This document shows positions 1-64,000 of a DNA stretch of 64,000 nucleotides, piece after piece; positions within the stretch are counted from its first letter, which is position 1; each line of letters begins with the position of its first letter. Made by a program: the position numbers and the translations under genes. Origin of the DNA: an uncultured Kiritimatiellota bacterium. Lineage in GTDB: Bacteria; Verrucomicrobiota; Kiritimatiellia; RFP12; UBA1067. The notes under the pieces are model-generated. The model was not told the DNA's origin. It saw only the letters and a program-made list of their open reading frames with translations, and made no database searches. The DNA lies in contig CAKUCX010000006.1 in assembly GCA_934643865.1 (NCBI GenBank), forward strand, positions 16,936-80,935, read 5' to 3'.

Positions 1-15
1 ATGTCGGGTAGGTAG

Positions 16-237
16 GGCGCGCGAAGTACCCGCGCCGCCTCGGCACGTGGCGTCCTACCCCCCCCCTGTCTCATATTTCTTCCATGGTCGATTTCCCAAT
101 ATGAGGTTATCGGCCCCTAGCCCACTTTTTATAAAATGTGGGCCAATGTACCCACACAGCCGAAAATCGAAACCATCCATCCGAACGGGCCGTTGCACAG
201 TGCCACGCGCCGAGGCGGCGCGGGTACATCGCGCGCC
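16..237. repeat. Inverted repeat pair, 36-bp arms (16-51 and 202-237), about 150-bp spacer
   Basis: GGCGCGCGAAGTACCCGCGCCGCCTCGGCACGTGGC at 16-51 is the reverse complement of 202-237 with 2 mismatches. It lies at the window edge. Confidence 0.6.
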
Positions 238-731
238 GGGCCAGGTGCGTGGCGTTCAGGACCGGTGCGTGGCGTTGTGAGGGAATTGGTCTGGTACCCA
301 CGTATCGGATACCACGTATCAGAACAACGCAGGGAACAACACGGGGACTCGGTGGCGGCCGCACCGTCCGCAAGCGCCACGTCACCGAGCGTAGGCGGCG
401 CACCATCGCACGCGAGCGTCGCGCCCACCGCCACGTCCCAAGCCGCCGCAGCCTCCTCGGACCCCTGCTCCTGTATGAGACCGCAGGACCTGTAAAAACT
501 CACGCCAACAGGCCAAACGCTTGTATTTTCAGGCCGTCCTGGACTTCGGCCCCGGCGGAATGGGACAGCAGACGCGCTGATAGGGCCGTTTTCTCGGGGA
601 TGGTGTCATCGGGCTGAAAAACCTGCTTCAGGCGGGGAGAAGATAACTCATAGATTCGTTCGAGAATGACGTTTTATACGGCGTCATGAAATCGTGCTTT
701 GTCTGAGTGGAACGGCAGTGAATTTGATTGA

Positions 732-2726
732 TTACGGATTCTTGTCTCGCTTCAATATCTCAATCCTGCAAAGATACACATCGGATGGCGCACCCGTGCC
801 GAATGACGGCATTTTGAAGGTCTTTATGAATCGGAGCCGGTATTCTTTCGCGTGTTCACGATAATGTTGCAGATTGTATGCGTGCTGCGAATCAGCGAGC
901 GCGTAGAGTTTTGCGTCAGGCTCGCTTTTCAGTATGGATTCAATCACTGGTATGGGGTCGCTGTTCGCGGCGAAAGTGGTGGCGGTCCTTATCGGAAGCG
1001 ACATGAGCATCTGGTTGGATCGTTCGCCTATGACGATTGCATCCTTCGGCAAGAGTGCGGCCAATTCCCTAGCTGCGGCCTCATGTTGATGCATTCCACT
1101 CCTGACAAGCTCGCAGAACGATGATCGCCAGTTTGGAGTTGCAAGATAGCATGACAAAATGCAAGCGGGGATGACGAACAAAAGAATCCGACGCCAGGGC
1201 AACCTTTCTTTGAAACCGAATACGGCGACAAGGAACAAAACGGATATGACGAGTGAAATGGCCATGGGCGAAAAATACTCGCTGGGTGATTTCTTGATGT
1301 GACTTGCCAATTGCACGGCTGGGAAAGGCGCGAATACGACTGATGCAGCCACAAACGAAGTTGCTATCCAGACAACCGCATTGACCTTGATAGATCTAAA
1401 TCCGTGCAGAAACGCAACAACAATGGAAACAGAAACGACGAAAGCGAATATCATTTGCCAAGTCATGCCCCAAACGTTTTTTGCCGGCAGATTGTATATC
1501 CGCGAGTAGAAGTTCTGGCTTGTCGCCGGCGGAATCGACACCGATGCTGCGAATATCAGCCCTACGGCGCAAAGCGCAAAAGTCAGAAGTAGCGGCAACA
1601 AGGCCTTGCCCCATGTCGTACGCTCTTCTAAAATGGAACATTGCTCCAATTCAGATGCAATGGCAAAGGAAAGAATCGGCAGTATCACGATTACCGGAAG
1701 GAAATAGTGCGTATAGATGGTGTTCATCACCGATATCGCGGCAACATATGCGGGAACTGCGAGAAACAGCAACAGATGCCCATTCCATCTTTTTGCCAGG
1801 GCGTTTCTTGCAGCCATTGCGATTGGAATCGAAAGCATCAGCGGTGCGACAACGCCGAGAAGCTGGATGGATGGGTCGCGTGGAAATGACGAAATTCCCT
1901 TGAAGTGCGACGCGAAGTTGAAGAGCGGCGGCAATGGATAGTGCGTGGTGGTTTTCCTGACAATCTCCCATATCGACACACCGACCCTGGCGGCGTCTGG
2001 CATGACGGATAGCGCCACTATAAATTTATACGCGAACGCGGCTGCGACGGCGACACCAACGAACAGCAGCAGATCCTTGGTGCTGTCACGCAGACTTCTG
2101 TCCCGGGCCACCCCTGCGGCCACGATAGGAAGCAATGCCCATACGCTTGGCTTCACTAGGATTATCGCCCCCGACAGCAGCGCAGCGCAGATAATCCGCC
2201 ATCGCTTTCCTCCAGCGGCGCAAACATACGAAATGACCAGAAGAGCACCTATTAGGGCATCGTTGCTCGCGGTACGCTCGTATGCCACGACCATCGGCAC
2301 GAGCGACACGGAAGTGCAGAGCGCGAATGCCGTTGTCGCCCCCGCCCTCTTGGCTAAGTGCAGGAACGCAAAGAGCCATGCGGCAAAATAGACGCAAAGA
2401 AAAGGGATGCGCCATGTCCATGTGGACAGTCCGAATGCGAGATGCGATGCGTAGCTCAGCCAATGCGTTCCAGCGGAGAATCCGTAGGTGAACGCCTCGT
2501 TTCGCGGCAGATCGACAAAGTGGTTCCAGACAAATTTCTCCTTTCCTCCAGAAAGGTAATAACCCTCATCAGTTGCGTTATAGCCGTATTCCCAGATTGA
2601 CGGTATGCCTGGATCGCAGTCGATCCACGGCAGACGGAAGAGCAGATAGATCACGGAAAAAGCTACAAGCAGCAGCCAGAACTTCATTCGGCCGTCTTTG
2701 CGGATACAAAGCCTCGAAATTTCCAT
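732..2726 (-). CDS. Polytopic membrane protein, GT-C-type glycosyltransferase-like (ArnT/PMT_2-like)
   Basis: 664-aa ORF with many hydrophobic spans and an acidic DEGYY loop after the first TM, as in GT39/GT83-type enzymes. It has a soluble C-terminal domain. AAGGA lies 9 nt upstream of ATG 2726 (alternative ATG at 2687). The region is visibly AT-richer than its flanks. Confidence 0.45.
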   Translation of the reverse strand: MEISRLCIRKDGRMKFWLLLVAFSVIYLLFRLPWIDCDPGIPSIWEYGYNATDEGYYLSGGKEKFVWNHFVDLPRNEAFTYGFSAGTHWLSYASHLAFGLSTWTWRIPFLCVYFAAWLFAFLHLAKRAGATTAFALCTSVSLVPMVVAYERTASNDALIGALLVISYVCAAGGKRWRIICAALLSGAIILVKPSVWALLPIVAAGVARDRSLRDSTKDLLLFVGVAVAAAFAYKFIVALSVMPDAARVGVSIWEIVRKTTTHYPLPPLFNFASHFKGISSFPRDPSIQLLGVVAPLMLSIPIAMAARNALAKRWNGHLLLFLAVPAYVAAISVMNTIYTHYFLPVIVILPILSFAIASELEQCSILEERTTWGKALLPLLLTFALCAVGLIFAASVSIPPATSQNFYSRIYNLPAKNVWGMTWQMIFAFVVSVSIVVAFLHGFRSIKVNAVVWIATSFVAASVVFAPFPAVQLASHIKKSPSEYFSPMAISLVISVLFLVAVFGFKERLPWRRILLFVIPACILSCYLATPNWRSSFCELVRSGMHQHEAAARELAALLPKDAIVIGERSNQMLMSLPIRTATTFAANSDPIPVIESILKSEPDAKLYALADSQHAYNLQHYREHAKEYRLRFIKTFKMPSFGTGAPSDVYLCRIEILKRDKNP

Positions 2727-3117
2727 TTCATGATTTCCTTACTGCATCCTCCGCAGAACCTCCCCCCAGCGTGTAGTATCCACTCTCGCCCGCTCATACC
2801 GGCCGCCCCTCTCTGCGGGCACGTAGACCAAAGGTCCAAAACCGCTCGGCTTTGTGCCCCCTTGCAAAGGCATGAATCTCATCACGCTTCACGGCTCTTT
2901 CGTCCATCACGTACATGCGCGCACATCCTCCGCCCATGTTCCACGCCACCGTTTCAGGGCATGGCGCGTCCAAAGGGGAAAGACGCAGACAGTTTAGCAT
3001 TCCCGTCCCCAAAGGTCAATGGAAGCAGCAGGTTTTTCAGGCGCCCGCCCGGCGCTGCGCCCGCCCGGCGCGACAGGTGGTCGTCAGGAGCGGCAGATAC
3101 TCCTTCTGCCGGTAGGG

Positions 3118-3175
3118 AAATAGGGGACAGTCCCCCCATTAAATAGGGGACTGTCCTCCATGGGGAAATAGGGGA
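3118..3175 (+). repeat. Three direct copies of AAATAGGGGA (3118, 3141, 3166); the first two extend into near-palindromes GGGGACAGTCCCC / AGGGGACTGTCCT
   Basis: Read directly from the sequence. Spacing is 23 and 25 bp, in a non-coding stretch. Confidence 0.6.
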
Positions 3176-3295
3176 TGCGGAATTCACATCTGTGATCAAT
3201 CTAGGTTGACTGAATGCCCCTTCACTGGCCTACGGAGCTGTTAACCTGCCCCTAGTTGCATTTAGTCTGTCCGGCGACCAGTAATGTGAGCCCCC

Positions 3296-3513
3296 CATGC
3301 CTGAGATTTCAGTGCGTAATAAAATCTCATCCATGGACAGAATCGTCATCTGCGAGAACGTCATCGCCTCGGCAATCAAATCTTGTGGGCCGCAAAGGAC
3401 ACAACGTTCACAAAGCCTTTGCGCTCTTTGTGATCTTTGTTGCAGAAATCGCCATATTCCGTTGCCGGATCGAGAGGTTGAGGAATCGGCCGTGTAAAGG
3501 TGTAGAAATGTGA
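3296..3513 (+). repeat. Dispersed structured repeat, copy A (core TGAGATTTCAGTGCGTAATAA at 3302-3322)
   Basis: The 5' ~105 bp and 3' ~110 bp align at roughly 85% with the reverse complement of 39993-40423. The core 21-mer is also found at 40559-40579. Confidence 0.7.
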
Positions 3514-3551
3514 AAGGGGGAGGGCCGCAACAAGTTGCGGCCCTCCCCCTT
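3514..3551. other. Perfect 18-bp-stem hairpin (AAGGGGGAGGGCCGCAAC aa GTTGCGGCCCTCCCCCTT)
   Basis: The arms at 3514-3531 and 3534-3551 are exact reverse complements. Confidence 0.8.
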
Positions 3552-3635
3552 GGCGTCCCTCCCGTCGCAGTCATCAAGCCGAGTTGCAGGCGGACGCCCC
3601 GCGCCGCCCCCCTTTCCAAACGAAAGGCGCAAAAG

Positions 3636-3682
3636 CTCTTGACGCAAAGGACGCAGAGCCTCTGCGTCCTTTGCGTCAAGAG
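3636..3682 (-). terminator. Perfect 22-bp-stem hairpin overlapping the stop of the AAA/PD-(D/E)XK gene; likely intrinsic terminator
   Basis: CTCTTGACGCAAAGGACGCAGA gcc TCTGCGTCCTTTGCGTCAAGAG. On the minus strand it is followed by CTTTTGCGCCTTTCGTTT. It carries the ACGCAAAG motif shared with hairpins at 40166-40213 and 54247-54292. Confidence 0.5.
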
Positions 3683-5307
3683 AGCCCGCACCCCGCCCCG
3701 TCCGCCGCGACCTCGACCTGGCGGTCGGAGAGGTTGCGCATGTCGGCGTCGAACGCCGCGCCGACGAGCGTGACCTTCTTTCCGCACCGCAGCCACTTCT
3801 CGGCGTAGCCCTTCGCCTTGATCTGCGCGAGCGCGGCGGCGGCCAACACAGATGTCGGCCCTCCTGGGGAGGGACGCGCTCCGTCGCGTCCGCCCGCGCC
3901 CAGCTTGAACTCGAAGACGTAGACGCCGCGCGGCGTCTCCACGACCGCGTCCACGCGCCCCCGGTTCGTCCAGCACTCCGCGTGCGTGCGCGCGCCGATC
4001 AGGACGAAGACCGCGTAGAAGAGCGTCTGGTAGTACTTCTCGCGCTTCACGGTGATGTTCGCCGGGATGTTCGCGAAGAAGCACGAGAGCGCGTCGAGCA
4101 TGTCGTCCACGTCGTCCGCGCGCAGGGCCTCCACCATCTGCGTGAGGAGCGAGGCGTGTTCGGCGGCCGGCAGGGCCGAGAACGCGCGCGAGACGGCCTT
4201 CGAGAAGGCGTTGCGCACCTCGTCGTTCGGGAAGCCGAGCGTGTACTGCGTGTAGACGCCCTCGCGCGCGCTGCCCGTGATCGTCAGGTAGCCCGTCTGG
4301 TAGAGGAGCGGCAGCAGTTCCGGTTCCGAGGGCTCGTAGACCGAGAAGGCCCCTTCGTCCAGCGTCACGCCATCGACCTGCTCCGGCGCGTCCTTGAGCA
4401 GCTGCAGGAGGAACGTCGGCGCCCCCGTCTCGAACCAGTACTCGCCGAACCTACCCGCCGAAAGGCACTTGCCGACCGAGACGGGGTTGAAGACCGGCAC
4501 GGCGTTCTCCGCGAAGCGGTAGCCGTCGTACATCTTCACGAGGTGCGCGAACGTCGTCTCGCCGTCCCAGCCGTAGTTCGCGCCGAGGGCCGCGAGCGAG
4601 GCGGGGAAGTTCGCCTTGACCTCCTCGTGCGTGTAGCCGAAGAGCGTCGCGACGCGCGCGTCCATCGAGAACTCGTTGAGGTTGTTGAGGTCGGAGAAGA
4701 CCGACACCTTCGAGAACTTGCTGACGCCCGTCATGAACGCGAAGCGCTGAAGCCCCTCGCTCGTCTTGATGACGGAGTAGAACTCCTTGAGCGCGTCGCG
4801 GACGTCGTTCACGTCCGGCTTGCCGAGGCGCCCGAGGAGCGGCTTGTCGTACTCGTCGACGAGGAGGACAACCTTCCCGTCCGGGCTGCGTTCCGCGAGA
4901 TCCGAGATCAGCATCTCAAACTGGCCCGAAACCGGAAGGCCCTCGCGCAGGGGAACGCCCAGCCGCTCCGCGTTGCGCAGGAGCTGCACGCGGATCTTCT
5001 GCCAGAGCATGTCCACCGTCGCCGCCTGGCAGCCGGACATGTCGAGCTTGAGGACAGGCCACGTCTTCGACCAGTCCCAGTCCGGCTCGATGGCGAGGCC
5101 CCTGAAGAGGCCGCGCCGCCCCTCGAAGAGGCACTGCAGGGTCGAGACGGCGAGCGACTTCCCGAAGCGGCGCGGGCGCGCGATGAAGAACTGCTTGCCG
5201 AGCGAGCCGTCGGCGAGCGTCTTCAGGATCGCCGTCTTGTCCACGTAGACGAACCCGCCCTCGCGGACGTCGGCGAACGAAAAGGTGTCTGTCGCAATCT
5301 TCTCCAT
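3676..5307 (-). CDS. AAA-ATPase-like protein with C-terminal PD-(D/E)XK nuclease domain (AAA-ATPase_like / PDDEXK_9 architecture)
   Basis: 543 aa. The N-terminus FVYVDKTAILKTL...FFIARPRRFGKSL matches the predicted AAA-ATPase family. The C-terminus RVDAVVETPRGVYVFEFKL is PD-(D/E)XK-like. Confidence 0.7.
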   Translation of the reverse strand: MEKIATDTFSFADVREGGFVYVDKTAILKTLADGSLGKQFFIARPRRFGKSLAVSTLQCLFEGRRGLFRGLAIEPDWDWSKTWPVLKLDMSGCQAATVDMLWQKIRVQLLRNAERLGVPLREGLPVSGQFEMLISDLAERSPDGKVVLLVDEYDKPLLGRLGKPDVNDVRDALKEFYSVIKTSEGLQRFAFMTGVSKFSKVSVFSDLNNLNEFSMDARVATLFGYTHEEVKANFPASLAALGANYGWDGETTFAHLVKMYDGYRFAENAVPVFNPVSVGKCLSAGRFGEYWFETGAPTFLLQLLKDAPEQVDGVTLDEGAFSVYEPSEPELLPLLYQTGYLTITGSAREGVYTQYTLGFPNDEVRNAFSKAVSRAFSALPAAEHASLLTQMVEALRADDVDDMLDALSCFFANIPANITVKREKYYQTLFYAVFVLIGARTHAECWTNRGRVDAVVETPRGVYVFEFKLGAGGRDGARPSPGGPTSVLAAAALAQIKAKGYAEKWLRCGKKVTLVGAAFDADMRNLSDRQVEVAADGAGCGLS

Positions 5308-5399
5308 GCCGCACAGTATAGCACATCACGCGCTTCCAACGCTTAGCACCCGTCAAGAACTGACAGGGAGGACGGCGACGCGCCCGGCGGGCTTTTGCG

Positions 5400-6953
5400 T
5401 CAAGAGAAGAGGACGCGGAAGGCGGGGGCCAGGCGCGCGCGGAGGGTCGCGGCGACGGCGCGCGCGTCGGCCGTCCAGCCGTAGAGCGCGGCGAAGGCGG
5501 CGGCGTACGCGGCCGAGACGGCGGCGGCGCAGCCGAACCAGCCCAGCCAGCTTTCCGGCTCGGGCGCGAGCAGAGCCTTCGCGCCGGCGGAGAACGCGAC
5601 GGGGAGGAGCGTGAGCGCGGCGTACTGCCGCCAGTACGCGCCAAGCGGACGGTCGAAGCGCAAGCGGAAGAGCAGATAGGGGCCGCGCCAAAACGCCGTC
5701 AGCCCATAGGAGACGATCGTCCCGACAAGGACTCCCGCGAGGCCGAGCGGGCCTACGAGCGCGACGGAGACGGCGACGTTGAGCGCCGCCTCGATGAGCG
5801 GGCGCGGCTTGTCGCGCACGAAGAGCCCGGAGGCCGTAATATTCGCGCCGACCGTACACCACGAATTCTGGAGATAGAAGAGAACGCAGAGGACGACCTC
5901 GACGCCCGTGCCAAGGCAGAAGCGCGCGCCGAGCCAGAGGCGGATGAACGGCCCGACGAGGAGGAAGAGCCCCGTCGCGGCGAAGCCGCTGAGCGCGAGG
6001 TTCAGGAACTGCATCTTGCGAAAGAGGCGGTAGACGTCCACGGGCGCGAGCGTCGCGTAGGCGTTGCCGTAGTTCGAGGTGAAGACGCCGAGGAACTGCC
6101 CCAGCAGGCGCGCGAGCGCGGAGACGAGGAGCGCGTAGTTGGAGTAGAGGCCGACCGCCGCGAGGCCGACGAACTTCGAGAGGACGATGCTGTCCGTCGA
6201 GCTGACGACCGTACCGCCGACGCGGTGAAGCATGAACGCGCCGGCGTCCTTGAAGATCTCGGCCTTCTCCGCGCGCGGCAGGCGCTCGCAGACGGCGAAG
6301 ACAGCCCGGTAGCGCCGCGTCGTCCAGGCGCTGAGGAGCCCGTTGAACGCGAGGACGAACGCGACGCCGGAAGCGAGCGTCCAGACGAAGCTGCGCGTCA
6401 GCCAGAGGACGAGGATCTGGACGGCGAAGCGTCCCGTCTCGGAGACCATCGACGCGAAGAGCGCGACGTGGTTCTTCCGGTCGGCGTTCCAGATGGAGAG
6501 GCGGTAGGAGAAGAGGTAGGTGGAGACGCTCTGCGCGAGGAAGAGGAGGTAGACGACGTTCAGGTTCACGTCGCCCGGCACGTCGGAGGCGTCCCTGACG
6601 AGGTGGCCGACGAACGGGAAGAGCGCAAGCCCAAGGGAGAGGACGACGAGCGCGACGAGGAGGTAGACCTGGCGGAAGAAGCGCATGAGCCGCCCGACCT
6701 GCACGACGTCGCCGGCGGCGATCGGCTTGTAGAAGCGGTAGCAGATGGCGGCCCCGACGCCGAGCTCGGCGAGGGCGAGGAGGCGGAAAACGTCCCAGAA
6801 GAGCCCGTTGATGCCGAGGTAGCGCTCGGAGAGGAGGGCGATGAACGCCGTGCGGTAGGCAAAGCCGGCGGCGACGTTGACGACGTGGCAGAGCGTCCCG
6901 ACGCCGGACGCGCGGAGCATGCTCGCCGCGCGGCTCTGGCGGTTGAAGGTCAC
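5400..6953 (-). CDS. Polysaccharide flippase / Wzx-type (MOP superfamily) membrane protein
   Basis: 517 aa, GTG start, about 12-14 hydrophobic spans. It resembles lipopolysaccharide/oligosaccharide flippases and sits with GT and esterase neighbours. Confidence 0.55.
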   Translation of the reverse strand: MTFNRQSRAASMLRASGVGTLCHVVNVAAGFAYRTAFIALLSERYLGINGLFWDVFRLLALAELGVGAAICYRFYKPIAAGDVVQVGRLMRFFRQVYLLVALVVLSLGLALFPFVGHLVRDASDVPGDVNLNVVYLLFLAQSVSTYLFSYRLSIWNADRKNHVALFASMVSETGRFAVQILVLWLTRSFVWTLASGVAFVLAFNGLLSAWTTRRYRAVFAVCERLPRAEKAEIFKDAGAFMLHRVGGTVVSSTDSIVLSKFVGLAAVGLYSNYALLVSALARLLGQFLGVFTSNYGNAYATLAPVDVYRLFRKMQFLNLALSGFAATGLFLLVGPFIRLWLGARFCLGTGVEVVLCVLFYLQNSWCTVGANITASGLFVRDKPRPLIEAALNVAVSVALVGPLGLAGVLVGTIVSYGLTAFWRGPYLLFRLRFDRPLGAYWRQYAALTLLPVAFSAGAKALLAPEPESWLGWFGCAAAVSAAYAAAFAALYGWTADARAVAATLRARLAPAFRVLFS

Positions 6954-6962
6954 GGCGCGACC
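6887..6962. repeat. 76-bp direct repeat, copy 1 (covers the true 5' end of the flippase gene)
   Basis: Identical to 10140-10215 except for one base (GAAGGT versus GAAAGT). Confidence 0.9.
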
Positions 6963-7030
6963 TTTCTTGCAAGGCCGAGACGCCGGGCGGCAGACGGGGA
7001 CATTCTCTCAACAGACGGCATGCTCACTTG

Positions 7031-7375
7031 TCAACTCCTGAAGATGAAGAAGACCGCCGCGAAGATGCAGACCGCGGCCGCCAGGTAGTTCCATGAGACG
7101 GGCTGGCGCATCACCAGCACCGAGAACGGCATGAAGACGAGGAGCGTGACCGCCTCCTGCGTGATCTTCAGCTGCTCCAGCGTCATCGTCTTCGCGCCGA
7201 TCCGGTTGGCGGGGACGGCCACGCAATACTCGACGAATGCGATCAGCCACGAGACGAGGATCGCCATCCAGACCGGCGCGCCCGACAGGCTGCGCAAGTG
7301 GCCGTACCAAGCGTAGAGCATTACGAGGTTCGACACGCAGAGAAGCCCCACGGTCATCCAATTGACGTTTGACAC
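7031..7375 (-). CDS. Small DMT-superfamily membrane protein (DUF486-like)
   Basis: 114 aa with four hydrophobic helices. The sequence VEYCVAVPANRIG...LKITQE is typical of the DUF486/DMT family. Confidence 0.6.
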   Translation of the reverse strand: MSNVNWMTVGLLCVSNLVMLYAWYGHLRSLSGAPVWMAILVSWLIAFVEYCVAVPANRIGAKTMTLEQLKITQEAVTLLVFMPFSVLVMRQPVSWNYLAAAVCIFAAVFFIFRS

Positions 7376-7404
7376 AGGTTAAACTCTTTCTTCCGAATGG
7401 TTAG

Positions 7405-8880
7405 TTATCGACAGTTTTCTGCAATGGGGTCAGACCCCATAGATACCCTGAAATAATATCCACCCGTTTTCTTGCTGCCGCGATGCTCAATCGAACCGTC
7501 GGCAACCAGTTTTGCAAGGACCCGCTCAACCGTCGCCTTGCTCTTGCCCGTCAGCATCACCAACTTTGGTTTGTTGATGCCCGGAGCAGATCTTATCGCC
7601 TCATTTATCACCTCATTTATCGCCTCATTTATCGCCTCATCGCCCCGTTCAACGGCCTTTGCATCCTCTATTATCGCATTGGGGGCCGCGCGGACGCAAA
7701 CCATGAGATCCCCTGGCTCGCCGGGATTGACCGTATAGTGCGGTTGCGGGCATCCGTGCTTGCGGCATTCCCGCATGACCTTCTCTATGCCACGTCCCCA
7801 TGTCTCAATCTTGCCCGTCAGATAGACACATCCGGCGACAGTGGGATTCGCAGGACGGGAGACATGCTTCTTCATCAACGTCTCAACCGTCCAAGTCTCA
7901 GGAAGCGAGCCGACATTCGCAACATACAACCTGTCGGCATAAACACTGATCTGAATCGGAATCCCGCTTGAATAATCCTTGTGGACAAGCGCATTGAAAA
8001 TCAATTCGCGCAACCCTTCCTTTGGGAACGGGAACTTCTCGACACGCTGTTCGCCGTTCTCATACCAAATCTTCGCCTTAAGATACTTGAAATAGATGAG
8101 ATCAAGCGTCTTCTCCGCCTGTTCAAGCAAGGAGCCATGTACGTCATCATGGTACATCAAATCCGCGTCATCCACGCCAAACATCCCGACCTTGACGTAC
8201 GCACCCGGAATCCACTTCTCTGCCTTCTCCGAGAACAGAAGCGCGGCAGCATACGTCAGGCCATCCTTGGCGACAAGATGGAGGTTCGTGACAAATGCCT
8301 CCTTGGACTCCCGGCGCACCGAGTCATCCAGTCGTCCCTTGTCGATGGACAAATCCTTGAATCGCTTGATTTCCCGTGCCGAAACGTCCTTCATTTTGAA
8401 TCGAGGGCAGGGCAGATTCTCCCAGTGAAGTCCCCGGCGTCTGAGAAGGAACGCCTCCAGCCCCGGCCCCGAGAGTCGCTGGTTCGTCGCGCCGCGCCGG
8501 ACATAATAGACACCACGAAGCGAAATCGGAACCGGATACGCGGGAACGACAATCTCAATGACATCCTTATTCTTCAGTTTCAGATGGTTGACCTCGGCGA
8601 TCATTCCCATCGTATCGCGCATCACGTTGGGAATCGTTTCAAGAAGTGTCTTCCAGTCGGCAACACCGACAACCTCATTGTCCCTCTTGTCATCGGCAAC
8701 GCCAATGAGCATGCGTCCGCCCTCGGCATTGGCAAACCCACAGATCCACTTGAGATATTCCTCTCGCCAGCTCTGCTTGTATTCGGTGTTCTGGTCTTCT
8801 TTCCGCATAGAATCCTTTTGTTTGATGACTGTGCGGATTTCGTCAAGCGATCCACATTCAAGTCGTGTTTCACTTTGCAT
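7405..8880 (-). CDS. AlbA_2 (Schlafen-like 'divergent AAA') + HATPase_c_4 + C-terminal wHTH protein (COG2865-type, often annotated RecG-like)
   Basis: 491 aa. TEYKQSW...ICGFANAEGGRMLIGV is the AlbA_2 signature. NALVHKDY...GRGIEK is the HATPase_c_4-like part. The gene is AT-rich and contains an (INEA)4 12-bp tandem repeat. Confidence 0.7.
   Translation of the reverse strand: MQSETRLECGSLDEIRTVIKQKDSMRKEDQNTEYKQSWREEYLKWICGFANAEGGRMLIGVADDKRDNEVVGVADWKTLLETIPNVMRDTMGMIAEVNHLKLKNKDVIEIVVPAYPVPISLRGVYYVRRGATNQRLSGPGLEAFLLRRRGLHWENLPCPRFKMKDVSAREIKRFKDLSIDKGRLDDSVRRESKEAFVTNLHLVAKDGLTYAAALLFSEKAEKWIPGAYVKVGMFGVDDADLMYHDDVHGSLLEQAEKTLDLIYFKYLKAKIWYENGEQRVEKFPFPKEGLRELIFNALVHKDYSSGIPIQISVYADRLYVANVGSLPETWTVETLMKKHVSRPANPTVAGCVYLTGKIETWGRGIEKVMRECRKHGCPQPHYTVNPGEPGDLMVCVRAAPNAIIEDAKAVERGDEAINEAINEVINEAIRSAPGINKPKLVMLTGKSKATVERVLAKLVADGSIEHRGSKKTGGYYFRVSMGSDPIAENCR
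7593..7640. repeat. 12-bp tandem repeat x4 (TTATCGCCTCAT), in frame, encoding EAINEAINEVINEAI
   Basis: Read directly from the sequence; it lies inside the AlbA_2 gene. Confidence 0.85.
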
Positions 8881-8915
8881 CAGGACCTTCTAACGAATGA
8901 TCTCTTGATAGGGGA

Positions 8916-9812
8916 TCACGCTTTAGCGTATTTTCTGAAAGTTCGCCCCATCACAATGGCCGTATTCTTCATCCATTGGAATGCTTTCATGCGCGTCTCT
9001 TCATCAAAATCACGAAAATCACCAAGTTCATTACGCACAATGATTCGACTGGCATCCTTTTCTTCCAACGGCTGCCATTCAGGCACGAAGCCGAGATCCG
9101 TCTCGATATCTTCTTTCTTCTCCAGGAGGCTGGCGTACAGCTTTTTGTTCTTGGGGATGTAGAACTCGACACCAACCCCATTCTGCCGCACATTTATCGT
9201 AAGCGAAATATGTCCGGCGGAAACACCACATCCTAGATCAACCCAATGATCAGACGGGGCTTTTCGTCCAGCACGGAAGACTTTAACATATTCAGGGTCT
9301 TGGTCGGCGAACGCGAAAAACGCCGCCCAATACCCACGGCGCGCGGCAAGAGTCTCGTCAAACTTGCCGCGAGTGGCGTCCGCTGCCGCAGATTCCTCTT
9401 TTTCTTTCTTTGTTTCCTCATACTTCACCAACTCACCACCCGTCAGACCCGCGATCTGTTCCAACAGTTCATACGCTTCTTCTGCCTCCATCTGAAAGAA
9501 TTCGCGCTGACGGACAACCTTCCCAGACGCATTCTTCTCCACCGTTCGCAAATCCGAGCGGAGCATATCTATCAGCCTGTGTACATAGATGTCGCTACGG
9601 GCTGAACCGCTGTCCTCGACCGCGAGCGTCGCGTAGATCTTGAATGAAAACGGAACGGCCGTGCTGCCGTCAAGCTCCCGCTTGCGCTGTTCGACATTCG
9701 CCGCCCATCCAATCTTCACATACTCCTTGAAACTCGGATTGGTCATGATATAGATATAACCTTTATTCACACTTGCATCTCCGTTTGTTTGCTTATCACA
9801 ATTGTACAACAC
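8916..9812 (-). CDS. T5orf172/MUG113 (GIY-YIG-like) N-terminal domain fused to DUF4268
   Basis: 298 aa. GYIYIMTNPSFKEYVKIGWA...RELDGSTAVPFSF is the T5orf172 pattern. The C-terminal half (YWAAF...HISLTINV...VGVEFYI) resembles DUF4268. The gene is AT-rich. Confidence 0.6.
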   Translation of the reverse strand: MLYNCDKQTNGDASVNKGYIYIMTNPSFKEYVKIGWAANVEQRKRELDGSTAVPFSFKIYATLAVEDSGSARSDIYVHRLIDMLRSDLRTVEKNASGKVVRQREFFQMEAEEAYELLEQIAGLTGGELVKYEETKKEKEESAAADATRGKFDETLAARRGYWAAFFAFADQDPEYVKVFRAGRKAPSDHWVDLGCGVSAGHISLTINVRQNGVGVEFYIPKNKKLYASLLEKKEDIETDLGFVPEWQPLEEKDASRIIVRNELGDFRDFDEETRMKAFQWMKNTAIVMGRTFRKYAKA

Positions 9813-9834
9813 AAAGGGCCTCAGATATCATCCG

Positions 9835-9984
9835 TCAATTATTCCAGCCAATTCGAGTCAAGAATGAGTTTAATCGCCTTAATTGCGCCTGAGTCAGCCA
9901 CACCATCTCGTTCTCAAGCCGTACATCCAATCGAATGGTCTCGTTCGGCTGATAAATGACAATCTGATTCTCGGCGTTGTCCAT
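9835..9984 (-). pseudogene. N-terminal fragment of a RhuM-family gene
   Basis: A 49-codon ORF, MDNAENQIVIYQPNETIRLDVRLENEMVWLTQAQL..., matches the conserved RhuM N-terminus. It then diverges and stops, whereas full-length proteins are about 330 aa. Confidence 0.55.
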
Positions 9985-10139
9985 GTCCGTCACGCTCTTT
10001 CTGCCCACTTTCAAGCCTACATTATATCATTTTCGTCTCATCGCCCTGGCGAATAAAGATCCGCGCGCAGACGCCATGTTCGATACTCCTTCTGAACTCA
10101 TCCGTGCGGCGTTTGGCCCGGAGGCGGATCGGAAGAAGC

Positions 10140-10215
10140 GGCAGAGCGTCCCGACGCCGGACGCGCGGAGCATGCTCGCCGCGCGGCTCTGGCGGTTGAA
10201 AGTCACGGCGCGACC
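10140..10215. repeat. 76-bp direct repeat, copy 2 (orphan copy of the flippase 5' end, immediately after the GDSL stop)
   Basis: 75/76 identity to 6887-6962. It encodes VTFNRQSRAASMLRASGVGTLC and then unrelated sequence. Confidence 0.9.
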
Positions 10216-10219
10216 CGCC

Positions 10220-11074
10220 TCACAGAAACGGCGCGAGCGCCTTCATCCAGATGTCGTAGCCCGCGTCCGTGGGATGGATCTCGTCGGCCATCAGCGCGCG
10301 CGGCACCCATCCCGTTTCGTCCACGAGCTGCGCGTTGACATCGACCCAGACGATCTCGGGATGCGCGTCGGCGAAGCACTTCAGGAGCCTGTTCGTCTCG
10401 TCGTTGCGCGCCCGCGCCGCCGCGTGGCGCGCGGACTGCGCGGAGGCCCCGCGCGGGAAGATCGGGTGGAGGATGATCCGCGCCCGGGGCTGCCGAGCCC
10501 TGATCTGCGCGACGATCTTCTCCACGCCCTTCGCCACGTCTTCGGGCCTTGCGGACTTCGCGGAGTTGTTGTTCGTGCCGATCATCAGCACCACGTTCCG
10601 CGCCGTGTAGCCGTCGAGCTCGCCGTGGGCGATCCGCCAGAGGACGTGCTGCGTGCCGTCGCCGCCGTAGCCGCAGTTGAGGACCCGGCGCCCGGCGGTG
10701 AACGCCGCCCAGCTCGCAGGGTGGCGCCATTCCCAGAAGTGCATGATCGAATCGCCAAGCATCACCACGTCCACCGTCTGCCCCTTCAGCGCCCGCACCT
10801 GCTCGATGCGGCTCAGGAAGCGGTTCGCCCACCAGTAGTCCCCAAACGGGCCCTCCCCGCGTCCCGGCGCAGCGTTGCGCGAATTCATCCGCGCCGCCGC
10901 CACGCATTCAACCGGCTCCCGCGCCGCCGCCGCGTCCGCCGCCCCCGCCGCCAGCGCCACACAGGCGGCCAGCCCCAGCAATCCCCGTTTCATTGAGCTT
11001 GCGTGGCGCACCATGCTCTTGCCCCGTCCGCGCCTCAACCCGTCATCGTTATGCCTGTCGTTCGTTTCGTTCAT
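10220..11074 (-). CDS. SGNH/GDSL hydrolase (PAF-acetylhydrolase / sialate O-acetylesterase-like), secreted
   Basis: GDSIMHFW block I, CGYGGDGTQHVLWR block II, MIGTNN block III and DEIHP block V are all present. AGGAG lies 9 nt upstream of ATG 11074. The signal-peptide-like MKRGLLGLAACVALAAG begins at 10993. Confidence 0.75.
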   Translation of the reverse strand: MNETNDRHNDDGLRRGRGKSMVRHASSMKRGLLGLAACVALAAGAADAAAAREPVECVAAARMNSRNAAPGRGEGPFGDYWWANRFLSRIEQVRALKGQTVDVVMLGDSIMHFWEWRHPASWAAFTAGRRVLNCGYGGDGTQHVLWRIAHGELDGYTARNVVLMIGTNNNSAKSARPEDVAKGVEKIVAQIRARQPRARIILHPIFPRGASAQSARHAAARARNDETNRLLKCFADAHPEIVWVDVNAQLVDETGWVPRALMADEIHPTDAGYDIWMKALAPFL

Positions 11075-11186
11075 TGCAGTTTTCTCCTGTCGGACGATGC
11101 CCCGTCGTCAGACCCGGGCATCTTGTTCGGTTGATGTTTCATTCTTCATTTCCCATTTTCTTATAAAGAGTGGTCTGCGTTGCGAG

Positions 11187-12314
11187 TCAGATACCATGCT
11201 CCAGCCTCCGCTTGAGCGCGTCGATGCGGCGCTTCGCCCACAGGAGCGGCGGCAGCAGCGGCACGGCGTGCGCGAGCGTCGCCGCGAAGAGGCGCGCCGC
11301 GCCGCCCGCAGCCGCGACGTCCGCCGCAAGGAAGCGCGCGCGCAGGCGCCGGAGCGCGCGCCGCTTCGCGCGCCCGGACCGCCGGGGCGCGCAGCAGACC
11401 GCCTGCGCCTCGTGGTAGAAGACGAGAAAGGCGAGGCGCCGCGCCGTCTGCGGGTCGTCGCGTCCGAGCCCGCCCGCCAGGAAGATGCGCCGCTTCTCGC
11501 GCGCGAGCCGCAGCCAGTTGCGCGCGCGCACGAAGTCCCCTTCCCGCCGGTAGTAGCCCGAGCAGGCCGACGCCTCGAAGCGCAGGTAGTCGTAGAGCGT
11601 TGTGCGGACGGCCGCGAGCGTCCCCGCCGACAGGAGGTAGTCGAGGAGGAACATCTCGTCCTCGCACATCGTGATGCCGCGCCGGAAGCGTATCTTCCGC
11701 GCCTCGATGAGGTCGCGCCGGAAGAGGCTCGCGACGAGGTAGCCGTTCACGCGGCGCGTCCCGAGGAGGAGCGGGTAGAAGACGCGCGCGAGGATCTCCG
11801 CGCGTCCGCGCAGCGTCTCCGCCGCGCCCGCGAACGGGAACATGACGACGCCGTCGGCCGTCTTCTCCGGCCCGCAGTCGCAGAGGGCGCCGCTCGCAAG
11901 GTCGGCCCGCTCGCGCGCGGCCAGCGCGAGCAGCGTCGTGTAGATTGCCGGGCGCACGCGGTCGTCGGAGTCGCAGAACGCGACCCAGTCGCCGCGCGCG
12001 GCGTCGAGCCCCCGGTTGCGGGCGACGCACACGCCGCCGTTCGGTCCGGAGAGGACGCGAAAGCGCGCGTCCTTCGCCGCGAAGGCGCGGCAGAGCGCGA
12101 GCGAGCCGTCCGTCGAGCCGTCGTCGATGAGGATGAACTCGCAGTCGGCGAGGTGCTGCGTCCGCAGGGCCTCCAGGCACGCGCCCAGCCGCGCCGCCGT
12201 GTTGTAGACGGGCACGACGACGCTCACCTTCGGCCTCGCGGCCAAGGCGGCAGCAGACGCGGCCGGTGCCTCGTTCAGAAGCCTCTCAACGGCCCGTTTT
12301 CGACAATCGCCCAT
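11187..12314 (-). CDS. Family 2 glycosyltransferase
   Basis: VSVVVPVYN...ILIDDGSTDGS...FCDSDD are GT2 motifs. The start is set at ATG 12314 because TGGTATACT (12335-12343) lies 20 nt upstream. The ORF stays open in frame up to 12590. Confidence 0.7.
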   Translation of the reverse strand: MGDCRKRAVERLLNEAPAASAAALAARPKVSVVVPVYNTAARLGACLEALRTQHLADCEFILIDDGSTDGSLALCRAFAAKDARFRVLSGPNGGVCVARNRGLDAARGDWVAFCDSDDRVRPAIYTTLLALAARERADLASGALCDCGPEKTADGVVMFPFAGAAETLRGRAEILARVFYPLLLGTRRVNGYLVASLFRRDLIEARKIRFRRGITMCEDEMFLLDYLLSAGTLAAVRTTLYDYLRFEASACSGYYRREGDFVRARNWLRLAREKRRIFLAGGLGRDDPQTARRLAFLVFYHEAQAVCCAPRRSGRAKRRALRRLRARFLAADVAAAGGAARLFAATLAHAVPLLPPLLWAKRRIDALKRRLEHGI

Positions 12315-12334
12315 AATCGCCCCTAACGGCTGCC

Positions 12335-12343
12335 AGTATACCA
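12335..12343 (-). promoter_or_regulatory. Extended -10 element TGGTATACT
   Basis: Minus-strand TGGTATACT lies 20 nt upstream of the GT2 ATG. The same element type recurs upstream of other genes in the window. Confidence 0.4.
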
Positions 12344-12857
12344 TATCCTCGCCGCCGTAGTAGCCCGGTTTCTGCGCCTGGATGTTCGCCGCCGTGTCAA
12401 CAATCTTCAATTCAACGTCGTTCGACGCCTGGCCCGTGCGGCCGTCGCCGAGGAAGATGTCGCCGTTCGTACCGACCGTGCCCGCAAACGCGCAGTCCGT
12501 CTCCTCGGCGACCTTATCGACGCTGCCGGTGTCGGCGGCCGCCTGTTCCCCAAACGCCACGAACGCGAACAAAATCGTCGCCTTTCGCACGATTCTCGCA
12601 AACTACATCATATTTGGTCTTCTCACTTTCATGGATTCTGTGTACCCCGCCTCTCGTTTTTGGAGTGAAGGGCGCATCGTCTACTCCCCCCGGCTGACTG
12701 TGCAAGAATTTGAACAGCGTTTTTGTCTTTGGCGTTTTTAACCTTCCTTCGGTCTTTAACCACGGAAGGCGCGGACACGCCTTCGGCGACACGGAAAACG
12801 TTTATGCCTGGGATGCGGCCGAATGCCGGCACATGCGATGCATCCGATGGATGCGCG

Positions 12858-14195
12858 CTAGCATCCGAGGCGGCGGGCAAGCGCGTTGAGATAGTCGTCC
12901 GTCATGCCCGAGACGAAGTCCAGCACCGCATGCGCCCACCAGGCGCGGGTGCGGGAACGGTTGGCCTCGTAGTAGGCGGCGTCCCACGCGAGCTGAACGA
13001 GCTGCCGGCTCAGCGTCGAGAGGGCCGCAAACGCAGGCGCGCCGCCTACTTCGGGAATCTGTTCGAGGAACGAGAGGTAGTGGTCGAGGACACCGGCGAA
13101 CTGTCCATAGGAGCCGATCTCGGCAATGACCTTGCGATGGTGGGAGAAGAGGACGCCGTAGAGCTTCTTGATCTCGTCGAACGCCGCCTTCTGCCCGCTC
13201 TCAAGGTAGTCCTTGAGCTCGCCCTCCAGCGCGCCCGCCATGATCGCATCGTAGTGCCGCGTGAACTGCACGAAGAACGCCTCGACGAGGTCGCGGATCG
13301 CCACGCCCCTGAACCACTGGAGGGGCTTGCCCGCACTCTCGGCCTGATGGCGCGGCGTGAGCATCTCGTGGAAGAGCGCGCACACTTGCCGCCGGGGAAG
13401 GATGCCCATCGCCACCGCGTCCTCAAAATCAAGGATGCGGTAGCAGATGTCGTCGGCGGCCTCGGTAAGGAACGAAAGCGGATGGCGCATGAACGTGCCG
13501 TCCGCGCGCACAAGCCCGAGCCGGGACCAGACCGAGCGGAAAATCGCCTCCTCCGTCGTGAACGCCGCGAGCTTTCGCGCGCCGTCCTCCCCTGTCGCGA
13601 AGGAGGAGGAGAGGCGCGGATGCTTGACAAGCGCCCCGAGGGAGGCGAGCGTGAGGCAGTAGAACACCGAATCGCGCAGGTCGCTCCGCACGAGCATCCG
13701 GAAGGCCTGCGCGTTGCCGTCGAACACGCGGAAGTCGTTCCACACGGGATCGGGCCCCAGACGGTCGCCCGCCTTCTCGGCCCAGGCCTGAATCGCCTCT
13801 TCGCCGGAATGCCCGTAGGCGGGGTTGCCGATGTCGTGCGCAAGGCCGGCGGCCTGCATGCACCAGTCGAGGGCCTCAAGCTGGGCGGGCGCCACGTCGC
13901 CGCGTTCGCGCAGGAACGCCTGCAGCTCGCGCGCGAACGTATGGCAGAGCGAGGCGACTTCGAGCGAATGCGTCAGGCGGTTGTGGATGCCGTCGACGTC
14001 CGCAAAGGGATGGACCTGCGTCTTGCGCGCGAGCCGCCGGAACGCGGACGAGAAGACGACGCGGCCGTAGTCGATCTCATACGGCGAGCGCGCGTCGCCC
14101 TGCGGCCGATAGCCGTCGAATCCGACCGCATCGCCTTCCAGCCTGACCCGCAGGGGCGAGAGCAGGTGCGCCCATCTCTCCGTCGCCGCGCTCAC
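12858..14195 (-). CDS. dgt: dGTP triphosphohydrolase-like HD-domain protein
   Basis: RLTHSLEVASL...GLAHDIGNPAYGHSGE are dGTPase HD motifs. The GTG start at 14195 overlaps the upstream TGA (GTGA). The 786-aa track ORF is a read-through artefact. Confidence 0.75.
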   Translation of the reverse strand: MSAATERWAHLLSPLRVRLEGDAVGFDGYRPQGDARSPYEIDYGRVVFSSAFRRLARKTQVHPFADVDGIHNRLTHSLEVASLCHTFARELQAFLRERGDVAPAQLEALDWCMQAAGLAHDIGNPAYGHSGEEAIQAWAEKAGDRLGPDPVWNDFRVFDGNAQAFRMLVRSDLRDSVFYCLTLASLGALVKHPRLSSSFATGEDGARKLAAFTTEEAIFRSVWSRLGLVRADGTFMRHPLSFLTEAADDICYRILDFEDAVAMGILPRRQVCALFHEMLTPRHQAESAGKPLQWFRGVAIRDLVEAFFVQFTRHYDAIMAGALEGELKDYLESGQKAAFDEIKKLYGVLFSHHRKVIAEIGSYGQFAGVLDHYLSFLEQIPEVGGAPAFAALSTLSRQLVQLAWDAAYYEANRSRTRAWWAHAVLDFVSGMTDDYLNALARRLGC

Positions 14196-15328
14196 CCCTC
14201 GATCCCGCAGGCCATGAGCGTGGCCTTGTGGACGGCGACGTCGTGGTCGTACTGGCCGGGCGGGTTCGGACGCCGCCCGCGCACGATGTCCGCGAGTTCC
14301 TTGAGCTGGTCGGCGTAGCGGTCCTTCTGCACGCCGCAGGCCACCGTGTGCGTCCCCGCCTTGTACCCGCCCGCCGGCGCCTTGAGGCGCAGTTCGAGCG
14401 TCGTGGGCCTGCCGTCGAAGCGCTCGATCGGGCGCAGGTCGATGGCCCCCTTCGTCCCCTGGATGCGCAGCCAGCGCGTCGCGCACGCCGCGTGGCGCGC
14501 CGTGCGCACCGTCACCGTGGCGCGCGGCCATTCCAGCACGCTCACGCAGTTCGTCCCCGCGTCTGCGGGGTCGCCGGGCGCGGGGAGGCGCACGACGTGG
14601 GCGCGCGCGGGGAGGCCCGGCATCATCGGGAGGATGAAGTCGATGAGGTGGCAGCCGAGGTTGTACATGAGGCCGCCCTTGAAGGAGGCGATGTAGGCGT
14701 TGTAGTTCCTGCTGCCGTAGTCGTGGTACATGTCGGCCTCGACGGAGATGATCTCCCCGAGCCAGCCCTCCTTGACGGCCTTCTGGCAGAACCGGATCGC
14801 GGGGTTCACGCGGAACATGTAGCCGATCTGCACGGGGAGGCCGCGCGCCTTGCAGAACGCCATCAGCGCCTCGAACTTCCTGAAGTTCTGACCGCACGGC
14901 TTGTCGAGGTGCATCGCAAGGCCGTGCTTCGCGACCTGCCAGGCGACGGGGATGAGGTCGTCGTTCGTCACCTCCACGAAGACGCACTGGATCGTCTTGT
15001 CCGCCCAGACCTGCTCGGGCGTGAGGCGCGGCACGCCGTCGAAGATCTTGAAGTCGCGGTCTTCGGCCGGCGTCTTCGAGGCGCGGTCGTCGACGATGCC
15101 GACAAGCTCGTAGTCGTCGGGCAGCCTGCGGAGCGAATGGAACTTCCCGTCCGCGTGCTCGTGGCGCATGCCCCACTGGACAACGCGCACCTTCTTCGCG
15201 TCCGGGAACGGCCTCCACGGCACGACGGGCGTCGCGTGCGTCACCGCGTCCACCGCCTTCTTCTCGCCCGTCACGCAGCCCGCCGCCGCGAACGCCGCCG
15301 AGAGCCCCAGGAAATCACGTCGCTTCAT
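14192..15328 (-). CDS. Gfo/Idh/MocA-family oxidoreductase with twin-arginine signal
   Basis: MKRRDFLGLSAAFAAAG is a TAT motif. There is an N-terminal Rossmann fold and the family's C-terminal domain. The start at 15328 leaves a 13-nt gap after the GH43 stop. Confidence 0.7.
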   Translation of the reverse strand: MKRRDFLGLSAAFAAAGCVTGEKKAVDAVTHATPVVPWRPFPDAKKVRVVQWGMRHEHADGKFHSLRRLPDDYELVGIVDDRASKTPAEDRDFKIFDGVPRLTPEQVWADKTIQCVFVEVTNDDLIPVAWQVAKHGLAMHLDKPCGQNFRKFEALMAFCKARGLPVQIGYMFRVNPAIRFCQKAVKEGWLGEIISVEADMYHDYGSRNYNAYIASFKGGLMYNLGCHLIDFILPMMPGLPARAHVVRLPAPGDPADAGTNCVSVLEWPRATVTVRTARHAACATRWLRIQGTKGAIDLRPIERFDGRPTTLELRLKAPAGGYKAGTHTVACGVQKDRYADQLKELADIVRGRRPNPPGQYDHDVAVHKATLMACGIEG

Positions 15329-15341
15329 CTTGACCTCGCCT

Positions 15342-16343
15342 TCACTTCCGTTGTTCCGGTTCCGCATGCCACTCCACGCCCGCGCAGGAAAGCCCCGCGT
15401 CGCCCCAGGCGACCGGGAAGAGCTTCATCCGCTCGTCCGGCGTCTTGTTCGGCTGGTGGAGCGAGAGCATGAGCGCGCCGTCGAAGCGGTTGAAGAGCAT
15501 GCCGTGCCCGCCGTCCCGCGTGAAGAGGGGCGTGTGCCGCGTCCAGGGCCCCCGGATGGAGCCGCTTTCGGAGACGCACTGCAGCACGCAGTAGCCGCTC
15601 CCCTTCAGGAAGTTGCTCCAGATCATGCACAGCGCCCGCTCCCCCTTCCGCCGGATCAGGAAGGGGCCGTCCGTCACGTGCCCGCCGCCCGGCGCGTCCG
15701 CCGCGCGGAAGAGCTCCACCGGCTCCGCCGTGAAGCGCGCCAGGTCGCGGCTCATCGGCGCCGCCATCATGCGCCCGTTCCCCGTCTGGCACCACTCGTG
15801 GCAGAACACCATCCACGGCACGCCGTCCTCCACCCAGAGCGTCCCGTCGAGGCACATCCATTCGGGCGGCGTCACGCTCCCCGCCTTCACCGGCCTGAAC
15901 GGCCCGAGCGGGCTCTCGCTGCGGAACACCCACACGCCGCGCGGCTGAAGCCCCCCGCCCGTGAAGCCCTCCTGTAGCATCGGCCTGACCGGATGCGCCG
16001 CGTCCGGGGCGAAGGTCAGCGTGGTGAAGAGCCAGTACGCGCCGTCGTATTTGTGGACCTCGGGCGCCCACACGGCGGTGTTCTTCACCTCCGGCGGCAG
16101 CGTCATCGCCATCCGCTTCTCGCTCCAGCGCTCGAGATCCGTCGACGTGCGCACGCCCACGCCCTTCCCGCCATTCCACGGCTTCGACTCGTAGAGGTAG
16201 TACGTGCCGTTGTCGGGCAGCACGAAGGGGTCGCGGATCTGGAAGTCCGCCCGCGTCAACGCCTTCGGCGCCGCCGCAAGGCCCGCCCCCGCCCACAGCG
16301 CCGCGCACGCCGCCGCGAGCCCCAGAACGTTCCGCCGCGCCAT
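15342..16343 (-). CDS. Glycoside hydrolase family 43-like (five-bladed propeller), secreted
   Basis: RDPFVL...YYLY...WAPEV...YWLF pattern. Signal peptide MARRNVLGLAAACAALWA. The ATG overlaps the upstream TGA (ATGA). Confidence 0.7.
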   Translation of the reverse strand: MARRNVLGLAAACAALWAGAGLAAAPKALTRADFQIRDPFVLPDNGTYYLYESKPWNGGKGVGVRTSTDLERWSEKRMAMTLPPEVKNTAVWAPEVHKYDGAYWLFTTLTFAPDAAHPVRPMLQEGFTGGGLQPRGVWVFRSESPLGPFRPVKAGSVTPPEWMCLDGTLWVEDGVPWMVFCHEWCQTGNGRMMAAPMSRDLARFTAEPVELFRAADAPGGGHVTDGPFLIRRKGERALCMIWSNFLKGSGYCVLQCVSESGSIRGPWTRHTPLFTRDGGHGMLFNRFDGALMLSLHQPNKTPDERMKLFPVAWGDAGLSCAGVEWHAEPEQRK

Positions 16344-17779
16344 CACACGTTCCCGATTTCCCAGCCCTTGCGGTACGTCGTGCGGCAGTAGGCGTTGGCG
16401 GCCGGGTTGTTCGTCACCGCCTTGCCGTCCCACTCGACGCGCGGCCGGCCGTCGCGCGCGGCGAGCGCCACGACGTTGCCCAGCAGCACCGTCTTCACGA
16501 GCGGCACGCCGTAGTCGACGAAGTCCGCGTTCGCCTTGCGCCCCTCGCGGATCGCGTCGAAGAACTCGTGGACGTGGCTCTTGCCCTTCGCGAGGCGGCG
16601 GAACTTCTTCGGCGGCACGGGCAGCGTCTTCTTGAGGGACATCGGCACGAACTGGTATGCGTTGCCGAACTGCCCCGCCCAGAGGATGCCCTTCTCGCCC
16701 ATGAAGAGCGTGCCGATGTTGCCGAGGTTCATCTTGAACTTCTTCTCAAGCTCCAGGACGATCGGCGGGAAGTTCATCCACTCCCGCTTCGCGTAGTGGT
16801 ACTGCACGTCCTCGTCGATCGGCACGTCGTCCTTGATGCCGTCCATCCAGTGGAGCGTCACGGGGTCCATGCCGGGGCGCGCCGGGAACTCGTAGGTGAT
16901 CGTCTCGCGCGTCGGCCAGGACTCCGGGCAGACGTAGCTCATGTCCTCCATCGTCACCGAGGCCGGCGGCGTCCCCATCAGGTTGAGCGCCCAGAACGGC
17001 GCGTCGAGCACGTGGTTGCCCATGTTGCCGAGCGAGCCGTTGCCGAAGCCCCGGATGTCGTACCAGCGCTGGCCGAGGTAGGAGCGGCGGTAGGGGCGCA
17101 TCTCGGCCGGGCCCACCCAGAGGTCCCAGTCCATGCCCTTCGGCGGCGCGATCACGGGGCTGAGCGCCCGCTGCGCGTTGAAGCGGTCGCTCCAGCTCCA
17201 CACCTCGCGCACCTGCCCCAGGGCGCCGCTCTGCACGTACTCGGCGACGAGCGGCTGGAACGGGCCGGAATGGCCGTGGTGGCCCGCCTGCGTGACGACG
17301 CCGTACTTCCGCTGCGCCGCCGCGAGGAGGTCCGCCTCCTCCTCGGAGTAGCAGATCGGCTTCTCGACGTAGACGTGGATGCCCTTCTTCATGCAGGCGA
17401 TCGCGATGGGCGCGTGCGACTGCTGGTTCGAGGCGATGATCGCCGCGTCCACCGCGTCGCCCATCTGCTCCAGAAAGACGCGGTAGTCCGCGAACGTCTT
17501 CACCTTCGAGAGGTCGCAGGACGGCGCGAGCTTCGCGAGGCGCTCCTTCGTGTACGTCATCTGGGGCGCGTCGGGGTCGACCATCGCGACGATCTCCTCG
17601 TCCAGGCACTTCGTCACGAGCACGGAGCGCAGCCGCCCGCCGCAGCCGATGAGCGCGACGCGGATCTTCCGCCCCGCCGCAATCTGCCGTGCCCGGCTCT
17701 GGCCGAAGGCCGGGCCGCCGATGCCGAACGCGGCCGCGCCCGCAGCCAGCCCCAGGAAGTGACGTCTTTTCATTTTCAT
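16343..17779 (-). CDS. Gfo/Idh/MocA-family oxidoreductase with twin-arginine signal (glycoside hydrolase 109-like architecture)
   Basis: MKMKRRHFLGLAAGAAAFG is a TAT motif. RVALIGCGGR is a Rossmann motif. The protein is about 478 aa. Confidence 0.65.
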   Translation of the reverse strand: MKMKRRHFLGLAAGAAAFGIGGPAFGQSRARQIAAGRKIRVALIGCGGRLRSVLVTKCLDEEIVAMVDPDAPQMTYTKERLAKLAPSCDLSKVKTFADYRVFLEQMGDAVDAAIIASNQQSHAPIAIACMKKGIHVYVEKPICYSEEEADLLAAAQRKYGVVTQAGHHGHSGPFQPLVAEYVQSGALGQVREVWSWSDRFNAQRALSPVIAPPKGMDWDLWVGPAEMRPYRRSYLGQRWYDIRGFGNGSLGNMGNHVLDAPFWALNLMGTPPASVTMEDMSYVCPESWPTRETITYEFPARPGMDPVTLHWMDGIKDDVPIDEDVQYHYAKREWMNFPPIVLELEKKFKMNLGNIGTLFMGEKGILWAGQFGNAYQFVPMSLKKTLPVPPKKFRRLAKGKSHVHEFFDAIREGRKANADFVDYGVPLVKTVLLGNVVALAARDGRPRVEWDGKAVTNNPAANAYCRTTYRKGWEIGNV

Positions 17780-17816
17780 AGCCTTGCTACCTTTCATTTC
17801 CTTGCTGCTCCTTTCG

Positions 17817-19490
17817 TCATCCAACCGCCTGCACAGGCGTTTCAAAAGGCTCCCTCCGCTTCATGGCCGGATCCGGCACGCACTGGGCAGCCGCCCGCTG
17901 AACGACAGCATCGACGGCCGCATCGACGGCCGCGCGGCCACGCTCGCCGTACAATGCCGCGAGACGCTCGACGTCGGCCATGGAAAGGCTTTTGGCATGG
18001 GGGATGCGGACGTTTCGGAGGTTCTGCGCCTGGTAACGTATGAACCCGCCCCGCATCTCGGCCGAAAGGCATCTCATCTGGTTTGTCACAAAAGAGCTGC
18101 GCATCAGCACGCAGAGCGCCCGAAGATCCCACCCCTTTGACGTGATCCAGTATACATTGTGATGCGGGTAAAGGCGGCCACGCTCGTCCAGCGCGACATT
18201 TCCGCCGACCTGGATGTCCGGTAGGAGGAGCTTCGGGCTCCTCAACACGCGATAACGGATGCGATCCAGCGTCCGATACCACGCATCGGGATGTTTCTTC
18301 GCGCAGTAGCGCCCCTTGAGCCGCCCGGCATGCGCCTCAAGATAGCCCGCCATCTTTGGATAGTCCGCCAGATCCTTCATGAGCCTGTCGTCGTCGTTGT
18401 CATACGGGTTCAAGATGTAGTGGCCGCGCCAGTTGGCCACGCCGTCCGCGATGTCGCCCGCCATCACCAACGGCAGAAGGCACCCCTCCTCCAGGTCGCA
18501 GGCCCTCTGCGCATCGACATAGAGATCGTCGGCGCCGGACGCGACGCCGATTCCGATGCGCGTCCCGGGCGCCGATTCCTCAATGACAGGGAAGGCCCTT
18601 GACGCCCACTCCGCGAAATCACGGCGGTCGCGGCTCGTCGAGATCCACGGCGCCTCATCGCGATACCAGCTGTCGAATGCCGAGAGGTTCCCCCTGGACG
18701 CCCTGTTTTCCCGCAGCGTCTTCCGGGAGGCGTCGCCAATCGTCTTCGCAAGCGTCCTCTCGCCGACATGGCGGTCGAGGACGCAGATTGCCGGATAGGC
18801 CGAAACCTCCTCCTCGAACGGCTGGGCGTGCTCCATGTTCAGATAAAGGGCGACCCTGTATTCCCGTGAGATCAGCGAACGCAACCTCCTCCCGTAGCTG
18901 CTTTTGGCGAAGCGGTTCGAGCAGATGAACGAAAGCACGCCGTCCGCCGCCAGCAGCGACAGGGCCTTTTCGAAGAACGGGACGTAGATGTCACAGCGCG
19001 CCGAGAACGTCTTGTACCGTGACTTGTACTCGCCCTGCAGCTGGGGGGCGAGGGCGTCAAAGCGGATGTAGGGGGGATTGCCGATCACGACATCGAAGTT
19101 CCGCGCAAAGCCGTGAAGCAGGAAATCGCAGCGGACGAACCACGTGCGGACAAGCTCCTCGGCCCGCCCGCTCGGGCATCCCCGGCCCAGCAGCACGGAC
19201 TTCGTCCGGGAGGCGACCGCTTCAATGTTGTCCTCTGAAATGTCGCATGCCGTCAAGAAGGAATCCAGCCGCGCATCCGTCCAGTCCGCGACTTCGGCAA
19301 GGACCTTCTCGACCAACGGCAGGACGAATGCGCCCCTTCCGCAGCTTGGCTCAAGGACGCGTGCGCCCAACCACTTCCGGATCCTTCCAAAATAAGCGAC
19401 CTCGTGGATCATGTGGTCGACGACTTCACGCCGCGTAAAGACCTCCCCTGTGACGTTCCGGCGGACCGTTCTGGACATTCGCGAGGTCAT
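17817..19490 (-). CDS. Type II N6-adenine DNA methyltransferase (Eco57I/TaqI-like gamma class; M.PaeR7I/M.XhoI-like)
   Basis: Motif I is EPSCGRGAF and motif IV is VIGNPPYIRF. The gene has a 4-nt overlap with the upstream endonuclease gene. Confidence 0.8.
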   Translation of the reverse strand: MTSRMSRTVRRNVTGEVFTRREVVDHMIHEVAYFGRIRKWLGARVLEPSCGRGAFVLPLVEKVLAEVADWTDARLDSFLTACDISEDNIEAVASRTKSVLLGRGCPSGRAEELVRTWFVRCDFLLHGFARNFDVVIGNPPYIRFDALAPQLQGEYKSRYKTFSARCDIYVPFFEKALSLLAADGVLSFICSNRFAKSSYGRRLRSLISREYRVALYLNMEHAQPFEEEVSAYPAICVLDRHVGERTLAKTIGDASRKTLRENRASRGNLSAFDSWYRDEAPWISTSRDRRDFAEWASRAFPVIEESAPGTRIGIGVASGADDLYVDAQRACDLEEGCLLPLVMAGDIADGVANWRGHYILNPYDNDDDRLMKDLADYPKMAGYLEAHAGRLKGRYCAKKHPDAWYRTLDRIRYRVLRSPKLLLPDIQVGGNVALDERGRLYPHHNVYWITSKGWDLRALCVLMRSSFVTNQMRCLSAEMRGGFIRYQAQNLRNVRIPHAKSLSMADVERLAALYGERGRAAVDAAVDAVVQRAAAQCVPDPAMKRREPFETPVQAVG

Positions 19491-20227
19491 GAACGTGCCC
19501 GAAGGAAAAGATAGAGCGACTTGAAGAAGGCGTAGGCGGAGACGCCGCCCCCGCCATCACGCACGGTCGCCGTGTCCTTGTCCGAGAGGACCAAGGCCGC
19601 CGCATGATAGTCGCGCTCAAGCATCAGCCGCTCACAAAGGATTTCGTAACGGCGGAGATACGAAGACCCGACAAAGACATCCATGGGCGGAATCGGGCTC
19701 TTGCCGAGGGCCACGGGGTACGTGGAAGCCTCCGAATCCTCGACAAAGAGGAAATACCCCAGCCAGGGCGGCGCGATCACGCCAAACGCCTTCTCGCGGT
19801 ATGCCGTCCAGAAATCGCGCGCGACGCCAAGGGCCTCCTCGGAGCGATTGTTGAAGTTGTTTCCGAAACTTCCGCTCTGGGATTTCAGCTCAATTACCGC
19901 AACAAGCTGAACGCCCCTCAAGAAAACGACATCCCAATTCTTCTGCGGACGATAATACCCCGGGATCGGCACCGCCGCGTTGAAGAAGATCTCGTCCGGG
20001 CCAAAGCCGGCGGCGATTCCGACGTCCCGGATCAACGCGGCGAACCCATCCAACTGCCTGCCTCCCGTGACCTGCCCGCGCGTCCCGGCGTCGCGCCCGC
20101 CACGGCTCCTCTGCTTGTCGGCCTGATCCCGGCGCGTTGCCCAGTACATCCTGGCCGCACCGTGCAGCTTGGCGAAGAGGTCTTCACGTGTAAAGGGCAG
20201 GTCCATCGTGTCGGCGTCCTTTTTCAT
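19487..20227 (-). CDS. XhoI/PaeR7I-family type II restriction endonuclease
   Basis: 246 aa. RDAGTRGQVTGGRQLDGF...VIELKSQSGSFGNNFNNRSEEALG matches my recollection of the XhoI-family (PF04555) core. Confidence 0.7.
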   Translation of the reverse strand: MKKDADTMDLPFTREDLFAKLHGAARMYWATRRDQADKQRSRGGRDAGTRGQVTGGRQLDGFAALIRDVGIAAGFGPDEIFFNAAVPIPGYYRPQKNWDVVFLRGVQLVAVIELKSQSGSFGNNFNNRSEEALGVARDFWTAYREKAFGVIAPPWLGYFLFVEDSEASTYPVALGKSPIPPMDVFVGSSYLRRYEILCERLMLERDYHAAALVLSDKDTATVRDGGGGVSAYAFFKSLYLFLRARS

Positions 20228-20251
20228 CCGATCCCATTTGACGCGCGCGCC

Positions 20252-21121
20252 TCAGAAGTTCGCGACGAGGTGGATGCCGCCGCGCAGGATGCCCGCGTTG
20301 TAGTGGTCGTGGAGGTCGTAGCGGCTGTGGCGCACCTGCCGGCTCAGGCTGTAGTAGTAGGAGAGCGAGCCGCCCACCTTGAGCCATTCGGTAAGCTGGT
20401 AAGAGAGGCCCAGGTCGCTGTGGAAGTTGTTGAACGCAACGCCATTCACGTCGCCCTTCGAGTAGTGGTCCATGTAGGACCCGTTCGCGACGCCGAAGCC
20501 GGAGCCGAGCGTGAGCGTGAGGGCGTCGGTGAGCGCGAAGGCGTGCGAGAAATCGAAGTCGAAGTAGAGCATGTTCTCGTCGTTGTGGCCGTTCGAGTCG
20601 AAGTCCCACCACACGTAGGCGCGCGGCGTGAGGTACGGGTTGCGCCAGCGCACGCCCGCGAGGAACTCGTCCGTCTCGCGCATTCCCGAAGCGTGGCGGT
20701 TCGGGAACTGGTAGAGGATGAAGCCCGTCTCGACGTCGAGGCAGTCGAAGGCCGTGTAGTTGTAACTCACCGTCTCGTCGACGATGCTCATGCCGCCGAA
20801 GCGGTGCGGGCCCTTGTAGCCGTTGATGGCGAAGTTCGACCAGGCGCGCAGCTTGATCTTGCCGTACTCGGCCGCCTCGCCGAGCTTGAGCCAGACGTTC
20901 CCGGCCGGCTGCCACACGGCCGTGTCGAACATGATCTGCCCGCGCCAGATGTAGGCGGAGTAGAACGTCAGCTCCAGATCGAGGTCGACGAAGGCGTCGA
21001 GGAGCGTCTCCGTCTTCTCCTCGGAGACGGCGGGCGGCGGCGCCGGCGAGGAGGTCTTCGTTTCGGCGAAGACGGCGCCCGCGCTGAGGGCCGTCGCGAT
21101 CAGGATGAGTCGTGTATGCAT
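20252..21121 (-). CDS. Putative outer-membrane beta-barrel protein
   Basis: Signal peptide MHTRLILIATALSAGAVFA, alternating beta-strand pattern and a C-terminal ...HLVANF (terminal Phe). The start is set at 21121; the longer track ORF is upstream read-through. Confidence 0.5.
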   Translation of the reverse strand: MHTRLILIATALSAGAVFAETKTSSPAPPPAVSEEKTETLLDAFVDLDLELTFYSAYIWRGQIMFDTAVWQPAGNVWLKLGEAAEYGKIKLRAWSNFAINGYKGPHRFGGMSIVDETVSYNYTAFDCLDVETGFILYQFPNRHASGMRETDEFLAGVRWRNPYLTPRAYVWWDFDSNGHNDENMLYFDFDFSHAFALTDALTLTLGSGFGVANGSYMDHYSKGDVNGVAFNNFHSDLGLSYQLTEWLKVGGSLSYYYSLSRQVRHSRYDLHDHYNAGILRGGIHLVANF

Positions 21122-21128
21122 GCCCCTA

Positions 21129-21137
21129 AGTATAGCA
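21129..21137 (-). promoter_or_regulatory. TGCTATACT extended -10, 7 nt upstream of ATG 21121 (leaderless-type)
   Basis: The minus strand reads TGCTATACT-TAGGGGC-ATG. The same architecture occurs at 28888 and 57781. Confidence 0.45.
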
Positions 21138-21167
21138 GAAAAAGCGCCGCGCCGCGCACCCCCAAGC

Positions 21168-21614
21168 CTAGACCTGCAGGAAGCCGCCGCCGAGGGCCGC
21201 GCCCGACGGCGGGCCGGACGGCTCGCTCGGCCGGTAGTCGGCGACGATCTTCCGCCACGTCTCCAGCACGTTGACAAAGCCTTCGAGAAGCGACAGGAAT
21301 GCCTCGACGCCAAGGCACGCGAGCGGCGCGACGCGCGTGAGCGTCAGCTCGCCGTTCTCCGGGTTGACGGCCAGCGTCGCGCCCGCCGTCCCCGCGAAGT
21401 TGAAGTTCGCCTCCAGCATCGCGCGGTAGAGCGGCGCAAGGCCCTGCGGCGGCGGCTCGCCGATGACGCCGTTCAAGACAACAGCCTCAAGATCGGCGAT
21501 CTCCAGGACGGAGACGTCCATGCCGTCGATCGTCAGGCGCGTCGCGCCATCGTGCAGCGCAAGCTCAACGCCGAGCGACCGCCCCGCTTCCAAGACGAGT
21601 TCGTCGAACCCCAT
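21168..21614 (-). CDS. CesT/Tir-chaperone-like (type III secretion chaperone family) small acidic protein
   Basis: 148 aa. The layout LYRAMLEANFNFAGTAGATLAVNPENGELTLTRV...EAFLSLLEGFVNVLETWRKI follows the CesT-family pattern (LL-x-N ... ga-l-a-d ... L-E-F-V-x-x-A-E-x-W). Confidence 0.45.
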   Translation of the reverse strand: MGFDELVLEAGRSLGVELALHDGATRLTIDGMDVSVLEIADLEAVVLNGVIGEPPPQGLAPLYRAMLEANFNFAGTAGATLAVNPENGELTLTRVAPLACLGVEAFLSLLEGFVNVLETWRKIVADYRPSEPSGPPSGAALGGGFLQV

Positions 21615-21630
21615 GGCGTCCCCCGCTTCC

Positions 21631-24600
21631 CTACTTCTGCTTCTGCCGGGCCTGGTAGGCGGCCCAGAGGAGGGCGGGCTTCTTCGCGGCGACCTCCTGG
21701 AAGAGGGCCTTCGCCTCGGCGGCCTTGCCGTCGGCGAGGCACGCGAGGCCGCGCAGGTACTTCGCCTTCCAGAGGTTGTCCGCCTGGCGTTCCATCGGCG
21801 AGTTCTCGCCGCCGAACTTCGCGTAGGCGTCGATGACCTTCGGCTGCGGCGTCTCCAGGGTCGCGATGGCCTTCTGGAGCTCGGCGCGGTTCGCCGCGAC
21901 GTCCGCCTCCGCCCCCTTCAGCTCGCGGAGGACGAGCATGCGGTAGAAGTTCATCTCGCCGGGGTGGACCCAGCCCTTGAGCGCGTGCGCGAGCTCGTCG
22001 CGCCAGCCCTTCTCGTCGCCCTGAGCCTTGCGGCACTGCGCGAGGTAGTAGCGCACCTTCGGCTCCGTGCCCGCGTCGCCGGGGCGGCCCGCCTGCAGGC
22101 TCTCGGGATAGGTGAGCGCCTGGCGGAAGTCGGCCTCGGCGCCGGGGAAGTCCTTCGCCGCCATCTTCCCGAGGCCGCGCAGCAGGAGCGCGTCCACGAA
22201 TGGCGCGAGCAGCCCCTCGCCGCCCTCCCACACGTGGAAGCGCCGGCCCGTGAGGATCGCGAGCGCGGCGTCGTAGTCGCCCGCCTCGTTGAAGAGGTAG
22301 GCCATGCGCAGGATGCAGGCGTCGTACTTCTCGGCCGTCGCGCGGTACGTCTTCATCGTCGCGAGGCGCTCCGCCGTCCCCTTGCCGAGCTTCTCGGCGA
22401 GCTTGTCCATCTCCTCCAGCGCGCGGAAGTTCGTGGGGTCGGCCGCAAGCGCCTTCACGTAGTAGCCGTAGGCCTCCTCGCTCGGGACGCCCGAGGGGAC
22501 GCCCGTGTTCGTGAAGTACGTGCCGGGATGCGCGAGGGCGAAGCCCATGTTGCGGAGCGCGAGCGCGTGGTCGGGCTTGAGGGCGAGCGCCTTCTGCCAG
22601 CTCGCGCGCGCGGCGTCCTTCTGGTCGTTGTTCCATTCGAGGTTGCCGAGGTAGTACCACGTGTTCGCGAGGTCGGGGCGGAGCGCCGCCGCCCGCTTCA
22701 GCACGGCGTACTCCTCGTGGCGGCTCGGGAAGCAGTAGTCCGTGGACTGCGCCGCCGCCTGCGCGTAGCGTTCTTTCGCGAGGTCCGCGCGCCCCATCCG
22801 CTCCAGCGCGGCGCCGCCGAAGTAGTCGAAGAGCGCATTCTTGTAGCTCGCACACGCCGCGACCGTCTCCTTGAGCGGCAGGGCGCCCTCGGTCCTATAG
22901 GGCTTCTCCCGCGCGGCAAGGGCGCTTGCCTGGTCGCAGAGCGCCGCCACCTCGTGCCACGCGCCGAGGCTCCAGTAGTCGCACACGGTCTCCAGCAGGG
23001 CCTGCGCCTTGAGGCCGCGGTTCTCGCCCGCGTTCACCACGGCGTCCTCGCCGTCATCCTCCAGGAACGCGCGCTCGGCGACGCCCCAGGCGTCGAGCGG
23101 GTCGATGGCCGCCGCAAGGCGCAGCTCCTTCGCGCAGCCTGTCACGTCCTTGAGCTGGCGGAGGATGTAGGCCCGCGTGACGTGCAGCTTCGCCTCCTTC
23201 GCGCCCCGGTCGAGCGCGTCCTCGACGCGCGCCAAGGCCTCCTCCCAGTCGCCCCGCAGGCACGCGAGGCGGGCGAGCCCCGCGTAGGCCATGCGCGCGT
23301 GCGTACTGCGCCAGGTCACGCGCCAGTAGAGGTCTTCGGCCTCCTTGAACTTCGCCGCGCGCACGGCGGGGTCGTCCGCGAGCTGGCCCTCCTCTTCGAG
23401 AACGACCGCGAGCAGGTATTCCGGCTCGGCGTCCTTCGCCCGCGTGTAGTTGCGCGTGACGCGCGCCACCGCCGTGCGCAGCAGCTTCTCCGCCTTCGCA
23501 TACTCGGCGTTCTTCGCGAGGCGCGTCGCGAGGGCGACGTTCGCGGCCGCGTAGCCGGGATCGAGTTCAAGCGCGCGCGCGTAGTAGGGAACGGGGTCGA
23601 TGAGACCGTTGTGGAACTGGTCGAGGCGGAGGCCCGTCAGGTACGCCTCCTCGGCGCTCGTGTAGTCCTTCGGCTCCTTCGGGTTCGCCACCTTCGGCGG
23701 CAGCGGGTCGTGCGGGTCGGGGCCGACGGGCGTGTAGGCGAGGAAGACCTTGCCGGAGGCGTCCGCGAGCGTCGCCGTGAACGCCTGGTCCTGCGCGTCG
23801 GCCGGAACCTTCACGGTCTTGCACCAGGGCGTGTCGGGGCCGATGGCGACCTTCTTTTCCTCGAAGACGGGCGCGGGCGCGCCCTTCTGCAGGACGCGCA
23901 CCGTGCAGTCCTTCAGGACGCGCGTCGAGTGGAAGCCGACGAGCAGGTCCTCCTTCTTCTCCAGGCGCTCCACGTTCACCGCGCCGTCGATCGTCACGTT
24001 CTTCACGCCGCCGATGCCCTTGACGGGGAACCAGAACTGCTTGACCGTGCGCGTCTCGTAGGGGTCGATCCAGCTGTAGTCCGGCTGGTTGTCGCTCCAG
24101 CAGCCGACCATCAGCTCCAGGTACGGGCCGTCCGAGTCGGTCAGCACCGTGTCCCACACGTGCGCCTCCGGGAAGTTGCCCCAGAGGAAGAACTTCTTGC
24201 CGACGGTGATGTGGCGGTTCGAGACGTGCGCCGTGCCCATGTTCTTCTTGTGGTCGTAGCCGGCGAGCCAGGCGTTGTCGGGGTCCATCGCGAAGATGGA
24301 GCGGCTCTCGACCGTGAAGTTGCGCCACCAGGAGAGGTCAATCAGACCCTCCACGTCGTCCGCCGTCTTCGCGCGCTGCGAGGGGATCCACTGGTGGTCG
24401 ACCTTCTTCGGGCCCATCGGAAACGACGTCCAGAACGCCTTGTGGTGGTCGAAGCCGAGGTGGCAGCTCGGCGGGAAGATCACCTGGTAGTCGTCGCCGC
24501 AGTGGACGGAGACGTTCGCCCAGTAGATCATCGACTCGATGTAGGGCCCGCGGTTCATGAAGACGTTCTCGGCCTGCAGCACGGCGCGGTCCGGGAGGAG

Positions 24601-25146
24601 GGAAAGGCCTATCGACCACTTGAGCCTACGGCGCAGCTCGGTCTCGCCGATCCAGATCGCCTTCTTCCCCGTCTTCTTGTCCGTCACGAGCCTCCAGTCG
24701 ATCGGCATCGCCGTCGTCGCGCGGTGGTGGTGCGGGAAGTTCCACTCCACGCCGCCCGAGATCCACGCGCCGAGCATGCCGATGAGCGCGGGCTTGACGA
24801 CGTGCTGGCGGTAGAACGTCTCGAAGCCCGTCTTCTTGTCCGTCAGGTTGAGGAGGTGGCCGCCGTGCTCGGGCAGGAGGCCGAACTGCAGCCAGTCGTT
24901 CTCCATCGTGAGGTACGTGTACGTCTCGTCGATTTTCCCGTCGTGGAGCACGTCCTGCATCGGATAGGGGTAGACGCGCCCCTGCGCGCCCTGGTAGACG
25001 CGCCCCGTGTAGAAGACGGGCGTCTTGTCGTAGCCGCCCGGCGCGTACGTCGGCAGCGTGATCGTCTTCTTTTCCATGGCGACGCCGCCCGCGAGCGCGG
25101 CGGACGCAGCGAGCGCCGTCAGCGCGAGATTGAGCCTCTTCATCAT
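21631..25146 (-). CDS. DUF5107-like N-terminal domain + long TPR-repeat protein, secreted
   Basis: Signal peptide MMKRLNLALTALAASAALA. GVEWNFPHHHR and the surrounding ~400 aa resemble DUF5107. TPR-like helical repeats follow to the C-terminus. Confidence 0.5.
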   Translation of the reverse strand: MMKRLNLALTALAASAALAGGVAMEKKTITLPTYAPGGYDKTPVFYTGRVYQGAQGRVYPYPMQDVLHDGKIDETYTYLTMENDWLQFGLLPEHGGHLLNLTDKKTGFETFYRQHVVKPALIGMLGAWISGGVEWNFPHHHRATTAMPIDWRLVTDKKTGKKAIWIGETELRRRLKWSIGLSLLPDRAVLQAENVFMNRGPYIESMIYWANVSVHCGDDYQVIFPPSCHLGFDHHKAFWTSFPMGPKKVDHQWIPSQRAKTADDVEGLIDLSWWRNFTVESRSIFAMDPDNAWLAGYDHKKNMGTAHVSNRHITVGKKFFLWGNFPEAHVWDTVLTDSDGPYLELMVGCWSDNQPDYSWIDPYETRTVKQFWFPVKGIGGVKNVTIDGAVNVERLEKKEDLLVGFHSTRVLKDCTVRVLQKGAPAPVFEEKKVAIGPDTPWCKTVKVPADAQDQAFTATLADASGKVFLAYTPVGPDPHDPLPPKVANPKEPKDYTSAEEAYLTGLRLDQFHNGLIDPVPYYARALELDPGYAAANVALATRLAKNAEYAKAEKLLRTAVARVTRNYTRAKDAEPEYLLAVVLEEEGQLADDPAVRAAKFKEAEDLYWRVTWRSTHARMAYAGLARLACLRGDWEEALARVEDALDRGAKEAKLHVTRAYILRQLKDVTGCAKELRLAAAIDPLDAWGVAERAFLEDDGEDAVVNAGENRGLKAQALLETVCDYWSLGAWHEVAALCDQASALAAREKPYRTEGALPLKETVAACASYKNALFDYFGGAALERMGRADLAKERYAQAAAQSTDYCFPSRHEEYAVLKRAAALRPDLANTWYYLGNLEWNNDQKDAARASWQKALALKPDHALALRNMGFALAHPGTYFTNTGVPSGVPSEEAYGYYVKALAADPTNFRALEEMDKLAEKLGKGTAERLATMKTYRATAEKYDACILRMAYLFNEAGDYDAALAILTGRRFHVWEGGEGLLAPFVDALLLRGLGKMAAKDFPGAEADFRQALTYPESLQAGRPGDAGTEPKVRYYLAQCRKAQGDEKGWRDELAHALKGWVHPGEMNFYRMLVLRELKGAEADVAANRAELQKAIATLETPQPKVIDAYAKFGGENSPMERQADNLWKAKYLRGLACLADGKAAEAKALFQEVAAKKPALLWAAYQARQKQK

Positions 25147-25207
25147 CGTATCCGTTTCCTCTTTTCTGCCTGAAGCCTTTTGAAGCCTTTTCCGCCCGGG
25201 GCCGGGC

Positions 25208-27166
25208 CTACCGCCGTGCGGGCATCCGGTCCACGGGCGCACCGGAGATGTGGAGGTCCGTCGCGTCGCCATCCACGCGGATGCGGCCCGCATACGGCAG
25301 CCTCGGCGCGCCCGGGTCGTTCCAGACGACCGTGTTGTCGCGGAAGTGGAAGCCGCTCCCGTTCATGATGTACCAGAGGTAACCGCGCGGATTCACGAAC
25401 GTACACCCCTCGACGAGAATGTCGCCCACGGCCTCCCCGCTCGGGACGACGGGCTTGCCGGCCGCCTCGTAGGCGGCGACGGCCTTCGCGAACGCGGCGT
25501 TCTTGATCGGCACCTGGCGCATCGGCGCATCGCCCTTCCACGGCAGGCGCAGCGCCGTGAAGATCTGGCTTGAGACGCCGCCCACCGTGAAGTCGTCGCG
25601 TACGTTCTCGAAGCGGCAGTTCCGCACGACGACGTTGCGGCAGCCGATGCCCTCGCACCAGACGTTGTAGGTGTAGCAGCTCTGGAAGCGGAGGGGCGAG
25701 CCGTCCATCGGCCCGAACGTGCAGTTCTCGAACGTGAGGTTGCTGCCGAGGACGAGGCCCCGGCTGTAGGACGAGCCGTGGAAGCGGCAGTTGCGGAAGA
25801 GGAAATTCTCCGTCGTGTACTCGTCGTCGACGAGGACGAAGAAGAGGCCCGTCTGCTGCGGGAGGTCGCGGTCGAAGGCGATCTGCTCGCCGTCGATCCG
25901 GACGATCCGCCCCGTCCAGCCCGGGACGGGAGCGAAGTCCTGCTGGCGCAGGCGCAGGCGCGAGCCCGTGCGGAAGAGCGTGTAGGCGACACCCCGGTTG
26001 TTGACGACCTCGACCGTGCGCGGCCCCTTCGTCCAGGCGATCTGCGTGCGGTCGTGGTAGTTGAAGTGGTCGTCGCGGTGCATCGTCGCCTCGCAGTCGA
26101 TCATCTTCGCGTAGCCCTGCGACTGGACGACGTGGTGCGCGTCGGCCGTCGACGTGACGGGATAGTTCGCGCCCGGCTTCGGCCTCACGTTCACGTTCAC
26201 GAGCTGCCACCACTTCTGCGCGCCGCGCGTCTCCACGCCAAGGCCCCACGTCGCCCAGATGTCCACGTTGCGCAGCGTGAAGTGGCGGTTCGACGTCAGC
26301 ACGACGCCGTTCATGCCGTAGTAGTGGTGCGTGATCGCGAAGACGTTGCCGATCTCCTTCTGCGCGACGAGGCGCACGAGGTCACGGTTCCTCTTCGGGC
26401 TGTAGCGGTTGGCCGAATAGGGCGCGACGTAGCCGTAGGCCGGCCTGACATACGGCCAGACGCGGATGCGCGACGGCGAAAGCCACGCCATCTTCGCGCC
26501 CATCGTCCCGGCGCTCGTGCCGAAGTAGGCGCTGCCATGGTTGTTCCTGCCGTCGTCCCGGCGGGGGCCTGAGCGGTCCTTCGCCATGGGCGTGAGGAGC
26601 TGGATCGCCACGGGGTCCGGGTACTTGGGATGCGGCCTGTCGAGGTCGAAGTCGATGGTGGAGGTGTTGTCCTCCGCGCCTTCGGCCGCGCCGACGCACG
26701 TACACCAGAAGCCGAGCGGATCGCGCTCCCAGTCCCAGTCGATGTTGAAGTTCCCGACCTCGGTGCGCACGCAGTCCCGGATTTCGACGTTGCCGTAGCC
26801 CTCGACGAGGATGGAGGGGTCGTCCTGGTTCGGGACGGTGCGGCGGAAGACGAACGTCGCGCCGCCGCCGTCCACCACGCAGTCCGAGAGCCCCTCGATC
26901 TTGAGGCCCGGCCCGTCGAAGCAGCGGTACGTGCCGGGCGCGATGACGACGCGCGCCGCCTTCACGCGCCGCGCCTCGGCGAACGCGCGGTTCGCGGCCT
27001 CGGCGTTGTGTTCGTTCGCCTCGGAGAGGCCGAAGTCGGCCGCCCGCACGACGGCGCCGCCCGTCGCGCGCGGCGACTCCACCTCGAAGTCCGGGCAGCC
27101 CGTCGGCTCGCCCCGGAGGATTCCGGCAGCCAGCGCCGCCAGCACGAACGCGCGTCCCTTCGCCAC
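25208..27166 (-). CDS. Right-handed parallel beta-helix (pectate-lyase-fold) protein, secreted
   Basis: GTG start at 27166, 2 nt after the upstream TGA. Signal-like (M)AKGRAFVLAALAAG. There are repeated beta-helix turns (NVxIxxC, NCxFxN). The 1156-aa track ORF is an artefact. Confidence 0.5.
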   Translation of the reverse strand: MAKGRAFVLAALAAGILRGEPTGCPDFEVESPRATGGAVVRAADFGLSEANEHNAEAANRAFAEARRVKAARVVIAPGTYRCFDGPGLKIEGLSDCVVDGGGATFVFRRTVPNQDDPSILVEGYGNVEIRDCVRTEVGNFNIDWDWERDPLGFWCTCVGAAEGAEDNTSTIDFDLDRPHPKYPDPVAIQLLTPMAKDRSGPRRDDGRNNHGSAYFGTSAGTMGAKMAWLSPSRIRVWPYVRPAYGYVAPYSANRYSPKRNRDLVRLVAQKEIGNVFAITHHYYGMNGVVLTSNRHFTLRNVDIWATWGLGVETRGAQKWWQLVNVNVRPKPGANYPVTSTADAHHVVQSQGYAKMIDCEATMHRDDHFNYHDRTQIAWTKGPRTVEVVNNRGVAYTLFRTGSRLRLRQQDFAPVPGWTGRIVRIDGEQIAFDRDLPQQTGLFFVLVDDEYTTENFLFRNCRFHGSSYSRGLVLGSNLTFENCTFGPMDGSPLRFQSCYTYNVWCEGIGCRNVVVRNCRFENVRDDFTVGGVSSQIFTALRLPWKGDAPMRQVPIKNAAFAKAVAAYEAAGKPVVPSGEAVGDILVEGCTFVNPRGYLWYIMNGSGFHFRDNTVVWNDPGAPRLPYAGRIRVDGDATDLHISGAPVDRMPARR

Positions 27167-27168
27167 AA

Positions 27169-28794
27169 TCAGGCCCTCCTGGCGGGAAGCTCGGTCTGCA
27201 GGAGGCGCCGCGCCGCGCCCGCGCCGCCGAGGAGCTTCACGAAGTAGTCCTCGATCCGGTCGGCGAGCGGCGTCTTCGTAAGGTCCGTGCCGAAGATGGA
27301 TGCGTTCGCGAGGATGCCGCGCAGCTGGCCGCGGTAGGTGGCGGGGTCGTTCCAGACGATCCCCTTCAGCTGCGCCTGCAGCTCGTCCTTGAGCGGGTCG
27401 GCCGAGACCTCCATCGCCTCGCCCGCGTCGTTGACCGCGAGCAGATAGCGCAGCCAGCCCGCGAGCGCGAGCGGAATCGCGACGAGCGTGCCGAGGTCGC
27501 GCCCGGCGGCGAGGTAGCTCTTCACCGTCTCGCCGAAGCGCACGCCCACCTTCTGCGACGTGTCCGTCGCGATGCGGCGCGGGTCGTCCGGCATGAACGG
27601 GTTCGGCAGGCGTTCGTTGACGACCTCGTCGATGAACGCCTTCGGGGAGATGATCTTCGGATCGACGACGACGGGCAGACCCTCCACGTAGCCGAGGCGC
27701 TTCACGAGGCGCACGATGTCCGCGTCCTTCATCTCCTCGCAGATGAGCGTGTAACCGAGCAGACAGCCGTACATCGCCATCGCCGTGTGGAGCGGGTTGA
27801 GGCACGTCGTCACCTTCATCTTCTCGGTCATGTTCACCGTCGCGCGGTCGCAGAAGTAGACGCCGGCCCGTTCGAGGGGCGGCCGCCCGTTCGGGAAGCG
27901 GTCCTCGACGACGAGGTACTGCGGCTTCTCGGCGTTCACGAACGGCGCGATGAACGTCTTCTTCGACGTGACGACGGGCGCCATGCCCTCGATGCCGTCC
28001 GCCGCAAGGGCCTTCTCGACCATCGGGTGCGGGCGGGGCGTGATCTTGTCGATCATCGACCAGGGGAAGGCGACCTTCGCCTCGTCCTCCAGGTACGCGA
28101 GGAATCCGCCATCCACGAACCCGTCCCCGTGCCAGGCCCGCGCGATCTCGACGACGGCGTTCCGCAGCTTCTCGCCGTTGTGCGAGCAATTGTCCATCGA
28201 GACGACCGCGAGCGGCAGCTGTCCGGCCCGGTAGCGCGCTAGGAGGAGCGCGCAGACGATCGACATCGCGTGGCGCGCGGCGGCGGGGCCCTCCTTCATG
28301 TCCGCCTCGACGACCGGCAGGAGCGCGCCGTCCGGCTTCCGGAGCGCGTAGCCCTTCTCCGTGATCGTGAACGAGAGCATCTTCAGGGAGGGCGCGCGGA
28401 AGATCGCCTCCAGGTGCGCCTTCGCGGTCGCGTCGGAGAAGTCCGCCTTCACGCCCTCGGCGACGCCCGCGAGCACTTCGCGCGTCGTCGTGCCGTCGGG
28501 ATTGAGGAGCACGTTCAGCGTGAGGTTGTCGTGCGGCGCGTAGATCCGGTCGATGATGTCGTAGTCGAACGTATCGCACGCGATGATGCCGGTCTTCGCG
28601 AGGCCCGCGTCCAGGAGACGCTGGTTGAGCGAGCCGATGAAGCCCCGGAAGATGTTGCCCGCGCCGAAATGGACCCACTCGGGGGCGGCCTTCGTCTGCG
28701 CGCGCATGGCGGCGATGTCGAACTTCGGCAGCGCCACGTGCGCGGCCTTCCAGGCATCCGCCTGCGTCAGGATGGAATCGAGCGTCAACTGCAT
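27169..28794 (-). CDS. Mannitol-dehydrogenase-family oxidoreductase (hexuronate: altronate/mannonate oxidoreductase-like)
   Basis: WVHFGAGNIFRGF dinucleotide motif and family-typical length (541 aa). AAGGAG lies 8 nt upstream of ATG 28794. Confidence 0.65.
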   Translation of the reverse strand: MQLTLDSILTQADAWKAAHVALPKFDIAAMRAQTKAAPEWVHFGAGNIFRGFIGSLNQRLLDAGLAKTGIIACDTFDYDIIDRIYAPHDNLTLNVLLNPDGTTTREVLAGVAEGVKADFSDATAKAHLEAIFRAPSLKMLSFTITEKGYALRKPDGALLPVVEADMKEGPAAARHAMSIVCALLLARYRAGQLPLAVVSMDNCSHNGEKLRNAVVEIARAWHGDGFVDGGFLAYLEDEAKVAFPWSMIDKITPRPHPMVEKALAADGIEGMAPVVTSKKTFIAPFVNAEKPQYLVVEDRFPNGRPPLERAGVYFCDRATVNMTEKMKVTTCLNPLHTAMAMYGCLLGYTLICEEMKDADIVRLVKRLGYVEGLPVVVDPKIISPKAFIDEVVNERLPNPFMPDDPRRIATDTSQKVGVRFGETVKSYLAAGRDLGTLVAIPLALAGWLRYLLAVNDAGEAMEVSADPLKDELQAQLKGIVWNDPATYRGQLRGILANASIFGTDLTKTPLADRIEDYFVKLLGGAGAARRLLQTELPARRA

Positions 28795-28817
28795 GTGCCT
28801 GTCTCCTTTTGCCGAGC

Positions 28818-28847
28818 AGTATACCACACGAGCGTTTTGCGGGTCAA
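28818..28847 (-). promoter_or_regulatory. Sigma70-type promoter TTGACC-N18-(TGG)TATACT for the mannitol-DH-family gene
   Basis: On the minus strand, TTGACC is at 28847-28842 and TGGTATACT at 28826-28818. The RBS and ATG follow downstream. Confidence 0.5.
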
Positions 28848-28864
28848 CATGCGCGCCGCGCGAA

Positions 28865-28880
28865 GGGGGGGGGGGGGGGG
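28865..28880. repeat. G16 homopolymer
   Basis: Sixteen consecutive G between the two divergent promoters, at the left edge of the cas remnant. Confidence 0.95.
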
Positions 28881-28887
28881 CAAACTG

Positions 28888-28896
28888 TGCTATACT
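28888..28896 (+). promoter_or_regulatory. TGCTATACT extended -10, 7 nt upstream of ATG 28904 (leaderless-type)
   Basis: The sequence reads TGCTATACT-ACCGAGC-ATG. Confidence 0.45.
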
Positions 28897-28903
28897 ACCG
28901 AGC

Positions 28904-29548
28904 ATGGACGTGAAGCATCTCATTGCCGTGGCCGCCGGCGCGGCGGCGGCCGTGCAGGGACGCCTCTGGCGGCAGGTTGTCCGCGCGAAGATCCTCAACC
29001 AGTCCGAACTGTTGCGCCGTCTGGGATTTGACACATGCCGTCGCCTGCGGGTGATGGCCGACGAGGTGAAGAACTACGATGCGGAGAATGTCGAGGCCCA
29101 GGCGGCGCGCATCTATTTCCGTGCGCTGGCGCCCGATCCCGGATTCGTTCGTGCGCGCGAGGGAACATGGCCGAACCCTGCGCTCAACTACGGCTATGGC
29201 GTCTTGCGGGCGGCCGTCGCCCGTGCGCTTGTCGGTTCCGGGCTCACCTGCTTTCGCGGGGTCCATCACCACAACCGCTACAACGCCTTCTGCCTCGCGG
29301 ATGACATGATGGAACCCTACCGGCCTTTTGTTGATCAGTACGTCTTCGGACATGTTCCGCCTTTCGACGTCCAGGCAACTGAACTGACACGCGAGATGAA
29401 GGCGCGGCTTCTGCAGATGCTGACGTGTGACGTGAAGACGGGTGACCTCAAACGCCCGCTGATGGTCGCCCTGACCTACACGACGGCCTCGCTTGCCAAG
29501 TACTATCTGGGCAAGACCGACCACCTTGTCCTCCCGTCCTTCCTGTGA
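28904..29548 (+). CDS. cas1: Type II Cas1 lacking the N-terminal beta-domain (5'-truncated cas1; ORF still intact)
   Basis: LWRQVVRAKILNQ aligns to SpyCas1 VWTTIIAQKILNQ (around residue 95). Catalytic-region motifs are retained: EAQAARIYF, NYGYGVL, HHHNRYNAF, ADDMMEPYRP. About 90 N-terminal residues have no coding space because the mannitol-DH-family gene is adjacent. Confidence 0.75.
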   Translation: MDVKHLIAVAAGAAAAVQGRLWRQVVRAKILNQSELLRRLGFDTCRRLRVMADEVKNYDAENVEAQAARIYFRALAPDPGFVRAREGTWPNPALNYGYGVLRAAVARALVGSGLTCFRGVHHHNRYNAFCLADDMMEPYRPFVDQYVFGHVPPFDVQATELTREMKARLLQMLTCDVKTGDLKRPLMVALTYTTASLAKYYLGKTDHLVLPSFL

Positions 29549-29892
29549 CGCTCTGTACGCAGACGGCCCTCAACGGATATGCGATTGTGTGGCTCTACGT
29601 GATGTTCGACCTGCCCGTGGAGACCAAGGCGCAGCGCCGCCTGGCGACGCGCTTTCGCAAAGATCTCCTCAAGGACGGCTTTGCCATGCACCAGTATTCC
29701 GTCTACATCCGGCATTGCGCGAGCCATGAGGCCGCAACCGTCCACATCGGACGGATCAAGAGCCTGGTGCCGGACGAGGGACTTGTCTCCATCCTCAAGG
29801 TGACGGACCGCCAGTTCGGCGACACCGTCCAGTTTGTGGGCCGGAAACGGAAGCCGCCTCCGCCGACACCGCTTCAGCTCGAATTTTTCTAG
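29545..29892 (+). CDS. cas2: Type II Cas2
   Basis: WLYVMFDLPVETKAQRRLATRFRKDLLKDGFAMHQYSVY aligns with SpyCas2 [38 protein letters not shown]. The GTG start overlaps the cas1 TGA. Confidence 0.8.
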   Translation: MTLCTQTALNGYAIVWLYVMFDLPVETKAQRRLATRFRKDLLKDGFAMHQYSVYIRHCASHEAATVHIGRIKSLVPDEGLVSILKVTDRQFGDTVQFVGRKRKPPPPTPLQLEFF

Positions 29893-29982
29893 GAAAGCAT
29901 CCAACAGAGGGTTTGGAACGCCATTCTGAAGGAAATTTCCAGAATCAAAATCCTTGATTTTGCCTTGTCAGTAAAGGGCGAT

Positions 29983-30029
29983 GTCGCTCCAATACTGAAA
30001 AACAATTTCAAAGAGCATCAAATCACAAC
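29983..30029 (-). CRISPR. Solitary CRISPR-repeat-like (or tracrRNA anti-repeat-like) 47-mer; no array
   Basis: The minus strand reads GTTGTGATTTGATGCTCTTTGAAATTGTTTTTCAGTATTGGAGCGAC. It resembles long type II-C repeats that begin GTTGTGATTTG (recalled from memory). Only one copy is present, 90 bp after cas2 in an AT-rich leader-like stretch. Confidence 0.3.
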
Positions 30030-30041
30030 GATACTGCCATT

Positions 30042-31079
30042 TCACCACGGCAGAAACCAGTATACTCCATTGTTTGTTTGAACGTCAATAGCGTCCCATC
30101 CTGGACGGGCGTGGTCGCGGTCAAGGACCCAGCGCGCCGCACCGCGCCATGCTCCCAATGTTCCGCGCCGCGCCCGTCGCCCCGCCTCCGCCTCGCCCAC
30201 TCGCGCCGGGTTCACCAAGGCGTCGATGCGGTTGAGGTAGGCCGTCCGGCTCCTCGGTGTCTCCCGCATCACTTCGGCGTAGACCTCCCGCGCCCGCACC
30301 ACCTCCACGGCATCGTCCACCGCCGGCGTCTCCACGAGCCGCGCCGCCGGTACGGGATCGCGGAGGCCCGTCATCTGCTTGAGCTTCCGCGCGGCCGCCT
30401 TGTAGGCCATCACCGTCTTGTACTTGAGGTAGAGTGCCGGGATGTTCGTCTGGAGCCATGCCTTCACGCCTCCCCGGCGGGCGACGATCTCACCGCTCTC
30501 CGCACGCACAAGGGAACTATCGACGTAACAGGCCAGGTCCTCCATCAACGAGCCGAACCTAAGAAGGTCCTCGTTCGATTCGCGGACTCTCTCCCACGCC
30601 TCCAGCAGCTGTTCCTTCGTCGGGCACGGATTCGTCGTCGTGCGCCGCTTCGCCGCGCGCCGTTCCGCCGCGAGCCGCTGTCGGCGTGCCTTCTCCCGTT
30701 CGTAGTAGGCGGAACGGCGCGACGCATGGCGGAGACGGTCGATCCTCCGCGTTGCGCCGAGGCGCAGCCAGCGCGCGAGCGTCCGCAGCAGCCAGACGTC
30801 GCCGTCCGCGTAGGCGACGATCTCGCGGACGGACGTGCCACGCCGCAGCCACGCGACGGCAAGCCCCTCCGACGCCTCGCAGAGGTCGCCGAAGGCGCGG
30901 CGGCGGTCCTGGATGCGTTTCCGCCGCGCCCGGGCGCGGTGTTCGCGCGCGGCCAGGATTTCGCCCAGCAACGCCTCGTGCCGCCGATCGAAGTCAGACG
31001 AGGCGGCGGAATGAACGGACGCCTCAGGGACGCCGGGGGCGTCTGCCGGGACGACGGTCGTGGAAGGATGTTCAGGCAT
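30042..31079 (-). CDS. Hypothetical Arg-rich protein
   Basis: About 345 aa from MPEHPSTT. No family recognised. TGTTATCAT lies 6 nt upstream of the ATG. The gene is convergent with cas2. Confidence 0.4.
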   Translation of the reverse strand: MPEHPSTTVVPADAPGVPEASVHSAASSDFDRRHEALLGEILAAREHRARARRKRIQDRRRAFGDLCEASEGLAVAWLRRGTSVREIVAYADGDVWLLRTLARWLRLGATRRIDRLRHASRRSAYYEREKARRQRLAAERRAAKRRTTTNPCPTKEQLLEAWERVRESNEDLLRFGSLMEDLACYVDSSLVRAESGEIVARRGGVKAWLQTNIPALYLKYKTVMAYKAAARKLKQMTGLRDPVPAARLVETPAVDDAVEVVRAREVYAEVMRETPRSRTAYLNRIDALVNPARVGEAEAGRRARRGTLGAWRGAARWVLDRDHARPGWDAIDVQTNNGVYWFLPW

Positions 31080-31257
31080 GGGCCTATGATAACACAGGAA
31101 CGGGAGAATGACAAGACTACGGTGCGGACGAAATCCTGTTTTCGCCTTGAACCGTCTCATGGAAAACCAACCGCGTCGAGAGCTGTCGCGCGGGGAGCTT
31201 GAAATCCGCCTTTTGGCATGGATGTTCCCCGGCCAAAGCAGCACGCCCGCCTCCCGT

Positions 31258-31396
31258 TGGGCTGGCGACCGGATTGCTTGGGCTGGCAACTGGATTGCGT
31301 GGGCTGGCGACCGGATTGCTTGGGCTGGCGACCGGATTGCTTGGGCTGGCGACTGGATTGCGTGGGCTGGCGACCGGATCGCTTGGGCTGGCGATC
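31258..31396. repeat. 21-bp tandem repeat, about 6.6 copies (TGGGCTGGCGACCGGATTGCT)
   Basis: Units start at 31258, 31279, 31300, 31321, 31342 and 31363, with a partial unit at 31384. Each unit has 0-3 substitutions. Confidence 0.9.
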
Positions 31397-31406
31397 AGGG
31401 CGGGCG

Positions 31407-33617
31407 TCACCGCCGCCCGTCGGGCAAAGGCCGCGTGAAGACGCCGCTTCCCGTGCAGAACATAAAGAGCCGCCCGTCGTCGAGGAAGACGATCCGCTCA
31501 GGCCCGCTCGGAACCTTGAGCCCGTCTTCCAGGACCTCGCAGGACGCCCCCCCGTTGTACGAAACGTAAAGCGCGTCATGGTGGCCGAAGACGACGACGC
31601 CCTTGCGCCGCGCGTCGAAGGCGACGGTCGCGGATCCCGCCGGCGCCCCCTTGAGGGGATGCCAGGTCGCCCCGCCGTCCAGCGTTTCGAGCATCGCCGA
31701 CCCGCACAGGATGAAGCGCCCCGGCACATGGGGGTCGGCAAAGGGGAGGCGGCCCCGCACCCGGCTCGGCATCTCCCGCCACGCGCCGGCCGCGCGGTCG
31801 AGCCGATAGAGCCGGCGCCCGTCCATCGCGCGGAGGATGGCCGAACCGTCGGGGGAAAAGGCCAGTTGGCGGTTGTCGCCCTGCCATTCCTCGTTCTTGA
31901 AGAGCGGCGGCCCCTCCGGCAGGCCCTTCGAGAACCATTCCCAGGAAACCCCGCAGTCCTGCGAGCGGTAGACGCCCCCACGGCCTGGGGCGAGATCGCC
32001 GCCCGCACACACATAGACGTCGTCGTTCACGGGGTCGACCGCCACCGTGAAGACACCGTGGGAGGCCGTGTCGAAGCGCGGATGCCCGTTCTTCCCCGCG
32101 TTGGCCAGCTTCGTCCAGGAGACACCGCCGTCCTCGGAGCGCCACACCGGCGTCTCCCACTTCCCGCCGCACGCATAGAGAAGCCCCCTCGTGCGGACGG
32201 AACAGGCGAGGCTCTTCGCATACGGCCGGGCCTTCGGGCTCGAATACGAGGCGCCCCCGTTCGTTGAGTAAAGATAGCCCATGTCCGCGACGCCGTAGTA
32301 GAGGCGTTCCCGGTCGAAGGGGTCGAACACGAGGCAGGACGAGACCAGCTGCATGATGCCCGTCTGTGCGCTCGTCCAGTTGCGCCCCGCGTCAAACGTC
32401 TCCCAGATGAAGTACCAGTCCGTCGTGAGCCAGTGGTCGGGACGGCGCGGATCGACGACGATCGTGGAGAGTTCCTCCATCTGCCGGCTCGCTTCAAGGC
32501 GCCGCATGTGGCCCTCGGTCTTCGGGTCGCGCAGCCTCAGCGTCTCACGTTCAACGGGCGTCCAACATGCATCCTTCGCCCCGCGGCGGTAGATCCGCCC
32601 GGCATTGCTCCCGATCAGCCAGAAGTCCGGCCCGGCCGCGAGGGCATGGTAGGTCCCCTCGTTGATGTAGCTCCACCGTCCGCGCGGGACATACGGCCGC
32701 AGGCCCTCGCCGAAGTCGTGCCACGTCGCGCCGCCGTCGTCGGACGCCGCCGCCAGAAGCGGCTTCGCCCCCGGTGCCGCATCCACCTGGGCAAACACGC
32801 CGTAGACCCCCACAAGGCGGTCGGCTCCCCGGATCTGGCGGACCTCATAGGGCGATTCGGCGCTCACGCGCGTCCAGGTCTCTCCGCCGTCGTCTGAACG
32901 GTAGAAGCCGCGTTCGCGCGTGCGCCGCCCCCCTAGCCGGATCCGATACGATTCCTGCGCGTCGTAGTCGTGCTTCAGCGACCACGGCGCGCAGGCCCAG
33001 ACGCGGTTCGTCACCGTGGCGTCGTAGCGCACGTCGCTGAACCAGTGGTTCGTCAGCCCCACGTTCTTCCACGTCTCGCCATTGTCGCGGGAGAGGAAGA
33101 GCCCGTCGGACTCGCTCCCCGCCACCAGCTCGTCGGGGTGTACGGGATTCCGCGCCAGGACAAGCCCCATCATGCGGCGCGGCCCGTTTGCATGGTAGCG
33201 CGCCGACAGCGTCTGCCGGAAGGAGATGCCCCCGTCGCGCGAGACGAAGACGCCCCCCTTCCGCCACGGCCCGTCGCCCGCCGCCATGACGAACGTATTC
33301 GCGTCGCGCGGGTCCACGTCGAGCGTCCGCACCATCCCCGCGTTCAGGTCGCGCTGGCCGATCGTCAGGTTTGCGTGCAGCGGGTACCAGGACTTCCCCG
33401 CGTCGTCGCTGCGATAGGGCCCCCCGACGTCCACATAGGTGTACCACACGTTGGGGTCGCTGGGCGCGATGACCACGTTCTGCATGAACCCGCCCCCGTA
33501 GATGGGCAGGACCTTCCAGGGCGTGTCAAGGGCCGTGCGCCGCTGGACGGTCTCGCCCCACGCGGCCAGCGCGCCCCACAGGGCCGCCGTCCAGGCCAGA
33601 AGATGTCTCATTGCCAT
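31407..33617 (-). CDS. BNR/Asp-box repeat beta-propeller protein (GH74/sialidase-like), secreted
   Basis: There are at least 9 Asp-boxes (SDDAGKSW, SRDGGISF, SRDNGETW, SDDGGETW, SDDGGATW, SEDGGVSW, SQDCGVSW, TLDGGATW ...). Signal peptide MAMRHLLAWTAALWGALAAWG. Confidence 0.7.
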   Translation of the reverse strand: MAMRHLLAWTAALWGALAAWGETVQRRTALDTPWKVLPIYGGGFMQNVVIAPSDPNVWYTYVDVGGPYRSDDAGKSWYPLHANLTIGQRDLNAGMVRTLDVDPRDANTFVMAAGDGPWRKGGVFVSRDGGISFRQTLSARYHANGPRRMMGLVLARNPVHPDELVAGSESDGLFLSRDNGETWKNVGLTNHWFSDVRYDATVTNRVWACAPWSLKHDYDAQESYRIRLGGRRTRERGFYRSDDGGETWTRVSAESPYEVRQIRGADRLVGVYGVFAQVDAAPGAKPLLAAASDDGGATWHDFGEGLRPYVPRGRWSYINEGTYHALAAGPDFWLIGSNAGRIYRRGAKDACWTPVERETLRLRDPKTEGHMRRLEASRQMEELSTIVVDPRRPDHWLTTDWYFIWETFDAGRNWTSAQTGIMQLVSSCLVFDPFDRERLYYGVADMGYLYSTNGGASYSSPKARPYAKSLACSVRTRGLLYACGGKWETPVWRSEDGGVSWTKLANAGKNGHPRFDTASHGVFTVAVDPVNDDVYVCAGGDLAPGRGGVYRSQDCGVSWEWFSKGLPEGPPLFKNEEWQGDNRQLAFSPDGSAILRAMDGRRLYRLDRAAGAWREMPSRVRGRLPFADPHVPGRFILCGSAMLETLDGGATWHPLKGAPAGSATVAFDARRKGVVVFGHHDALYVSYNGGASCEVLEDGLKVPSGPERIVFLDDGRLFMFCTGSGVFTRPLPDGRR

Positions 33618-33786
33618 GCTCCTCTCAATGTCCGCCCCGAAGGGGACAACCCAGAACAATCTCGTCGCCATCTTCCCTCTCTTGTCCCCCATGCGCTTCC
33701 CGACCAGCTAGACCCGCCGGAAGACAACGGCCACGCCACGCGCGGCGGGCAGAATCGCCGAATCGCCGTTCCGGCCCTTTCCCCGC

Positions 33787-35247
33787 CTACTTCCCGCAGA
33801 CGGCGCGGAAGACGGGGAGGGCGGCGTCCGCCCAGATGCGGTAGCCGGCTTCGCGCGGATGGAGGAAGTCGGGCATGAGGTCCTTCGAGATCGTGCCGTC
33901 GGCCTGGACGAGCTTGTCCGTGAAATCGAGCCACAGGATGTTCTCGCCGTCGGCGTAGGGCTTGATAAGCGCATTGACGGCGGCGTTGTTGCGACGCTTC
34001 GGGTCGTCGGGCCGCTCGCCGCGCGGGAAGACGGGGAGGAGGAGAATCTTCGCCTGGGGCTGCTTCGCGCGGATGTCCGCAAGGAGCGTCCGGATGCCGC
34101 GCGCGGTGTCCTCCGGCCTGTCGCCGTAGTTGTTGTTCGTGCCGATCATGAGCATGACGAGCTTCGTGCGGTAGCCGGTGAGTTCGCCGTTCCGCACGCG
34201 CCAGATGTTGTGCTGCACGCGGTCGCCGCCAATGCCGAGGGGGAGGATGCGGTAGGTCTTGCGCAGCTCCGCAAGGACGTTCCGCCCGTTGCCCTCCCAG
34301 CCGGCGGTGATCGAGTCGCCGAGGAAGACGAGGTCGTACTCGGCCGGCCCCTCGGCAATCGCGCGGCGGTGGCGCCGGAGGGCGTGGAACCACATCTCGG
34401 GATCCCGCCACCAGCGTTCACACTGGAAGCCGATGAGGGAGGTCGAGCGGGCGGGGGCGGGAAGATTCACCTGCGGCGGTTCGGGGGCGGGGGCGGGAGA
34501 GGGCGGGCAGGGACGCGCCGCGTCGCCCGCGCAGGCGTATTCGATGAACGGCAGGATGCCGGCGGCCCACGTCTCGTAGCCGGAGGCGGCGGGATGGAGG
34601 CGGTCGGGGAACGTCTCGGCGGGCAGGGTGCCGTCCGGCGCGAGGAAGCGGGCCGTGAAGTCGCACCAGAGAACCGCCTTGCCGTCCGCGAACTTCCGGA
34701 TCTCGCGGTTCACCACGTCGTTGCGCACGCGGCAGGGATCCTGCGCCGTCGCGCCGCGCGGGAAGATGGGACAGAGGACGATCTTCGCGCCGGGCTGCTT
34801 CGCGCGGATCTTATCGAGCACCGCGCGCACGCCGATGATCGTGTCGGCGGGCGGCTCCTTCTCGAAGGGCCAGTGCCCCGTGTTGTTCGTGCCGATCATC
34901 AGGACGACCGCCTTCGCCTCGTAACCGTCGAGTTCGCCGTGGTCGAGCCGCCACAGGACGTGTTCCGTGCGGTCCGCGCTATAGCCGAGGTTGAGCGCGT
35001 GGTAGGGCGCGCCGGCGAAGGACTTCTCCCACTGCGCGCGCCCGTTGCTCTCCCAGAAGTGCGTGATCGAGTCGCCGATGAAGACGACGCGCGACCCGCC
35101 CGCCTTCACGCGCTCCAGCTTCTGCGCGTGGCGCTTCATCCACCAGCTGTTCGTGTCCGCGTTTTGCGGCACGGGCGTGACCGCGCGAATGTCCGCCCCG
35201 GCGACGGCCGCAACGGCAAGGGCCAGCATCAAAACAAGCTTCTTCAT
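33787..35247 (-). CDS. Tandem double SGNH/GDSL esterase (two PAF-AH/sialate-O-acetylesterase-like domains), secreted
   Basis: Two complete motif sets are present: FIGDSITHFW...LGYSADRTEHVLWR...MIGTNN and FLGDSITAGW...LGIGGDRVQHNIWR...MIGTNN. Confidence 0.75.
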   Translation of the reverse strand: MKKLVLMLALAVAAVAGADIRAVTPVPQNADTNSWWMKRHAQKLERVKAGGSRVVFIGDSITHFWESNGRAQWEKSFAGAPYHALNLGYSADRTEHVLWRLDHGELDGYEAKAVVLMIGTNNTGHWPFEKEPPADTIIGVRAVLDKIRAKQPGAKIVLCPIFPRGATAQDPCRVRNDVVNREIRKFADGKAVLWCDFTARFLAPDGTLPAETFPDRLHPAASGYETWAAGILPFIEYACAGDAARPCPPSPAPAPEPPQVNLPAPARSTSLIGFQCERWWRDPEMWFHALRRHRRAIAEGPAEYDLVFLGDSITAGWEGNGRNVLAELRKTYRILPLGIGGDRVQHNIWRVRNGELTGYRTKLVMLMIGTNNNYGDRPEDTARGIRTLLADIRAKQPQAKILLLPVFPRGERPDDPKRRNNAAVNALIKPYADGENILWLDFTDKLVQADGTISKDLMPDFLHPREAGYRIWADAALPVFRAVCGK

Positions 35248-35342
35248 TCTTTCACTCTCCTCCTGTCAACCAGCGTCCGCACGCCCCCGCGCGCAACGCG
35301 AACGGCGCGGTTTCCTTGTTTGCCGCCTGCGATCAGGCGCCT

Positions 35343-36647
35343 TCAGTCGGCCTCGTCGCGGGCCGAGGCCCCCATCTCCCCGCAGACGTCCTCGAAGGCG
35401 TCGAGGAAGGCGTCCACGTCCTTCTCCGTGTGGGCGGCGGAGATGAAGTTGCACTCGAACTGCGAGGGGGCGATGTAGATGCCCCGCTTGAGGAGGCCAT
35501 GGAAGATCCGCGCGTAGAGCGCCGTCGAGCAGGCCTTCGCGTCCGCCAGGTCCTGCACGGGCGTGTCGGTGCAGAACGGCGTGAAGACGCCGTTGAAGCT
35601 CTGGCACGTGACGGCGAGGCCGTGTTCGGCGGCAAGCGTCGAGACGCCCACCGCGAGCGCGCTGCCCAGTTCGGCCATGCGGGCGTAGGGCGCGTCGCGT
35701 TCGAGGACGTCGAGGGTCTTCAGCCCGGCGGCGACGGCGACGGGATTGCCGCTCAGCGTTCCCGCCTGGTAGACGGGCCCCGTCGGCGCGAGCTGCCGCA
35801 TCCACTTCGCCTTCCCGCCCACCGCCGCGAGCGGGAATCCACCGCCGATCACCTTGCCGAGCGTGATGAGGTCGGGCGTGACGCCGCCGTAGAGGGCCGA
35901 GTAGGAAGAAAACCCGAAGCGGAAGCCGTTGATGACCTCGTCGCAGATGAGAAGCGCCCCGTGCTTCTTCGTGACCGCGCGCAGGCCCTTCAGGAAGCCG
36001 TCCGCCGGCGGCACGAGGCCCATGTTGCCCGCAACGGGCTCCACGATCACGGCGGCGATCTCGTCGCCCCGTTCCGCGAAGGCGGCCTCGACGGCCCCGA
36101 GGTCGTTGTAGGGGACGACGAGCGTATCGGCGACCGCGCCCGCCGTCACGCCGGCGGAGGACGACGCCCCCATCGTGAGGACGCCCGAGCCGCTCTTCAC
36201 GAGCACCGTGTCGCTGTGGCCGTGATAGCAGCCGTCGAACTTCAGGACGACGCTCCGGCCCGTCGCGCCGCGCGCGAGGCGGAGGGCCGTCATCACGGCC
36301 TCGGTGCCCGAGTTGACGGCCCGCACCATCTCCAGCCCCGGCACGAGCGACACGAGCCGTTCGGCGAATTCGACCTCCTGCGGCGTCGCGATGCCGAAGG
36401 TGCTGCCGCGCGCGACGGCGGCCTTCGCGGCGGCCACGACCTCGCGGTGGGCGTGGCCGAGGATCATCGCGCCCCAGCTGCAGCAGTAGTCCGTGAGCGT
36501 GCGCCCATCGGCGGTGCGGATCTTCTGGCGACGTCCGCTCTCCACGAAGACGGGCGTGCCGCCCACGCCGTTGAACGCCCGCACGGGCGAATTCACCCCG
36601 CCCGGGATGACCGTGCAGGCCCGCTTGAACAGAAGCGCGTGATCCAT
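35343..36647 (-). CDS. hemL: Glutamate-1-semialdehyde 2,1-aminomutase
   Basis: PGGVNSPVRAF...DYCCSWGAMILGHAH... and full-length similarity to HemL (434 aa). Confidence 0.9.
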   Translation of the reverse strand: MDHALLFKRACTVIPGGVNSPVRAFNGVGGTPVFVESGRRQKIRTADGRTLTDYCCSWGAMILGHAHREVVAAAKAAVARGSTFGIATPQEVEFAERLVSLVPGLEMVRAVNSGTEAVMTALRLARGATGRSVVLKFDGCYHGHSDTVLVKSGSGVLTMGASSSAGVTAGAVADTLVVPYNDLGAVEAAFAERGDEIAAVIVEPVAGNMGLVPPADGFLKGLRAVTKKHGALLICDEVINGFRFGFSSYSALYGGVTPDLITLGKVIGGGFPLAAVGGKAKWMRQLAPTGPVYQAGTLSGNPVAVAAGLKTLDVLERDAPYARMAELGSALAVGVSTLAAEHGLAVTCQSFNGVFTPFCTDTPVQDLADAKACSTALYARIFHGLLKRGIYIAPSQFECNFISAAHTEKDVDAFLDAFEDVCGEMGASARDEAD

Positions 36648-36662
36648 GACGACCGTCCTTCC

Positions 36663-37565
36663 CTACTTGTATTCGATCTTGACCTTCTCGCGGAGCTCGG
36701 CGACGAAGGCGTCCATCGCACGGCCGCGCGCCTCGTGGCGGAGGAGGTCGCGGATCTGGTCGGCGACGTCGACGAGCGTCTGCGGCCCGCCCGCGCGTTC
36801 GTCCGTCTTGAGGATGATGTGGTAGCCGAACGGAGTCTCGATGACGTCCGACACCTCGCCGCACTTCATCGCGAAGGCGGCCTTGTCGAAGGCGGGCACC
36901 ATCATGCCGGGGCCGAACCAGCCGAGAGAGCCGCCCTGCGCGCCGCTCGGGCAGTCGGAGTTCTCCTTCGCCTCCCAGCAGAACGCCTGGCCGACCTCGC
37001 CGGGCTCGCCGGCGGCGACGATGCGCGCGCGGATCGCCCTGATCTTGTCCAGCGCCTCCACCTTGTCCGCCTCGTCAAGGCCCTCGGTCTTCACGAGGAT
37101 GTGCTGGGCGAGTACCTGCGGCTGCGAGACGAAGTCGTCCTTGTGGGCGGCGTAGTAGTCGGCGATCTCCTGCTCGGTCGGCTCGGCGACGCCGCTGCAG
37201 GCCTGCTGCACGAGCGCGTCCACGCGACAGCCCTTCACGATCTCGCGGCGGAGGTCGTCCTCGGACATCTTCTGCTGGGCGAGGACGCGCACGAAGTTGT
37301 CGCGCCCGCCCACCTGGGCGACGATCTCGGCGATCTTCGCGTCGACGGCCTTCTCGTCCACCGGCTTGTCCAGCTGCAACGCGCGCGCGAGGAGCAGCTT
37401 CGCGCCGATCGCCTGCTCCTGGGCCTTCTCGACGAGCTTCGGGAGGTTCGCCTTGATTTCGTCGGGACGCATCCCGTGTTCGGAATAGAACTTCACGAGA
37501 CGGTCCAGCTCGAACTGCACCGCCTCCTTGGAAATGGGTTCGCCGTTGACGTAGGCCTGCTTCAT
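36663..37565 (-). CDS. Parvulin-type peptidyl-prolyl isomerase (SurA/PrsA-like)
   Basis: AQHILV...GGSLGWFGPGMMVPAFDKAAF...ETPFGYHIIL is a PpiC domain. Confidence 0.8.
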   Translation of the reverse strand: MKQAYVNGEPISKEAVQFELDRLVKFYSEHGMRPDEIKANLPKLVEKAQEQAIGAKLLLARALQLDKPVDEKAVDAKIAEIVAQVGGRDNFVRVLAQQKMSEDDLRREIVKGCRVDALVQQACSGVAEPTEQEIADYYAAHKDDFVSQPQVLAQHILVKTEGLDEADKVEALDKIRAIRARIVAAGEPGEVGQAFCWEAKENSDCPSGAQGGSLGWFGPGMMVPAFDKAAFAMKCGEVSDVIETPFGYHIILKTDERAGGPQTLVDVADQIRDLLRHEARGRAMDAFVAELREKVKIEYK

Positions 37566-37575
37566 CTCGTTCTCC

Positions 37576-38871
37576 TTAAAGGAACAGCATGCTCCAGAGA
37601 TTTGCGGTTCCGCACAGTTCGTCTCGCGAAATGCGGACGAGGAGGCGGTCTGCCTGCCCGTCGTGCCAGCTCATGCACCCGAGGCCGTCGCCGCGCGCGC
37701 GGCGCAGGAGGCGCAGCGCCATGTGGAGCTGCGCGCTGTCCATCGGCAGCAGCTTCGCCGCCACCTTCGGGAGGCAGAGGCGCAGCACCGTCGTCGGCGA
37801 GCAGAACATCGCGTTCGCCGCCGCAGGCATCGTGAACGCCTCGGGCAGGATCTTCTGGAGCCGGGCGCGCGGCGGCGCGGCGGGCGGCGCGCCCGGCTCG
37901 TCGAGGAAGTAGGTCGTCAGGCCCGGCCGGGCCTGCTGCCGCAGCGCCGCGCGGACGAACGCGCCGAACTCCGGCCCCGCCTTCGCGAAGATTTCCTCGG
38001 CGACGCGCACGTCCGAGGGCGTCGTCGTCACGCCGAAGAGCGGCGCGTTCGCCGGGACGCCCGCGAGCGCGAGCGCGCCGCGCGGCAGGGGCGGCCGCTT
38101 CATCGCGATCTTGCGCGCGACGGCGCGCAGCTCAAGTCCCGCCGGCGCCATGCGGACGGAAAGCTCCCCCTGCGCAAAGAGGTCCGAGCCGAAGAGGACG
38201 CGCGCGCCGGCCGCGTCCATCTGTACGTGGGCGAGATCCGCGCCGAGCGGCCGCGCGCGCGCGGCGGCCGAGGCGGCGAAGGCGTGCGCCGCCATCGAGG
38301 CGGACGGCGCGAGCGTCGCCCACTGGCCGTCCGGCGAGAACCAGGCCCACAGCGTGCGCTTCGCATGGGGACCCGGCGGCACGCGCAGCGTCCCGTTCAC
38401 GTCCGGCGCGGCGTCGGGGTGGCGCTGCTGGAACGCGGCCTTCGCAAGCGCCGTCGGCCAGACGACGCTCCAGCGCTTCACGCGGTCGAGGTCGGCGTCG
38501 GACGGCTTCTTCGCGGCCACGACGCGCGCGGCGACGGCGGGGTCGACGTAGCAGACCGCGACGCCGTGCGCGCGCGGGCGCATCGGGCCGAAGAGGAGGG
38601 CCGCGCCCTGTCGGCGAATCGCGCGGGGGACGATGACCGTGAGGACGGGATCCGTCGCCTTCGGGCCGGCAAGCGCGGCGACCGTCCGGGCGACCACCTC
38701 AAGGTTCGCGAACGCGACCGTTCCCGCAGGGCGATAGCCTGCGGAGGGGACGGCGCGCCGCGCGGCGGGCGCAGCCGCGCGCGGCGCAGGGGCCTTCTTC
38801 TTCATGGGCCCCGCGAAGACGGCGGCGGCCGTGCAAAACAGCACGGCCGCCGCGATGACCGCGTTTTTCAT
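37576..38871 (-). CDS. Hypothetical secreted protein
   Basis: Signal peptide MKNAVIAAAVLFCTAAAVFA, then an Ala/Arg-rich sequence with no recognised family. It sits between tpiA and the PPIase gene on the same strand. Confidence 0.4.
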   Translation of the reverse strand: MKNAVIAAAVLFCTAAAVFAGPMKKKAPAPRAAAPAARRAVPSAGYRPAGTVAFANLEVVARTVAALAGPKATDPVLTVIVPRAIRRQGAALLFGPMRPRAHGVAVCYVDPAVAARVVAAKKPSDADLDRVKRWSVVWPTALAKAAFQQRHPDAAPDVNGTLRVPPGPHAKRTLWAWFSPDGQWATLAPSASMAAHAFAASAAARARPLGADLAHVQMDAAGARVLFGSDLFAQGELSVRMAPAGLELRAVARKIAMKRPPLPRGALALAGVPANAPLFGVTTTPSDVRVAEEIFAKAGPEFGAFVRAALRQQARPGLTTYFLDEPGAPPAAPPRARLQKILPEAFTMPAAANAMFCSPTTVLRLCLPKVAAKLLPMDSAQLHMALRLLRRARGDGLGCMSWHDGQADRLLVRISRDELCGTANLWSMLFL

Positions 38872-38893
38872 GGACGGGAGGGAATGTCGCGCC

Positions 38894-39658
<765 letters not shown>

Positions 39659-39703
39659 CTGACTCGTTCCTCTTTGAAAAGACTGTTTCGAAAACGTTTT
39701 TAG

Positions 39704-39712
39704 ATTCTACCA
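39704..39712 (-). promoter_or_regulatory. Extended -10 TGGTAGAAT upstream of tpiA
   Basis: Minus-strand TGGTAGAAT lies about 46 nt upstream of the tpiA ATG, with AGAGGA as the RBS. Confidence 0.4.
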
Positions 39713-39745
39713 TTTTCGCCGCGCAGACGCAAGGACGGCCCCAAG

Positions 39746-39771
39746 GACACCCTTATCCCGATTTTTTCGGG
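39746..39771. repeat. Perfect 26-bp inverted repeat, left arm (GACACCCTTATCCCGATTTTTTCGGG)
   Basis: Exact reverse complement of 40833-40858. The related motif CTTATCCCGATTT recurs at 39775 and 40800. Confidence 0.9.
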
Positions 39772-39992
39772 ACAGCTTATCCCGATTTCCCGCCAGCCCC
39801 CAATAAGCGCGGTGGGAAAAATGTGTCGGCACGCGCGGTATGCGCCTTGGACTTTCTCCGCGCAGGGCCCAAACCGCGCGAAAGGCTCCTTCCCCGCCCG
39901 ATTCCGGGACAGGGCGCACGGCTCCGCCGCCGCGAAGTCCGCATCCTCCGGCCGGTCAACACCGATCGCGCGGAGATGCGTCCTCCGGCCGG

Positions 39993-40423
39993 CTCACACT
40001 TACACGCCTCTACACGGCCAACCCCTCAATCGATCGATTCGGCAACAAGACATGGCATTTTGTGCCGCAAAGGACGTAAAGGCCGCAACGGCTTTGCGAA
40101 CGTTGCGTCAGAGTTCTTTGCGGACTTTGCGTTGGAAAAAGGAGTACGGGATGTTTTAACGCCAAGAACGCAGAGGGGACGCAAAGACCGCAGAGGATCT
40201 TTGCGTCCCCTATGAGGACAAAAGCCAATAGGCAGAGTCGCCTTTGCGATTTCCGCTTCCCTTGCGCCGATGCCTGATGTATGTCTCTCTCCTGTCCGCA
40301 GTGTCGGACGGCTCGTTTCGCCTTTGCGGCCCACACGATCTGATTGCCGGGGCGATGACGCATGCGGGGATGACGCTTCTGGCCATGGACGAAATTTTAT
40401 TACGCACTGAAATCTCACGCATG
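39993..40423 (-). repeat. Dispersed structured repeat, copy B (with about 215-bp internal insertion relative to copy A)
   Basis: The reverse complement aligns with 3296-3513 at both ends. The core 21-mer is at 40397-40417. Confidence 0.7.
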
Positions 40424-40558
40424 AGGGAGGAGGGGACTCGGCGCAGGGCGTCCGAACGGGCCCGGCGCGCGAAGGACCCGCGCCGAGCCGTGTCGCCGAG
40501 CCACATCGCCGCGCACGTGTTCCCGTACCCCGCTACGCGCCGCCGCGCCGCCGCAAGA

Positions 40559-40640
40559 TGAGATTTCACTGCGTAATAATCCCGGAAGCCGCCGCGCGGG
40601 GTGATGCGTTCGCGGCAATTGCGGTCCGCCCCAGGCTTGT
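40559..40640 (+). repeat. Dispersed structured repeat, partial copy C (core TGAGATTTCACTGCGTAATAA)
   Basis: The core is at 40559-40579, head-to-head with copy B, with 141 bp between the two cores. Confidence 0.55.
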
Positions 40641-40832
40641 CTCGGCGGCCTCAGGCACGACGAGAAGTAGAAGCGGACACGTTCCCGGTTCTTGCCCATC
40701 ACTTGCCTGTCATGATCTACATTACATTTCCGTTCGAAGCGCGGGCGGCGAGCGACACAACCCGCCCCCACGCCCATCAAAAAAGCATCGGGGGGCACCC
40801 TTCTCCCGATTTCTTGGCGAACCCCTGATTCC

Positions 40833-40858
40833 CCCGAAAAAATCGGGATAAGGGTGTC
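40833..40858. repeat. Perfect 26-bp inverted repeat, right arm
   Basis: CCCGAAAAAATCGGGATAAGGGTGTC is the exact reverse complement of 39746-39771. It also forms a local imperfect hairpin with 40796-40817. Confidence 0.9.
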
Positions 40859-41262
40859 AACAAGCGAAAGCCCTGAGGCGATGGGCGATCCTCCCCGTCC
40901 TCTCGTGCGACTGTCGGCTCCTCCATGCCGAGGGCGCCTGACGTCGCCGCTTCGCGAGAATCTGCGATTCTCAACATAGAAAAAACAGTCAAATCTGTGC
41001 GGCTCTACTTGAAAAGAAAAGAATGATTGGTGTCAGCTTCCCGCTCCGACGCGCGAACACCGTTGCCAGAAGCGCGCCGCAAAGTAACTCCATGCCTCCC
41101 CGCCTCCGCCTTCTCCGTGTTCAGCGAAAGCAATACGCTCGGCATGCCCACCATCGCGAAATTCGGACGAGTCGGATGTTTTTTGTTTTGTTGCGGGAGA
41201 CCGTCGTATTATGCTACCATTCCAAGCATCCAACGAAAGGATAACGAAAGGGCGTCGCATCT

Positions 41263-42732
41263 ATGACAACGAAAACCTTAGTGTCGCGGATCTTGGCTGG
41301 TCTTGCCGTCGCCTTTTCGCTCGGCGCGGACGCGGCTGTGCGGGCGGCGGAAAATGCGCCGCTGACGGGCGGTGTACACGTCTCGACGGACGTGCCGCGC
41401 TATTTTGCGGGTGCAGATGGGAAGGCCTGGATTCCGATTGGTCTCAACATCTGTTTCTCCCGCACAAAAGACGGCCGCCCGACGGGTGCGGATCTTGAGG
41501 TTCTTCGCGCCGAATTCGAGGGTTGGCTTGACCGCTTCGCGGCGGCAGGGGGCAATTATGTCCGCCTGTGGCTCGGTCATGCGTTCTTTGAGATCATGCC
41601 GGAAAGACCCGGCGAATTCGACCCAACGGCCGTCGAAACCCTGATGCGTGTCGTACGGCGGTGCGAGCGACTGGGACTGAAGCTGAAACTGACGCTGGAG
41701 AGCTTTCGCACGGTCTTTCCGAAGGGACAGGAGGGCACGGGACGCTACGCCGCGTTCTTCAACCGTTCGCTCTATGCGCCCTATGCCGCGGATCTGCATG
41801 CGTTTCTGCACAGTGAGCGATGCTATGAGATCTATATGGGCAAGGTGCGCGAGCTTGCCCGTCTCGGTCTTGGCGATTCGCCGGCCGTCATCGCCTGGGA
41901 ACCGTGGAATGAGATCGGCTGCATTGGCCCGTGGCGCAACGATGTGGGGCCGTGGAGCGATCGCTTGATGCGTGACTTGCGCCGGATGTTCCCCCGTCAG
42001 ATGACGACACAGAACCTCGGCAGCTTTTCGAGTCCGGACATGTTCGACTACTACGACTATATCTGCACGATGGAAGGCAATGACTTTCTGCAGGTGCATC
42101 GCTATCTTGATTGCGGTGGCGAGTTAGACGTCTGTCGCGGGCCGATGGACGTTCTCGCGGCCGATGCGGTGCGGGAACTCCGCGACCGCAATCCGCGCAA
42201 GCCCGTCCTTCTCGCCGAAGTCGGCGCGGTGAAACCGAACCATACGGGCCCCTCGATCCTGTACGCGCAAGACCGCGAGGGGACGCTGTTGCATGACGCG
42301 CTTTTCGCGCCGTTTTTCGCCGGCTCCGCCGGTTGCGGGCAGTTCTGGCATTGGGATAGCTATGTGGCGCCAAACGGCCTTTGGCATCACTACGCGCGCT
42401 TTGCGAAAGCCATTGAGGGGCTGGACCCGATCGCGGAGGACTTCCGCCCCTTCAAGACCGAGACGCGGCGCGTGCGGGTCTACGGGCTTCGGGGCAAGAG
42501 GACGACCGTTCTTTGGTGCCGCGACAAGGCGAGCGACTGGAGGTCCGAACTGGTCGAGGGGAATGAGGCAAAATCGGTCGTGGGCGAAGTGCTGCCGTCG
42601 CCCCTGGTGGGGGAGATGACGTGCTACCTTCCGTGGGAGGATCGGAGCGTGAAGGTTCAAGGCCCGTCCCTTCCCGCCTTCCGACGTTCCATCGTCGTGC
42701 GCTTGCCGACTGGAACGTGCCCATATCCATAA
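41263..42732 (+). CDS. Clan GH-A (GH5-like) glycoside hydrolase, secreted
   Basis: GGNYVRLW, an acid/base-like AWEPWNEIG and a nucleophile-like LLAEVG are present. There is a signal peptide. GC is somewhat lower than the flanks. Confidence 0.6.
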   Translation: MTTKTLVSRILAGLAVAFSLGADAAVRAAENAPLTGGVHVSTDVPRYFAGADGKAWIPIGLNICFSRTKDGRPTGADLEVLRAEFEGWLDRFAAAGGNYVRLWLGHAFFEIMPERPGEFDPTAVETLMRVVRRCERLGLKLKLTLESFRTVFPKGQEGTGRYAAFFNRSLYAPYAADLHAFLHSERCYEIYMGKVRELARLGLGDSPAVIAWEPWNEIGCIGPWRNDVGPWSDRLMRDLRRMFPRQMTTQNLGSFSSPDMFDYYDYICTMEGNDFLQVHRYLDCGGELDVCRGPMDVLAADAVRELRDRNPRKPVLLAEVGAVKPNHTGPSILYAQDREGTLLHDALFAPFFAGSAGCGQFWHWDSYVAPNGLWHHYARFAKAIEGLDPIAEDFRPFKTETRRVRVYGLRGKRTTVLWCRDKASDWRSELVEGNEAKSVVGEVLPSPLVGEMTCYLPWEDRSVKVQGPSLPAFRRSIVVRLPTGTCPYP

Positions 42733-42791
42733 ACCCTCGTCTGGCGAGACATGGACGTTCCGCTCCATCGCGTCATGCAGAGGGTGATGGC

Positions 42792-43726
42792 TCAACGCCG
42801 ATCGACGGACTTGCCGACCGCGACGCTGGAGGCGCAGTCGGCGGGGAGGGGCGGCAGCTCGCCCGCGCCGGTCTCGACGGCCTGCGCGGCGGCGCAGACG
42901 TCGTCCCAGGTCTGGTAGCGCCGCGCGCGGTCCTTGACGAGCATGCCGGCGAGAAGGCGCGCGAACTGCTCGGGGACGGCGGGGTTGAACGTGCGCGGAT
43001 CGGGGGCCCGGGCGGCGGGATCGACGTGGCGGCGCAGGATGTCGTCGTTGGAACGGAGCGGGAAGAGGATGCGCCCCGTGACGAGGTGGTAGAGCGTCGC
43101 GCCGAGGCAGTAGATGTCGGCGCGGCAGTCGAGCGGCGCGTTGCCGTAGATCTGCTCGGGGCTGATGTAGGCGGGCGTGCCGACGATTTCGTCCGTCGGA
43201 CGGCCGGCGCGCCGCAGGACGGCGGTGGACTGGCAGAGGCCCAGGTCCATCACCTTGACGACGCCGTCCTGGTTGACCATGAGGTTGTCCGGCTTGAGGT
43301 CGCAGTGGACGATGCGCGCGGCGTCCCAGGCGTATTTCATCGCGGCCGCCACGGATTCGCAGACGATGAGCGCGTCGGCGGGCGCGAGGGGGCCCTTGCG
43401 CGCGAGGTATGACGCGAAGGTGTAGCCGTCGACGAACTCCATGACGAAATAGTAACGCCCGTCGGCGTAGTCCGCGTCGTGGCCCTGCACGAGGCCGGGG
43501 TGGCGGAGGCCCGTCATCGTGCGCGCCTCCAGCATGAACTGGCGGATCTCCGCTCCCGTGGCGGCGAAGTCCGGGTCGAGCACCTTCACCGCGACGTATG
43601 TCCCCAGCGCCTGGTGCCAGGCCTTCCAGACGACGGCCATGCCGCCGCGCCCGACGATGGACACGAAGCGCAGGCCGGGGATGTCGGGCGGGGCTTCGCG
43701 GCGGCGGGCAGGGGGCTGCGGGGCCG

Positions 43727-43730
<4 letters not shown>
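42792..43730 (-). CDS. Ser/Thr protein kinase (Hanks type)
   Basis: GRGGMAVVWKA, VAVK, HCDLKPDNLMV, DLG and GTPAYISPE are kinase motifs. Confidence 0.85.
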
Positions 43731-45078
<1,348 letters not shown>

Positions 45079-45082
<4 letters not shown>

Positions 45083-46230
45083 GTGAGCCTCCTCACCCGC
45101 TTTTCGAGGCGCGGGATGCGAACGGTGAACTTCGTGCCGGCGCCTTCCTTCGACTCGACGTCGATCTCGCCGCCGTGCGCGCGCACGATGCGGCGCGAGA
45201 GCATGAGCCCGAGCCCGGTGCCGGCGCGCTTCGTCGTGCGGTAGGGCTCGAAGAGCGCGGCGACGGCGCCGGGGGCCATGCCGCTGCCGGAGTCGCGGAA
45301 GGAGACGGTGACGGCGTCGTCGTCCGCGTCGAGCGCGATGGCGAGCTCGCCGCCGTCCTTCATCGCCTCCAGGGCGTTCTTGACGAGGTTGAAGAAGACC
45401 TGCTCCATCTGCGCGCGGTCGAAGAAGGCGGGCGGCAGGGCGGGCGGCAGGTCGAGGAGGACGCGGATGCGGCGGTTCTCGATCTGCGTCTTCAGCGCCG
45501 CGAGCGTGTCCTTGAGGGGGTCCGCGAGCGAGCCGGGCGCGAGGTCGGGGCGGATCGGGCGCAGCGCGCCGAGGAAGCTGCGGTTGATGTCGGCGATGCG
45601 CCGGATCTCGTTCTGCGCCGTCGCGACGTCCGCGAGGAGGCGCGCGCGGCGCGCGGGGTCGCGCTCGCGCCGGAACTCGCGGGCCATGAGCTGGAGGTTG
45701 AGCGAGAGGGCGTTGAGGGGGTTGCCGATTTCGTGGGCGAGCCCGGCGGCGAGGTCCTTGATCGCGTCCGTGCGCTCGCTTTCGCGCGCGTCGGCCGCGC
45801 GGGCGTGGAGGCGCGTGACGTCGCGGAGGATGACGACGACGGCGTCCCCGTTCGGCAGGGCGCCGAGCTCAAGGATGCGGTGCTCGGGGTAGGCAAGCTC
45901 GATTTCGCACGACGCCTTGCGCGTCCAGCCGTCGCCCTCGTCGGAGGGGTGGAGGAGGCGGTCCCACCCCCAGGTAGGCAGCAGGTCGCGGAGGGGCCTG
46001 CCGCGTCCGTTCGAGAGGGCGGTCGCCGCGAGGCGGTCCGCCGCCGCGTTCGAGTAGAGGAGAAGACCCTCGGCGTTGACGACGAGGACGCCCTCGGAGA
46101 GGGTGTTGAAGACCGATTCGAGGAAGCCGATCTCGTCCGCCAGGGCCTTGAACTGGCGGCGCAGATCCTCTGCGTCGAGCCGGCCGATGCGGTCGGCGAC
46201 CTTGCTGAAGAATTGATGGGTCCGTGCCAT
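45079..46230 (-). CDS. PAS-domain sensor histidine kinase
   Basis: H-box LAAGLAHEIGNPLNAL and an HATPase_c domain (N, G1, G2 boxes). It lacks TM segments, so it is cytoplasmic. Confidence 0.85.
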
Positions 46231-46258
46231 TTCGTCTCACCTGTTGGAAAACGCCACA

Positions 46259-46267
46259 ATTGTACCA
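46259..46267 (-). promoter_or_regulatory. Extended -10 TGGTACAAT for the HK-RR-STK operon
   Basis: Minus-strand TGGTACAAT lies 28 nt upstream of ATG 46230. Confidence 0.4.
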
Positions 46268-46324
46268 TTTCGCGCCGACTGGGGCAAGAAGGTCCCCGAA
46301 TGCCGAAAATCGGGTTTTGGCGAA

Positions 46325-46353
46325 TTGCGCGAATGCGCGGGACATGGTATAAT
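46325..46353 (+). promoter_or_regulatory. TTGCGC-N17-(TGG)TATAAT promoter for the TPR gene
   Basis: TTGCGC is at 46325-46330 and TGGTATAAT at 46345-46353. GAGGAAA lies before ATG 46384. Confidence 0.45.
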
Positions 46354-46383
46354 CATCTAAAATTTCTTGTCGAGGAAACGGAC

Positions 46384-47814
46384 ATGGTAAACGACGCAGT
46401 TGCACAGAAGGCACAGAACTTCACGAACCGCGGCCGCCAGGCGCTGGAGGCCGGTCGCTACGATCTCGCCGTCGAGATGCTCTCGCAGGCGCTTGAGGCG
46501 ATGCCCGACCTGCTGGAGACGCGCCGCCTCCTGCGCGCGGCCCAGATCGCGAAGTTCCGCCAGAACCCGCCCTCCGGCTTCGCGCTGAAGCTCCAGGGCC
46601 TCTCCAACATGGGCAAGCGCGCGAAGGTTCTCTCGCTCGCGAAGAAGGGCAAGGGCGACGAGGCGATGGCCGAGGCCGAGAAGCTGCTCGCGATCAACCC
46701 GCTCGACCCGGACAACATCGAGTGCGCCGTCAAGGCCGCCGAGGCCGCCGGCAAGCCGGAGGCCGCCGCGATTTCCGTCGAGGCCGCCTACTCCTGCAGC
46801 CACGGCGACGTGAACCTGCTGGAGCGCGTGGCGCAGTACTACATGGTCGCCAAGCGCTACGACAAGGCGCGCGACGCCTATGTGAAGCTTTCCCAGCTCA
46901 AGCCCGGCGACCAGCGCATCCTCCAGCTCCTCAAGAACGCCGAGGCGCAGAGCACGATGTCCGCCGGGTGGAGCGACACGGTCGGCAAGAAGGGCGGCTA
47001 CCAGGCGATCCTCGCGAACGCCGAGCAGGCGAAGAAGATCAACCAGGCGAACAAGGCCATCGTCGCGGGCGACGACGCCGAGGCGATGATCGCGGAGAAG
47101 AAGGCCGCCATCGCGCGCGAGCCGAACAACCTCAACTTCTACCGCGCGCTCGCGCGCATCTACATGCAGAACAAGCGCTTCGCCGAGGCCGTCGAGACGC
47201 TGCAGAAGGCCCAGACGGTCAGCCAGGCCGACCCGGAGCTGGACCGCATGCTCTCCACGGTGCAGGCCGCGAACTACGAGTACCAGATCGAGCAGCTGCG
47301 CAAGGAAGGGCGCGCGGAGGAGGCCGACAACCTCGAAGTCGAGAAGAACCAGTTCGTGTTCGACGACCTGGCCACGCGCGTCGAGCGCTATCCGAACGAC
47401 CTCCACCTGCGCTTCGAGCTCGGCTACCAGTACTACATCTACGGCGACCAGGACCCGACGTTCTACGACGAGGCCGTGCAGCATCTCCAGCTCGCGCAGA
47501 AGTCGCCGAAGGACCGCCTCCCGGCGCTCTACTACCTTGCGATGTGCTTCCTGAAGAAGGGCCAGCGCGACATGGCCGTCATGCAGCTCGAAACGGCGCG
47601 CGACCAGATCCCCACGATGGACGACCTCAAGAAGAAGGTCGTCTACCAGCTCGGCCTCTGCGCCGAGGAGGCGAAGGACTACGAGAAGGCGTATGCCTAC
47701 TACAAGGACGTCTACTCGAACGACGTCACTTTCGGCGACCTCAACGAGCGCATGCTCAAGATCGGCAAGCTCATTCAGGAGCAGAAGGGCGTGCGCGCGT
47801 CGTCTCCCGCCTGA
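46384..47814 (+). CDS. TPR-repeat protein
   Basis: 476 aa from MVNDAVAQKAQNF, with helical TPR-like repeats throughout. The 879-aa track ORF upstream part is antisense to the kinase gene, so it is an artefact. Confidence 0.6.
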   Translation: MVNDAVAQKAQNFTNRGRQALEAGRYDLAVEMLSQALEAMPDLLETRRLLRAAQIAKFRQNPPSGFALKLQGLSNMGKRAKVLSLAKKGKGDEAMAEAEKLLAINPLDPDNIECAVKAAEAAGKPEAAAISVEAAYSCSHGDVNLLERVAQYYMVAKRYDKARDAYVKLSQLKPGDQRILQLLKNAEAQSTMSAGWSDTVGKKGGYQAILANAEQAKKINQANKAIVAGDDAEAMIAEKKAAIAREPNNLNFYRALARIYMQNKRFAEAVETLQKAQTVSQADPELDRMLSTVQAANYEYQIEQLRKEGRAEEADNLEVEKNQFVFDDLATRVERYPNDLHLRFELGYQYYIYGDQDPTFYDEAVQHLQLAQKSPKDRLPALYYLAMCFLKKGQRDMAVMQLETARDQIPTMDDLKKKVVYQLGLCAEEAKDYEKAYAYYKDVYSNDVTFGDLNERMLKIGKLIQEQKGVRASSPA

Positions 47815-47855
47815 GCGGGGCTTCTCGCCGGCGACCGGAAGGACAGGGGGGGCAC

Positions 47856-49976
47856 ATGGAAAAGACAAGCAGGGTGCGCGCGGGACTGGCCGTCGGCGGC
47901 CTCGTCGCGTGGACGGCCTTCGCCGTGCCGTTCCAGACGGGGGACGTGTTCGGAACGCCCGTCCGGGTCGAGGGGGCGGGTGACCGCGCGATGGCGCTCG
48001 CGCTGGAGGGCCACGTCCTCTACGCGGGGTGCGGGCCGCAGCTCGTCGTCTTCGACGTGAAGGAGCCGCTCGCGCCGCGCCGCCTCGGCGCCGTCGGCGG
48101 CTTCGGCGAGATTCGTCAGATCGCGGCCGAGAAGGGGATGGCCTACGTCGCGACGCGCGAATCGGGGCTCTGGATCGTCGATGCGGCCGATCCCGCGCGC
48201 CCGCGCGTCCGCTCGCGCTTCGACTGCTGCGAGCTTGCGACGGGCGTGGACGTGGCGGGCGACGTCGTCTTCCTCGGGCAGCGCCAGAACGGCGTGGAGT
48301 TCATCGACGTGTCAGACCCCGACCGTCCCGCGCACATCGCGATGCGCAAGACGGACGAGAGCCAGAGCGTGAAGTACCGCGACGGCTACCTCTACTCCGG
48401 CGACTGGGGCTCGGGCCGCCTCACCGTCTTTGACGTCCGCGACCTGCGGAACATCCGGCAGGTCGCCTACGTGCCGCTCTGGGGCTACGGCGACGGCGTC
48501 TGGCTGAAGGGGCGGTATCTCTACGCCGCGACGGGGCACCACGCGAAGAACCGCGACTTCGCGACGCTCCCGTTCAAGCCCGTCGACACGCCCGAGATCC
48601 GGAAGTTCGGCAAGTTGGACGCCGGGTCCGGCTGCGGACACGGCCTCGACGTCTTCGACATCTCCGACCCGGCGTCGCCGAAGCGCGTCGGCCGCGCGGA
48701 CTTCCCGCCGTTCTACGCGCGCGGGCTCGACATGTGGACGCCGCGCACGAGCGCGAACGCCGACGTCGTCTACGTCGCCCAGACGCACAACGGCCTCTTC
48801 GCCGTCGACTGCGCCGACCCGGCGCGGCCGAAGATCCTGGACCGCTGGGTCTTCCCGCTCGCGGACCATCCCGAATGGCCGAGCTGCTGCATCGGCTCCG
48901 TCGCCGTCGGGAACGGCTGCGTCTACGTCGCGGGCCTGGGATGCGGCGTGCAGGCCCTCCCCGCGAAATGCGCGGCGCAGGAGGCGTTCCGCGCGGGCCC
49001 GCCGCCGCGCCACGCCGATTTCCGGGAACCGTATCCGACGGACGGGGCGGCGTTTCACGTGTGGCGTCCGGCGAAACCGGGCCAGGCGCGCGCCGTCGCG
49101 CTGCGGGGCGACGTCGTCTACGCGGCGTGCGGGGACGCGGGGCTCCATGTGCTGCGCATCCGCCCCGAGGGCGGTTTCGAGCGGCTTGGGGGGCTGCCGG
49201 AGCGCGTGCGCGTCTTTGACGTGCAGACCGAGGGAAGCCGCCTCTACACGGCGGAGGGCCTGGACGGCTGGGGTGTCTACGAGCTGGACGGGCCGACGGG
49301 ATTCCGCGAGGTGGCGCGGCGGACGCATCTGGACGCCGCCCGCGAACCCGCCCTCTGGGTCTACAAGCCGTGCCCCGGCTTCATCGCGCTCTCCACGCGC
49401 CGGAACGGGGTGAGCCTCTTTGCCGACACCGGCCTGCAGGCGGCGCGCCCCCTTGTGCGGGTCGGCGGCTGCCCGGGCTGGGACCGATATCTGATGGATG
49501 CGCCCGTCGGGAAGGGGCGGTGGCTTGCGTACAACGTGGCGAACACCGCCCTGCGCTGGATCGACCTGGCGTCCGCGCCGAAGGTGAAGGTCGTTTCCAC
49601 CGACAACAACCGCATCTCCCTTTACAACGGCATCTGCCGCTTCTCGGACGACCTTGCCTTCGCGACGAGCGGCACGGGCTACCTCTTCCTGAAGCCGGGG
49701 GAGTGCGATCCGGCGGACGGCTCCAAGTGGAAGGCGCAGCCCTTTCCCGGCATGGCGATGGCGGGCATTCCGCGCGTCTCGCCCAGAAAGCGCGTCGTCC
49801 TGACGGAACGCATCCGCCGCCGGATCGGTCTGTGGGACTTCGCGGACCCGGATCTGCCGAAGTTCCTCGGGTGTTGGACCGTTTCGGGGAATCCCGGCAT
49901 CGCCGCGTTCTACCGTGAGCGGATCGTCGTCCCCTGCGGCTACCAGGGCGTCCTGCTCCAGAAGGAGAGGCGCTGA
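47856..49976 (+). CDS. LVIVD-repeat beta-propeller protein, secreted
   Basis: Repeats include GLWIVDAADPARP, GVEFIDVSDPDRP, LDVFDISDPASP and LFAVDCADPARP. The N-terminus is signal-like. Confidence 0.65.
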   Translation: MEKTSRVRAGLAVGGLVAWTAFAVPFQTGDVFGTPVRVEGAGDRAMALALEGHVLYAGCGPQLVVFDVKEPLAPRRLGAVGGFGEIRQIAAEKGMAYVATRESGLWIVDAADPARPRVRSRFDCCELATGVDVAGDVVFLGQRQNGVEFIDVSDPDRPAHIAMRKTDESQSVKYRDGYLYSGDWGSGRLTVFDVRDLRNIRQVAYVPLWGYGDGVWLKGRYLYAATGHHAKNRDFATLPFKPVDTPEIRKFGKLDAGSGCGHGLDVFDISDPASPKRVGRADFPPFYARGLDMWTPRTSANADVVYVAQTHNGLFAVDCADPARPKILDRWVFPLADHPEWPSCCIGSVAVGNGCVYVAGLGCGVQALPAKCAAQEAFRAGPPPRHADFREPYPTDGAAFHVWRPAKPGQARAVALRGDVVYAACGDAGLHVLRIRPEGGFERLGGLPERVRVFDVQTEGSRLYTAEGLDGWGVYELDGPTGFREVARRTHLDAAREPALWVYKPCPGFIALSTRRNGVSLFADTGLQAARPLVRVGGCPGWDRYLMDAPVGKGRWLAYNVANTALRWIDLASAPKVKVVSTDNNRISLYNGICRFSDDLAFATSGTGYLFLKPGECDPADGSKWKAQPFPGMAMAGIPRVSPRKRVVLTERIRRRIGLWDFADPDLPKFLGCWTVSGNPGIAAFYRERIVVPCGYQGVLLQKERR

Positions 49977-50012
49977 GGGCATCGCGCCATGCGCGCGGGA
50001 AGGAGTCGTGCC

Positions 50013-51803
50013 ATGAGAACGGGAATGTGCCTGGGCGCGGGCGTCGCGTGCCTCGCCTGCATTGCGGCCGCCGCCGCGACGGTGCCGGACCAGGTCGATC
50101 CGCGCGTGCGCGCCTACGTGGCGCCGACGCGGGTCGTGTGGACCAGCTCGAACGCGGGGGCCTACGGGACGCGCTCGGCGGTCAAGAACGTGGAGGGCCT
50201 GTTGGCGGCGAAGCACGGGCAGGTGCCGGAGAAGGCCTGGCTCAGGCCGAGCGGCTGCACGCTCGTGAACAACGGCGACCCGGCGGGCGTGCTCCTCGAC
50301 TTCGGGCGCGAGCTCCACGGCGGCCTCCAGATCGGCAACAGCGAATTCACGCACGGCTCGCGGGTCCGCATCCGCTTCGGCGAGTCCGTTGGCGAGGCGA
50401 TGGCCGACGTCGGCGAGAAGGGGGCGACGAACGACCACGCCGTGCGCGACGCCGTCTACCAGCTGCCGCACCTCGGCATGCTGGAGATCGGCAACACGGG
50501 CTTCCGCTTCGTGCGCATCGACCTGCTGTCGCAGGGGAAGGCGACGCTTGAATTCGTGCGCGCGATCTCCCTCATGCGCCCGATGCCGCGCGTGGGGGCG
50601 TTCCGCTCGTCCGACGAACGCCTCAACCGCGTCTGGGAGACGGCCGTGCGCACGGTCCACCTCTGCTGCCAGGACTTCCTCTGGGACGGCATCAAGCGCG
50701 ACCGCCTCGTGTGGATGGGCGACACGCACCCCGAGACGCGCGCGATCCTCGCCGTCTTCGGCGCGGCGGACGTCCTGCGCGACTCGCTCGACTACGCCGC
50801 CGCCACGACGCCGCCCGAAACGGCGTGGATGAACGGCATGGCGAACTACACGCTCTGGTTCCTGCGCAACACGCACGACTGGTACTTCTACACGGGCGAC
50901 GCCGCCTACCTGAAGGCGCGGCGGGACTACCTCGTCAAGACGGTCGAGCACGTCCTCGCGGAGACGTTCGGCGAGAAGGCCGCCTTCCGCACGAAGGGCT
51001 TCCTCGACTGGCCCACGCAGCACAACAAGCCCGCCGTCGACGCGGGCACGCGCGGACTCGTGGCGGTCGCGCTCGACAACGCGGCGGCGCTCATGGACGT
51101 GGTGGGCGAGGCGGGCGTGGCGGCCCGCTGCCGCGCGGCGGCGGCGAAGGTGCGCACGGAGAAGCCCGATCCGCACGGCGCGAAGTCGGCCGCCGCCCTC
51201 CTCGCGCTCGGCGGCCTGCGCGACGCGAAGGAGATGTACCGCGACGTGCTGGGCCGGAACGGGCACGACGGCGTCTCGACGTTCTACGGCTACTACATGC
51301 TGGAGGCGATGAGCGCCGCCGGCGAGGGCCGGCGCGCGCTCGACACGGTGCGCGACTACTGGGGCGCGATGCTCGACATGGGCGCGACGAGCTTCTGGGA
51401 GGACTTCAACGTCGCCTGGACGAACAACGCGACGCGCCTCGATGCGCTGCCGGAGGCCGGGAAGAAGGACATCCACGGCGACTTCGGCGAGTTCTGCTAC
51501 CCCGGCTACCGCCACTCGCTCTGCCACGGCTGGAGCGCGGGGCCCGCCGCCTGGTGCATCAACCGCGTGCTGGGCCTGGAGGCGCTGGACGCCGGATGCC
51601 GCACGGTGCGCGTGAAGCCGTTCCTCGGCGACCTCGCCTGGGCGGAGGGTGCGCTCGCGACGCCGCACGGCCCCGTGCGCGTGCGCCACGAGCGGCGGGC
51701 GGACGGCACGGTCGCCACGCAGGTCGACGCGCCGGCGGGCGTGAGGATCGTCCGCGAGACGCCGCAGGCCCCGCGCGAAAACGCGGAGGGGAAATGGAAA
51801 TGA
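50013..51803 (+). CDS. Six-hairpin glycosidase, alpha-L-rhamnosidase (GH78)-like
   Basis: DGIKRDRLVWMGD and CHGWSAGPAAW motifs are present. GGAAGGAG lies upstream of ATG 50013. There is a signal peptide. Confidence 0.55.
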   Translation: MRTGMCLGAGVACLACIAAAAATVPDQVDPRVRAYVAPTRVVWTSSNAGAYGTRSAVKNVEGLLAAKHGQVPEKAWLRPSGCTLVNNGDPAGVLLDFGRELHGGLQIGNSEFTHGSRVRIRFGESVGEAMADVGEKGATNDHAVRDAVYQLPHLGMLEIGNTGFRFVRIDLLSQGKATLEFVRAISLMRPMPRVGAFRSSDERLNRVWETAVRTVHLCCQDFLWDGIKRDRLVWMGDTHPETRAILAVFGAADVLRDSLDYAAATTPPETAWMNGMANYTLWFLRNTHDWYFYTGDAAYLKARRDYLVKTVEHVLAETFGEKAAFRTKGFLDWPTQHNKPAVDAGTRGLVAVALDNAAALMDVVGEAGVAARCRAAAAKVRTEKPDPHGAKSAAALLALGGLRDAKEMYRDVLGRNGHDGVSTFYGYYMLEAMSAAGEGRRALDTVRDYWGAMLDMGATSFWEDFNVAWTNNATRLDALPEAGKKDIHGDFGEFCYPGYRHSLCHGWSAGPAAWCINRVLGLEALDAGCRTVRVKPFLGDLAWAEGALATPHGPVRVRHERRADGTVATQVDAPAGVRIVRETPQAPRENAEGKWK

Positions 51804-51823
51804 AGCGAGGAAGAGGGAACGTC

Positions 51824-53206
51824 ATGAAGAGGAGCCGTGTTCTTCTGCTTGTTCTCGCCGCCGCGCTGGGGACGGCCCTCGCGGCGGATCCGGAACGGAC
51901 GGACGTGAAGCTTTCCGGGAACCGCGTCCTGCGGCTCGCCAACACGCGCGCGCGCAACTACGAGCTTGCCGCGCAGCTTTCGCTGAACGGTGGCCAGACC
52001 TGGTCGAACGCCCTCGTGCTGGACGCCGAACGCAGCGGGCTGTCGGGCTTCTCGGCGCGCGAACGCGACGACGGGAGGATCGAAATCTCCTATTCGAAGG
52101 GGGCGGGCGCCGCGCGCGAGGCGTTCCGGGCGGTCGTTTCCGAGAATGACCTGCGCGTCGGGCGGCTGATGAGCGCGGACGCGAAGATCATGGAACGCAC
52201 CCGCCCGGATCCGGCCTGGACGTGGCACGACGGCTCGGCGCTGCCGCAGGAAGGGCGCGGCTTCCGCGACACGGCGACGCCGTACCGCCGCCTGCCCGAA
52301 CGGCTGAAGGCGAAGTGCCCGGCGGGGGTCTGGCATCTGGGCCGCCAGTCGAGCGGCATCCTCTACCGCTTTCGGACGGATGCGCGCCGGATGCGGATCC
52401 GCTGGGAAGTCAAGGACCGCCAGCTGAGCGGCCACAACATGACGGGGGCTGGGAAGAGCGGCATCGACGTCTACGGCTGGACGGAGGGGCGCGGCTGGAC
52501 GTTTGTGAGCGGCAGCCGCCCGAAGCTCTTCGTGAACGAGATCGACGTCGCGTGGACGCCGGGGCGGCCCTGCATGGTCTACCTGCCCCCGTACAACGAG
52601 GTCGTCGCGTTCCAGATCGCCGTTCCGAAGGGCGCGTCGCTTGAGCCTCTGCCGCCCCGGGCAAGCGGCGTCGCCAAGCCCGTCGTCTGCTACGGGACAT
52701 CCATTACGCAGGGGGCCTCCGCCTCGCGTCCGGGCCTGACGTGGACGGCGCAGGCGGCGCGGCGGGCCGACGTGCCGTTCGTGAACCTCGGCTTCGCCGG
52801 CAACGGCAAGATGGAGGCGACGATGGTCGACGTCGTCGCCGAGATCGACGCATCGCTCTACGTCCTCGACTGCCTTTGGAACATGGACGAGGACATGGTG
52901 CGCACGCGCTTCGAGCCGTTTCTGCGCGCGCTGCGCCGCCGCCGTCCGGACGTGCCGATCCTCTGCGCGGAGGACTGCTCGACCTTCCGCGACGCGACGG
53001 CAAAGGGTGCGATCGTGAAGCGCCTCGTCGCGCGGCTGCGGGCGGAGGACCCGGCGCGCTGGAAGGGCCTCCATTTCCTTCCCAACGTGCGGGAGATGCT
53101 CAGGGACGGCGAGGAGACCGTCGACGGCTGCCATCCGAACGACTGCGGCATGAAGCAGCTCGGCATCGCCTTCGGCGACATGTTCCGCGAGATCCTCCTC
53201 AAGTAG
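51824..53206 (+). CDS. SGNH hydrolase with GxDxY-type N-terminal domain (carbohydrate esterase-like), secreted
   Basis: SGIDVYGW (GxDLY-type N-domain), YGTSITQG (block I), GFAGNG (block II) and DGCHPND (block V) are present. Signal peptide MKRSRVLLLVLAAALG. Confidence 0.65.
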   Translation: MKRSRVLLLVLAAALGTALAADPERTDVKLSGNRVLRLANTRARNYELAAQLSLNGGQTWSNALVLDAERSGLSGFSARERDDGRIEISYSKGAGAAREAFRAVVSENDLRVGRLMSADAKIMERTRPDPAWTWHDGSALPQEGRGFRDTATPYRRLPERLKAKCPAGVWHLGRQSSGILYRFRTDARRMRIRWEVKDRQLSGHNMTGAGKSGIDVYGWTEGRGWTFVSGSRPKLFVNEIDVAWTPGRPCMVYLPPYNEVVAFQIAVPKGASLEPLPPRASGVAKPVVCYGTSITQGASASRPGLTWTAQAARRADVPFVNLGFAGNGKMEATMVDVVAEIDASLYVLDCLWNMDEDMVRTRFEPFLRALRRRRPDVPILCAEDCSTFRDATAKGAIVKRLVARLRAEDPARWKGLHFLPNVREMLRDGEETVDGCHPNDCGMKQLGIAFGDMFREILLK

Positions 53207-54137
53207 CCCGCCCCTCCGCGCCGTGGCCGACCGCGCCCTCGCCCGGCGTCATGTTCTCGCCGACGAGGTCCGAGGCGGCGTCGCGGCTCGCAAAGCCCTG
53301 GATCCAGCCATTTTCAAACCCGAAGTCCGCCGCCGCCTCGGTGACGGTCTCGTATTCGTCCTTTGTGACGACACGGTTGAAGGGGGGCGTCTCGCGCGCC
53401 TTGAACGCGGGTGCGTACTGGCTCATCACGGAGACGTGGACGCGGGGCGAACAGGCGGTGGCGAGCCAGGCGAGGTTCTCGACGGCCTCGTCGGCGTGTC
53501 CGGGCAAAACGAGGATGCGCACGATGACGCCGCGTGTCGCGGCGCCGGGCGCATCGGAATCTAGAGGCCCCAGCGTCTCCCAAAGGTGTTTCACGCTCGC
53601 GCGCGCGGCGGCGACGTAGCCGGGCGCCTCGGAGGCGGCGCGCGCCGTCGCGTCCGAGGCGTAGCGCAGATCGACGAGCGCGATGTCGCAGAGGTCGCGC
53701 CAGGCCGCAAGCGTCTCGGGGCGCTCGTAGCCGCTGGAGTTGTAGACGAACGGCAGGCGGACGCCCTCGGCGAGGAGCGGCGCGACGGCGGCGCGGATGG
53801 CGGGCAGGTACGGCGTCGGCGAGACGAGGTTCCAGTTCGCGCAGCGGCGCGTGACGGCGAGCGTGCGGAAGGTGTCGGTGAGTTCGGGGATCGAAAGGTC
53901 GCGCCCCGCCCCCTGCCAGCTCCAGGGCGCGTTCTGGCAGTAGAGGCACTTCATCGTGCAGCGCGAGAAGAAGACGGCCCCCGAACCCGTCTCACCGCAG
54001 ATGGGCGGTTCCTCGCCGAAGTGGGGGCCCCAGCGGAAGACGCGCGGCTCGGCACCCGCCTGGCAGAAACCAAGTGAACCGCGTGTGCGGTCCGCACGGC
54101 AGCGGCGGGGGCAAAGTTCACAGGGAGGGAGGATCAT
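53199..54137 (-). CDS. Radical SAM protein (PflX-like activase family)
   Basis: The CTMKCLYCQN CxxxCxxC cluster is preceded by a Cys-rich N-terminus (CELCPRRC). Confidence 0.7.
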   Translation of the reverse strand: MILPPCELCPRRCRADRTRGSLGFCQAGAEPRVFRWGPHFGEEPPICGETGSGAVFFSRCTMKCLYCQNAPWSWQGAGRDLSIPELTDTFRTLAVTRRCANWNLVSPTPYLPAIRAAVAPLLAEGVRLPFVYNSSGYERPETLAAWRDLCDIALVDLRYASDATARAASEAPGYVAAARASVKHLWETLGPLDSDAPGAATRGVIVRILVLPGHADEAVENLAWLATACSPRVHVSVMSQYAPAFKARETPPFNRVVTKDEYETVTEAAADFGFENGWIQGFASRDAASDLVGENMTPGEGAVGHGAEGRAT

Positions 54138-54148
54138 GGGATTTAAAT

Positions 54149-54405
54149 GGTTAAGTCGCCGCTGCGCGGCTTTGAGTGGTTAAGTGGTTAAGTAGTTAAG
54201 CTTAAGTAGTTTAGGTTTAAATAATAACGAAATAGGGTAATTTTTTGCCACAAAGAACGCAAAGACCGTAAAGGCGTTGCGTTTTTTGTGGCGCGCAATA
54301 TTTGATTGCCGAAGGAACGCCTACTCATCTCTTCAACTTAAGCACTTAATTACTTAAATACTTTAACTTAACCACTTAACCACTTAACTACTTAACCACT
54401 TAAGG
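54149..54405. repeat. AT-rich dyad module: GGTTAAGT octamer array (left), ACGCAAAG-type hairpin (54247-54292), ACTTAANN octamer array x9 (54336-54405, right)
   Basis: GGTTAAGT occurs at 54149, 54178 and 54186, then decaying units run to about 54225. ACTTAACC-type 8-bp tandem units run from 54336 to 54405. The central hairpin arms are GCCACAAAGAACGCAA / TTGCGTTTTTTGTGGC. Confidence 0.85.
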
Positions 54406-55281
54406 GTCTGTTTGTCCGTTCTGTTCACGGAGGTATTTCGCGCGCACGCGCAGGAACGCGAGGCCGACGAAGGGCACCGTGAGGATGTAGAGGAGCCCCA
54501 CGACGCCGAGCGTGGGCCAGAAGTGCGTGAAGAGGAACGCGACGAGCAGGATGAGCGCGGCCATGGTCGGCAGCAGGTAGGCGCGCGTGAGGTGGACGCC
54601 CTTGAGGGAAATCGTCGGCAGGCGCGAGGCCATGAGCGCGCCGACGAGGAAGAGCATGAACATCGCGAAGGCGGGATGCTGGAGGACGGCGGGGAGGTTG
54701 AGCGCGTCCGGGAGCGACAGGGCCAGCAGGGCGGGCGTGAGGACCATCCAGCAGCCGCCGGGCGCAGGCACGCCGAGGAAGAAGTGCTTCCAGTACGGAA
54801 CCGCGGGCTGTTCGAGCATCGTGTTGAAGCGCGCGAGGCGGAAGGCGTCGCAGAGCGCGTAGAAGAGCGCGAAGGCGAGAAGCGCCTGCTTCGTCTGCAG
54901 CGAGAGGGCGAGGTCGCCGCTCAGCACCCAGAAGTAGAGGAACATCGCCGGCGCGACGCCGAAGTTGACGAAGTCCGCGAGCGAATCGAGCTCGGCGCCG
55001 AGCTTCGAGCTGCACTTCAGGAGGCGCGCGACGCGCCCGTCCATCGCGTCGCAGATGCACGCGACGATGAGGGCGACGAGCGCGAGCTGCCAGTCGCGCG
55101 TCGCGACGGGCTGGCCGGCGAGCGTCTTCGCGTAGTTCGTCGCGCTGAGGGCGATCGCGGTGATGCCGCCGCAGGCGGCCATCGAGGTGATGAGGTTCGG
55201 TACGACCGCGCGCAGCGGGACGCTGTCCTTTCGGGCTTCGTGGTTCTTGCGGCGGCGACCGCGCAGTCTGAATTTGCTCAT
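54400..55281 (-). CDS. pssA: CDP-diacylglycerol--serine O-phosphatidyltransferase
   Basis: The CDP-alcohol phosphatidyltransferase motif DAMDGRVARLLKCSSKLGAELDSLAD is present in a multi-TM protein. Confidence 0.85.
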   Translation of the reverse strand: MSKFRLRGRRRKNHEARKDSVPLRAVVPNLITSMAACGGITAIALSATNYAKTLAGQPVATRDWQLALVALIVACICDAMDGRVARLLKCSSKLGAELDSLADFVNFGVAPAMFLYFWVLSGDLALSLQTKQALLAFALFYALCDAFRLARFNTMLEQPAVPYWKHFFLGVPAPGGCWMVLTPALLALSLPDALNLPAVLQHPAFAMFMLFLVGALMASRLPTISLKGVHLTRAYLLPTMAALILLVAFLFTHFWPTLGVVGLLYILTVPFVGLAFLRVRAKYLREQNGQTDP

Positions 55282-55293
55282 GAGTGAAGGGGA

Positions 55294-55342
55294 AGGTTTT
55301 AGGTTTCAGGTTTCAGGTTCTAGGTTTTAGGTTTTGGGTTTT
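55294..55342. repeat. 7-bp tandem repeat x7 (AGGTTTY)
   Basis: AGGTTTT AGGTTTC AGGTTTC AGGTTCT AGGTTTT AGGTTTT GGGTTTT fills the 69-bp gap between the GH stop and the pssA start. Confidence 0.9.
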
Positions 55343-55350
55343 AGCCAAAC

Positions 55351-57765
55351 CTACCGGGCGGATTTGAGGAGGCGGGGGTTGCGGATCCAGAAGGAACAGG
55401 TCGTGCCCTTGGGGTTGGCACCGAGGCGGATCGCCTTCACGGCGCCGGGCTTCGCGCTGGAAGGGCCGAAGGTGAGGTCGATGCGGCGCGTCTCCCAGCC
55501 CGTGAGCGGGGCGGGGTAGGAGATGAAGCGCGCGTGGCGCGCGGGGTCGGCGAAGACGAGCATGAGGTTCTGACAGGCGAAGTCGTTCTCGACCTTGTCC
55601 TGCGCGCTCTTGACCTCGAACTCGAACATGAGCGCGTCGTCGAAGGCCTCCTCGGGGAGGGTGAGCGTGTAGACGGGGTAGAACCAGCGGTCGGCGGGCT
55701 TCGTCCAGGCGAGGTCGAAGCGCAGGGCCCCTTCGGCTTCATCCCAGACGGCGGCGAAGCGGTCGGCGGAGGTGTTGCGCTGCCAGGCTTTGGGGTCGCG
55801 CCAGTTCCGCAGTACGGTCGTGCGGCAGGTCGCGAGGAACGCCTTCAGGTTGCGTACGGGCATCGCGAGGCGGCTCGTGCGCCGGCCCTCGAAGCGGCCC
55901 GTGAGGACGAGCGGCTCGACGAGCGGCGCGCCCGCGCGCGGGGCGTAGGTGCAGGCGAAGGCGGCCGCGCCCATCGGCGGCAGGGCGATCTCGGCGGGGA
56001 GGCCGGAAAGCGAACCGCCCGCGACGGAGACCGTGCCGCGCTTGGCGACGGGGGAGAGGTTCCAGACCTGGACGCGCAGGCGGCCCGTGTCGGCGCGCAG
56101 TTCGGCGACGGACTTGTGGCTTGCGATGCTAAAGTCGTTCGTGTTGAGGTCGACGCGGAAGACGACGGAGAGGTCTTCGTCCGCCGTCGGGACGGAGGGC
56201 GTGGGCGTGCCGCACGGGAAAGGCGCAATGTCCGCCTTCAGGCCCCGGAGGCCCGAAAGGTAGGCGGTGTAGCGGGTCGCGGTGACGACGTTCGTGGAGA
56301 GGGTGGTGCGCTGTCCGCAGAGGTCGGTGAGCGTGTAGGCGCCGGACGGGGGAATGGGCAGGGTGAGCGTCGCGGCGCCGTCGGGCGTCGCGGCGGCCGT
56401 CTCCGTGGCGGTGTCGACGGGCGACACGCGCCAGAAGGCGAGCGTCTGCGAGCCGTCCGGCTGCGCGAAGAGGTAGCCCTTGAACGCCTCGCCGAGCCGG
56501 ACCTCGCCTTCGAGACGGGCGGCGGCGAGTTCGCGCGTGATCGCGCTCATCGCGGCGTAGGTGGGCTTGACGGTGCCGTCGCGGCGCATCACGCCCCAGT
56601 CCTTTGCGCCGTTGCGTTCGTTGTAGGCGCCGAAGACGAAGAAGTAGTTGCGCGAGACGCCCTGCATCTGGAAGGCGATCTGGCTCTTGGCGTAGAACTC
56701 GGCGTGGATCAGCTCCTGGGCGGGCGAGTGGGCCTTCTGTCCCTTGACCGCGCCGTCTTCGTCCGAATGGCCTTCGAGGTTCGTGCCGCTCTCGGTCATC
56801 CACACGGCGCGGCCCGCGATGCCGGCCTTCTCCATGAAGGCGCGCAGCTCGCGGAAGATGGCGGGGTAGCGGCTGAGCGGGGCGTAGGTATGGAAGTTGA
56901 AGACGTCGGAATACTTCGCCGCGTCGTTCGCGTAGAGGCCCGCGTCGTAGGCGGTGCGCGTCGCGTGGCAGACGGCGCCGGGGAGGACGGGCATCGCGGG
57001 CCGCGCGGCCTTGAAGCCGAGGTAGGCGGCCTTGAGGGCGGCCACGTAGTCCCAGACGGGCTCGGGGGCGAAGGCGATGTCCTGCTCGTTCCAGAACTCC
57101 CAGTCGCCCATGCGGTCGCCGAAGGCGGCGGCGGTGTCGCGGCAGAAGGCGTAGAGGGCGGCGAGGTTGCGGGGAAGCTTCTCGATGCGGTCCATGTAGT
57201 CCGGCACGTCGTGGAACATGCCCGAGACGCGCATGCCGCGCGCCTGGAGCATATCCGCGTTGTACATGTAATAGGAATAGTCGTAGACGCCTGGGCGCGG
57301 ATTCACTTCGGCGGCGCGCAGGCGTTCGCGCACGTGGGCGAGGCCGGTGCGCCAGAGGAGGTCGCTTACGAGGCGGTAGGTGTCGCCGCCGTACCAGGGG
57401 CATTCGAAGCTGCCGGGGTGCGAGACCCAGCTCTGCGCGGAGTCGACGCCGTAGAAGGAATCGTCGGTGCGCACGCGGCCCTCGGGCACCGGCACGACGG
57501 CGAAGGTGGCGTCCGCGCCCGCACCCTTCAGGTGGTAGTAGCCGACGGGACGCTTCCCGAGCGCGGCGCATCCGTCCGGCGCGAAGGTGCCGGAGGCCAG
57601 GGCACGCCCGCGCCAGTCCGTGAGCGTCCACGCCGCCCCGGCGGCGCCGCCCCGCGCGGTCGCCCGCTCCCGGTCCGTGTAGACGTGCCCCGGCGCGTCA
57701 AGGGTCAACTTCGCCTGCCCTGTCAGCAGGACGCCCGCCACCAGCGTAAGGAAGATTGTCTTCAT
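55351..57765 (-). CDS. Secreted glycoside hydrolase, clan GH-A-like TIM barrel with C-terminal beta-sandwich domains
   Basis: Signal peptide MKTIFLTLVAGVLLTG and an acid/base-like DWEFWNEQD. About 804 aa from ATG 57765. The upstream 180 codons of the track ORF are read-through. Confidence 0.5.
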   Translation of the reverse strand: MKTIFLTLVAGVLLTGQAKLTLDAPGHVYTDRERATARGGAAGAAWTLTDWRGRALASGTFAPDGCAALGKRPVGYYHLKGAGADATFAVVPVPEGRVRTDDSFYGVDSAQSWVSHPGSFECPWYGGDTYRLVSDLLWRTGLAHVRERLRAAEVNPRPGVYDYSYYMYNADMLQARGMRVSGMFHDVPDYMDRIEKLPRNLAALYAFCRDTAAAFGDRMGDWEFWNEQDIAFAPEPVWDYVAALKAAYLGFKAARPAMPVLPGAVCHATRTAYDAGLYANDAAKYSDVFNFHTYAPLSRYPAIFRELRAFMEKAGIAGRAVWMTESGTNLEGHSDEDGAVKGQKAHSPAQELIHAEFYAKSQIAFQMQGVSRNYFFVFGAYNERNGAKDWGVMRRDGTVKPTYAAMSAITRELAAARLEGEVRLGEAFKGYLFAQPDGSQTLAFWRVSPVDTATETAAATPDGAATLTLPIPPSGAYTLTDLCGQRTTLSTNVVTATRYTAYLSGLRGLKADIAPFPCGTPTPSVPTADEDLSVVFRVDLNTNDFSIASHKSVAELRADTGRLRVQVWNLSPVAKRGTVSVAGGSLSGLPAEIALPPMGAAAFACTYAPRAGAPLVEPLVLTGRFEGRRTSRLAMPVRNLKAFLATCRTTVLRNWRDPKAWQRNTSADRFAAVWDEAEGALRFDLAWTKPADRWFYPVYTLTLPEEAFDDALMFEFEVKSAQDKVENDFACQNLMLVFADPARHARFISYPAPLTGWETRRIDLTFGPSSAKPGAVKAIRLGANPKGTTCSFWIRNPRLLKSAR

Positions 57766-57772
57766 GGGCGGT

Positions 57773-57781
57773 AGTATAGCA
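57773..57781 (-). promoter_or_regulatory. TGCTATACT extended -10, 7 nt upstream of ATG 57765 (leaderless-type)
   Basis: The minus strand reads TGCTATACT-ACCGCCC-ATG. Confidence 0.45.
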
Positions 57782-57856
57782 AAAATCGGCGCACAGGGTC
57801 TGGACCTTGCCCATCTCGCCGCATCGGCGGCACGCGGACTTTTTCTATTTTCATAA

Positions 57857-57886
57857 TTGACAATCGCAATGGGGGGGGGGTACAAT
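57857..57886 (+). promoter_or_regulatory. Consensus sigma70 promoter TTGACA-N18-TACAAT with a G10 tract inside the spacer
   Basis: TTGACA is at 57857-57862, the spacer ATCGCAAT+G10 at 57863-57880 and TACAAT at 57881-57886. A T-rich stretch lies upstream. AGGAG is at 57934-57938 and the ATG at 57944. Confidence 0.6.
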
Positions 57887-57943
57887 GTTGTTGTTTCGAC
57901 AAACTCGGAACAGGATTTGGAAACACCGAAAACAGGAGAGGCC

Positions 57944-60157
57944 ATGATCGGATGCAGAATGGGGCGTGCGGTACGTTGGGCCATGGGCGCGGCGCTGCTG
58001 GCGTGTGCGGTGCGTGCGTCGGACGCCGTCGAGGACGGGGTGCTGACGCTCGATGCGTCGGATGCGGGACGAACGCTCCAGGCGGCGCTGGCGGCGCGGA
58101 GCCTCGCGCTTGCGGACCTCTCGTCCGTCACGTCGCTCGTCATCGACTGCGTGGGCGTTGTCACGAGCGACGTGGCGTTGGCGGGGTGGTCGGGCGACCT
58201 GCGCATCCGTCCCCAGAGTGTCTTCGAGGTGACGGCGGACGGGGCGCTCGGTACGGCGGACGGGGCAATCTTCATCGAGGACGGCGGGCAGCTGAAGATG
58301 TCCGTCATGACGAAGGCTACATGGAAGCAGACGAAGAAGACGTGTTATTTCGAGGGCGAGGGGCCGGACGGCAACGGCGCGCTCTACTCGATTTCCGCCC
58401 AGCACGAGAACGAGGGCTGCCTGTGGCCCTACCGGCTCGTCATGACGGGCGACGCCACGTGGAAGGCGGCGAATACCTCGCGGACCCAGGATGTCTACGG
58501 CGGGGAACTGGACATGAACGGCCACACGCTCCACTACGGGGTGGATGGACGCTTCCACGGCGTCAAGATCAAGAACCCGGGGCACATCGTCCACTTCTCG
58601 GGCGGGATGCTGATCCAGGGCGGCTGCGACTTCGGCGGCGGCGACACGAACACAATCACGGTGCAGAAGGGGGCGACGATGCGCCAGTGGGGCGGCCCCG
58701 GCGTCACGCCTTGGACGGCGATCTTCAAGCCGGGGTCCAGTCTCTATCCGGGCGCAGGGTCGGGCAACCAGTGGCAGGGTCCCGTCGTTCTGGAGGAGAT
58801 GGTGCCCATGGAGCGGTGGACGGAATGGCCGGGAATGACGTTCTACGGCCCGGTGAGCGGCCCGGGCGGCATCTTCTCCGCCAACAAAGGGGTCTATGGC
58901 GAGCGGATGACGTTGCGCTTCGTCTGTCCGACGAACGACTTCCGGGGCGGTGTCGCGTTGAGGGAATGCGTGCTCGACCTGCCGGTGAACGGCGCGCTGC
59001 CGGCGGACGGCGCAGCGCTCGTGATGACCAATTCGTCCGTGACGCTCTCGGCGGGCGTTGTCTACGACCTGCCGTCGGCGGTCTTCTCCGGGACGGGCAC
59101 CGTCGTGCGCGGATCGGGCGCGTGGCGCGGGAGCGTGACGAAGGAGGAGGCGGGTGAACTCGTCTACGCCTCGGGCGTGGGGGCCGACCTCCTGGACGTG
59201 AAGGGCGGAAGCGTGCGGTTCGCGTGTGACGACAAGGGACTGTACCGGGGCATCGAGGTGGGGACGGTGGCGGACAACACGGCGCTTGCGCTCTTCACCT
59301 CCGATGCCTGTCCCTCGAACGGATGGGCGGCCTTCCCCGAGTATTCCTACCCCGCGATGAACAGTTCGTGGAAGAACTACATGTGCGTGGTCTACACGGG
59401 CTACCTCTGGAACAGGTCGGGCGCGGACGCGGTGTGGACATTCGGGGCCTGCATCGACGACCGCGCACGCCTCATCATCAACGGCGAGACGGTTCTGGAC
59501 TGCACGGCCTGGAACGACCTCAAGTTCGCGCAAGCGACGCTCCGGCCAGGCGCGAACCGGTTCGAGTGGCGTCTGTGCAACGATACGGGCCCGGCGGGCG
59601 GCTCGAACGGCGGCGGCACCCTGAACTGGGAGGCGACGAAGGGCCTCGCCTACCACGTGGGCGCGACGGATTCAAAGGATCCAGCCGACTTCACGGCATT
59701 CACGGCGGATGACGTGGGGACGCTCTTCACGTTCACGGACGGGACGGTGGAGAGTCGACAGGCCCTGCTGCCGGTGTTCGGCACGGTGCGCCTCGCCGCC
59801 GGAACGACGCTGGACCTCGGGGGCGTCGACTACACGGTGAAGGCGATCGAGGGCGTGGGAACCGTGGCGGGCGGTCCGCTCACGGTGACGGAGCGACTGG
59901 TCGCCCCGGCGGCGGCGCTCAAGGCAGGCGGTGTGCTGACGGTCGAGGGGACGCTCGCCTTCGGCGCGGGCTGCGTCCTTGACGTGGACGAGCTGGAGAC
60001 GTTGGCCCACGTGAATGAACTTGTGGTGGCCACGGCGGGGACAATTGCGGGTAAGCCGGCCCTTTCGCCCGCGCTCAAGGCGGCGAACTGGATCGTCGTC
60101 TGCGCGGACGGCAAGGTGACGTTGTGCCGTTCGGGGTTCGCCATCATCTTCCGCTGA
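57944..60157 (+). CDS. Large secreted/surface protein with PA14-like domain and beta-helical passenger-like regions
   Basis: 737 aa with a signal peptide (AMGAALLACAVRA). YTGYLWNRSGADAVWTFGACIDDRARLIINGETVLD is a PA14-like core. Confidence 0.5.
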   Translation: MIGCRMGRAVRWAMGAALLACAVRASDAVEDGVLTLDASDAGRTLQAALAARSLALADLSSVTSLVIDCVGVVTSDVALAGWSGDLRIRPQSVFEVTADGALGTADGAIFIEDGGQLKMSVMTKATWKQTKKTCYFEGEGPDGNGALYSISAQHENEGCLWPYRLVMTGDATWKAANTSRTQDVYGGELDMNGHTLHYGVDGRFHGVKIKNPGHIVHFSGGMLIQGGCDFGGGDTNTITVQKGATMRQWGGPGVTPWTAIFKPGSSLYPGAGSGNQWQGPVVLEEMVPMERWTEWPGMTFYGPVSGPGGIFSANKGVYGERMTLRFVCPTNDFRGGVALRECVLDLPVNGALPADGAALVMTNSSVTLSAGVVYDLPSAVFSGTGTVVRGSGAWRGSVTKEEAGELVYASGVGADLLDVKGGSVRFACDDKGLYRGIEVGTVADNTALALFTSDACPSNGWAAFPEYSYPAMNSSWKNYMCVVYTGYLWNRSGADAVWTFGACIDDRARLIINGETVLDCTAWNDLKFAQATLRPGANRFEWRLCNDTGPAGGSNGGGTLNWEATKGLAYHVGATDSKDPADFTAFTADDVGTLFTFTDGTVESRQALLPVFGTVRLAAGTTLDLGGVDYTVKAIEGVGTVAGGPLTVTERLVAPAAALKAGGVLTVEGTLAFGAGCVLDVDELETLAHVNELVVATAGTIAGKPALSPALKAANWIVVCADGKVTLCRSGFAIIFR

Positions 60158-60245
60158 GGTTACGGTCCGTCGCCGGCGCGGGGACTTTAACCAAAGTCTA
60201 ACCGAATCCACACGCATGCGATTTCCCCCCGCTTCCGCCGATTGG

Positions 60246-63200
60246 CTACTTGCCGCCGGCCGCCAGCGGCCTTTCGCTGACCCAGACCTTGAAGAAGCCG
60301 GACGGGCTGCCGACGGGCTTCCTGACCACGAGACGGGTCGCGGCCGTGGCGGGCGCGGACGCGCCGGGGCAGACGAGCCCGTCCAGCGACGCCGCAGACG
60401 CCGCCGCATAGTAGAGCCCCGGCACGATCTCGACGTTCAGCGTCACGCTCCCCTCGCCGTCTTCCGTCCACGGCCCGTCCGCGATCGCCCCGGATCTCTC
60501 CACCTCGAACGGCGCCTTGAGCGCGACGACCGCCGTCGCGCCGCCGGACGCGATCTCGACCCTGTACGCCTTCCGCGCCACGGGGAAGGCGAAGTCGGAC
60601 TCCGCCAGGGCCACGCCTTCATTCGCCGTCACGACATAGCGGCCGTCACCGCTTTCCGCAATCGTCCCCTTGCCGCCGACGCTGAAGGTCGGCTGGGCAG
60701 GGCCGTCGTGCCATTCGACCGTCATGCCCTGCCACGTGCCGCCCGTCACCTCGTAGGTCGCATTGTTCCTCGGCAGCCGCACGACACAGGCAGCGGAAAC
60801 CCCGTTGAACGCTCCATCCATGTCAACAGTCGGCGCATCGCCGTCAAACGTCACGCTCGTCAGCCCGCTGCAGCCTGAAAACGCATCATACCCGATGCTC
60901 GTCACGCCGGCGGGGATTGTCACGCTGGTCAGACTGCTGCAGTCTTCAAACGCTTCATACCCGATGCTCGTCACGTCGGCGGGGATCGTCACGCCTGTCA
61001 GCCCGCTGCAGCCTTCAAACGCATAGGCCTCGATGCGCGTCACGCCATCGGGGATCGTCACGCCCGTCAGCCCACTGCAGCCGGAGAACGCACCTTTCCC
61101 GATGCGCGTCACGCCGTCGGGGATCGTCACGCCTGTCAGCCCGCTGCAGTCTGAAAACGCCCACTTTCCGATGCTCGTCACGCCGTCGGGGATCGTCACG
61201 CTTGTCAGCCCGCTACAGCCTTCAAACGCCCCTCCCCCGATGCCGCGGATTCCCGTCAGATCCAAGCTGCCGGAAAGAGAATCGGAGCATCCAACCGCCC
61301 ATCCATCGACGAGCTTGACGCCCGAAATCGTGTTCGTGTCAAAGAGCGCGTCGCTGCAGGCAGAGAACGCATTCCACCCGATACTCGTCACGCTGGCGGG
61401 AATCGTCACGCCTGTCAGCCCGCTGCAGCCGGAGAACGCTTCGTCCTCAATGATTGTCACGCCGTCGGGGATCGTCACGTTCGTCAGGCCGCTGCAACCC
61501 TCAAATGCATTCCACCCGATGCTCGTCACGCTGGCGGGGATCGTCATGCCCGTCAGCCCGCTGCAACCGGAGAACGTCCCATCCCCGATGCTCGTCACGC
61601 CGTCGGGGATCGTCACGTCCGTCAGGCCGCTGCAGCCCCCAAACGCATACTCCCCGATGCTCGTCACGCCGTCGGGGATCGTCACGCTTGTCAGCCCGCT
61701 GCAGCCTTCAAACGCCCCGCCCCCGATGCCGCGGATTCCCGTCAGATCCAAGATTCCGGAAAGAGAATCGGAGCATCCAACCGCCCATCCATCGACGAGC
61801 TTGACGCCCGAAATCGTGTTCGTGTCAAAGAGCGCATCGCTGCAGCCGGAGAACGCATTCCACCCGATACTCGTCACGCTGGCGGGGATCGTCATGCTTG
61901 TCAGGCCGCTGCAGCCTGAGAACGCCCAGTCCCCGATGCTCGTCACGCCGTCGGGGATCGTCACGTCCGCCAGCCCGCTGCAGTCTGAGAACGCCCAGTC
62001 CCCGATGCGCGTCACGCTGGCGGGGATTGTTACGCTTGTCAGCCCGCTGCAGCCTGAGAACGCCCCGCCCCCGATGTCCGTTACGCTGGCGGGGATCGTC
62101 ACGTCCGCCAGCCCACTGCAGTCTGAGAACGCCCAGTCCCCGATGTGCGTCACGCTGTCGGGGATCGTCACGCCCGTCAACCCGCTGCAGCCCTGGAACG
62201 CATAGTCCCCGATGCTCGTCACGCCGTTGCCGATCGTCACGCTTGTCAGCCCGCTACATCCCCGGAACGCATAGGCCCCGATGCGCGTCACGCTGGCGGG
62301 GATCGTCACGCTCTCAAGGCCCGCGCAACCTTCGAACGCCCCGTCCTCGATGGATGTCGTGCCGACCGAAATGACAAGGTTGGTCAAATTGTCGAGCGGA
62401 AGGTCACACCGGACTCCCGGCAGGCACGCCTCACGCACGTTGTTGCAGCCGGCAAAAGCCCCATATCCGATGTCCGTCACGTCGGCGGGGATCGTCACGC
62501 TCGTCAGCCCGCTGCAGCCGGCGAACGCCCAGTCCCCGATGTGCGTCACGCTGTCGGGGATCGTCACGCCCGTCAACCCGCTGCAGCCCTGGAACGCATA
62601 GTCCCCGATGCTCGTCACGCCGTTGCCGATCGTCACGCTTGTCAGCCCGCTACATCCCCGGAACGCATAGGCCCCGATGCGCGTCACGCTGGCGGGGATC
62701 GTCACGCTCTCAAGGCCCGCGCAACCTTCGAACGCCCCGTCCTCGATGGATGTCGTGCCGACCGAAATGACAAGGTTGGTCAAATTGTCGAGCGGAAGGT
62801 CACACCGGACTCCCGGCAGGCACGCCTCACGCACGTTGTTGCAGCCGGCAAAAGCCCCATATCCGATGTCCGTCACGTCGGCGGGGATCGTCACGCTCGT
62901 CAGCCCGCTGCAGCCGGCGAACGCCCCATACCCGATGCTCGTCACGCCGTCGGGGATCGTCACGTCCGCCAGCCCGCTGCAGTCTGAGAACGCCCAGTCC
63001 CCGATGCGCGTCACGCTGGCGGGGATTGTTACGCTTGTCAGCCCGCTGCAGCCTGAGAACGCCCCGCCCCCGATGTCCGTTACGCTGGCGGGGATCGTCA
63101 CGTCCGCCAGCCCACTGCAGTCTGAGAACGCCCAGTCCCCGATGTGCGTCACGCTGTCGGGGATCGTCACGCCCGTCAACCCGCTGCAGCCTTTAAACGC

Positions 63201-64000
63201 CCCGCCCCCGATGCCGCGGATTCCCGTCAGATCCAAGATTCCGGAAAGAGAATCGGAGCATCCAACTGCCCATCCATCGACGAGCTTCACGCCTTGAACC
63301 GTGTTCGTGTCAAAGAGCGCATCGCTACATTCTTCAAACGCCCCGATCCCGATGCTCGTCACGCCGTTGCCGATCGTCACGCTTGTCAGCCCACTGCAGC
63401 CGTAAAACGCTCCGTTCCCGATGCGCGTCACGCCGTCGGGGATTGTTACGCTTGTCAGCCCGCTACAGCCGGAGAACGCAGAGGCCCCGATGCTCGTTAC
63501 GCTGGCGGGGATTGCCACGCCTGTCAGCCCACTGCAGTCCTTGAACGCAGAGGCCCCGATGTCCGTCACGCTGACGGGGATCGTCACGCCTGTCAGCCCG
63601 CTGCAGCCGTAGAACGCATAGGCCCCGATGCTCGTCACGCCGTCGGGGATCGTCACGCTTGTCAGCCCGCCGCAATCCTCAAACGCAGAGTCCCCGATGT
63701 GCGTCACGCTGGCGGGGATCGTCACGCCCGTCAACCCGCTGCAGCCCTGGAACGCAGAGGCCCCGATGCTCGTCACGCCGTTGCCAATCGTCACGCCTGT
63801 CAGGCTCTCACAACCGTAGAAAGCGGATTCCCCGATGCTCGTCACGCCGTTGCCGATTGTCACGCTTGTCAGTCCGCTGCAATCCTCAAACGCAGAGTCC
63901 CCGATGTGCGTCACGCTGTCGGGGATCGTCACGCCCGTCAACCCGCTGCAGCCCCGGAACGCATAGGCCCCGATGCTCGTCACGCCGTTGCCGATTGTTA
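60246..64000 (-). CDS. BspA-type leucine-rich-repeat (LRR_5) giant surface protein, 5'-partial (continues beyond window)
   Basis: There are more than 45 repeats of the form IPxxVTxIGxxAFxGCSGLTSVT. The reading frame is still open at 64000. The C-terminal ~190 aa are non-LRR. Confidence 0.85.
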   Translation of the reverse strand, partial: TIGNGVTSIGAYAFRGCSGLTGVTIPDSVTHIGDSAFEDCSGLTSVTIGNGVTSIGESAFYGCESLTGVTIGNGVTSIGASAFQGCSGLTGVTIPASVTHIGDSAFEDCGGLTSVTIPDGVTSIGAYAFYGCSGLTGVTIPVSVTDIGASAFKDCSGLTGVAIPASVTSIGASAFSGCSGLTSVTIPDGVTRIGNGAFYGCSGLTSVTIGNGVTSIGIGAFEECSDALFDTNTVQGVKLVDGWAVGCSDSLSGILDLTGIRGIGGGAFKGCSGLTGVTIPDSVTHIGDWAFSDCSGLADVTIPASVTDIGGGAFSGCSGLTSVTIPASVTRIGDWAFSDCSGLADVTIPDGVTSIGYGAFAGCSGLTSVTIPADVTDIGYGAFAGCNNVREACLPGVRCDLPLDNLTNLVISVGTTSIEDGAFEGCAGLESVTIPASVTRIGAYAFRGCSGLTSVTIGNGVTSIGDYAFQGCSGLTGVTIPDSVTHIGDWAFAGCSGLTSVTIPADVTDIGYGAFAGCNNVREACLPGVRCDLPLDNLTNLVISVGTTSIEDGAFEGCAGLESVTIPASVTRIGAYAFRGCSGLTSVTIGNGVTSIGDYAFQGCSGLTGVTIPDSVTHIGDWAFSDCSGLADVTIPASVTDIGGGAFSGCSGLTSVTIPASVTRIGDWAFSDCSGLADVTIPDGVTSIGDWAFSGCSGLTSMTIPASVTSIGWNAFSGCSDALFDTNTISGVKLVDGWAVGCSDSLSGILDLTGIRGIGGGAFEGCSGLTSVTIPDGVTSIGEYAFGGCSGLTDVTIPDGVTSIGDGTFSGCSGLTGMTIPASVTSIGWNAFEGCSGLTNVTIPDGVTIIEDEAFSGCSGLTGVTIPASVTSIGWNAFSACSDALFDTNTISGVKLVDGWAVGCSDSLSGSLDLTGIRGIGGGAFEGCSGLTSVTIPDGVTSIGKWAFSDCSGLTGVTIPDGVTRIGKGAFSGCSGLTGVTIPDGVTRIEAYAFEGCSGLTGVTIPADVTSIGYEAFEDCSSLTSVTIPAGVTSIGYDAFSGCSGLTSVTFDGDAPTVDMDGAFNGVSAACVVRLPRNNATYEVTGGTWQGMTVEWHDGPAQPTFSVGGKGTIAESGDGRYVVTANEGVALAESDFAFPVARKAYRVEIASGGATAVVALKAPFEVERSGAIADGPWTEDGEGSVTLNVEIVPGLYYAAASAASLDGLVCPGASAPATAATRLVVRKPVGSPSGFFKVWVSERPLAAGGK
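62127..62926. repeat. Perfect 396-bp tandem duplication (2.02 units) inside the LRR gene
   Basis: 62127-62530 reads identically to 62523-62926 in a line-by-line comparison. The encoded 132-aa block is duplicated exactly. Confidence 0.85.

Follow-up and report, generated by a model that had tools for sequence, protein, structure and literature searches.

The window, a stretch of 64,000 nucleotides from a metagenome-assembled genome (MAG; 68% GC) of gut Kiritimatiellae, contains a pssA-like gene that is set apart from the genes on either side by arrays of short tandem repeats (Table 1). The gene downstream has a weak Pfam Radical_SAM match (E=3e-6, below cut-off), and its predicted N-terminus, MILPPCELCP, agrees with relatives. 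GC content drops to 0.34-0.44 over positions 54150-54400, against ~0.68-0.70 in the flanks, and the AT-rich island that an earlier reading of the sequence alone (the sequence-only reading) had placed between pssA and the radical-SAM gene is thus borne out.

Table 1. Features of the pssA locus, in positions of the window.
Feature	Position	Strand	Remarks
Radical-SAM family gene	53199..54137	-	ORF; downstream of pssA; ATG at 54135-54137
Start-proximal arm, octamer dyad	54138..54225	-	mRNA strand ACUUAACC-type, G-poor
Segment inverted in L007, the closest pssA relative	54172..54403	.	Breakpoints inside both arms
Dyad loop	54226..54335	.	Filled by a nested hairpin element from an independent dispersed family ('ACGCAAAG'); hairpin 54247-54292
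Stop-proximal arm, octamer dyad	54336..54405	-	mRNA strand GGUUAAGU-type
pssA-like gene (CDP-alcohol phosphatidyltransferase)	54400..55281	-	Pfam PF01066, E=4.5e-17
Single-arm heptamer array	55294..55344	-	mRNA strand (A/G)AAACCU x7
Co-directional gene upstream of pssA	55351..57765	-	No Pfam match; stop at 55351-55353

The island itself is built as described, with GGTTAAGT octamers facing ACTTAACC octamers across a hairpin. TRF recovers 3.2 copies of AGTGGTTA at 54175-54200, with decaying units to ~54225 and one further unit at 54149, and 8.8 copies of ACTTAACC at 54336-54403; a pattern search for octamer dimers returned 9 matches where shuffles predict 0.02. The left arm additionally contains a GCCGC-TGC-GCGGC mini-hairpin (54158-54170) absent from the sequence-only reading, and it reaches the radical-SAM ATG, with no Shine-Dalgarno (SD) sequence. 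The right array does run into the end of pssA: the stop codon lies inside its last octamer unit, the first of the stop-proximal arm on the mRNA strand, which supplies the TAA (54400-54402, minus strand). The GGUUAAGU unit resembles a conserved segment of 16S rRNA, which we take to be a coincidence. Two details were revised. The 'TTAGGTTT' motif, said to be common to both arrays, is no more than the left arm's inner end in a decayed state. The central hairpin exists, but it belongs to a family separate from the arrays: a BLAST search with the ACGCAAAG core gave ~28 other matches, just 3 of them near arrays. The element is a nested insertion, missing from the corresponding dyad of the relatives L008 and L009. 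On the other side of pssA, the seven AGGTTTY heptamers were recovered as 7.3 copies of AGGTTTT at 55294-55344, with 6 heptamer-dimer matches against 0.31 expected from shuffles. They occupy the 69-nt gap between the stop of the upstream gene and the pssA ATG, ending 12 nt short of the latter, again with no SD. Here and below, any distance to a start and any count of SDs is approximate, since the start codons of the gene model (trained under a GC1>GC2 constraint) are themselves approximate.

The RNA between pssA and the radical-SAM gene is predicted to fold into a stable structure (MFE -100.5 kcal/mol, z = -8.9), with the pssA stop codon among the base pairs that open the outer stem; the downstream AUG begins 6 nt past this stem. 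Neither a sigma-70 promoter nor an intrinsic terminator consensus was found in the gaps, the dyad loop or the arms. Known RNA families were considered and set aside, the search returning sub-threshold miRNA noise only.

Are the arrays peculiar to pssA? The sequence-only reading treated them as a feature of this gene, possibly a regulatory module. They are not confined to it, and a module specific to pssA is not supported: 136 array segments (107 octamer, 29 heptamer) lie in 77 intergenic regions, and octamers and heptamers are the genome's only multi-locus short-unit families of this kind. The arrays form 100-450-nt inserts at junctions. In 24/24 dyads a GT-rich arm is followed by an AC-rich arm, with 0 violations in 74 co-directional regions, the former beginning at the upstream stop codon and the latter extending to the downstream start. 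Half-elements are also found, 25 sense-only and 25 antisense-only, each joined to its own flank; heptamer loci are mostly single arms (18/21), and for that reason the foldback ancestry of most of them is something we infer and do not see. The outer ends are sharp, with a common terminus R-G-A|TTAAGT, and towards the inner ends the units decay (0.48 against 1.26 mismatches per unit, p=1e-4), a gradient that is suggestive, not exact, because the rule by which the array walk terminates introduces some bias at the inner end. Periods of 7, 8 and 9 nt all keep a core, T(T)A(A/G)GT, and mini-hairpins embedded in the arrays have G-N-A triloops with TTAA on either side and no GTAG tag. Co-directionality as such was discarded as an argument: it holds for 74/77 regions, but 88% of all intergenic regions are co-directional (p=0.013). 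A phage origin was likewise rejected, there being just 12 isolated and apparently unrelated matches in 2.9 million viral contigs. In one case the matches are spaced 24 nt apart, as expected of an in-frame coding repeat.

The arrays could be selected cis-regulatory devices of the host, in which a global factor that binds RNA or DNA (S1, Csp, a CsrA-like protein, Rho or a nucleoid protein) occupies iterated sites and tunes translation or polarity at operon junctions, the PF05635 genes described below being incidental passengers. For the TAACTGA repeats of Beggiatoaceae a comparable function has been suggested (PMC4679880). The attachment of the arms to their flanks is in keeping with such a role, in that AC-rich arms adjoin a start codon in 14 cases, 13 of them without an SD (both counts subject to the approximate starts), and GT-rich arms begin at the stop codon in 19/25 sense-only regions. 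The same can be said of the core sequence, kept whatever the period, and of the stability of array presence across four species despite changes in length. However, the genes beside the arrays are functionally unrelated, and beyond flank attachment there is no preference for gene polarity, since sense-only and antisense-only arrays are equally common. S1 and Rho are highly conserved host factors, whereas the repeat units differ by lineage. Close relatives, moreover, run the same junctions without any arrays, and, as described below, arrays travel with genes of the PF05635 family into rRNA and into other phyla. On this evidence we regard host regulation as an unlikely explanation of the family.

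The polarity of the dyads invites a second interpretation, that each is the scar of a double-strand break at a junction, both 3' ends having been extended with GT-rich, telomere-like templated repeats before being rejoined head to head. Two meeting 3' extensions would give precisely the GT(n)...AC(n) order that all 24 dyads have, the arms are unequal in length, and the protein family discussed below is related to the reverse-transcriptase partner Avd. The telomere-like addition is nevertheless contradicted by the distribution of perfect units: these lie beside the flanks and decay inwards, suggestively if not exactly, which is the opposite of what distal addition predicts. Reverse transcriptase genes have no consistent association with arrays, and the loops are able to hold a whole gene. 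We therefore consider repair scars a most improbable origin.

Comparison with related genomes indicates instead that the arrays are insertions. At 7/7 junctions, relatives free of arrays (G176, G013, G074, G017, G022 and G200) have overlapping stop and start codons or a spacer of <=24 nt, and the pssA/radical-SAM junction is likewise tight, and without arrays, in L010-L020. Nor are the arrays confined to one assembly or unconserved among relatives, the outcome that the sequence-only reading had named as evidence against it: the same two sites are filled in L007, L008 and L009, where the heptamer array is kept with its units reshuffled. In the sister species G001, 18/18 collinear loci are also filled in the present genome (G000), and nearly all of them differ in length. 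Across these 18 loci there is accordingly no presence/absence polymorphism between G000 and G001 that would point to recent movement. To see gains one has to look deeper in the phylogeny, where these junctions are empty in G022 and in the outgroups. G022, empty at five tested G000 array junctions, has arrays of its own at loci that are not collinear with G000; mapping these onto G000 in search of reciprocal empty sites yielded none, their flanks not being collinear. Filled and empty sites compared at the 7 junctions reveal no consistent target-site duplication, and TTAA/TAA-rich ends would mask short ones. The arrays are not accompanied by a transposase or by any other known mobility gene.

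Within this conserved set of sites the elements themselves are restless. In L007, the segment between the two arms of the pssA dyad is inverted: by blastn, positions 54403-54172 of the window correspond to L007 2642-2411 (94% over 232 bp) with both flanks collinear, though, the genomes being MAGs, the orientation rests on their assemblies. Could the arrays then be contingency loci, in which slippage of the array or inversion of the loop switches expression of pssA or the radical-SAM gene within a population? That the region is slippage-prone, as the sequence-only reading supposed, agrees with the fast change in copy number between species at nearly every locus, and the inversion of the loop between two close relatives also speaks for such a switch. 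The contingency part of that suggestion fares less well. The arrays are intercistronic, outside promoters and reading frames, neither loop nor arms hold a promoter-like element, and the 77 loci lie mostly within housekeeping operons; phase variation is thus, in our judgement, very unlikely.

A clue to the nature of the inserts comes from the genes found inside two of them. PF05635 is the family of the 23S rRNA intervening-sequence protein (IVP/S23p), which is Avd-like. G000 has only two PF05635 genes above cut-off, and both lie in dyad loops, one in an octamer dyad (C53) and one in a heptamer dyad (C19); the two proteins are 27% identical, and IVP proteins have a sub-threshold match to bAvd. 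A complete cassette consists of a four-helix-bundle gene of ~110-120 aa (PF05635) inside inverted arrays of 7-8-nt units, with the G-rich, C-poor strand first. Within the genus, 10 genomes have PF05635 homologues with arrays on their flanks, the units being lineage-specific, and around other IVP genes the polarity of the units agrees with that of the G000 dyads. In a sample across the order, 12/30 PF05635 genes pass a stringent test for inverted arrays. Further afield, in a survey of plasmid records covering eight loci, the bracketed build occurs in Anabaena, Picosynechococcus and Gemmatirosa, each with its own unit, as it does in a 23S intervening sequence (IVS) from an Azospirillum, and bracketing is just partial in two Nostoc species and Calothrix. 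Conversely, no arrays were found in five same-genus genomes that lack PF05635 (G013, G010, G074, G007 and G176). The octamer-cassette IVP and octamer arrays do not, however, strictly accompany each other across genomes: a close orthologue is present in G014 and G222 and not in G001, G022 and G200, which nevertheless have octamer arrays, an absence to which MAG incompleteness may contribute.

The association might also be read in reverse, with arrays arising by themselves through slippage and ectopic gene conversion, and PF05635 genes preferring to insert into arrays or hairpins that already exist. Gene-less arrays outnumber gene-bearing ones by ~35 to 1 in the genome (~53 octamer and ~21 heptamer loci either lost the gene or never carried one), G022 has arrays without any PF05635 gene, and the ACGCAAAG hairpin, another small element, has also come to lie inside four dyads of this genome. 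Against this order of events, true 23S rRNA IVSs have inverted short-unit arms solely within the insert (Azospirillum; PMC4990558), every IVP lineage is paired with a unit of its own, also where the unit was not seen anywhere else in the genome, and the outer ends of the arrays are sharp against their flanks. We find it rather improbable that the arrays came first.

We conclude that the pssA arrays probably derive from a family of small PF05635 cassettes resembling IVSs, as MITE-like copies without the gene. The octamer dyad has the inverted arms of such a cassette, able to pair into a stem, and its 7-8-nt units, the strand rich in G and poor in C lying on the 5' side of the loop, and the 77 loci have common termini and the same unit types as the gene-bearing C53 and C19. 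The pssA dyad loop contains no PF05635 gene, only the nested hairpin repeat. It is because that gene sits only in the same-unit C53 and C19 cassettes that we class the pssA copies as gene-less derivatives and not as full members. Among the possibilities listed in the sequence-only reading, the evidence thus favours a novel mobile or recombination site, given insertion at tight junctions, a family of ~77 loci with common units and ends, and inversion of the enclosed segment in a close relative by recombination between the arms.

That no element of this layout had been described, as was also claimed, needs qualifying, since the layout of S23p/IVP-bearing rRNA IVSs matches (PMC4990558), the elements here being gene-less and outside rRNA. 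The IVS of Coxiella has been described as selfish; it comprises an S23p ORF, a stem of terminal inverted repeats that is cut by RNase III, and tandem heptamers of variable copy number (PMC4990558). In common with the ORF-bearing 23S rRNA IVSs of Coxiella burnetii, Leptospira and others (PMC4990558), the elements described here have inverted arms able to form a long stem around a loop, arms or leaders of short heptamer-type tandem units (strain-variable in copy number in those IVSs) and, where the loop has a gene, one of the same family (S23p = PF05635); the rRNA elements are likewise regarded as selfish and vertically inherited, and inverted arms of short units are equally present in the Azospirillum 23S IVS that was included in the analysis. 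The pssA element differs in lying not in 23S rRNA helix 25 or 45 but between protein-coding cistrons, those of the CDP-alcohol phosphatidyltransferase and radical-SAM genes, and in being gene-less. In addition, the present family has much longer arms (up to 24 units) and has been amplified within a single genome to ~77 loci, and excision by RNase III, demonstrated for rRNA IVSs, is putative in its case.

Like MITEs and foldback elements, the family comprises many short gene-less copies with the arms and termini of a rare gene-bearing copy, is intergenic, and is confined to and amplified in one lineage. Eukaryotic foldback elements are palindromic, with variable, unequal arms of tandem short repeats, as are the dyads. 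The resemblance ends at mobility functions, for which the arrays have neither a known transposase nor a demonstrable target-site duplication, and the gene they carry encodes a small four-helix-bundle protein of unassigned activity.

Other repeats may also be relevant. The cyanobacterial STRR heptamers are intergenic short tandem repeats, reportedly described by Mazel et al. in 1990. The intergenic TAACTGA repeats occur in Beggiatoaceae, Cyanobacteria and Bacteroidetes (PMC4679880). Both resemble the present arrays in their head-to-tail 7-nt units, their intergenic location, often directly upstream of SD-less starts, and their patchy, lineage-specific distribution, and the same cyanobacterial genera dominate the PF05635 plasmid matches; by contrast, no inverted partner arm or associated gene is described in those papers. 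In Geobacter metallireducens, paired sites of tandem octa- and heptanucleotides have been read as binding sites of a global regulator (PMC2700814). They too comprise tandem 7-9-nt units in opposite-strand pairs at variable distance and at tens of intergenic loci, in arrays that are shorter (3-5 units) than ours. REP/BIME elements with their RAYT transposases are comparable as dispersed intergenic palindromes within operons, possibly forming intercistronic RNA hairpins, but a REP consists of one imperfect palindrome, 20-40 nt long and marked by a GTAG/CGTC tag, and the arrays are tandem 7-8-mers. The genome also contains a RAYT-like gene and REP-like hairpins; no RAYT link to the arrays was seen in it.

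If the cassette interpretation is correct, the elements would have inserted into operons, at stop/start junctions that were tight and in many cases overlapping, in an ancestor from which a sub-clade of one gut Kiritimatiellae genus descends, and have been inherited vertically since. Their arms would grow and shrink by slippage or unequal exchange while the inner ends decay, and recombination between inverted arms would flip the loop. The element would be co-transcribed with its operon and the arms would pair in the RNA as a long stem, the base of which sets the pssA stop beside the radical-SAM start, and translation of the downstream gene could therefore go on despite the 260-nt insert. By analogy with rRNA IVSs, this stem is a likely RNase III substrate, and single AC-rich arms may act as leaders that are poor in G and lack an SD. 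If there is a unit-specific factor, the IVP protein is the obvious candidate.

A broader hypothesis can be offered only tentatively, and we think it may well be wrong: that IVP/S23p four-helix-bundle proteins are sequence-specific partners of their own 7-8-nt units, one lineage per 'dialect', and with these arrays make up very widespread mobile cassettes that do without a transposase. The 23S IVSs would then be copies that landed in rRNA, the intergenic hepta- and octamer repeats of many bacteria (STRR-type repeats and the present arrays) would be gene-less MITEs, and the pssA dyad would act as an 'intervening sequence' at the mRNA level, one that is looped out of a polycistronic transcript and probably excised from it. 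The PF05635/TIGR02436 family is widespread, has solved structures (2GSC, 2RLD), is related to the DGR protein Avd and has yet to be given a function.

The findings join three subjects: rRNA IVSs, whose origin and mobility have been described as unclear (PMC4990558), the PF05635/TIGR02436 four-helix-bundle family, and intergenic hepta- and octamer tandem repeats, for whose function there have been proposals only (PMC4679880, PMC2700814). For annotation, they mean that where operon junctions of these genomes hold AT-rich arrays of short units, the arrays are not to be taken for gene-specific regulators. The genome also provides a natural experiment, in that it holds two repeat dialects, two divergent IVP genes and ~75 gene-less copies, and a test of binding specificity is therefore straightforward. 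Finally, they raise the question of how translationally coupled genes tolerate an insert of 100-450 nt, to which a hairpin that joins stop to start would be a testable answer.

The arrays that flank pssA are real and highly non-random. The two sets of arrays and the intervening hairpin that the sequence-only reading had described are all present, and TRF and shuffle tests agree on the arrays: a pattern search gave 9 octamer dimers and 6 heptamer dimers at the locus, against 0.02 and 0.31 expected from dinucleotide shuffles. GC content in the array region is 0.34-0.44, in a genome of 68% GC. Read in the sense of the mRNA, the first GGUUAAGU unit supplies the TAA stop codon of pssA and complementary ACUUAACC units extend to the AUG of the downstream radical-SAM-like gene, while the heptamers upstream of pssA read (A/G)AAACCU and end 12 nt short of its AUG. 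Neither start codon has a Shine-Dalgarno (SD) sequence. Elsewhere in the window, a 21-bp unit is repeated 6.6 times at 31257-31394 (63-bp super-unit, 97% matches), and a very large tandem repeat at 60849-63988 (periods 69/138/207 bp, about 22 copies, 64-69% matches) lies within a long minus-strand ORF predicted by our home-made gene model (60246-64817), and is presumably a repetitive surface-protein domain array.

Features of the pssA locus (window coordinates) and of the two PF05635 cassettes (contig coordinates)
Feature	Position	Strand or placement	Evidence
Radical-SAM-like gene	53199-54137	minus	
GGTTAAGT-type octamer units	54149 and 54175-54200, decaying to ~54225	read on plus strand	TRF
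Central hairpin	54247-54292	between octamer arms	
Nine ACTTAANN octamer units	54336-54405	read on plus strand	TRF
pssA, CDP-alcohol phosphatidyltransferase	54400-55281	minus	PF01066 E=4.5e-17
Seven AGGTTTY heptamers	55294-55344	read on plus strand	TRF
Gene without Pfam match	stop at 55351	minus	
Small ORF in large-loop octamer dyad	C53:22151-22441 (cassette C53:22077-22598)		PF05635 E=2e-24
Small ORF in large-loop heptamer dyad	C19:29173-29481 (cassette C19:29029-29877)		PF05635 E=6e-39

The idea of a module specific to pssA is unsupported, since the same arrays occur in 77 intergenic regions of the genome (3.31 Mb, 122 contigs). The AT-rich short-period arrays detected by TRF are largely built from an octamer, AACCACTT/AACTACTT, or from the heptamer AAAACCT, and a whole-genome chain search placed 107 octamer and 29 heptamer segments in these regions. 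Genes were called with a model based on codon-position log-odds, trained under a GC1>GC2 constraint, in which start codons are approximate. Co-directional gene pairs flank 74 of the 77 regions, but this bias is only weak because 88% of all intergenic regions are co-directional (p=0.013). The polarity of the arrays is strict: a GT-rich array precedes the AC-rich one in all 24 regions holding both orientations, with zero violations among the 74 co-directional regions. Half-elements are divided equally between sense-only and antisense-only regions (25 each), so there is no preference relative to gene direction.

Each arm is found only at its own flank. In 19 of the 25 sense-only regions, at most 5 nt separate the GT-rich arm from the predicted stop, and the first unit often supplies the stop codon itself with its TAA or TAG; the AC-rich arm ends within 12 nt of an ATG in 14 regions, 13 of them without an SD-like motif, which genome-wide is found for 44% of genes. 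At both ends the outermost unit tends to read R-G-A then TTAAGT, after purines. Mismatches per unit rise from 0.48 in the outer third to 0.79 in the middle and 1.26 in the inner third (inner worse in 29 arms, the opposite in 5; p=1e-4), a gradient partly biased by the stopping rule of the search. Between the TTAAGT cores sit small GC hairpins; read on the AC-rich strand, 77 of the 88 close with a G-N-A triloop (GAA, GCA, GTA, GGA). Their stems vary (GCCGC, GCCCC, GGCC, GCCC, ACCC) yet pair perfectly, which means conserved loops on covarying stems. As DNA, d(GCGNAGC) folds into a mini-hairpin of unusual stability. With units, polarity and ends in common, the arrays form one family. The central 'ACGCAAAG' hairpin belongs to a separate dispersed family, with about 28 further matches of which only three are near arrays; copies of it have landed in four octamer-dyad loops (C6, at window 54226-54335, and contigs C39, C59 and C69). 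This hairpin family is sometimes found in tandem clusters; other sites are C27:39062-39864, C62:72-1195, C55 and C22. Next to a short heptamer array, a low-GC stretch (0.54; C44:20996-22991) encodes a 315-aa ORF with tyrosine-recombinase motifs, recognised by eye only (HEIRHTFA...LGH...Y).

What can be said of the history of the arrays? Searching relatives as well as the genome, we found both pssA arrays in the three closest relatives (92-93% PssA identity), with units differing in order and number; the central hairpin is absent from relative loci L008 and L009. At locus L007, a 232-bp segment matching window 54172-54403 is inverted (94% identity) between collinear flanks, as would be expected of recombination between the inverted arms. 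Loci L010-L020 (71-87% PssA identity) are array-free; their pssA touches or overlaps the radical-SAM gene. In L021 (2361-2510; RUG11483, rumen; 74% PssA identity) this junction is occupied by a 9-mer dyad, (GTTAAGGTC)n...(ACCTTAACN)n, and relatives intermediate between L021 and the window have no array there. A motif that looks like an extended -10 promoter element, AAAATG(A/C/G)GATAAT, is conserved 30-70 nt upstream of pssA in L011, L012, L015-L018 and L021, which have no heptamer array; the window, in which another gene immediately precedes pssA, does not have this motif.

In the sister species G001, all 18 collinearly mapped array loci are also filled in our genome (flank identity 86-99%), and array length differs at all but two. 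The arrays are vertically inherited, with rapid length change and occasional inversion. Joined flanks of ten loci were then queried against eight genomes of the genus and the matches fetched. In array-free genomes, all seven junctions have either overlapping stop and start codons (TGATG, ATGA, ATGGATGA) or a 1-24-nt spacer holding only the SD; in our genome the SD is retained and preceded by the array, which sits at the stop or immediately after it and has often rewritten the final codons of the upstream gene. Wherever both flanks could be located in G014 and G222, the junction is filled. Five of the junctions tested are empty in G022, whose own arrays, at loci not collinear with ours, have the same ends (GGAGA then TTAAGT). 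On this comparison the arrays are insertions into once-tight junctions. Set side by side, filled and empty junctions showed no consistent target-site duplication; short ones would be masked by the TTAA-rich ends.

Among 29 sampled genomes of the genus, period-8 TTAAG arrays are plentiful in only five; a sixth (G200) has a few, and the rest of the order is almost free of them. For period-7 TAGGT arrays the count is 21 of 244 genomes, spread over 12 of 47 genera, and the spacers differ by lineage (TAGGTTT, TAGGTGK, TAGGTAA, TAGGTKA). One junction of G200 (C320, L072), orthologous to C3:73460 of our genome, carries a CCTAGAATCT-type array of 3-4 units where ours has an octamer dyad, and appears to have been colonised by another unit type (dialect).

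Two dyads have large loops that contain a gene for a 23S rRNA intervening-sequence protein (IVP or S23p; PF05635), an Avd-like four-helix bundle. No other PF05635 gene in the genome scores above the cut-off; the two proteins share 27% identity, have PDB relatives 2GSC and 2RLD (five chains in each deposition), and the heptamer-armed one (C19) also gives a sub-threshold bAvd-like match. The arms of both cassettes are made of the units of the array family: there are two dialects and two IVP genes, each gene within its own dialect, and no other multi-locus short-unit family of the octamer/heptamer kind was found in the genome. A further ORF of 233 aa (C26:15860-16900) matches PF05635 weakly at its N-terminus (30 bits) and is bracketed on both sides by GC-rich 9-mer units, NNNCGGGAC and then their complements, a third, GC-rich dialect.

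G014 and G222 also carry the octamer-armed cassette (C53) at the junction it occupies here, with arms of other lengths. Beyond our genome, ten genomes of the genus encode homologues of the C53 protein, flanked by arrays of lineage-specific units (TTAAGTRG, GGTTAAAA, AGTTAAAG, GTGTAAA, GAGTTAA and others), which bracket the gene, G-rich C-poor strand first, in 10 of 12 loci; in G006 and G002 the dyad is upstream of the gene, not around it. At these two loci (L104 and L105) the IVP gene lies just downstream of an apparent tRNA or tmRNA 3' end (…GGTTCGACTCCCC…CCA), with a AATAGGTG/ATAGTGA-type dyad between. Across the order, 106 of 151 genomes have PF05635, and 12 of 30 sampled loci, mostly of period 7, pass a strict bracket test (at least three copies of a hexamer upstream and at least three of its reverse complement downstream); several others have different array arrangements. 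Of the intergenic regions of our genome, only about 1% are dyads. Same-genus genomes without PF05635 (G013, G010, G074, G007, G176) have neither array type, with the exception of G022, which has arrays. The C53-type IVP was not found in octamer-rich G001 and G022; incompleteness is possible for the G001 MAG, but G022 is 97% complete.

Intergenic heptamer repeats are known in cyanobacteria as STRR. Outside the phylum, tblastn against plasmid records matched mainly heterocystous cyanobacteria. In Anabaena sp. 90 (pANA02, L141) an IVP-type gene is preceded by over 200 nt of (GGTGACA/GGGAACA)n and followed by (TGTCACC)n, and Gemmatirosa has the same design, as does a Picosynechococcus PCC 7003 plasmid (L142). 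Both cyanobacterial genes sit within CRISPR-cas operons, inserted between cas6 and cas4 in L141 and between cas10/cmr2 and cmr3 in L142. In Nostoc punctiforme and Calothrix the upstream heptamer array is clear and the downstream complement only short or partial; two Nostoc 7120 copies have a downstream array only, with an ISL3 transposase gene upstream. The Azospirillum lipoferum copy is, from its flanking sequence, a true intervening sequence (IVS) of 23S rRNA, with GAGGACG/GATGACA units upstream and complements downstream. PF05635 genes are bracketed by inverted short-unit arrays far above chance, in several phyla and in rRNA. [quoted passage not shown] That observation aside, no paper in the literature searched ties the PF05635 family to intergenic tandem arrays. 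Unexplained intergenic TAACTGA arrays, often directly upstream of SD-less starts, are reported from Beggiatoaceae, Cyanobacteria and Bacteroidetes (PMC4679880), and tandem octa- and heptanucleotide sites paired on opposite strands from Geobacter metallireducens (PMC2700814).

The pssA/radical-SAM gap contains no promoter or terminator consensus and the element has no Rfam family match, so it is probably transcribed within the operon. The 291-nt intercistronic RNA has a predicted fold of -100.5 kcal/mol (z = -8.9), with an outer stem from the pssA stop codon to 6 nt before the radical-SAM AUG. Given this geometry, a terminating ribosome would open exactly the stem segment masking the downstream start, and stop and start would remain spatial neighbours despite the 260-nt insert; this, we propose, is how translationally coupled junctions can accommodate inserts. 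Like the stems of rRNA IVSs, this one may be cut by RNase III; where an AC-rich arm stands alone, as do the heptamers preceding pssA, it may serve as a G-poor, unstructured, SD-independent leader.

Among the options first offered for the pssA arrays, a novel mobile or recombination site comes closest: insertion, family membership and loop inversion speak for it. No transposase is associated with the arrays, and no consistent reverse transcriptase. We give low probability to the alternatives of host regulatory arrays, pre-existing arrays serving as landing pads, contingency loci and break-repair scars. We suggest that the pssA arrays are gene-less derivatives of IVP cassettes, related to them as MITEs are to gene-bearing elements, and that single arms may be remnants of dyads. 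The arrays are best filed as gene-less, operon-resident derivatives of IVS-like S23p/IVP cassettes; in this genome they have been amplified to some 77 loci, and each of their two dialects matches one resident IVP gene.

What the first reader, a model, noticed from the sequence alone, without database searches (positions are those of the whole stretch)
57841..57946. Near-consensus promoter with a G10 tract in its spacer: candidate phase-variable switch for a PA14-like surface protein
TTGACA (57857-62) and TACAAT (57881-86) are separated by 18 nt, of which the last 10 are a pure G run. Loss of one G gives the optimal 17-nt spacer, and gain or loss of more should weaken the promoter. This is the mechanism established for Neisseria porA/opc and the Haemophilus hif promoters. 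A T-rich UP-like stretch precedes it. A good RBS (AGGAG) and ATG 57944 of a 737-aa secreted PA14-domain protein follow. That gene is convergent with the giant BspA-like LRR protein, so this corner of the window looks like a variable cell-surface locus.
Basis: partly seen in the sequence, partly recalled or inferred. Interest (0 to 1): 0.7.

Follow-up and report, generated by a model that had tools for sequence, protein, structure and literature searches.

The report
Variable poly-G tract inside a promoter
An uncultured human-gut Kiritimatiellota bacterium carries a run of 9-11 Gs between the two halves of a near-perfect promoter; the run is conserved across related species and is the only base difference between otherwise identical strains, so it is probably a slippage-driven expression switch for a secreted sugar-binding-type protein.

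Summary
TTGACA (57857-62), an 18-nt spacer ending in G10 (57871-80), TACAAT (57881-86), AGGAG and ATG 57944 are all present. This is the only match of at least 11/12 to the sigma-70 consensus in the 64-kb window (0.03 expected).

Ten gut-metagenome contigs encode the identical 737-aa protein. They show no SNPs over 5.3 kb; the only difference is G10 (3 contigs plus the window) versus G11 (7 contigs). Orthologues at 76-95% protein identity keep TTGACA, an uninterrupted G9-G11 run and TA(T/C)AAT, while the flanks diverge or gain a ~600-nt insertion. Spacers are always 17-19 nt.

The organism is an uncultured human-gut Kiritimatiellota. The protein has no Pfam hit above threshold. An AlphaFold model shows a beta-helix plus a PA14-like domain.

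The best reading is transcriptional phase or rheostat variation by slipped-strand mispairing. This is the porA/fetA mechanism in a phylum where it has not been reported. The effect on expression, the TSS and heterogeneity within a population were not tested. A second tract (G16/G17) also varies but is not conserved. Verdict: new member of a known kind, moderate interest.

The parts
57841..57856 (+). AT-rich, UP-element-like stretch (TTTTTCTATTTTCATAA) just upstream of the -35. TTTCATAA is invariant in all orthologues.
   Evidence: Sequence and alignment A2. The 76% clade instead has A9-GATAAC-TTTCATAA. Function is inferred.
57857..57862 (+). -35 hexamer TTGACA, a perfect match to consensus.
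   Evidence: Invariant in all 20+ orthologous sequences.
57863..57870 (+). Non-repeat part of the spacer (ATCGCAAT, 8 nt).
   Evidence: It is ATCGCGAT in the 80% clade and TTTGCGACA (9 nt) in the 76% clade.
57871..57880 (+). Hypermutable G10 homopolymer filling the 3' part of the promoter spacer. It is G9, G10 or G11 in other assemblies.
57881..57886 (+). -10 hexamer TACAAT. It is TATAAT in the clades at 76%, 80% and 92-95% identity, and TGCAAT in one contig (L035).
57887..57943 (+). Predicted 5' leader. The TSS is inferred at about 57893, 7 nt after the -10. The leader holds two ACAGGA motifs; the second overlaps the Shine-Dalgarno AGGAG at 57934-57938.
   Evidence: No significant RNA structure (z = -0.54). 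GC3-like composition is about 52%, against about 87-90% in genes, so the stretch is non-coding (my count). The TSS is not mapped.
57944..60157 (+). Controlled gene: a 737-aa protein with a signal-peptide-like N-terminus, a right-handed beta-helix (~30-440), a PA14-like beta-sandwich (~478-570) and a C-terminal beta-sandwich (610-737).
   Evidence: Translation. Pfam gives nothing at E<=0.01 and PA14 at E=0.024. AlphaFold2 gives pLDDT 82.5 and pTM 0.72. Foldseek matches Hbp/EspP passengers and PA14 domains (6x8a, 5j6y, 3ac0; probability 1.0).
57763..57781 (-). Separate promoter of the divergent gene: an extended -10 TGCTATACT (57781-57773), then 7 nt, then ATG (57765-57763). It is probably leaderless.
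   Evidence: The same TGCTATACT-N7-ATG arrangement occurs at 28888-28906(+), 21134(-) and 5320(-). It is conserved in orthologues.
55351..57765 (-). Divergent 804-aa secreted protein with WEFWNE and WMTESG motifs, resembling a clan GH-A glycoside hydrolase. It stays paired with the 737-aa gene in relatives.
   Evidence: Translation. No Pfam hit. Weak PDB hit 5jvk at E=1e-3. Synteny. The GH assignment is inferred from motifs.
60246..63983 (-). Convergent BspA-type LRR protein of at least 1245 aa. It is the only other part of the locus that differs between strains.
   Evidence: Pfam LRR_5 at E=5e-288. Strain differences are confined to 61401-63160. The gene is absent from relatives at 76-95% identity.

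Best explanation
The G run is a contingency (simple-sequence-repeat) switch built into the core promoter of the 737-aa gene.

Shown:
- The run lies between a perfect TTGACA and a TA(T/C)AAT hexamer.
- Its length differs (9, 10 or 11) between strains that are otherwise identical or nearly so.
- The run and both hexamers are conserved across several species-level lineages of gut Kiritimatiellota.

Inferred from established knowledge:
- Slipped-strand mispairing at a G run of 9 or more adds or removes single Gs at high frequency during replication.
- Each change alters the -35/-10 spacing (17, 18 or 19 nt), and therefore the distance and angular register of the two hexamers for sigma-70 regions 4.2 and 2.4.
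- This promoter lacks the TG extension found on most other promoters of this genome, so it should depend on the -35 and be sensitive to spacer length.
- Expression should therefore step between high (17-18 nt) and low or off (19 nt, or 16 nt and below), reversibly and heritably. That would produce mixed populations expressing or not expressing a secreted beta-helix/PA14 glycan-binding-type protein.
- Which length is 'on' is unknown. Two other good promoter candidates in the window use 18 nt.
For: Promoter quality:
- It is the only match of at least 11/12 in 64 kb, against 0.03 expected.
- Several sister clades (76%, 80%, 92-95% identity) have a 12/12 match with TATAAT.

Length polymorphism:
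- Ten contigs encode the identical protein. They come from three assembly pipelines plus one separate SPAdes contig (L002), and both lengths occur within each of the three pipelines.
- They show 0 SNPs and no other indel over 54944-60245. Seven have G11 and three have G10.
- In the 92-95% clade, two leader haplotypes each carry more than one length: G9/G9/G11 and G9/G10. Length changes therefore recurred.

Conservation:
- TTTCATAATTGACA, a run of at least G9, and TA(T/C)AAT(G/A)TTG are invariant down to 76% protein identity.
- This holds although the leader is 40 nt longer, the upstream DNA is unrelated, and a ~600-nt insertion separates the divergent genes.
- The total spacer stays at 17-19 nt even where the non-G part is 9 nt rather than 8 (8+G9-11 versus 9+G9).

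Contrast and context:
- The G16 tract at 28865 also varies (16/17). It is absent from orthologous loci at 88-95% identity, so conservation is not automatic for such tracts.
- Other promoters here are TGCTATACT extended -10 types. The focal promoter has no TG and has a full -35.
- The mechanism has precedent: fetA poly-C and porA poly-G between the -10 and -35 (PMC5320596).
Against: - No transcript data are available, so the TSS and the sigma factor are inferred from an E. coli-type consensus in a phylum with no mapped promoters.
- No reads were available, so heterogeneity within one population, and the switching rate and its reversibility, were not seen.
- G10-11 runs are error-prone for Illumina sequencing and for assemblers.
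- The ten contigs may include the same samples assembled by different pipelines. Each of the three pipelines shows one G10 and two G11, so the number of independent samples may be as low as about 4-5.
- The commonest state in the window clade is the 19-nt spacer, which would be a weak promoter. That fits an 'off' majority, but it also fits the tract length mattering little.
- One relative (L035) has G9 with TGCAAT, having lost the -11 A. Ordinary point mutation therefore also silences this promoter.
Confidence: 0.62

Rival explanations
1. The promoter is real but the length differences are technical. Homopolymer miscalls in Illumina reads, or assembler choices, produce G9, G10 or G11. The conserved G run would then be a static, GC-rich spacer feature and not a switch.
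For: Differences are only plus or minus 1-2 nt, and they lie in exactly the kind of sequence that sequencing and assembly get wrong. The unrelated G16 tract also differs by 1 nt between two contigs that are otherwise identical. No read-level data could be examined.
Against: Both lengths occur within each of three separate pipelines: MEGAHIT k141, MERR22 scaffolds and Logan. Consensus calls at 20-40x coverage normally report the dominant length. An uninterrupted run of at least G9, kept across lineages whose flanking bases have diverged, is hard to explain without selection for the run itself. Any real G10 tract is also hypermutable, on established knowledge.
Confidence: 0.15
2. The tract is truly hypermutable and does change promoter strength, but this is a tolerated by-product with no adaptive bet-hedging role. 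Alternatively it acts as a slowly drifting 'tuning knob' and not as an on/off phase switch.
For: Only three adjacent lengths were seen, all giving spacers (17-19 nt) that can retain some activity. L035 shows ordinary promoter decay (TGCAAT). The protein may be a glycan-processing factor rather than an antigen, since its neighbours are GH-like, rhamnosidase and esterase genes.
Against: A neutral tract should be interrupted by substitutions over the divergence seen here. The leader and upstream DNA changed a great deal while the run stayed pure.
Confidence: 0.15
3. Translational switching. The tract directly follows an ATG (57869-71). At G10 that ATG is in frame with the main ORF and would add 25 residues. 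At G9 it opens a 25-codon uORF ending in ATGA at the main start. Tract length would then act on translation and not on transcription.
For: The frame relations were computed. A CATAAT hexamer (57852-57857) lies 11 nt upstream, and leaderless genes are common in this genome.
Against: - The 76% clade has ACA and not AT before the run, so there is no ATG, yet it keeps both hexamers and the run.
- L017 has G10 but is out of frame because of a 1-nt leader deletion.
- The putative extension has about 52% GC3 against about 87-90% in genes.
- It would bury the signal peptide.
- A conserved AGGAG-N5-ATG serves the main start.
- The leaderless genes here have 7 nt, not 11 nt, between the -10 and the ATG.
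Confidence: 0.03
4. The tract acts on the divergent 804-aa gene, or on a shared regulator site, by changing the helical phasing between the two back-to-back promoters.
For: The two genes are divergent and only 178 nt apart, and they stay paired in most relatives.
Against: The 804-aa gene has its own extended -10, leaderless promoter about 93 nt from the tract. In L036 a ~600-nt insertion separates the genes, and the tract stays with the 737-aa gene's core promoter. No regulator site was identified.
Confidence: 0.05

Closest known systems
Neisseria fetA (frpB) poly-C and porA poly-G promoter-spacer tracts (Carson 2000; van der Ende 1995, as summarised in PMC5320596)
   Same: A G/C homopolymer of about 9-14 nt lies between the -35 and -10 of a sigma-70 promoter. 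Length differs between strains. The gene encodes an exported or surface protein. Spacing changes grade transcription.
   Different: The phylum differs (Kiritimatiellota, PVC group, versus Betaproteobacteria), and this is an uncultured gut commensal. The product is a beta-helix/PA14 protein and not a porin or TonB receptor. Nothing has been measured here: TSS, expression and switching rate are all unknown. There is no sequence homology, so this is an analogue and not a relative.
Haemophilus influenzae hifA/hifB fimbrial promoter (TA repeats) and Neisseria opc (poly-C); from my own knowledge
   Same: Repeat-number changes in overlapping or adjacent promoter elements give on, intermediate and off states. 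hif also lies between divergent genes.
   Different: hif uses a dinucleotide repeat that serves both divergent promoters. Here the divergent gene has its own promoter about 93 nt away and seems uncoupled.
Treponema pallidum tpr subfamily II/tprL poly-G tracts upstream of the TSS (PMC7864442 and earlier work by Giacani et al., the latter from my own knowledge)
   Same: Poly-G tracts of variable length in the promoter regions of putative outer-membrane or surface protein genes, in an organism that is not routinely cultured. The inference comes from sequence variation plus reporter assays.
   Different: In T. pallidum the effect of length on transcription was measured. Here it was not.
Akkermansia muciniphila long homopolymers (PMC3048395)
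   Same: A human-gut member of the PVC superphylum in which mononucleotide repeats were proposed to mediate phase variation.
   Different: Those tracts are inside coding regions (capsule genes) and the proposal was speculative. No promoter-spacer tract and no strain polymorphism were reported there.
Invertible promoters (invertons) of gut Bacteroidota
   Same: Heritable, reversible on/off control of surface or glycan-related genes in gut commensals.
   Different: The mechanism is different. No inverted repeats flank this promoter and no invertase gene is adjacent.

Membership tests
SSR-mediated transcriptional phase variation (promoter-spacer homopolymer type: porA, fetA, opc) | A homopolymer or SSR lies between the -35 and -10 hexamers of the promoter that drives the gene. 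| tested here: met
   TTGACA-N8-G10-TACAAT scores 11/12. It is the only such site in 64 kb (0.03 expected) and is conserved in orthologues. The position is defined by consensus, not by a mapped TSS.
SSR-mediated transcriptional phase variation (promoter-spacer homopolymer type: porA, fetA, opc) | Tract length is polymorphic among closely related strains while the surrounding sequence is constant. | tested here: met
   G10 versus G11 is the only difference in 5.3-8.4 kb among 11 contigs. G9, G10 and G11 occur in the 92-95% clade and recur on two haplotypes. Caveats: these are assembly consensus sequences, and sample independence is uncertain.
SSR-mediated transcriptional phase variation (promoter-spacer homopolymer type: porA, fetA, opc) | Mixed tract lengths occur within one clonal population, with high-frequency reversible switching. 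| not testable with these tools
   Raw reads and cultures were not available.
SSR-mediated transcriptional phase variation (promoter-spacer homopolymer type: porA, fetA, opc) | Tract length changes the transcript or protein level. | not testable with these tools
   This is inferred from the spacing dependence of sigma-70 promoters, and from the absence of a TG extension that could compensate.
SSR-mediated transcriptional phase variation (promoter-spacer homopolymer type: porA, fetA, opc) | The controlled gene encodes a surface-exposed or secreted product. | tested here: inconclusive
   The N-terminus looks like a signal peptide (basic residues, then a hydrophobic stretch, then AVRA|SD), and LLAC may be a lipobox. 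The beta-helix resembles autotransporter passengers and is followed by a PA14-like domain. Localisation is predicted only, and no signal-peptide predictor was run.
PA14 domain proteins (Pfam PF07691) | The sequence matches the PA14 profile above the gathering threshold. | tested here: not met
   E=0.024 and 14.9 bits against a cut-off of 24, covering residues 478-525 only. No hit at E<=0.01.
PA14 domain proteins (Pfam PF07691) | The protein has a PA14 beta-barrel/sandwich fold. | tested here: met
   The AlphaFold2 model has pLDDT about 73-88 over 480-550. Foldseek gives probability 1.0 to the MpIBP PA14 domain (6x8a, 6x8d: rmsd 2.9 A over 112 columns), 5j6y, K. marxianus GH3 PA14 (3ac0), Cea1A (5a3l) and anthrax PA (4h2a). 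The E-values are weak (about 1e-2) because the whole chain was used as the query.
Invertible-promoter (inverton) switches | Inverted repeats flank the promoter segment. | tested here: not met
   Only weak GC-rich pairs (70-81% complementary) were found in coding DNA around 57600-58100.

The most novel reading that the evidence does not exclude
Gut Kiritimatiellota keep a conserved poly-G contingency promoter that toggles or grades a secreted beta-helix/PA14 glycan-binding protein. If so, this would be the first SSR-type transcriptional phase variation I could find documented in the PVC superphylum. It would also be visible directly in human (Hadza and other) metagenomes, where the dominant tract length could be followed against diet, IgA or phage pressure.
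Probability: 0.5. Interest if true: 0.55.

Novelty: new member of a known kind. Interest (0 to 1): 0.48.

Why it matters
Phase variation by simple-sequence repeats has been studied mostly in a few pathogens: Neisseria, Haemophilus, Campylobacter, Helicobacter, Mycoplasma and Treponema. In gut commensals the known switches are mostly DNA inversions.

This locus is a clean, conserved, strain-polymorphic promoter-spacer tract in an uncultured gut phylum with no genetics and no mapped promoters. It offers three things:
- a testable marker of population heterogeneity in metagenomic reads;
- indirect evidence that E. coli-type -35/-10 promoters operate in Kiritimatiellota alongside the dominant extended -10, leaderless type;
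- a pointer to a protein family of unknown function (beta-helix plus PA14, about 20 clusters) whose expression is evidently costly in some conditions.

It does not reveal a new mechanism.

Tried and rejected
- Pfam and NCBIfam gave no family above threshold for the 737-aa and 804-aa proteins. A PDB sequence search with the family profile found nothing meaningful.
- Inverton hypothesis: no flanking inverted repeats.
- Sigma-54 promoter: reading the sequence shows no GG-N10-GC arrangement.
- Leader riboswitch or structure: the fold z-score is -0.54, and Rfam has no hit in the window.
- ATG-polyG translational model: rejected because neither the frame nor the ATG is conserved.
- 'Several conserved contingency tracts in this genome': the G16 tract varies but is missing from three orthologous loci at 88-95% identity. 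This idea is not supported from the window.
- The promoter core (TTTCATAATTGACA) is not repeated elsewhere in the window, so it is not a mobile promoter cassette.
- Look-ups of the cluster representatives P0001 and P0002 gave only one contig each. The 491-member cluster could therefore not be mined for more tract lengths.
- The literature search found no paper combining Kiritimatiellae with phase variation.
Full report

Yes. One search shows TTGACA at 57857-62 and an 18-nt spacer made of ATCGCAAT plus G10 (57871-80). TACAAT follows at 57881-86. An AT-rich stretch lies upstream at 57841-56. AGGAG (57934-38) sits 5 nt before ATG 57944, and the ORF runs to 60157 (737 aa).

- The consensus scan scores the site 11/12.
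- Scanning both strands of all 64 kb with spacers of 16-19 nt, it is the only site scoring at least 11/12. Sixty first-order Markov simulations averaged 0.03 such sites.
- The window is 66% G+C. G/C run lengths fall off geometrically (94 runs of 5, 16 of 6, 2 of 7, none of 8). Three outliers follow: C9 (58-66), G10 (57871-80) and G16 (28865-80).

**2. Organism and context**

Orthologous loci come from uncultured human-gut Kiritimatiellota (UMGS1035; a Hadza 'Kiritimatiellaeota' MAG). The exact protein is found in Hadza and other gut metagenomes.

The window holds two kinds of gene:
- glycan-degradation genes: rhamnosidase, GDSL/GxDLY esterases, a BNR protein and a mannitol-dehydrogenase-family enzyme;
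- defence genes: an Eco57I-type methylase, AAA-PDDEXK, a Schlafen/AlbA_2 protein and cas1-cas2.

The gene divergent from the focal one (55351-57765, minus strand, 804 aa) has no Pfam hit. It carries WEFWNE and WMTESG motifs typical of clan GH-A glycosidases (inference) and a weak PDB hit, 5jvk.

**3. What promoters look like in this genome**

Four genes in the window have TGCTATACT followed by exactly 7 nt and then ATG, an extended -10 that is probably leaderless. One of them is the divergent 804-aa gene. Relatives show TGCTATACT or TGCTATAAT as well. Promoters with a recognisable -35 are rarer: TTGACC-18-TGGTATACT and TTGACG-18-TATACT.

The focal promoter is unusual on two counts. It has a perfect -35 and it has no TG extension. 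On established sigma-70 knowledge, that is the class whose activity depends on spacer length.

**4. Does the tract vary?**

The exact 737-aa protein is encoded on 11 contigs, of which 10 were retrieved.
- Over window 54944-60245 all ten have zero substitutions. The only difference is the G run: G11 in seven contigs and G10 in three, with the window also G10.
- Both lengths occur within each of three pipelines: MEGAHIT k141, MERR22 scaffolds and Logan.
- Each of those three pipelines shows one G10 and two G11. The contigs may therefore be the same few samples assembled three times. That would reduce independence, but it would make the calls reproducible.

In the sister clade at 92-95% identity, where the -10 is TATAAT, I found G9 (L020, L028, L029), G10 (L022) and G11 (L016, which is the same contig as L021). 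Two leader haplotypes each carry more than one length, so changes recurred.

Other clades give these lengths:
- 83% clade: G10 (L017), and G9 with TGCAAT (L035);
- 80% clade: G10 in three contigs (L024-26);
- 76% clade: G9 after a 9-nt non-G part, in three contigs (L018, L036, L037).

The resulting spacers are 17 nt (4 contigs), 18 nt (12) and 19 nt (8). No other spacer length was seen.

**5. Is the tract conserved?**

Alignment A2 shows TTTCATAATTGACA, a run of at least G9, and TA(T/C)AAT(G/A)TTG to be invariant.

In the 76% clade the leader is 40 nt longer and the upstream DNA is unrelated. In L036 a ~600-nt GC-rich insertion lies between the divergent genes, yet the core promoter and its tract stay next to the 737-aa gene.

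More distant homologues do not share the arrangement. A 46% homologue uses a TGATATACT-N7-ATG leaderless promoter without any tract. At the 50% homologue the upstream DNA is coding.

The G16 tract at 28865 gives a useful contrast. It lies between the mannitol-DH-family promoter and a short cas1-cas2 module. It also varies (C16 versus C17 is the only difference in 4.6 kb). But it is absent from orthologous loci at 95%, 90% and 88% identity, which have other neighbours. Hypermutability is therefore generic to long tracts, whereas conservation is specific to the focal tract.

**6. The product**

- Pfam gives nothing at E<=0.01 and PA14 at E=0.024.
- The family is small: 21 clusters, one of them annotated Kiritimatiellae, and some fused to ECF-sigma domains.
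- AlphaFold2 on a 20-sequence alignment gives pLDDT 82.5 and pTM 0.72.
- The model has a disordered, signal-like N-terminus (1-26), a right-handed beta-helix (~30-440), a beta-sandwich at ~478-570 and a C-terminal beta-sandwich (610-737).
- Foldseek matches the helix to autotransporter passengers (Hbp, EspP). It matches the middle domain to PA14 domains (MpIBP 6x8a/6x8d, 5j6y, GH3 3ac0, Cea1A, anthrax PA) with probability 1.0.

'Secreted PA14-like protein' is therefore acceptable at the fold level. It could be an adhesin or a glycan-binding or glycan-processing factor.

**7. Mechanism**

The best-supported reading is slipped-strand mispairing in the G run, which changes the -35/-10 spacing between 17, 18 and 19 nt and so grades or switches transcription. 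The same principle operates at fetA and porA in Neisseria (PMC5320596).

- Shown: the position of the tract, its polymorphism and its conservation.
- Inferred: the TSS (about 57893), the use of sigma-70, the effect of length on expression, reversibility, and any adaptive value.

**8. Rivals**

- Technical length calls cannot be excluded without reads. They do not explain why a pure run is conserved.
- A neutral 'tuning' tract remains possible.
- The ATG-polyG translational reading fails on conservation.
- Coupling to the divergent gene is unlikely.
- There are no inverted repeats, which rules out an inverton, and no leader structure.

**9. Novelty**

The mechanism is classical. I found no paper linking Kiritimatiellae to phase variation. 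For the related gut genus Akkermansia, only a speculative remark exists, and it concerns tracts inside coding regions (PMC3048395). I therefore rate this a new member of a known kind. It is of moderate interest, mainly because it can be tested directly in existing metagenomic reads.

Noticed in passing
window 28865-28880 (with 28794-28906): A G16 tract lies between two divergent promoters. One is TTGACC-18-TGGTATACT, serving a mannitol-dehydrogenase-family gene (minus strand, ATG 28794). The other is TGCTATACT-N7-ATG, serving a short cas1. The tract is C17 in L030 and C16 in L031, the only difference in 4.6 kb. It is absent from orthologous loci at 88-95% identity, where other genes (MatE, RelB, GH115) sit instead of cas1-cas2.
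   Followed up: yes
window 28904-29892: cas1 is only 214 aa and matches Cas1 profile positions 99-256 of 283. It is followed by cas2 (115 aa). No CRISPR array lies within 2.7 kb, and no other cas gene was recognised. This may be an orphan or degenerate adaptation module, apparently inserted in this lineage only.
   Followed up: partly
window 16-237: A 36-nt inverted repeat (16-51 and 202-237, 94% complementary) encloses 150 nt of AT-rich DNA. The enclosed segment contains the C9 tract (58-66) and the palindrome GCCCACTTTTTATAAAATGTGGGC (120-143). It could be an invertible segment or a MITE-like element. It sits at the window edge, so the left-hand context is missing.
   Followed up: partly
window 31236-31424: A 21-nt tandem repeat (TTGGGCTGGCGACCGGATTGC) occurs in about 8 copies next to, or overlapping, the 3' end of the BNR/Sortilin-type gene at 31407-33692 (minus strand). 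It may be a VNTR or a 7-residue protein repeat.
   Followed up: no
window 5320, 21134, 28891, 57778 (also L023, L032, L034): The motif TGCTATACT-N7-ATG recurs. Extended -10 promoters placed to give leaderless mRNAs appear to be the common promoter type in this Kiritimatiellota lineage.
   Followed up: partly
window 60246-63983 (minus strand): The BspA-type LRR gene is the only other region that differs between strains. There are 57-584 differences confined to 61401-63160, and the called gene lengths range from 537 aa to more than 1245 aa. Contigs tend to end inside it. It is absent from relatives at 76-95% identity. The cause could be real repeat recombination or assembly collapse; I could not tell which.
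   Followed up: partly
window 57905-57938; L018 and L036 leaders: The 5' leader carries two ACAGGA motifs, one overlapping the Shine-Dalgarno sequence. The longer leaders of the 76% and 68% clades carry many (A/C)CAGG repeats. This resembles CsrA-type binding motifs, but that is speculative.
   Followed up: no
window 60137-60157; L019, L023: The 737-aa family ends in G-x-x-I-I-F-R at the C-terminus. Similar hydrophobic-then-R ends occur on unrelated neighbouring ORFs in L019 (VTVLIVR) and L023 (GTTIIFR). This may be a lineage-specific C-terminal sorting or beta-strand motif.
   Followed up: no
L035 332-346: One contig of the 83% clade has G9 followed by TGCAAT instead of TACAAT. The loss of the conserved -11 A suggests a promoter-down point mutation at the same locus.
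   Followed up: no
L036 2203-3000: In the 76% clade, a ~600-nt GC-rich insertion with internal inverted and direct repeats (GTCCGCGAACGCGCCGCGCG...) lies between the divergent genes. It looks MITE-like.
   Followed up: no
P0013-P0015 (homologues of the 737-aa protein): Distant homologues (27% identity, 1023-1044 aa) carry N-terminal ECF sigma-factor domains (PF04542, PF04545, PF08281) fused to this beta-helix/PA14 module.
   Followed up: no
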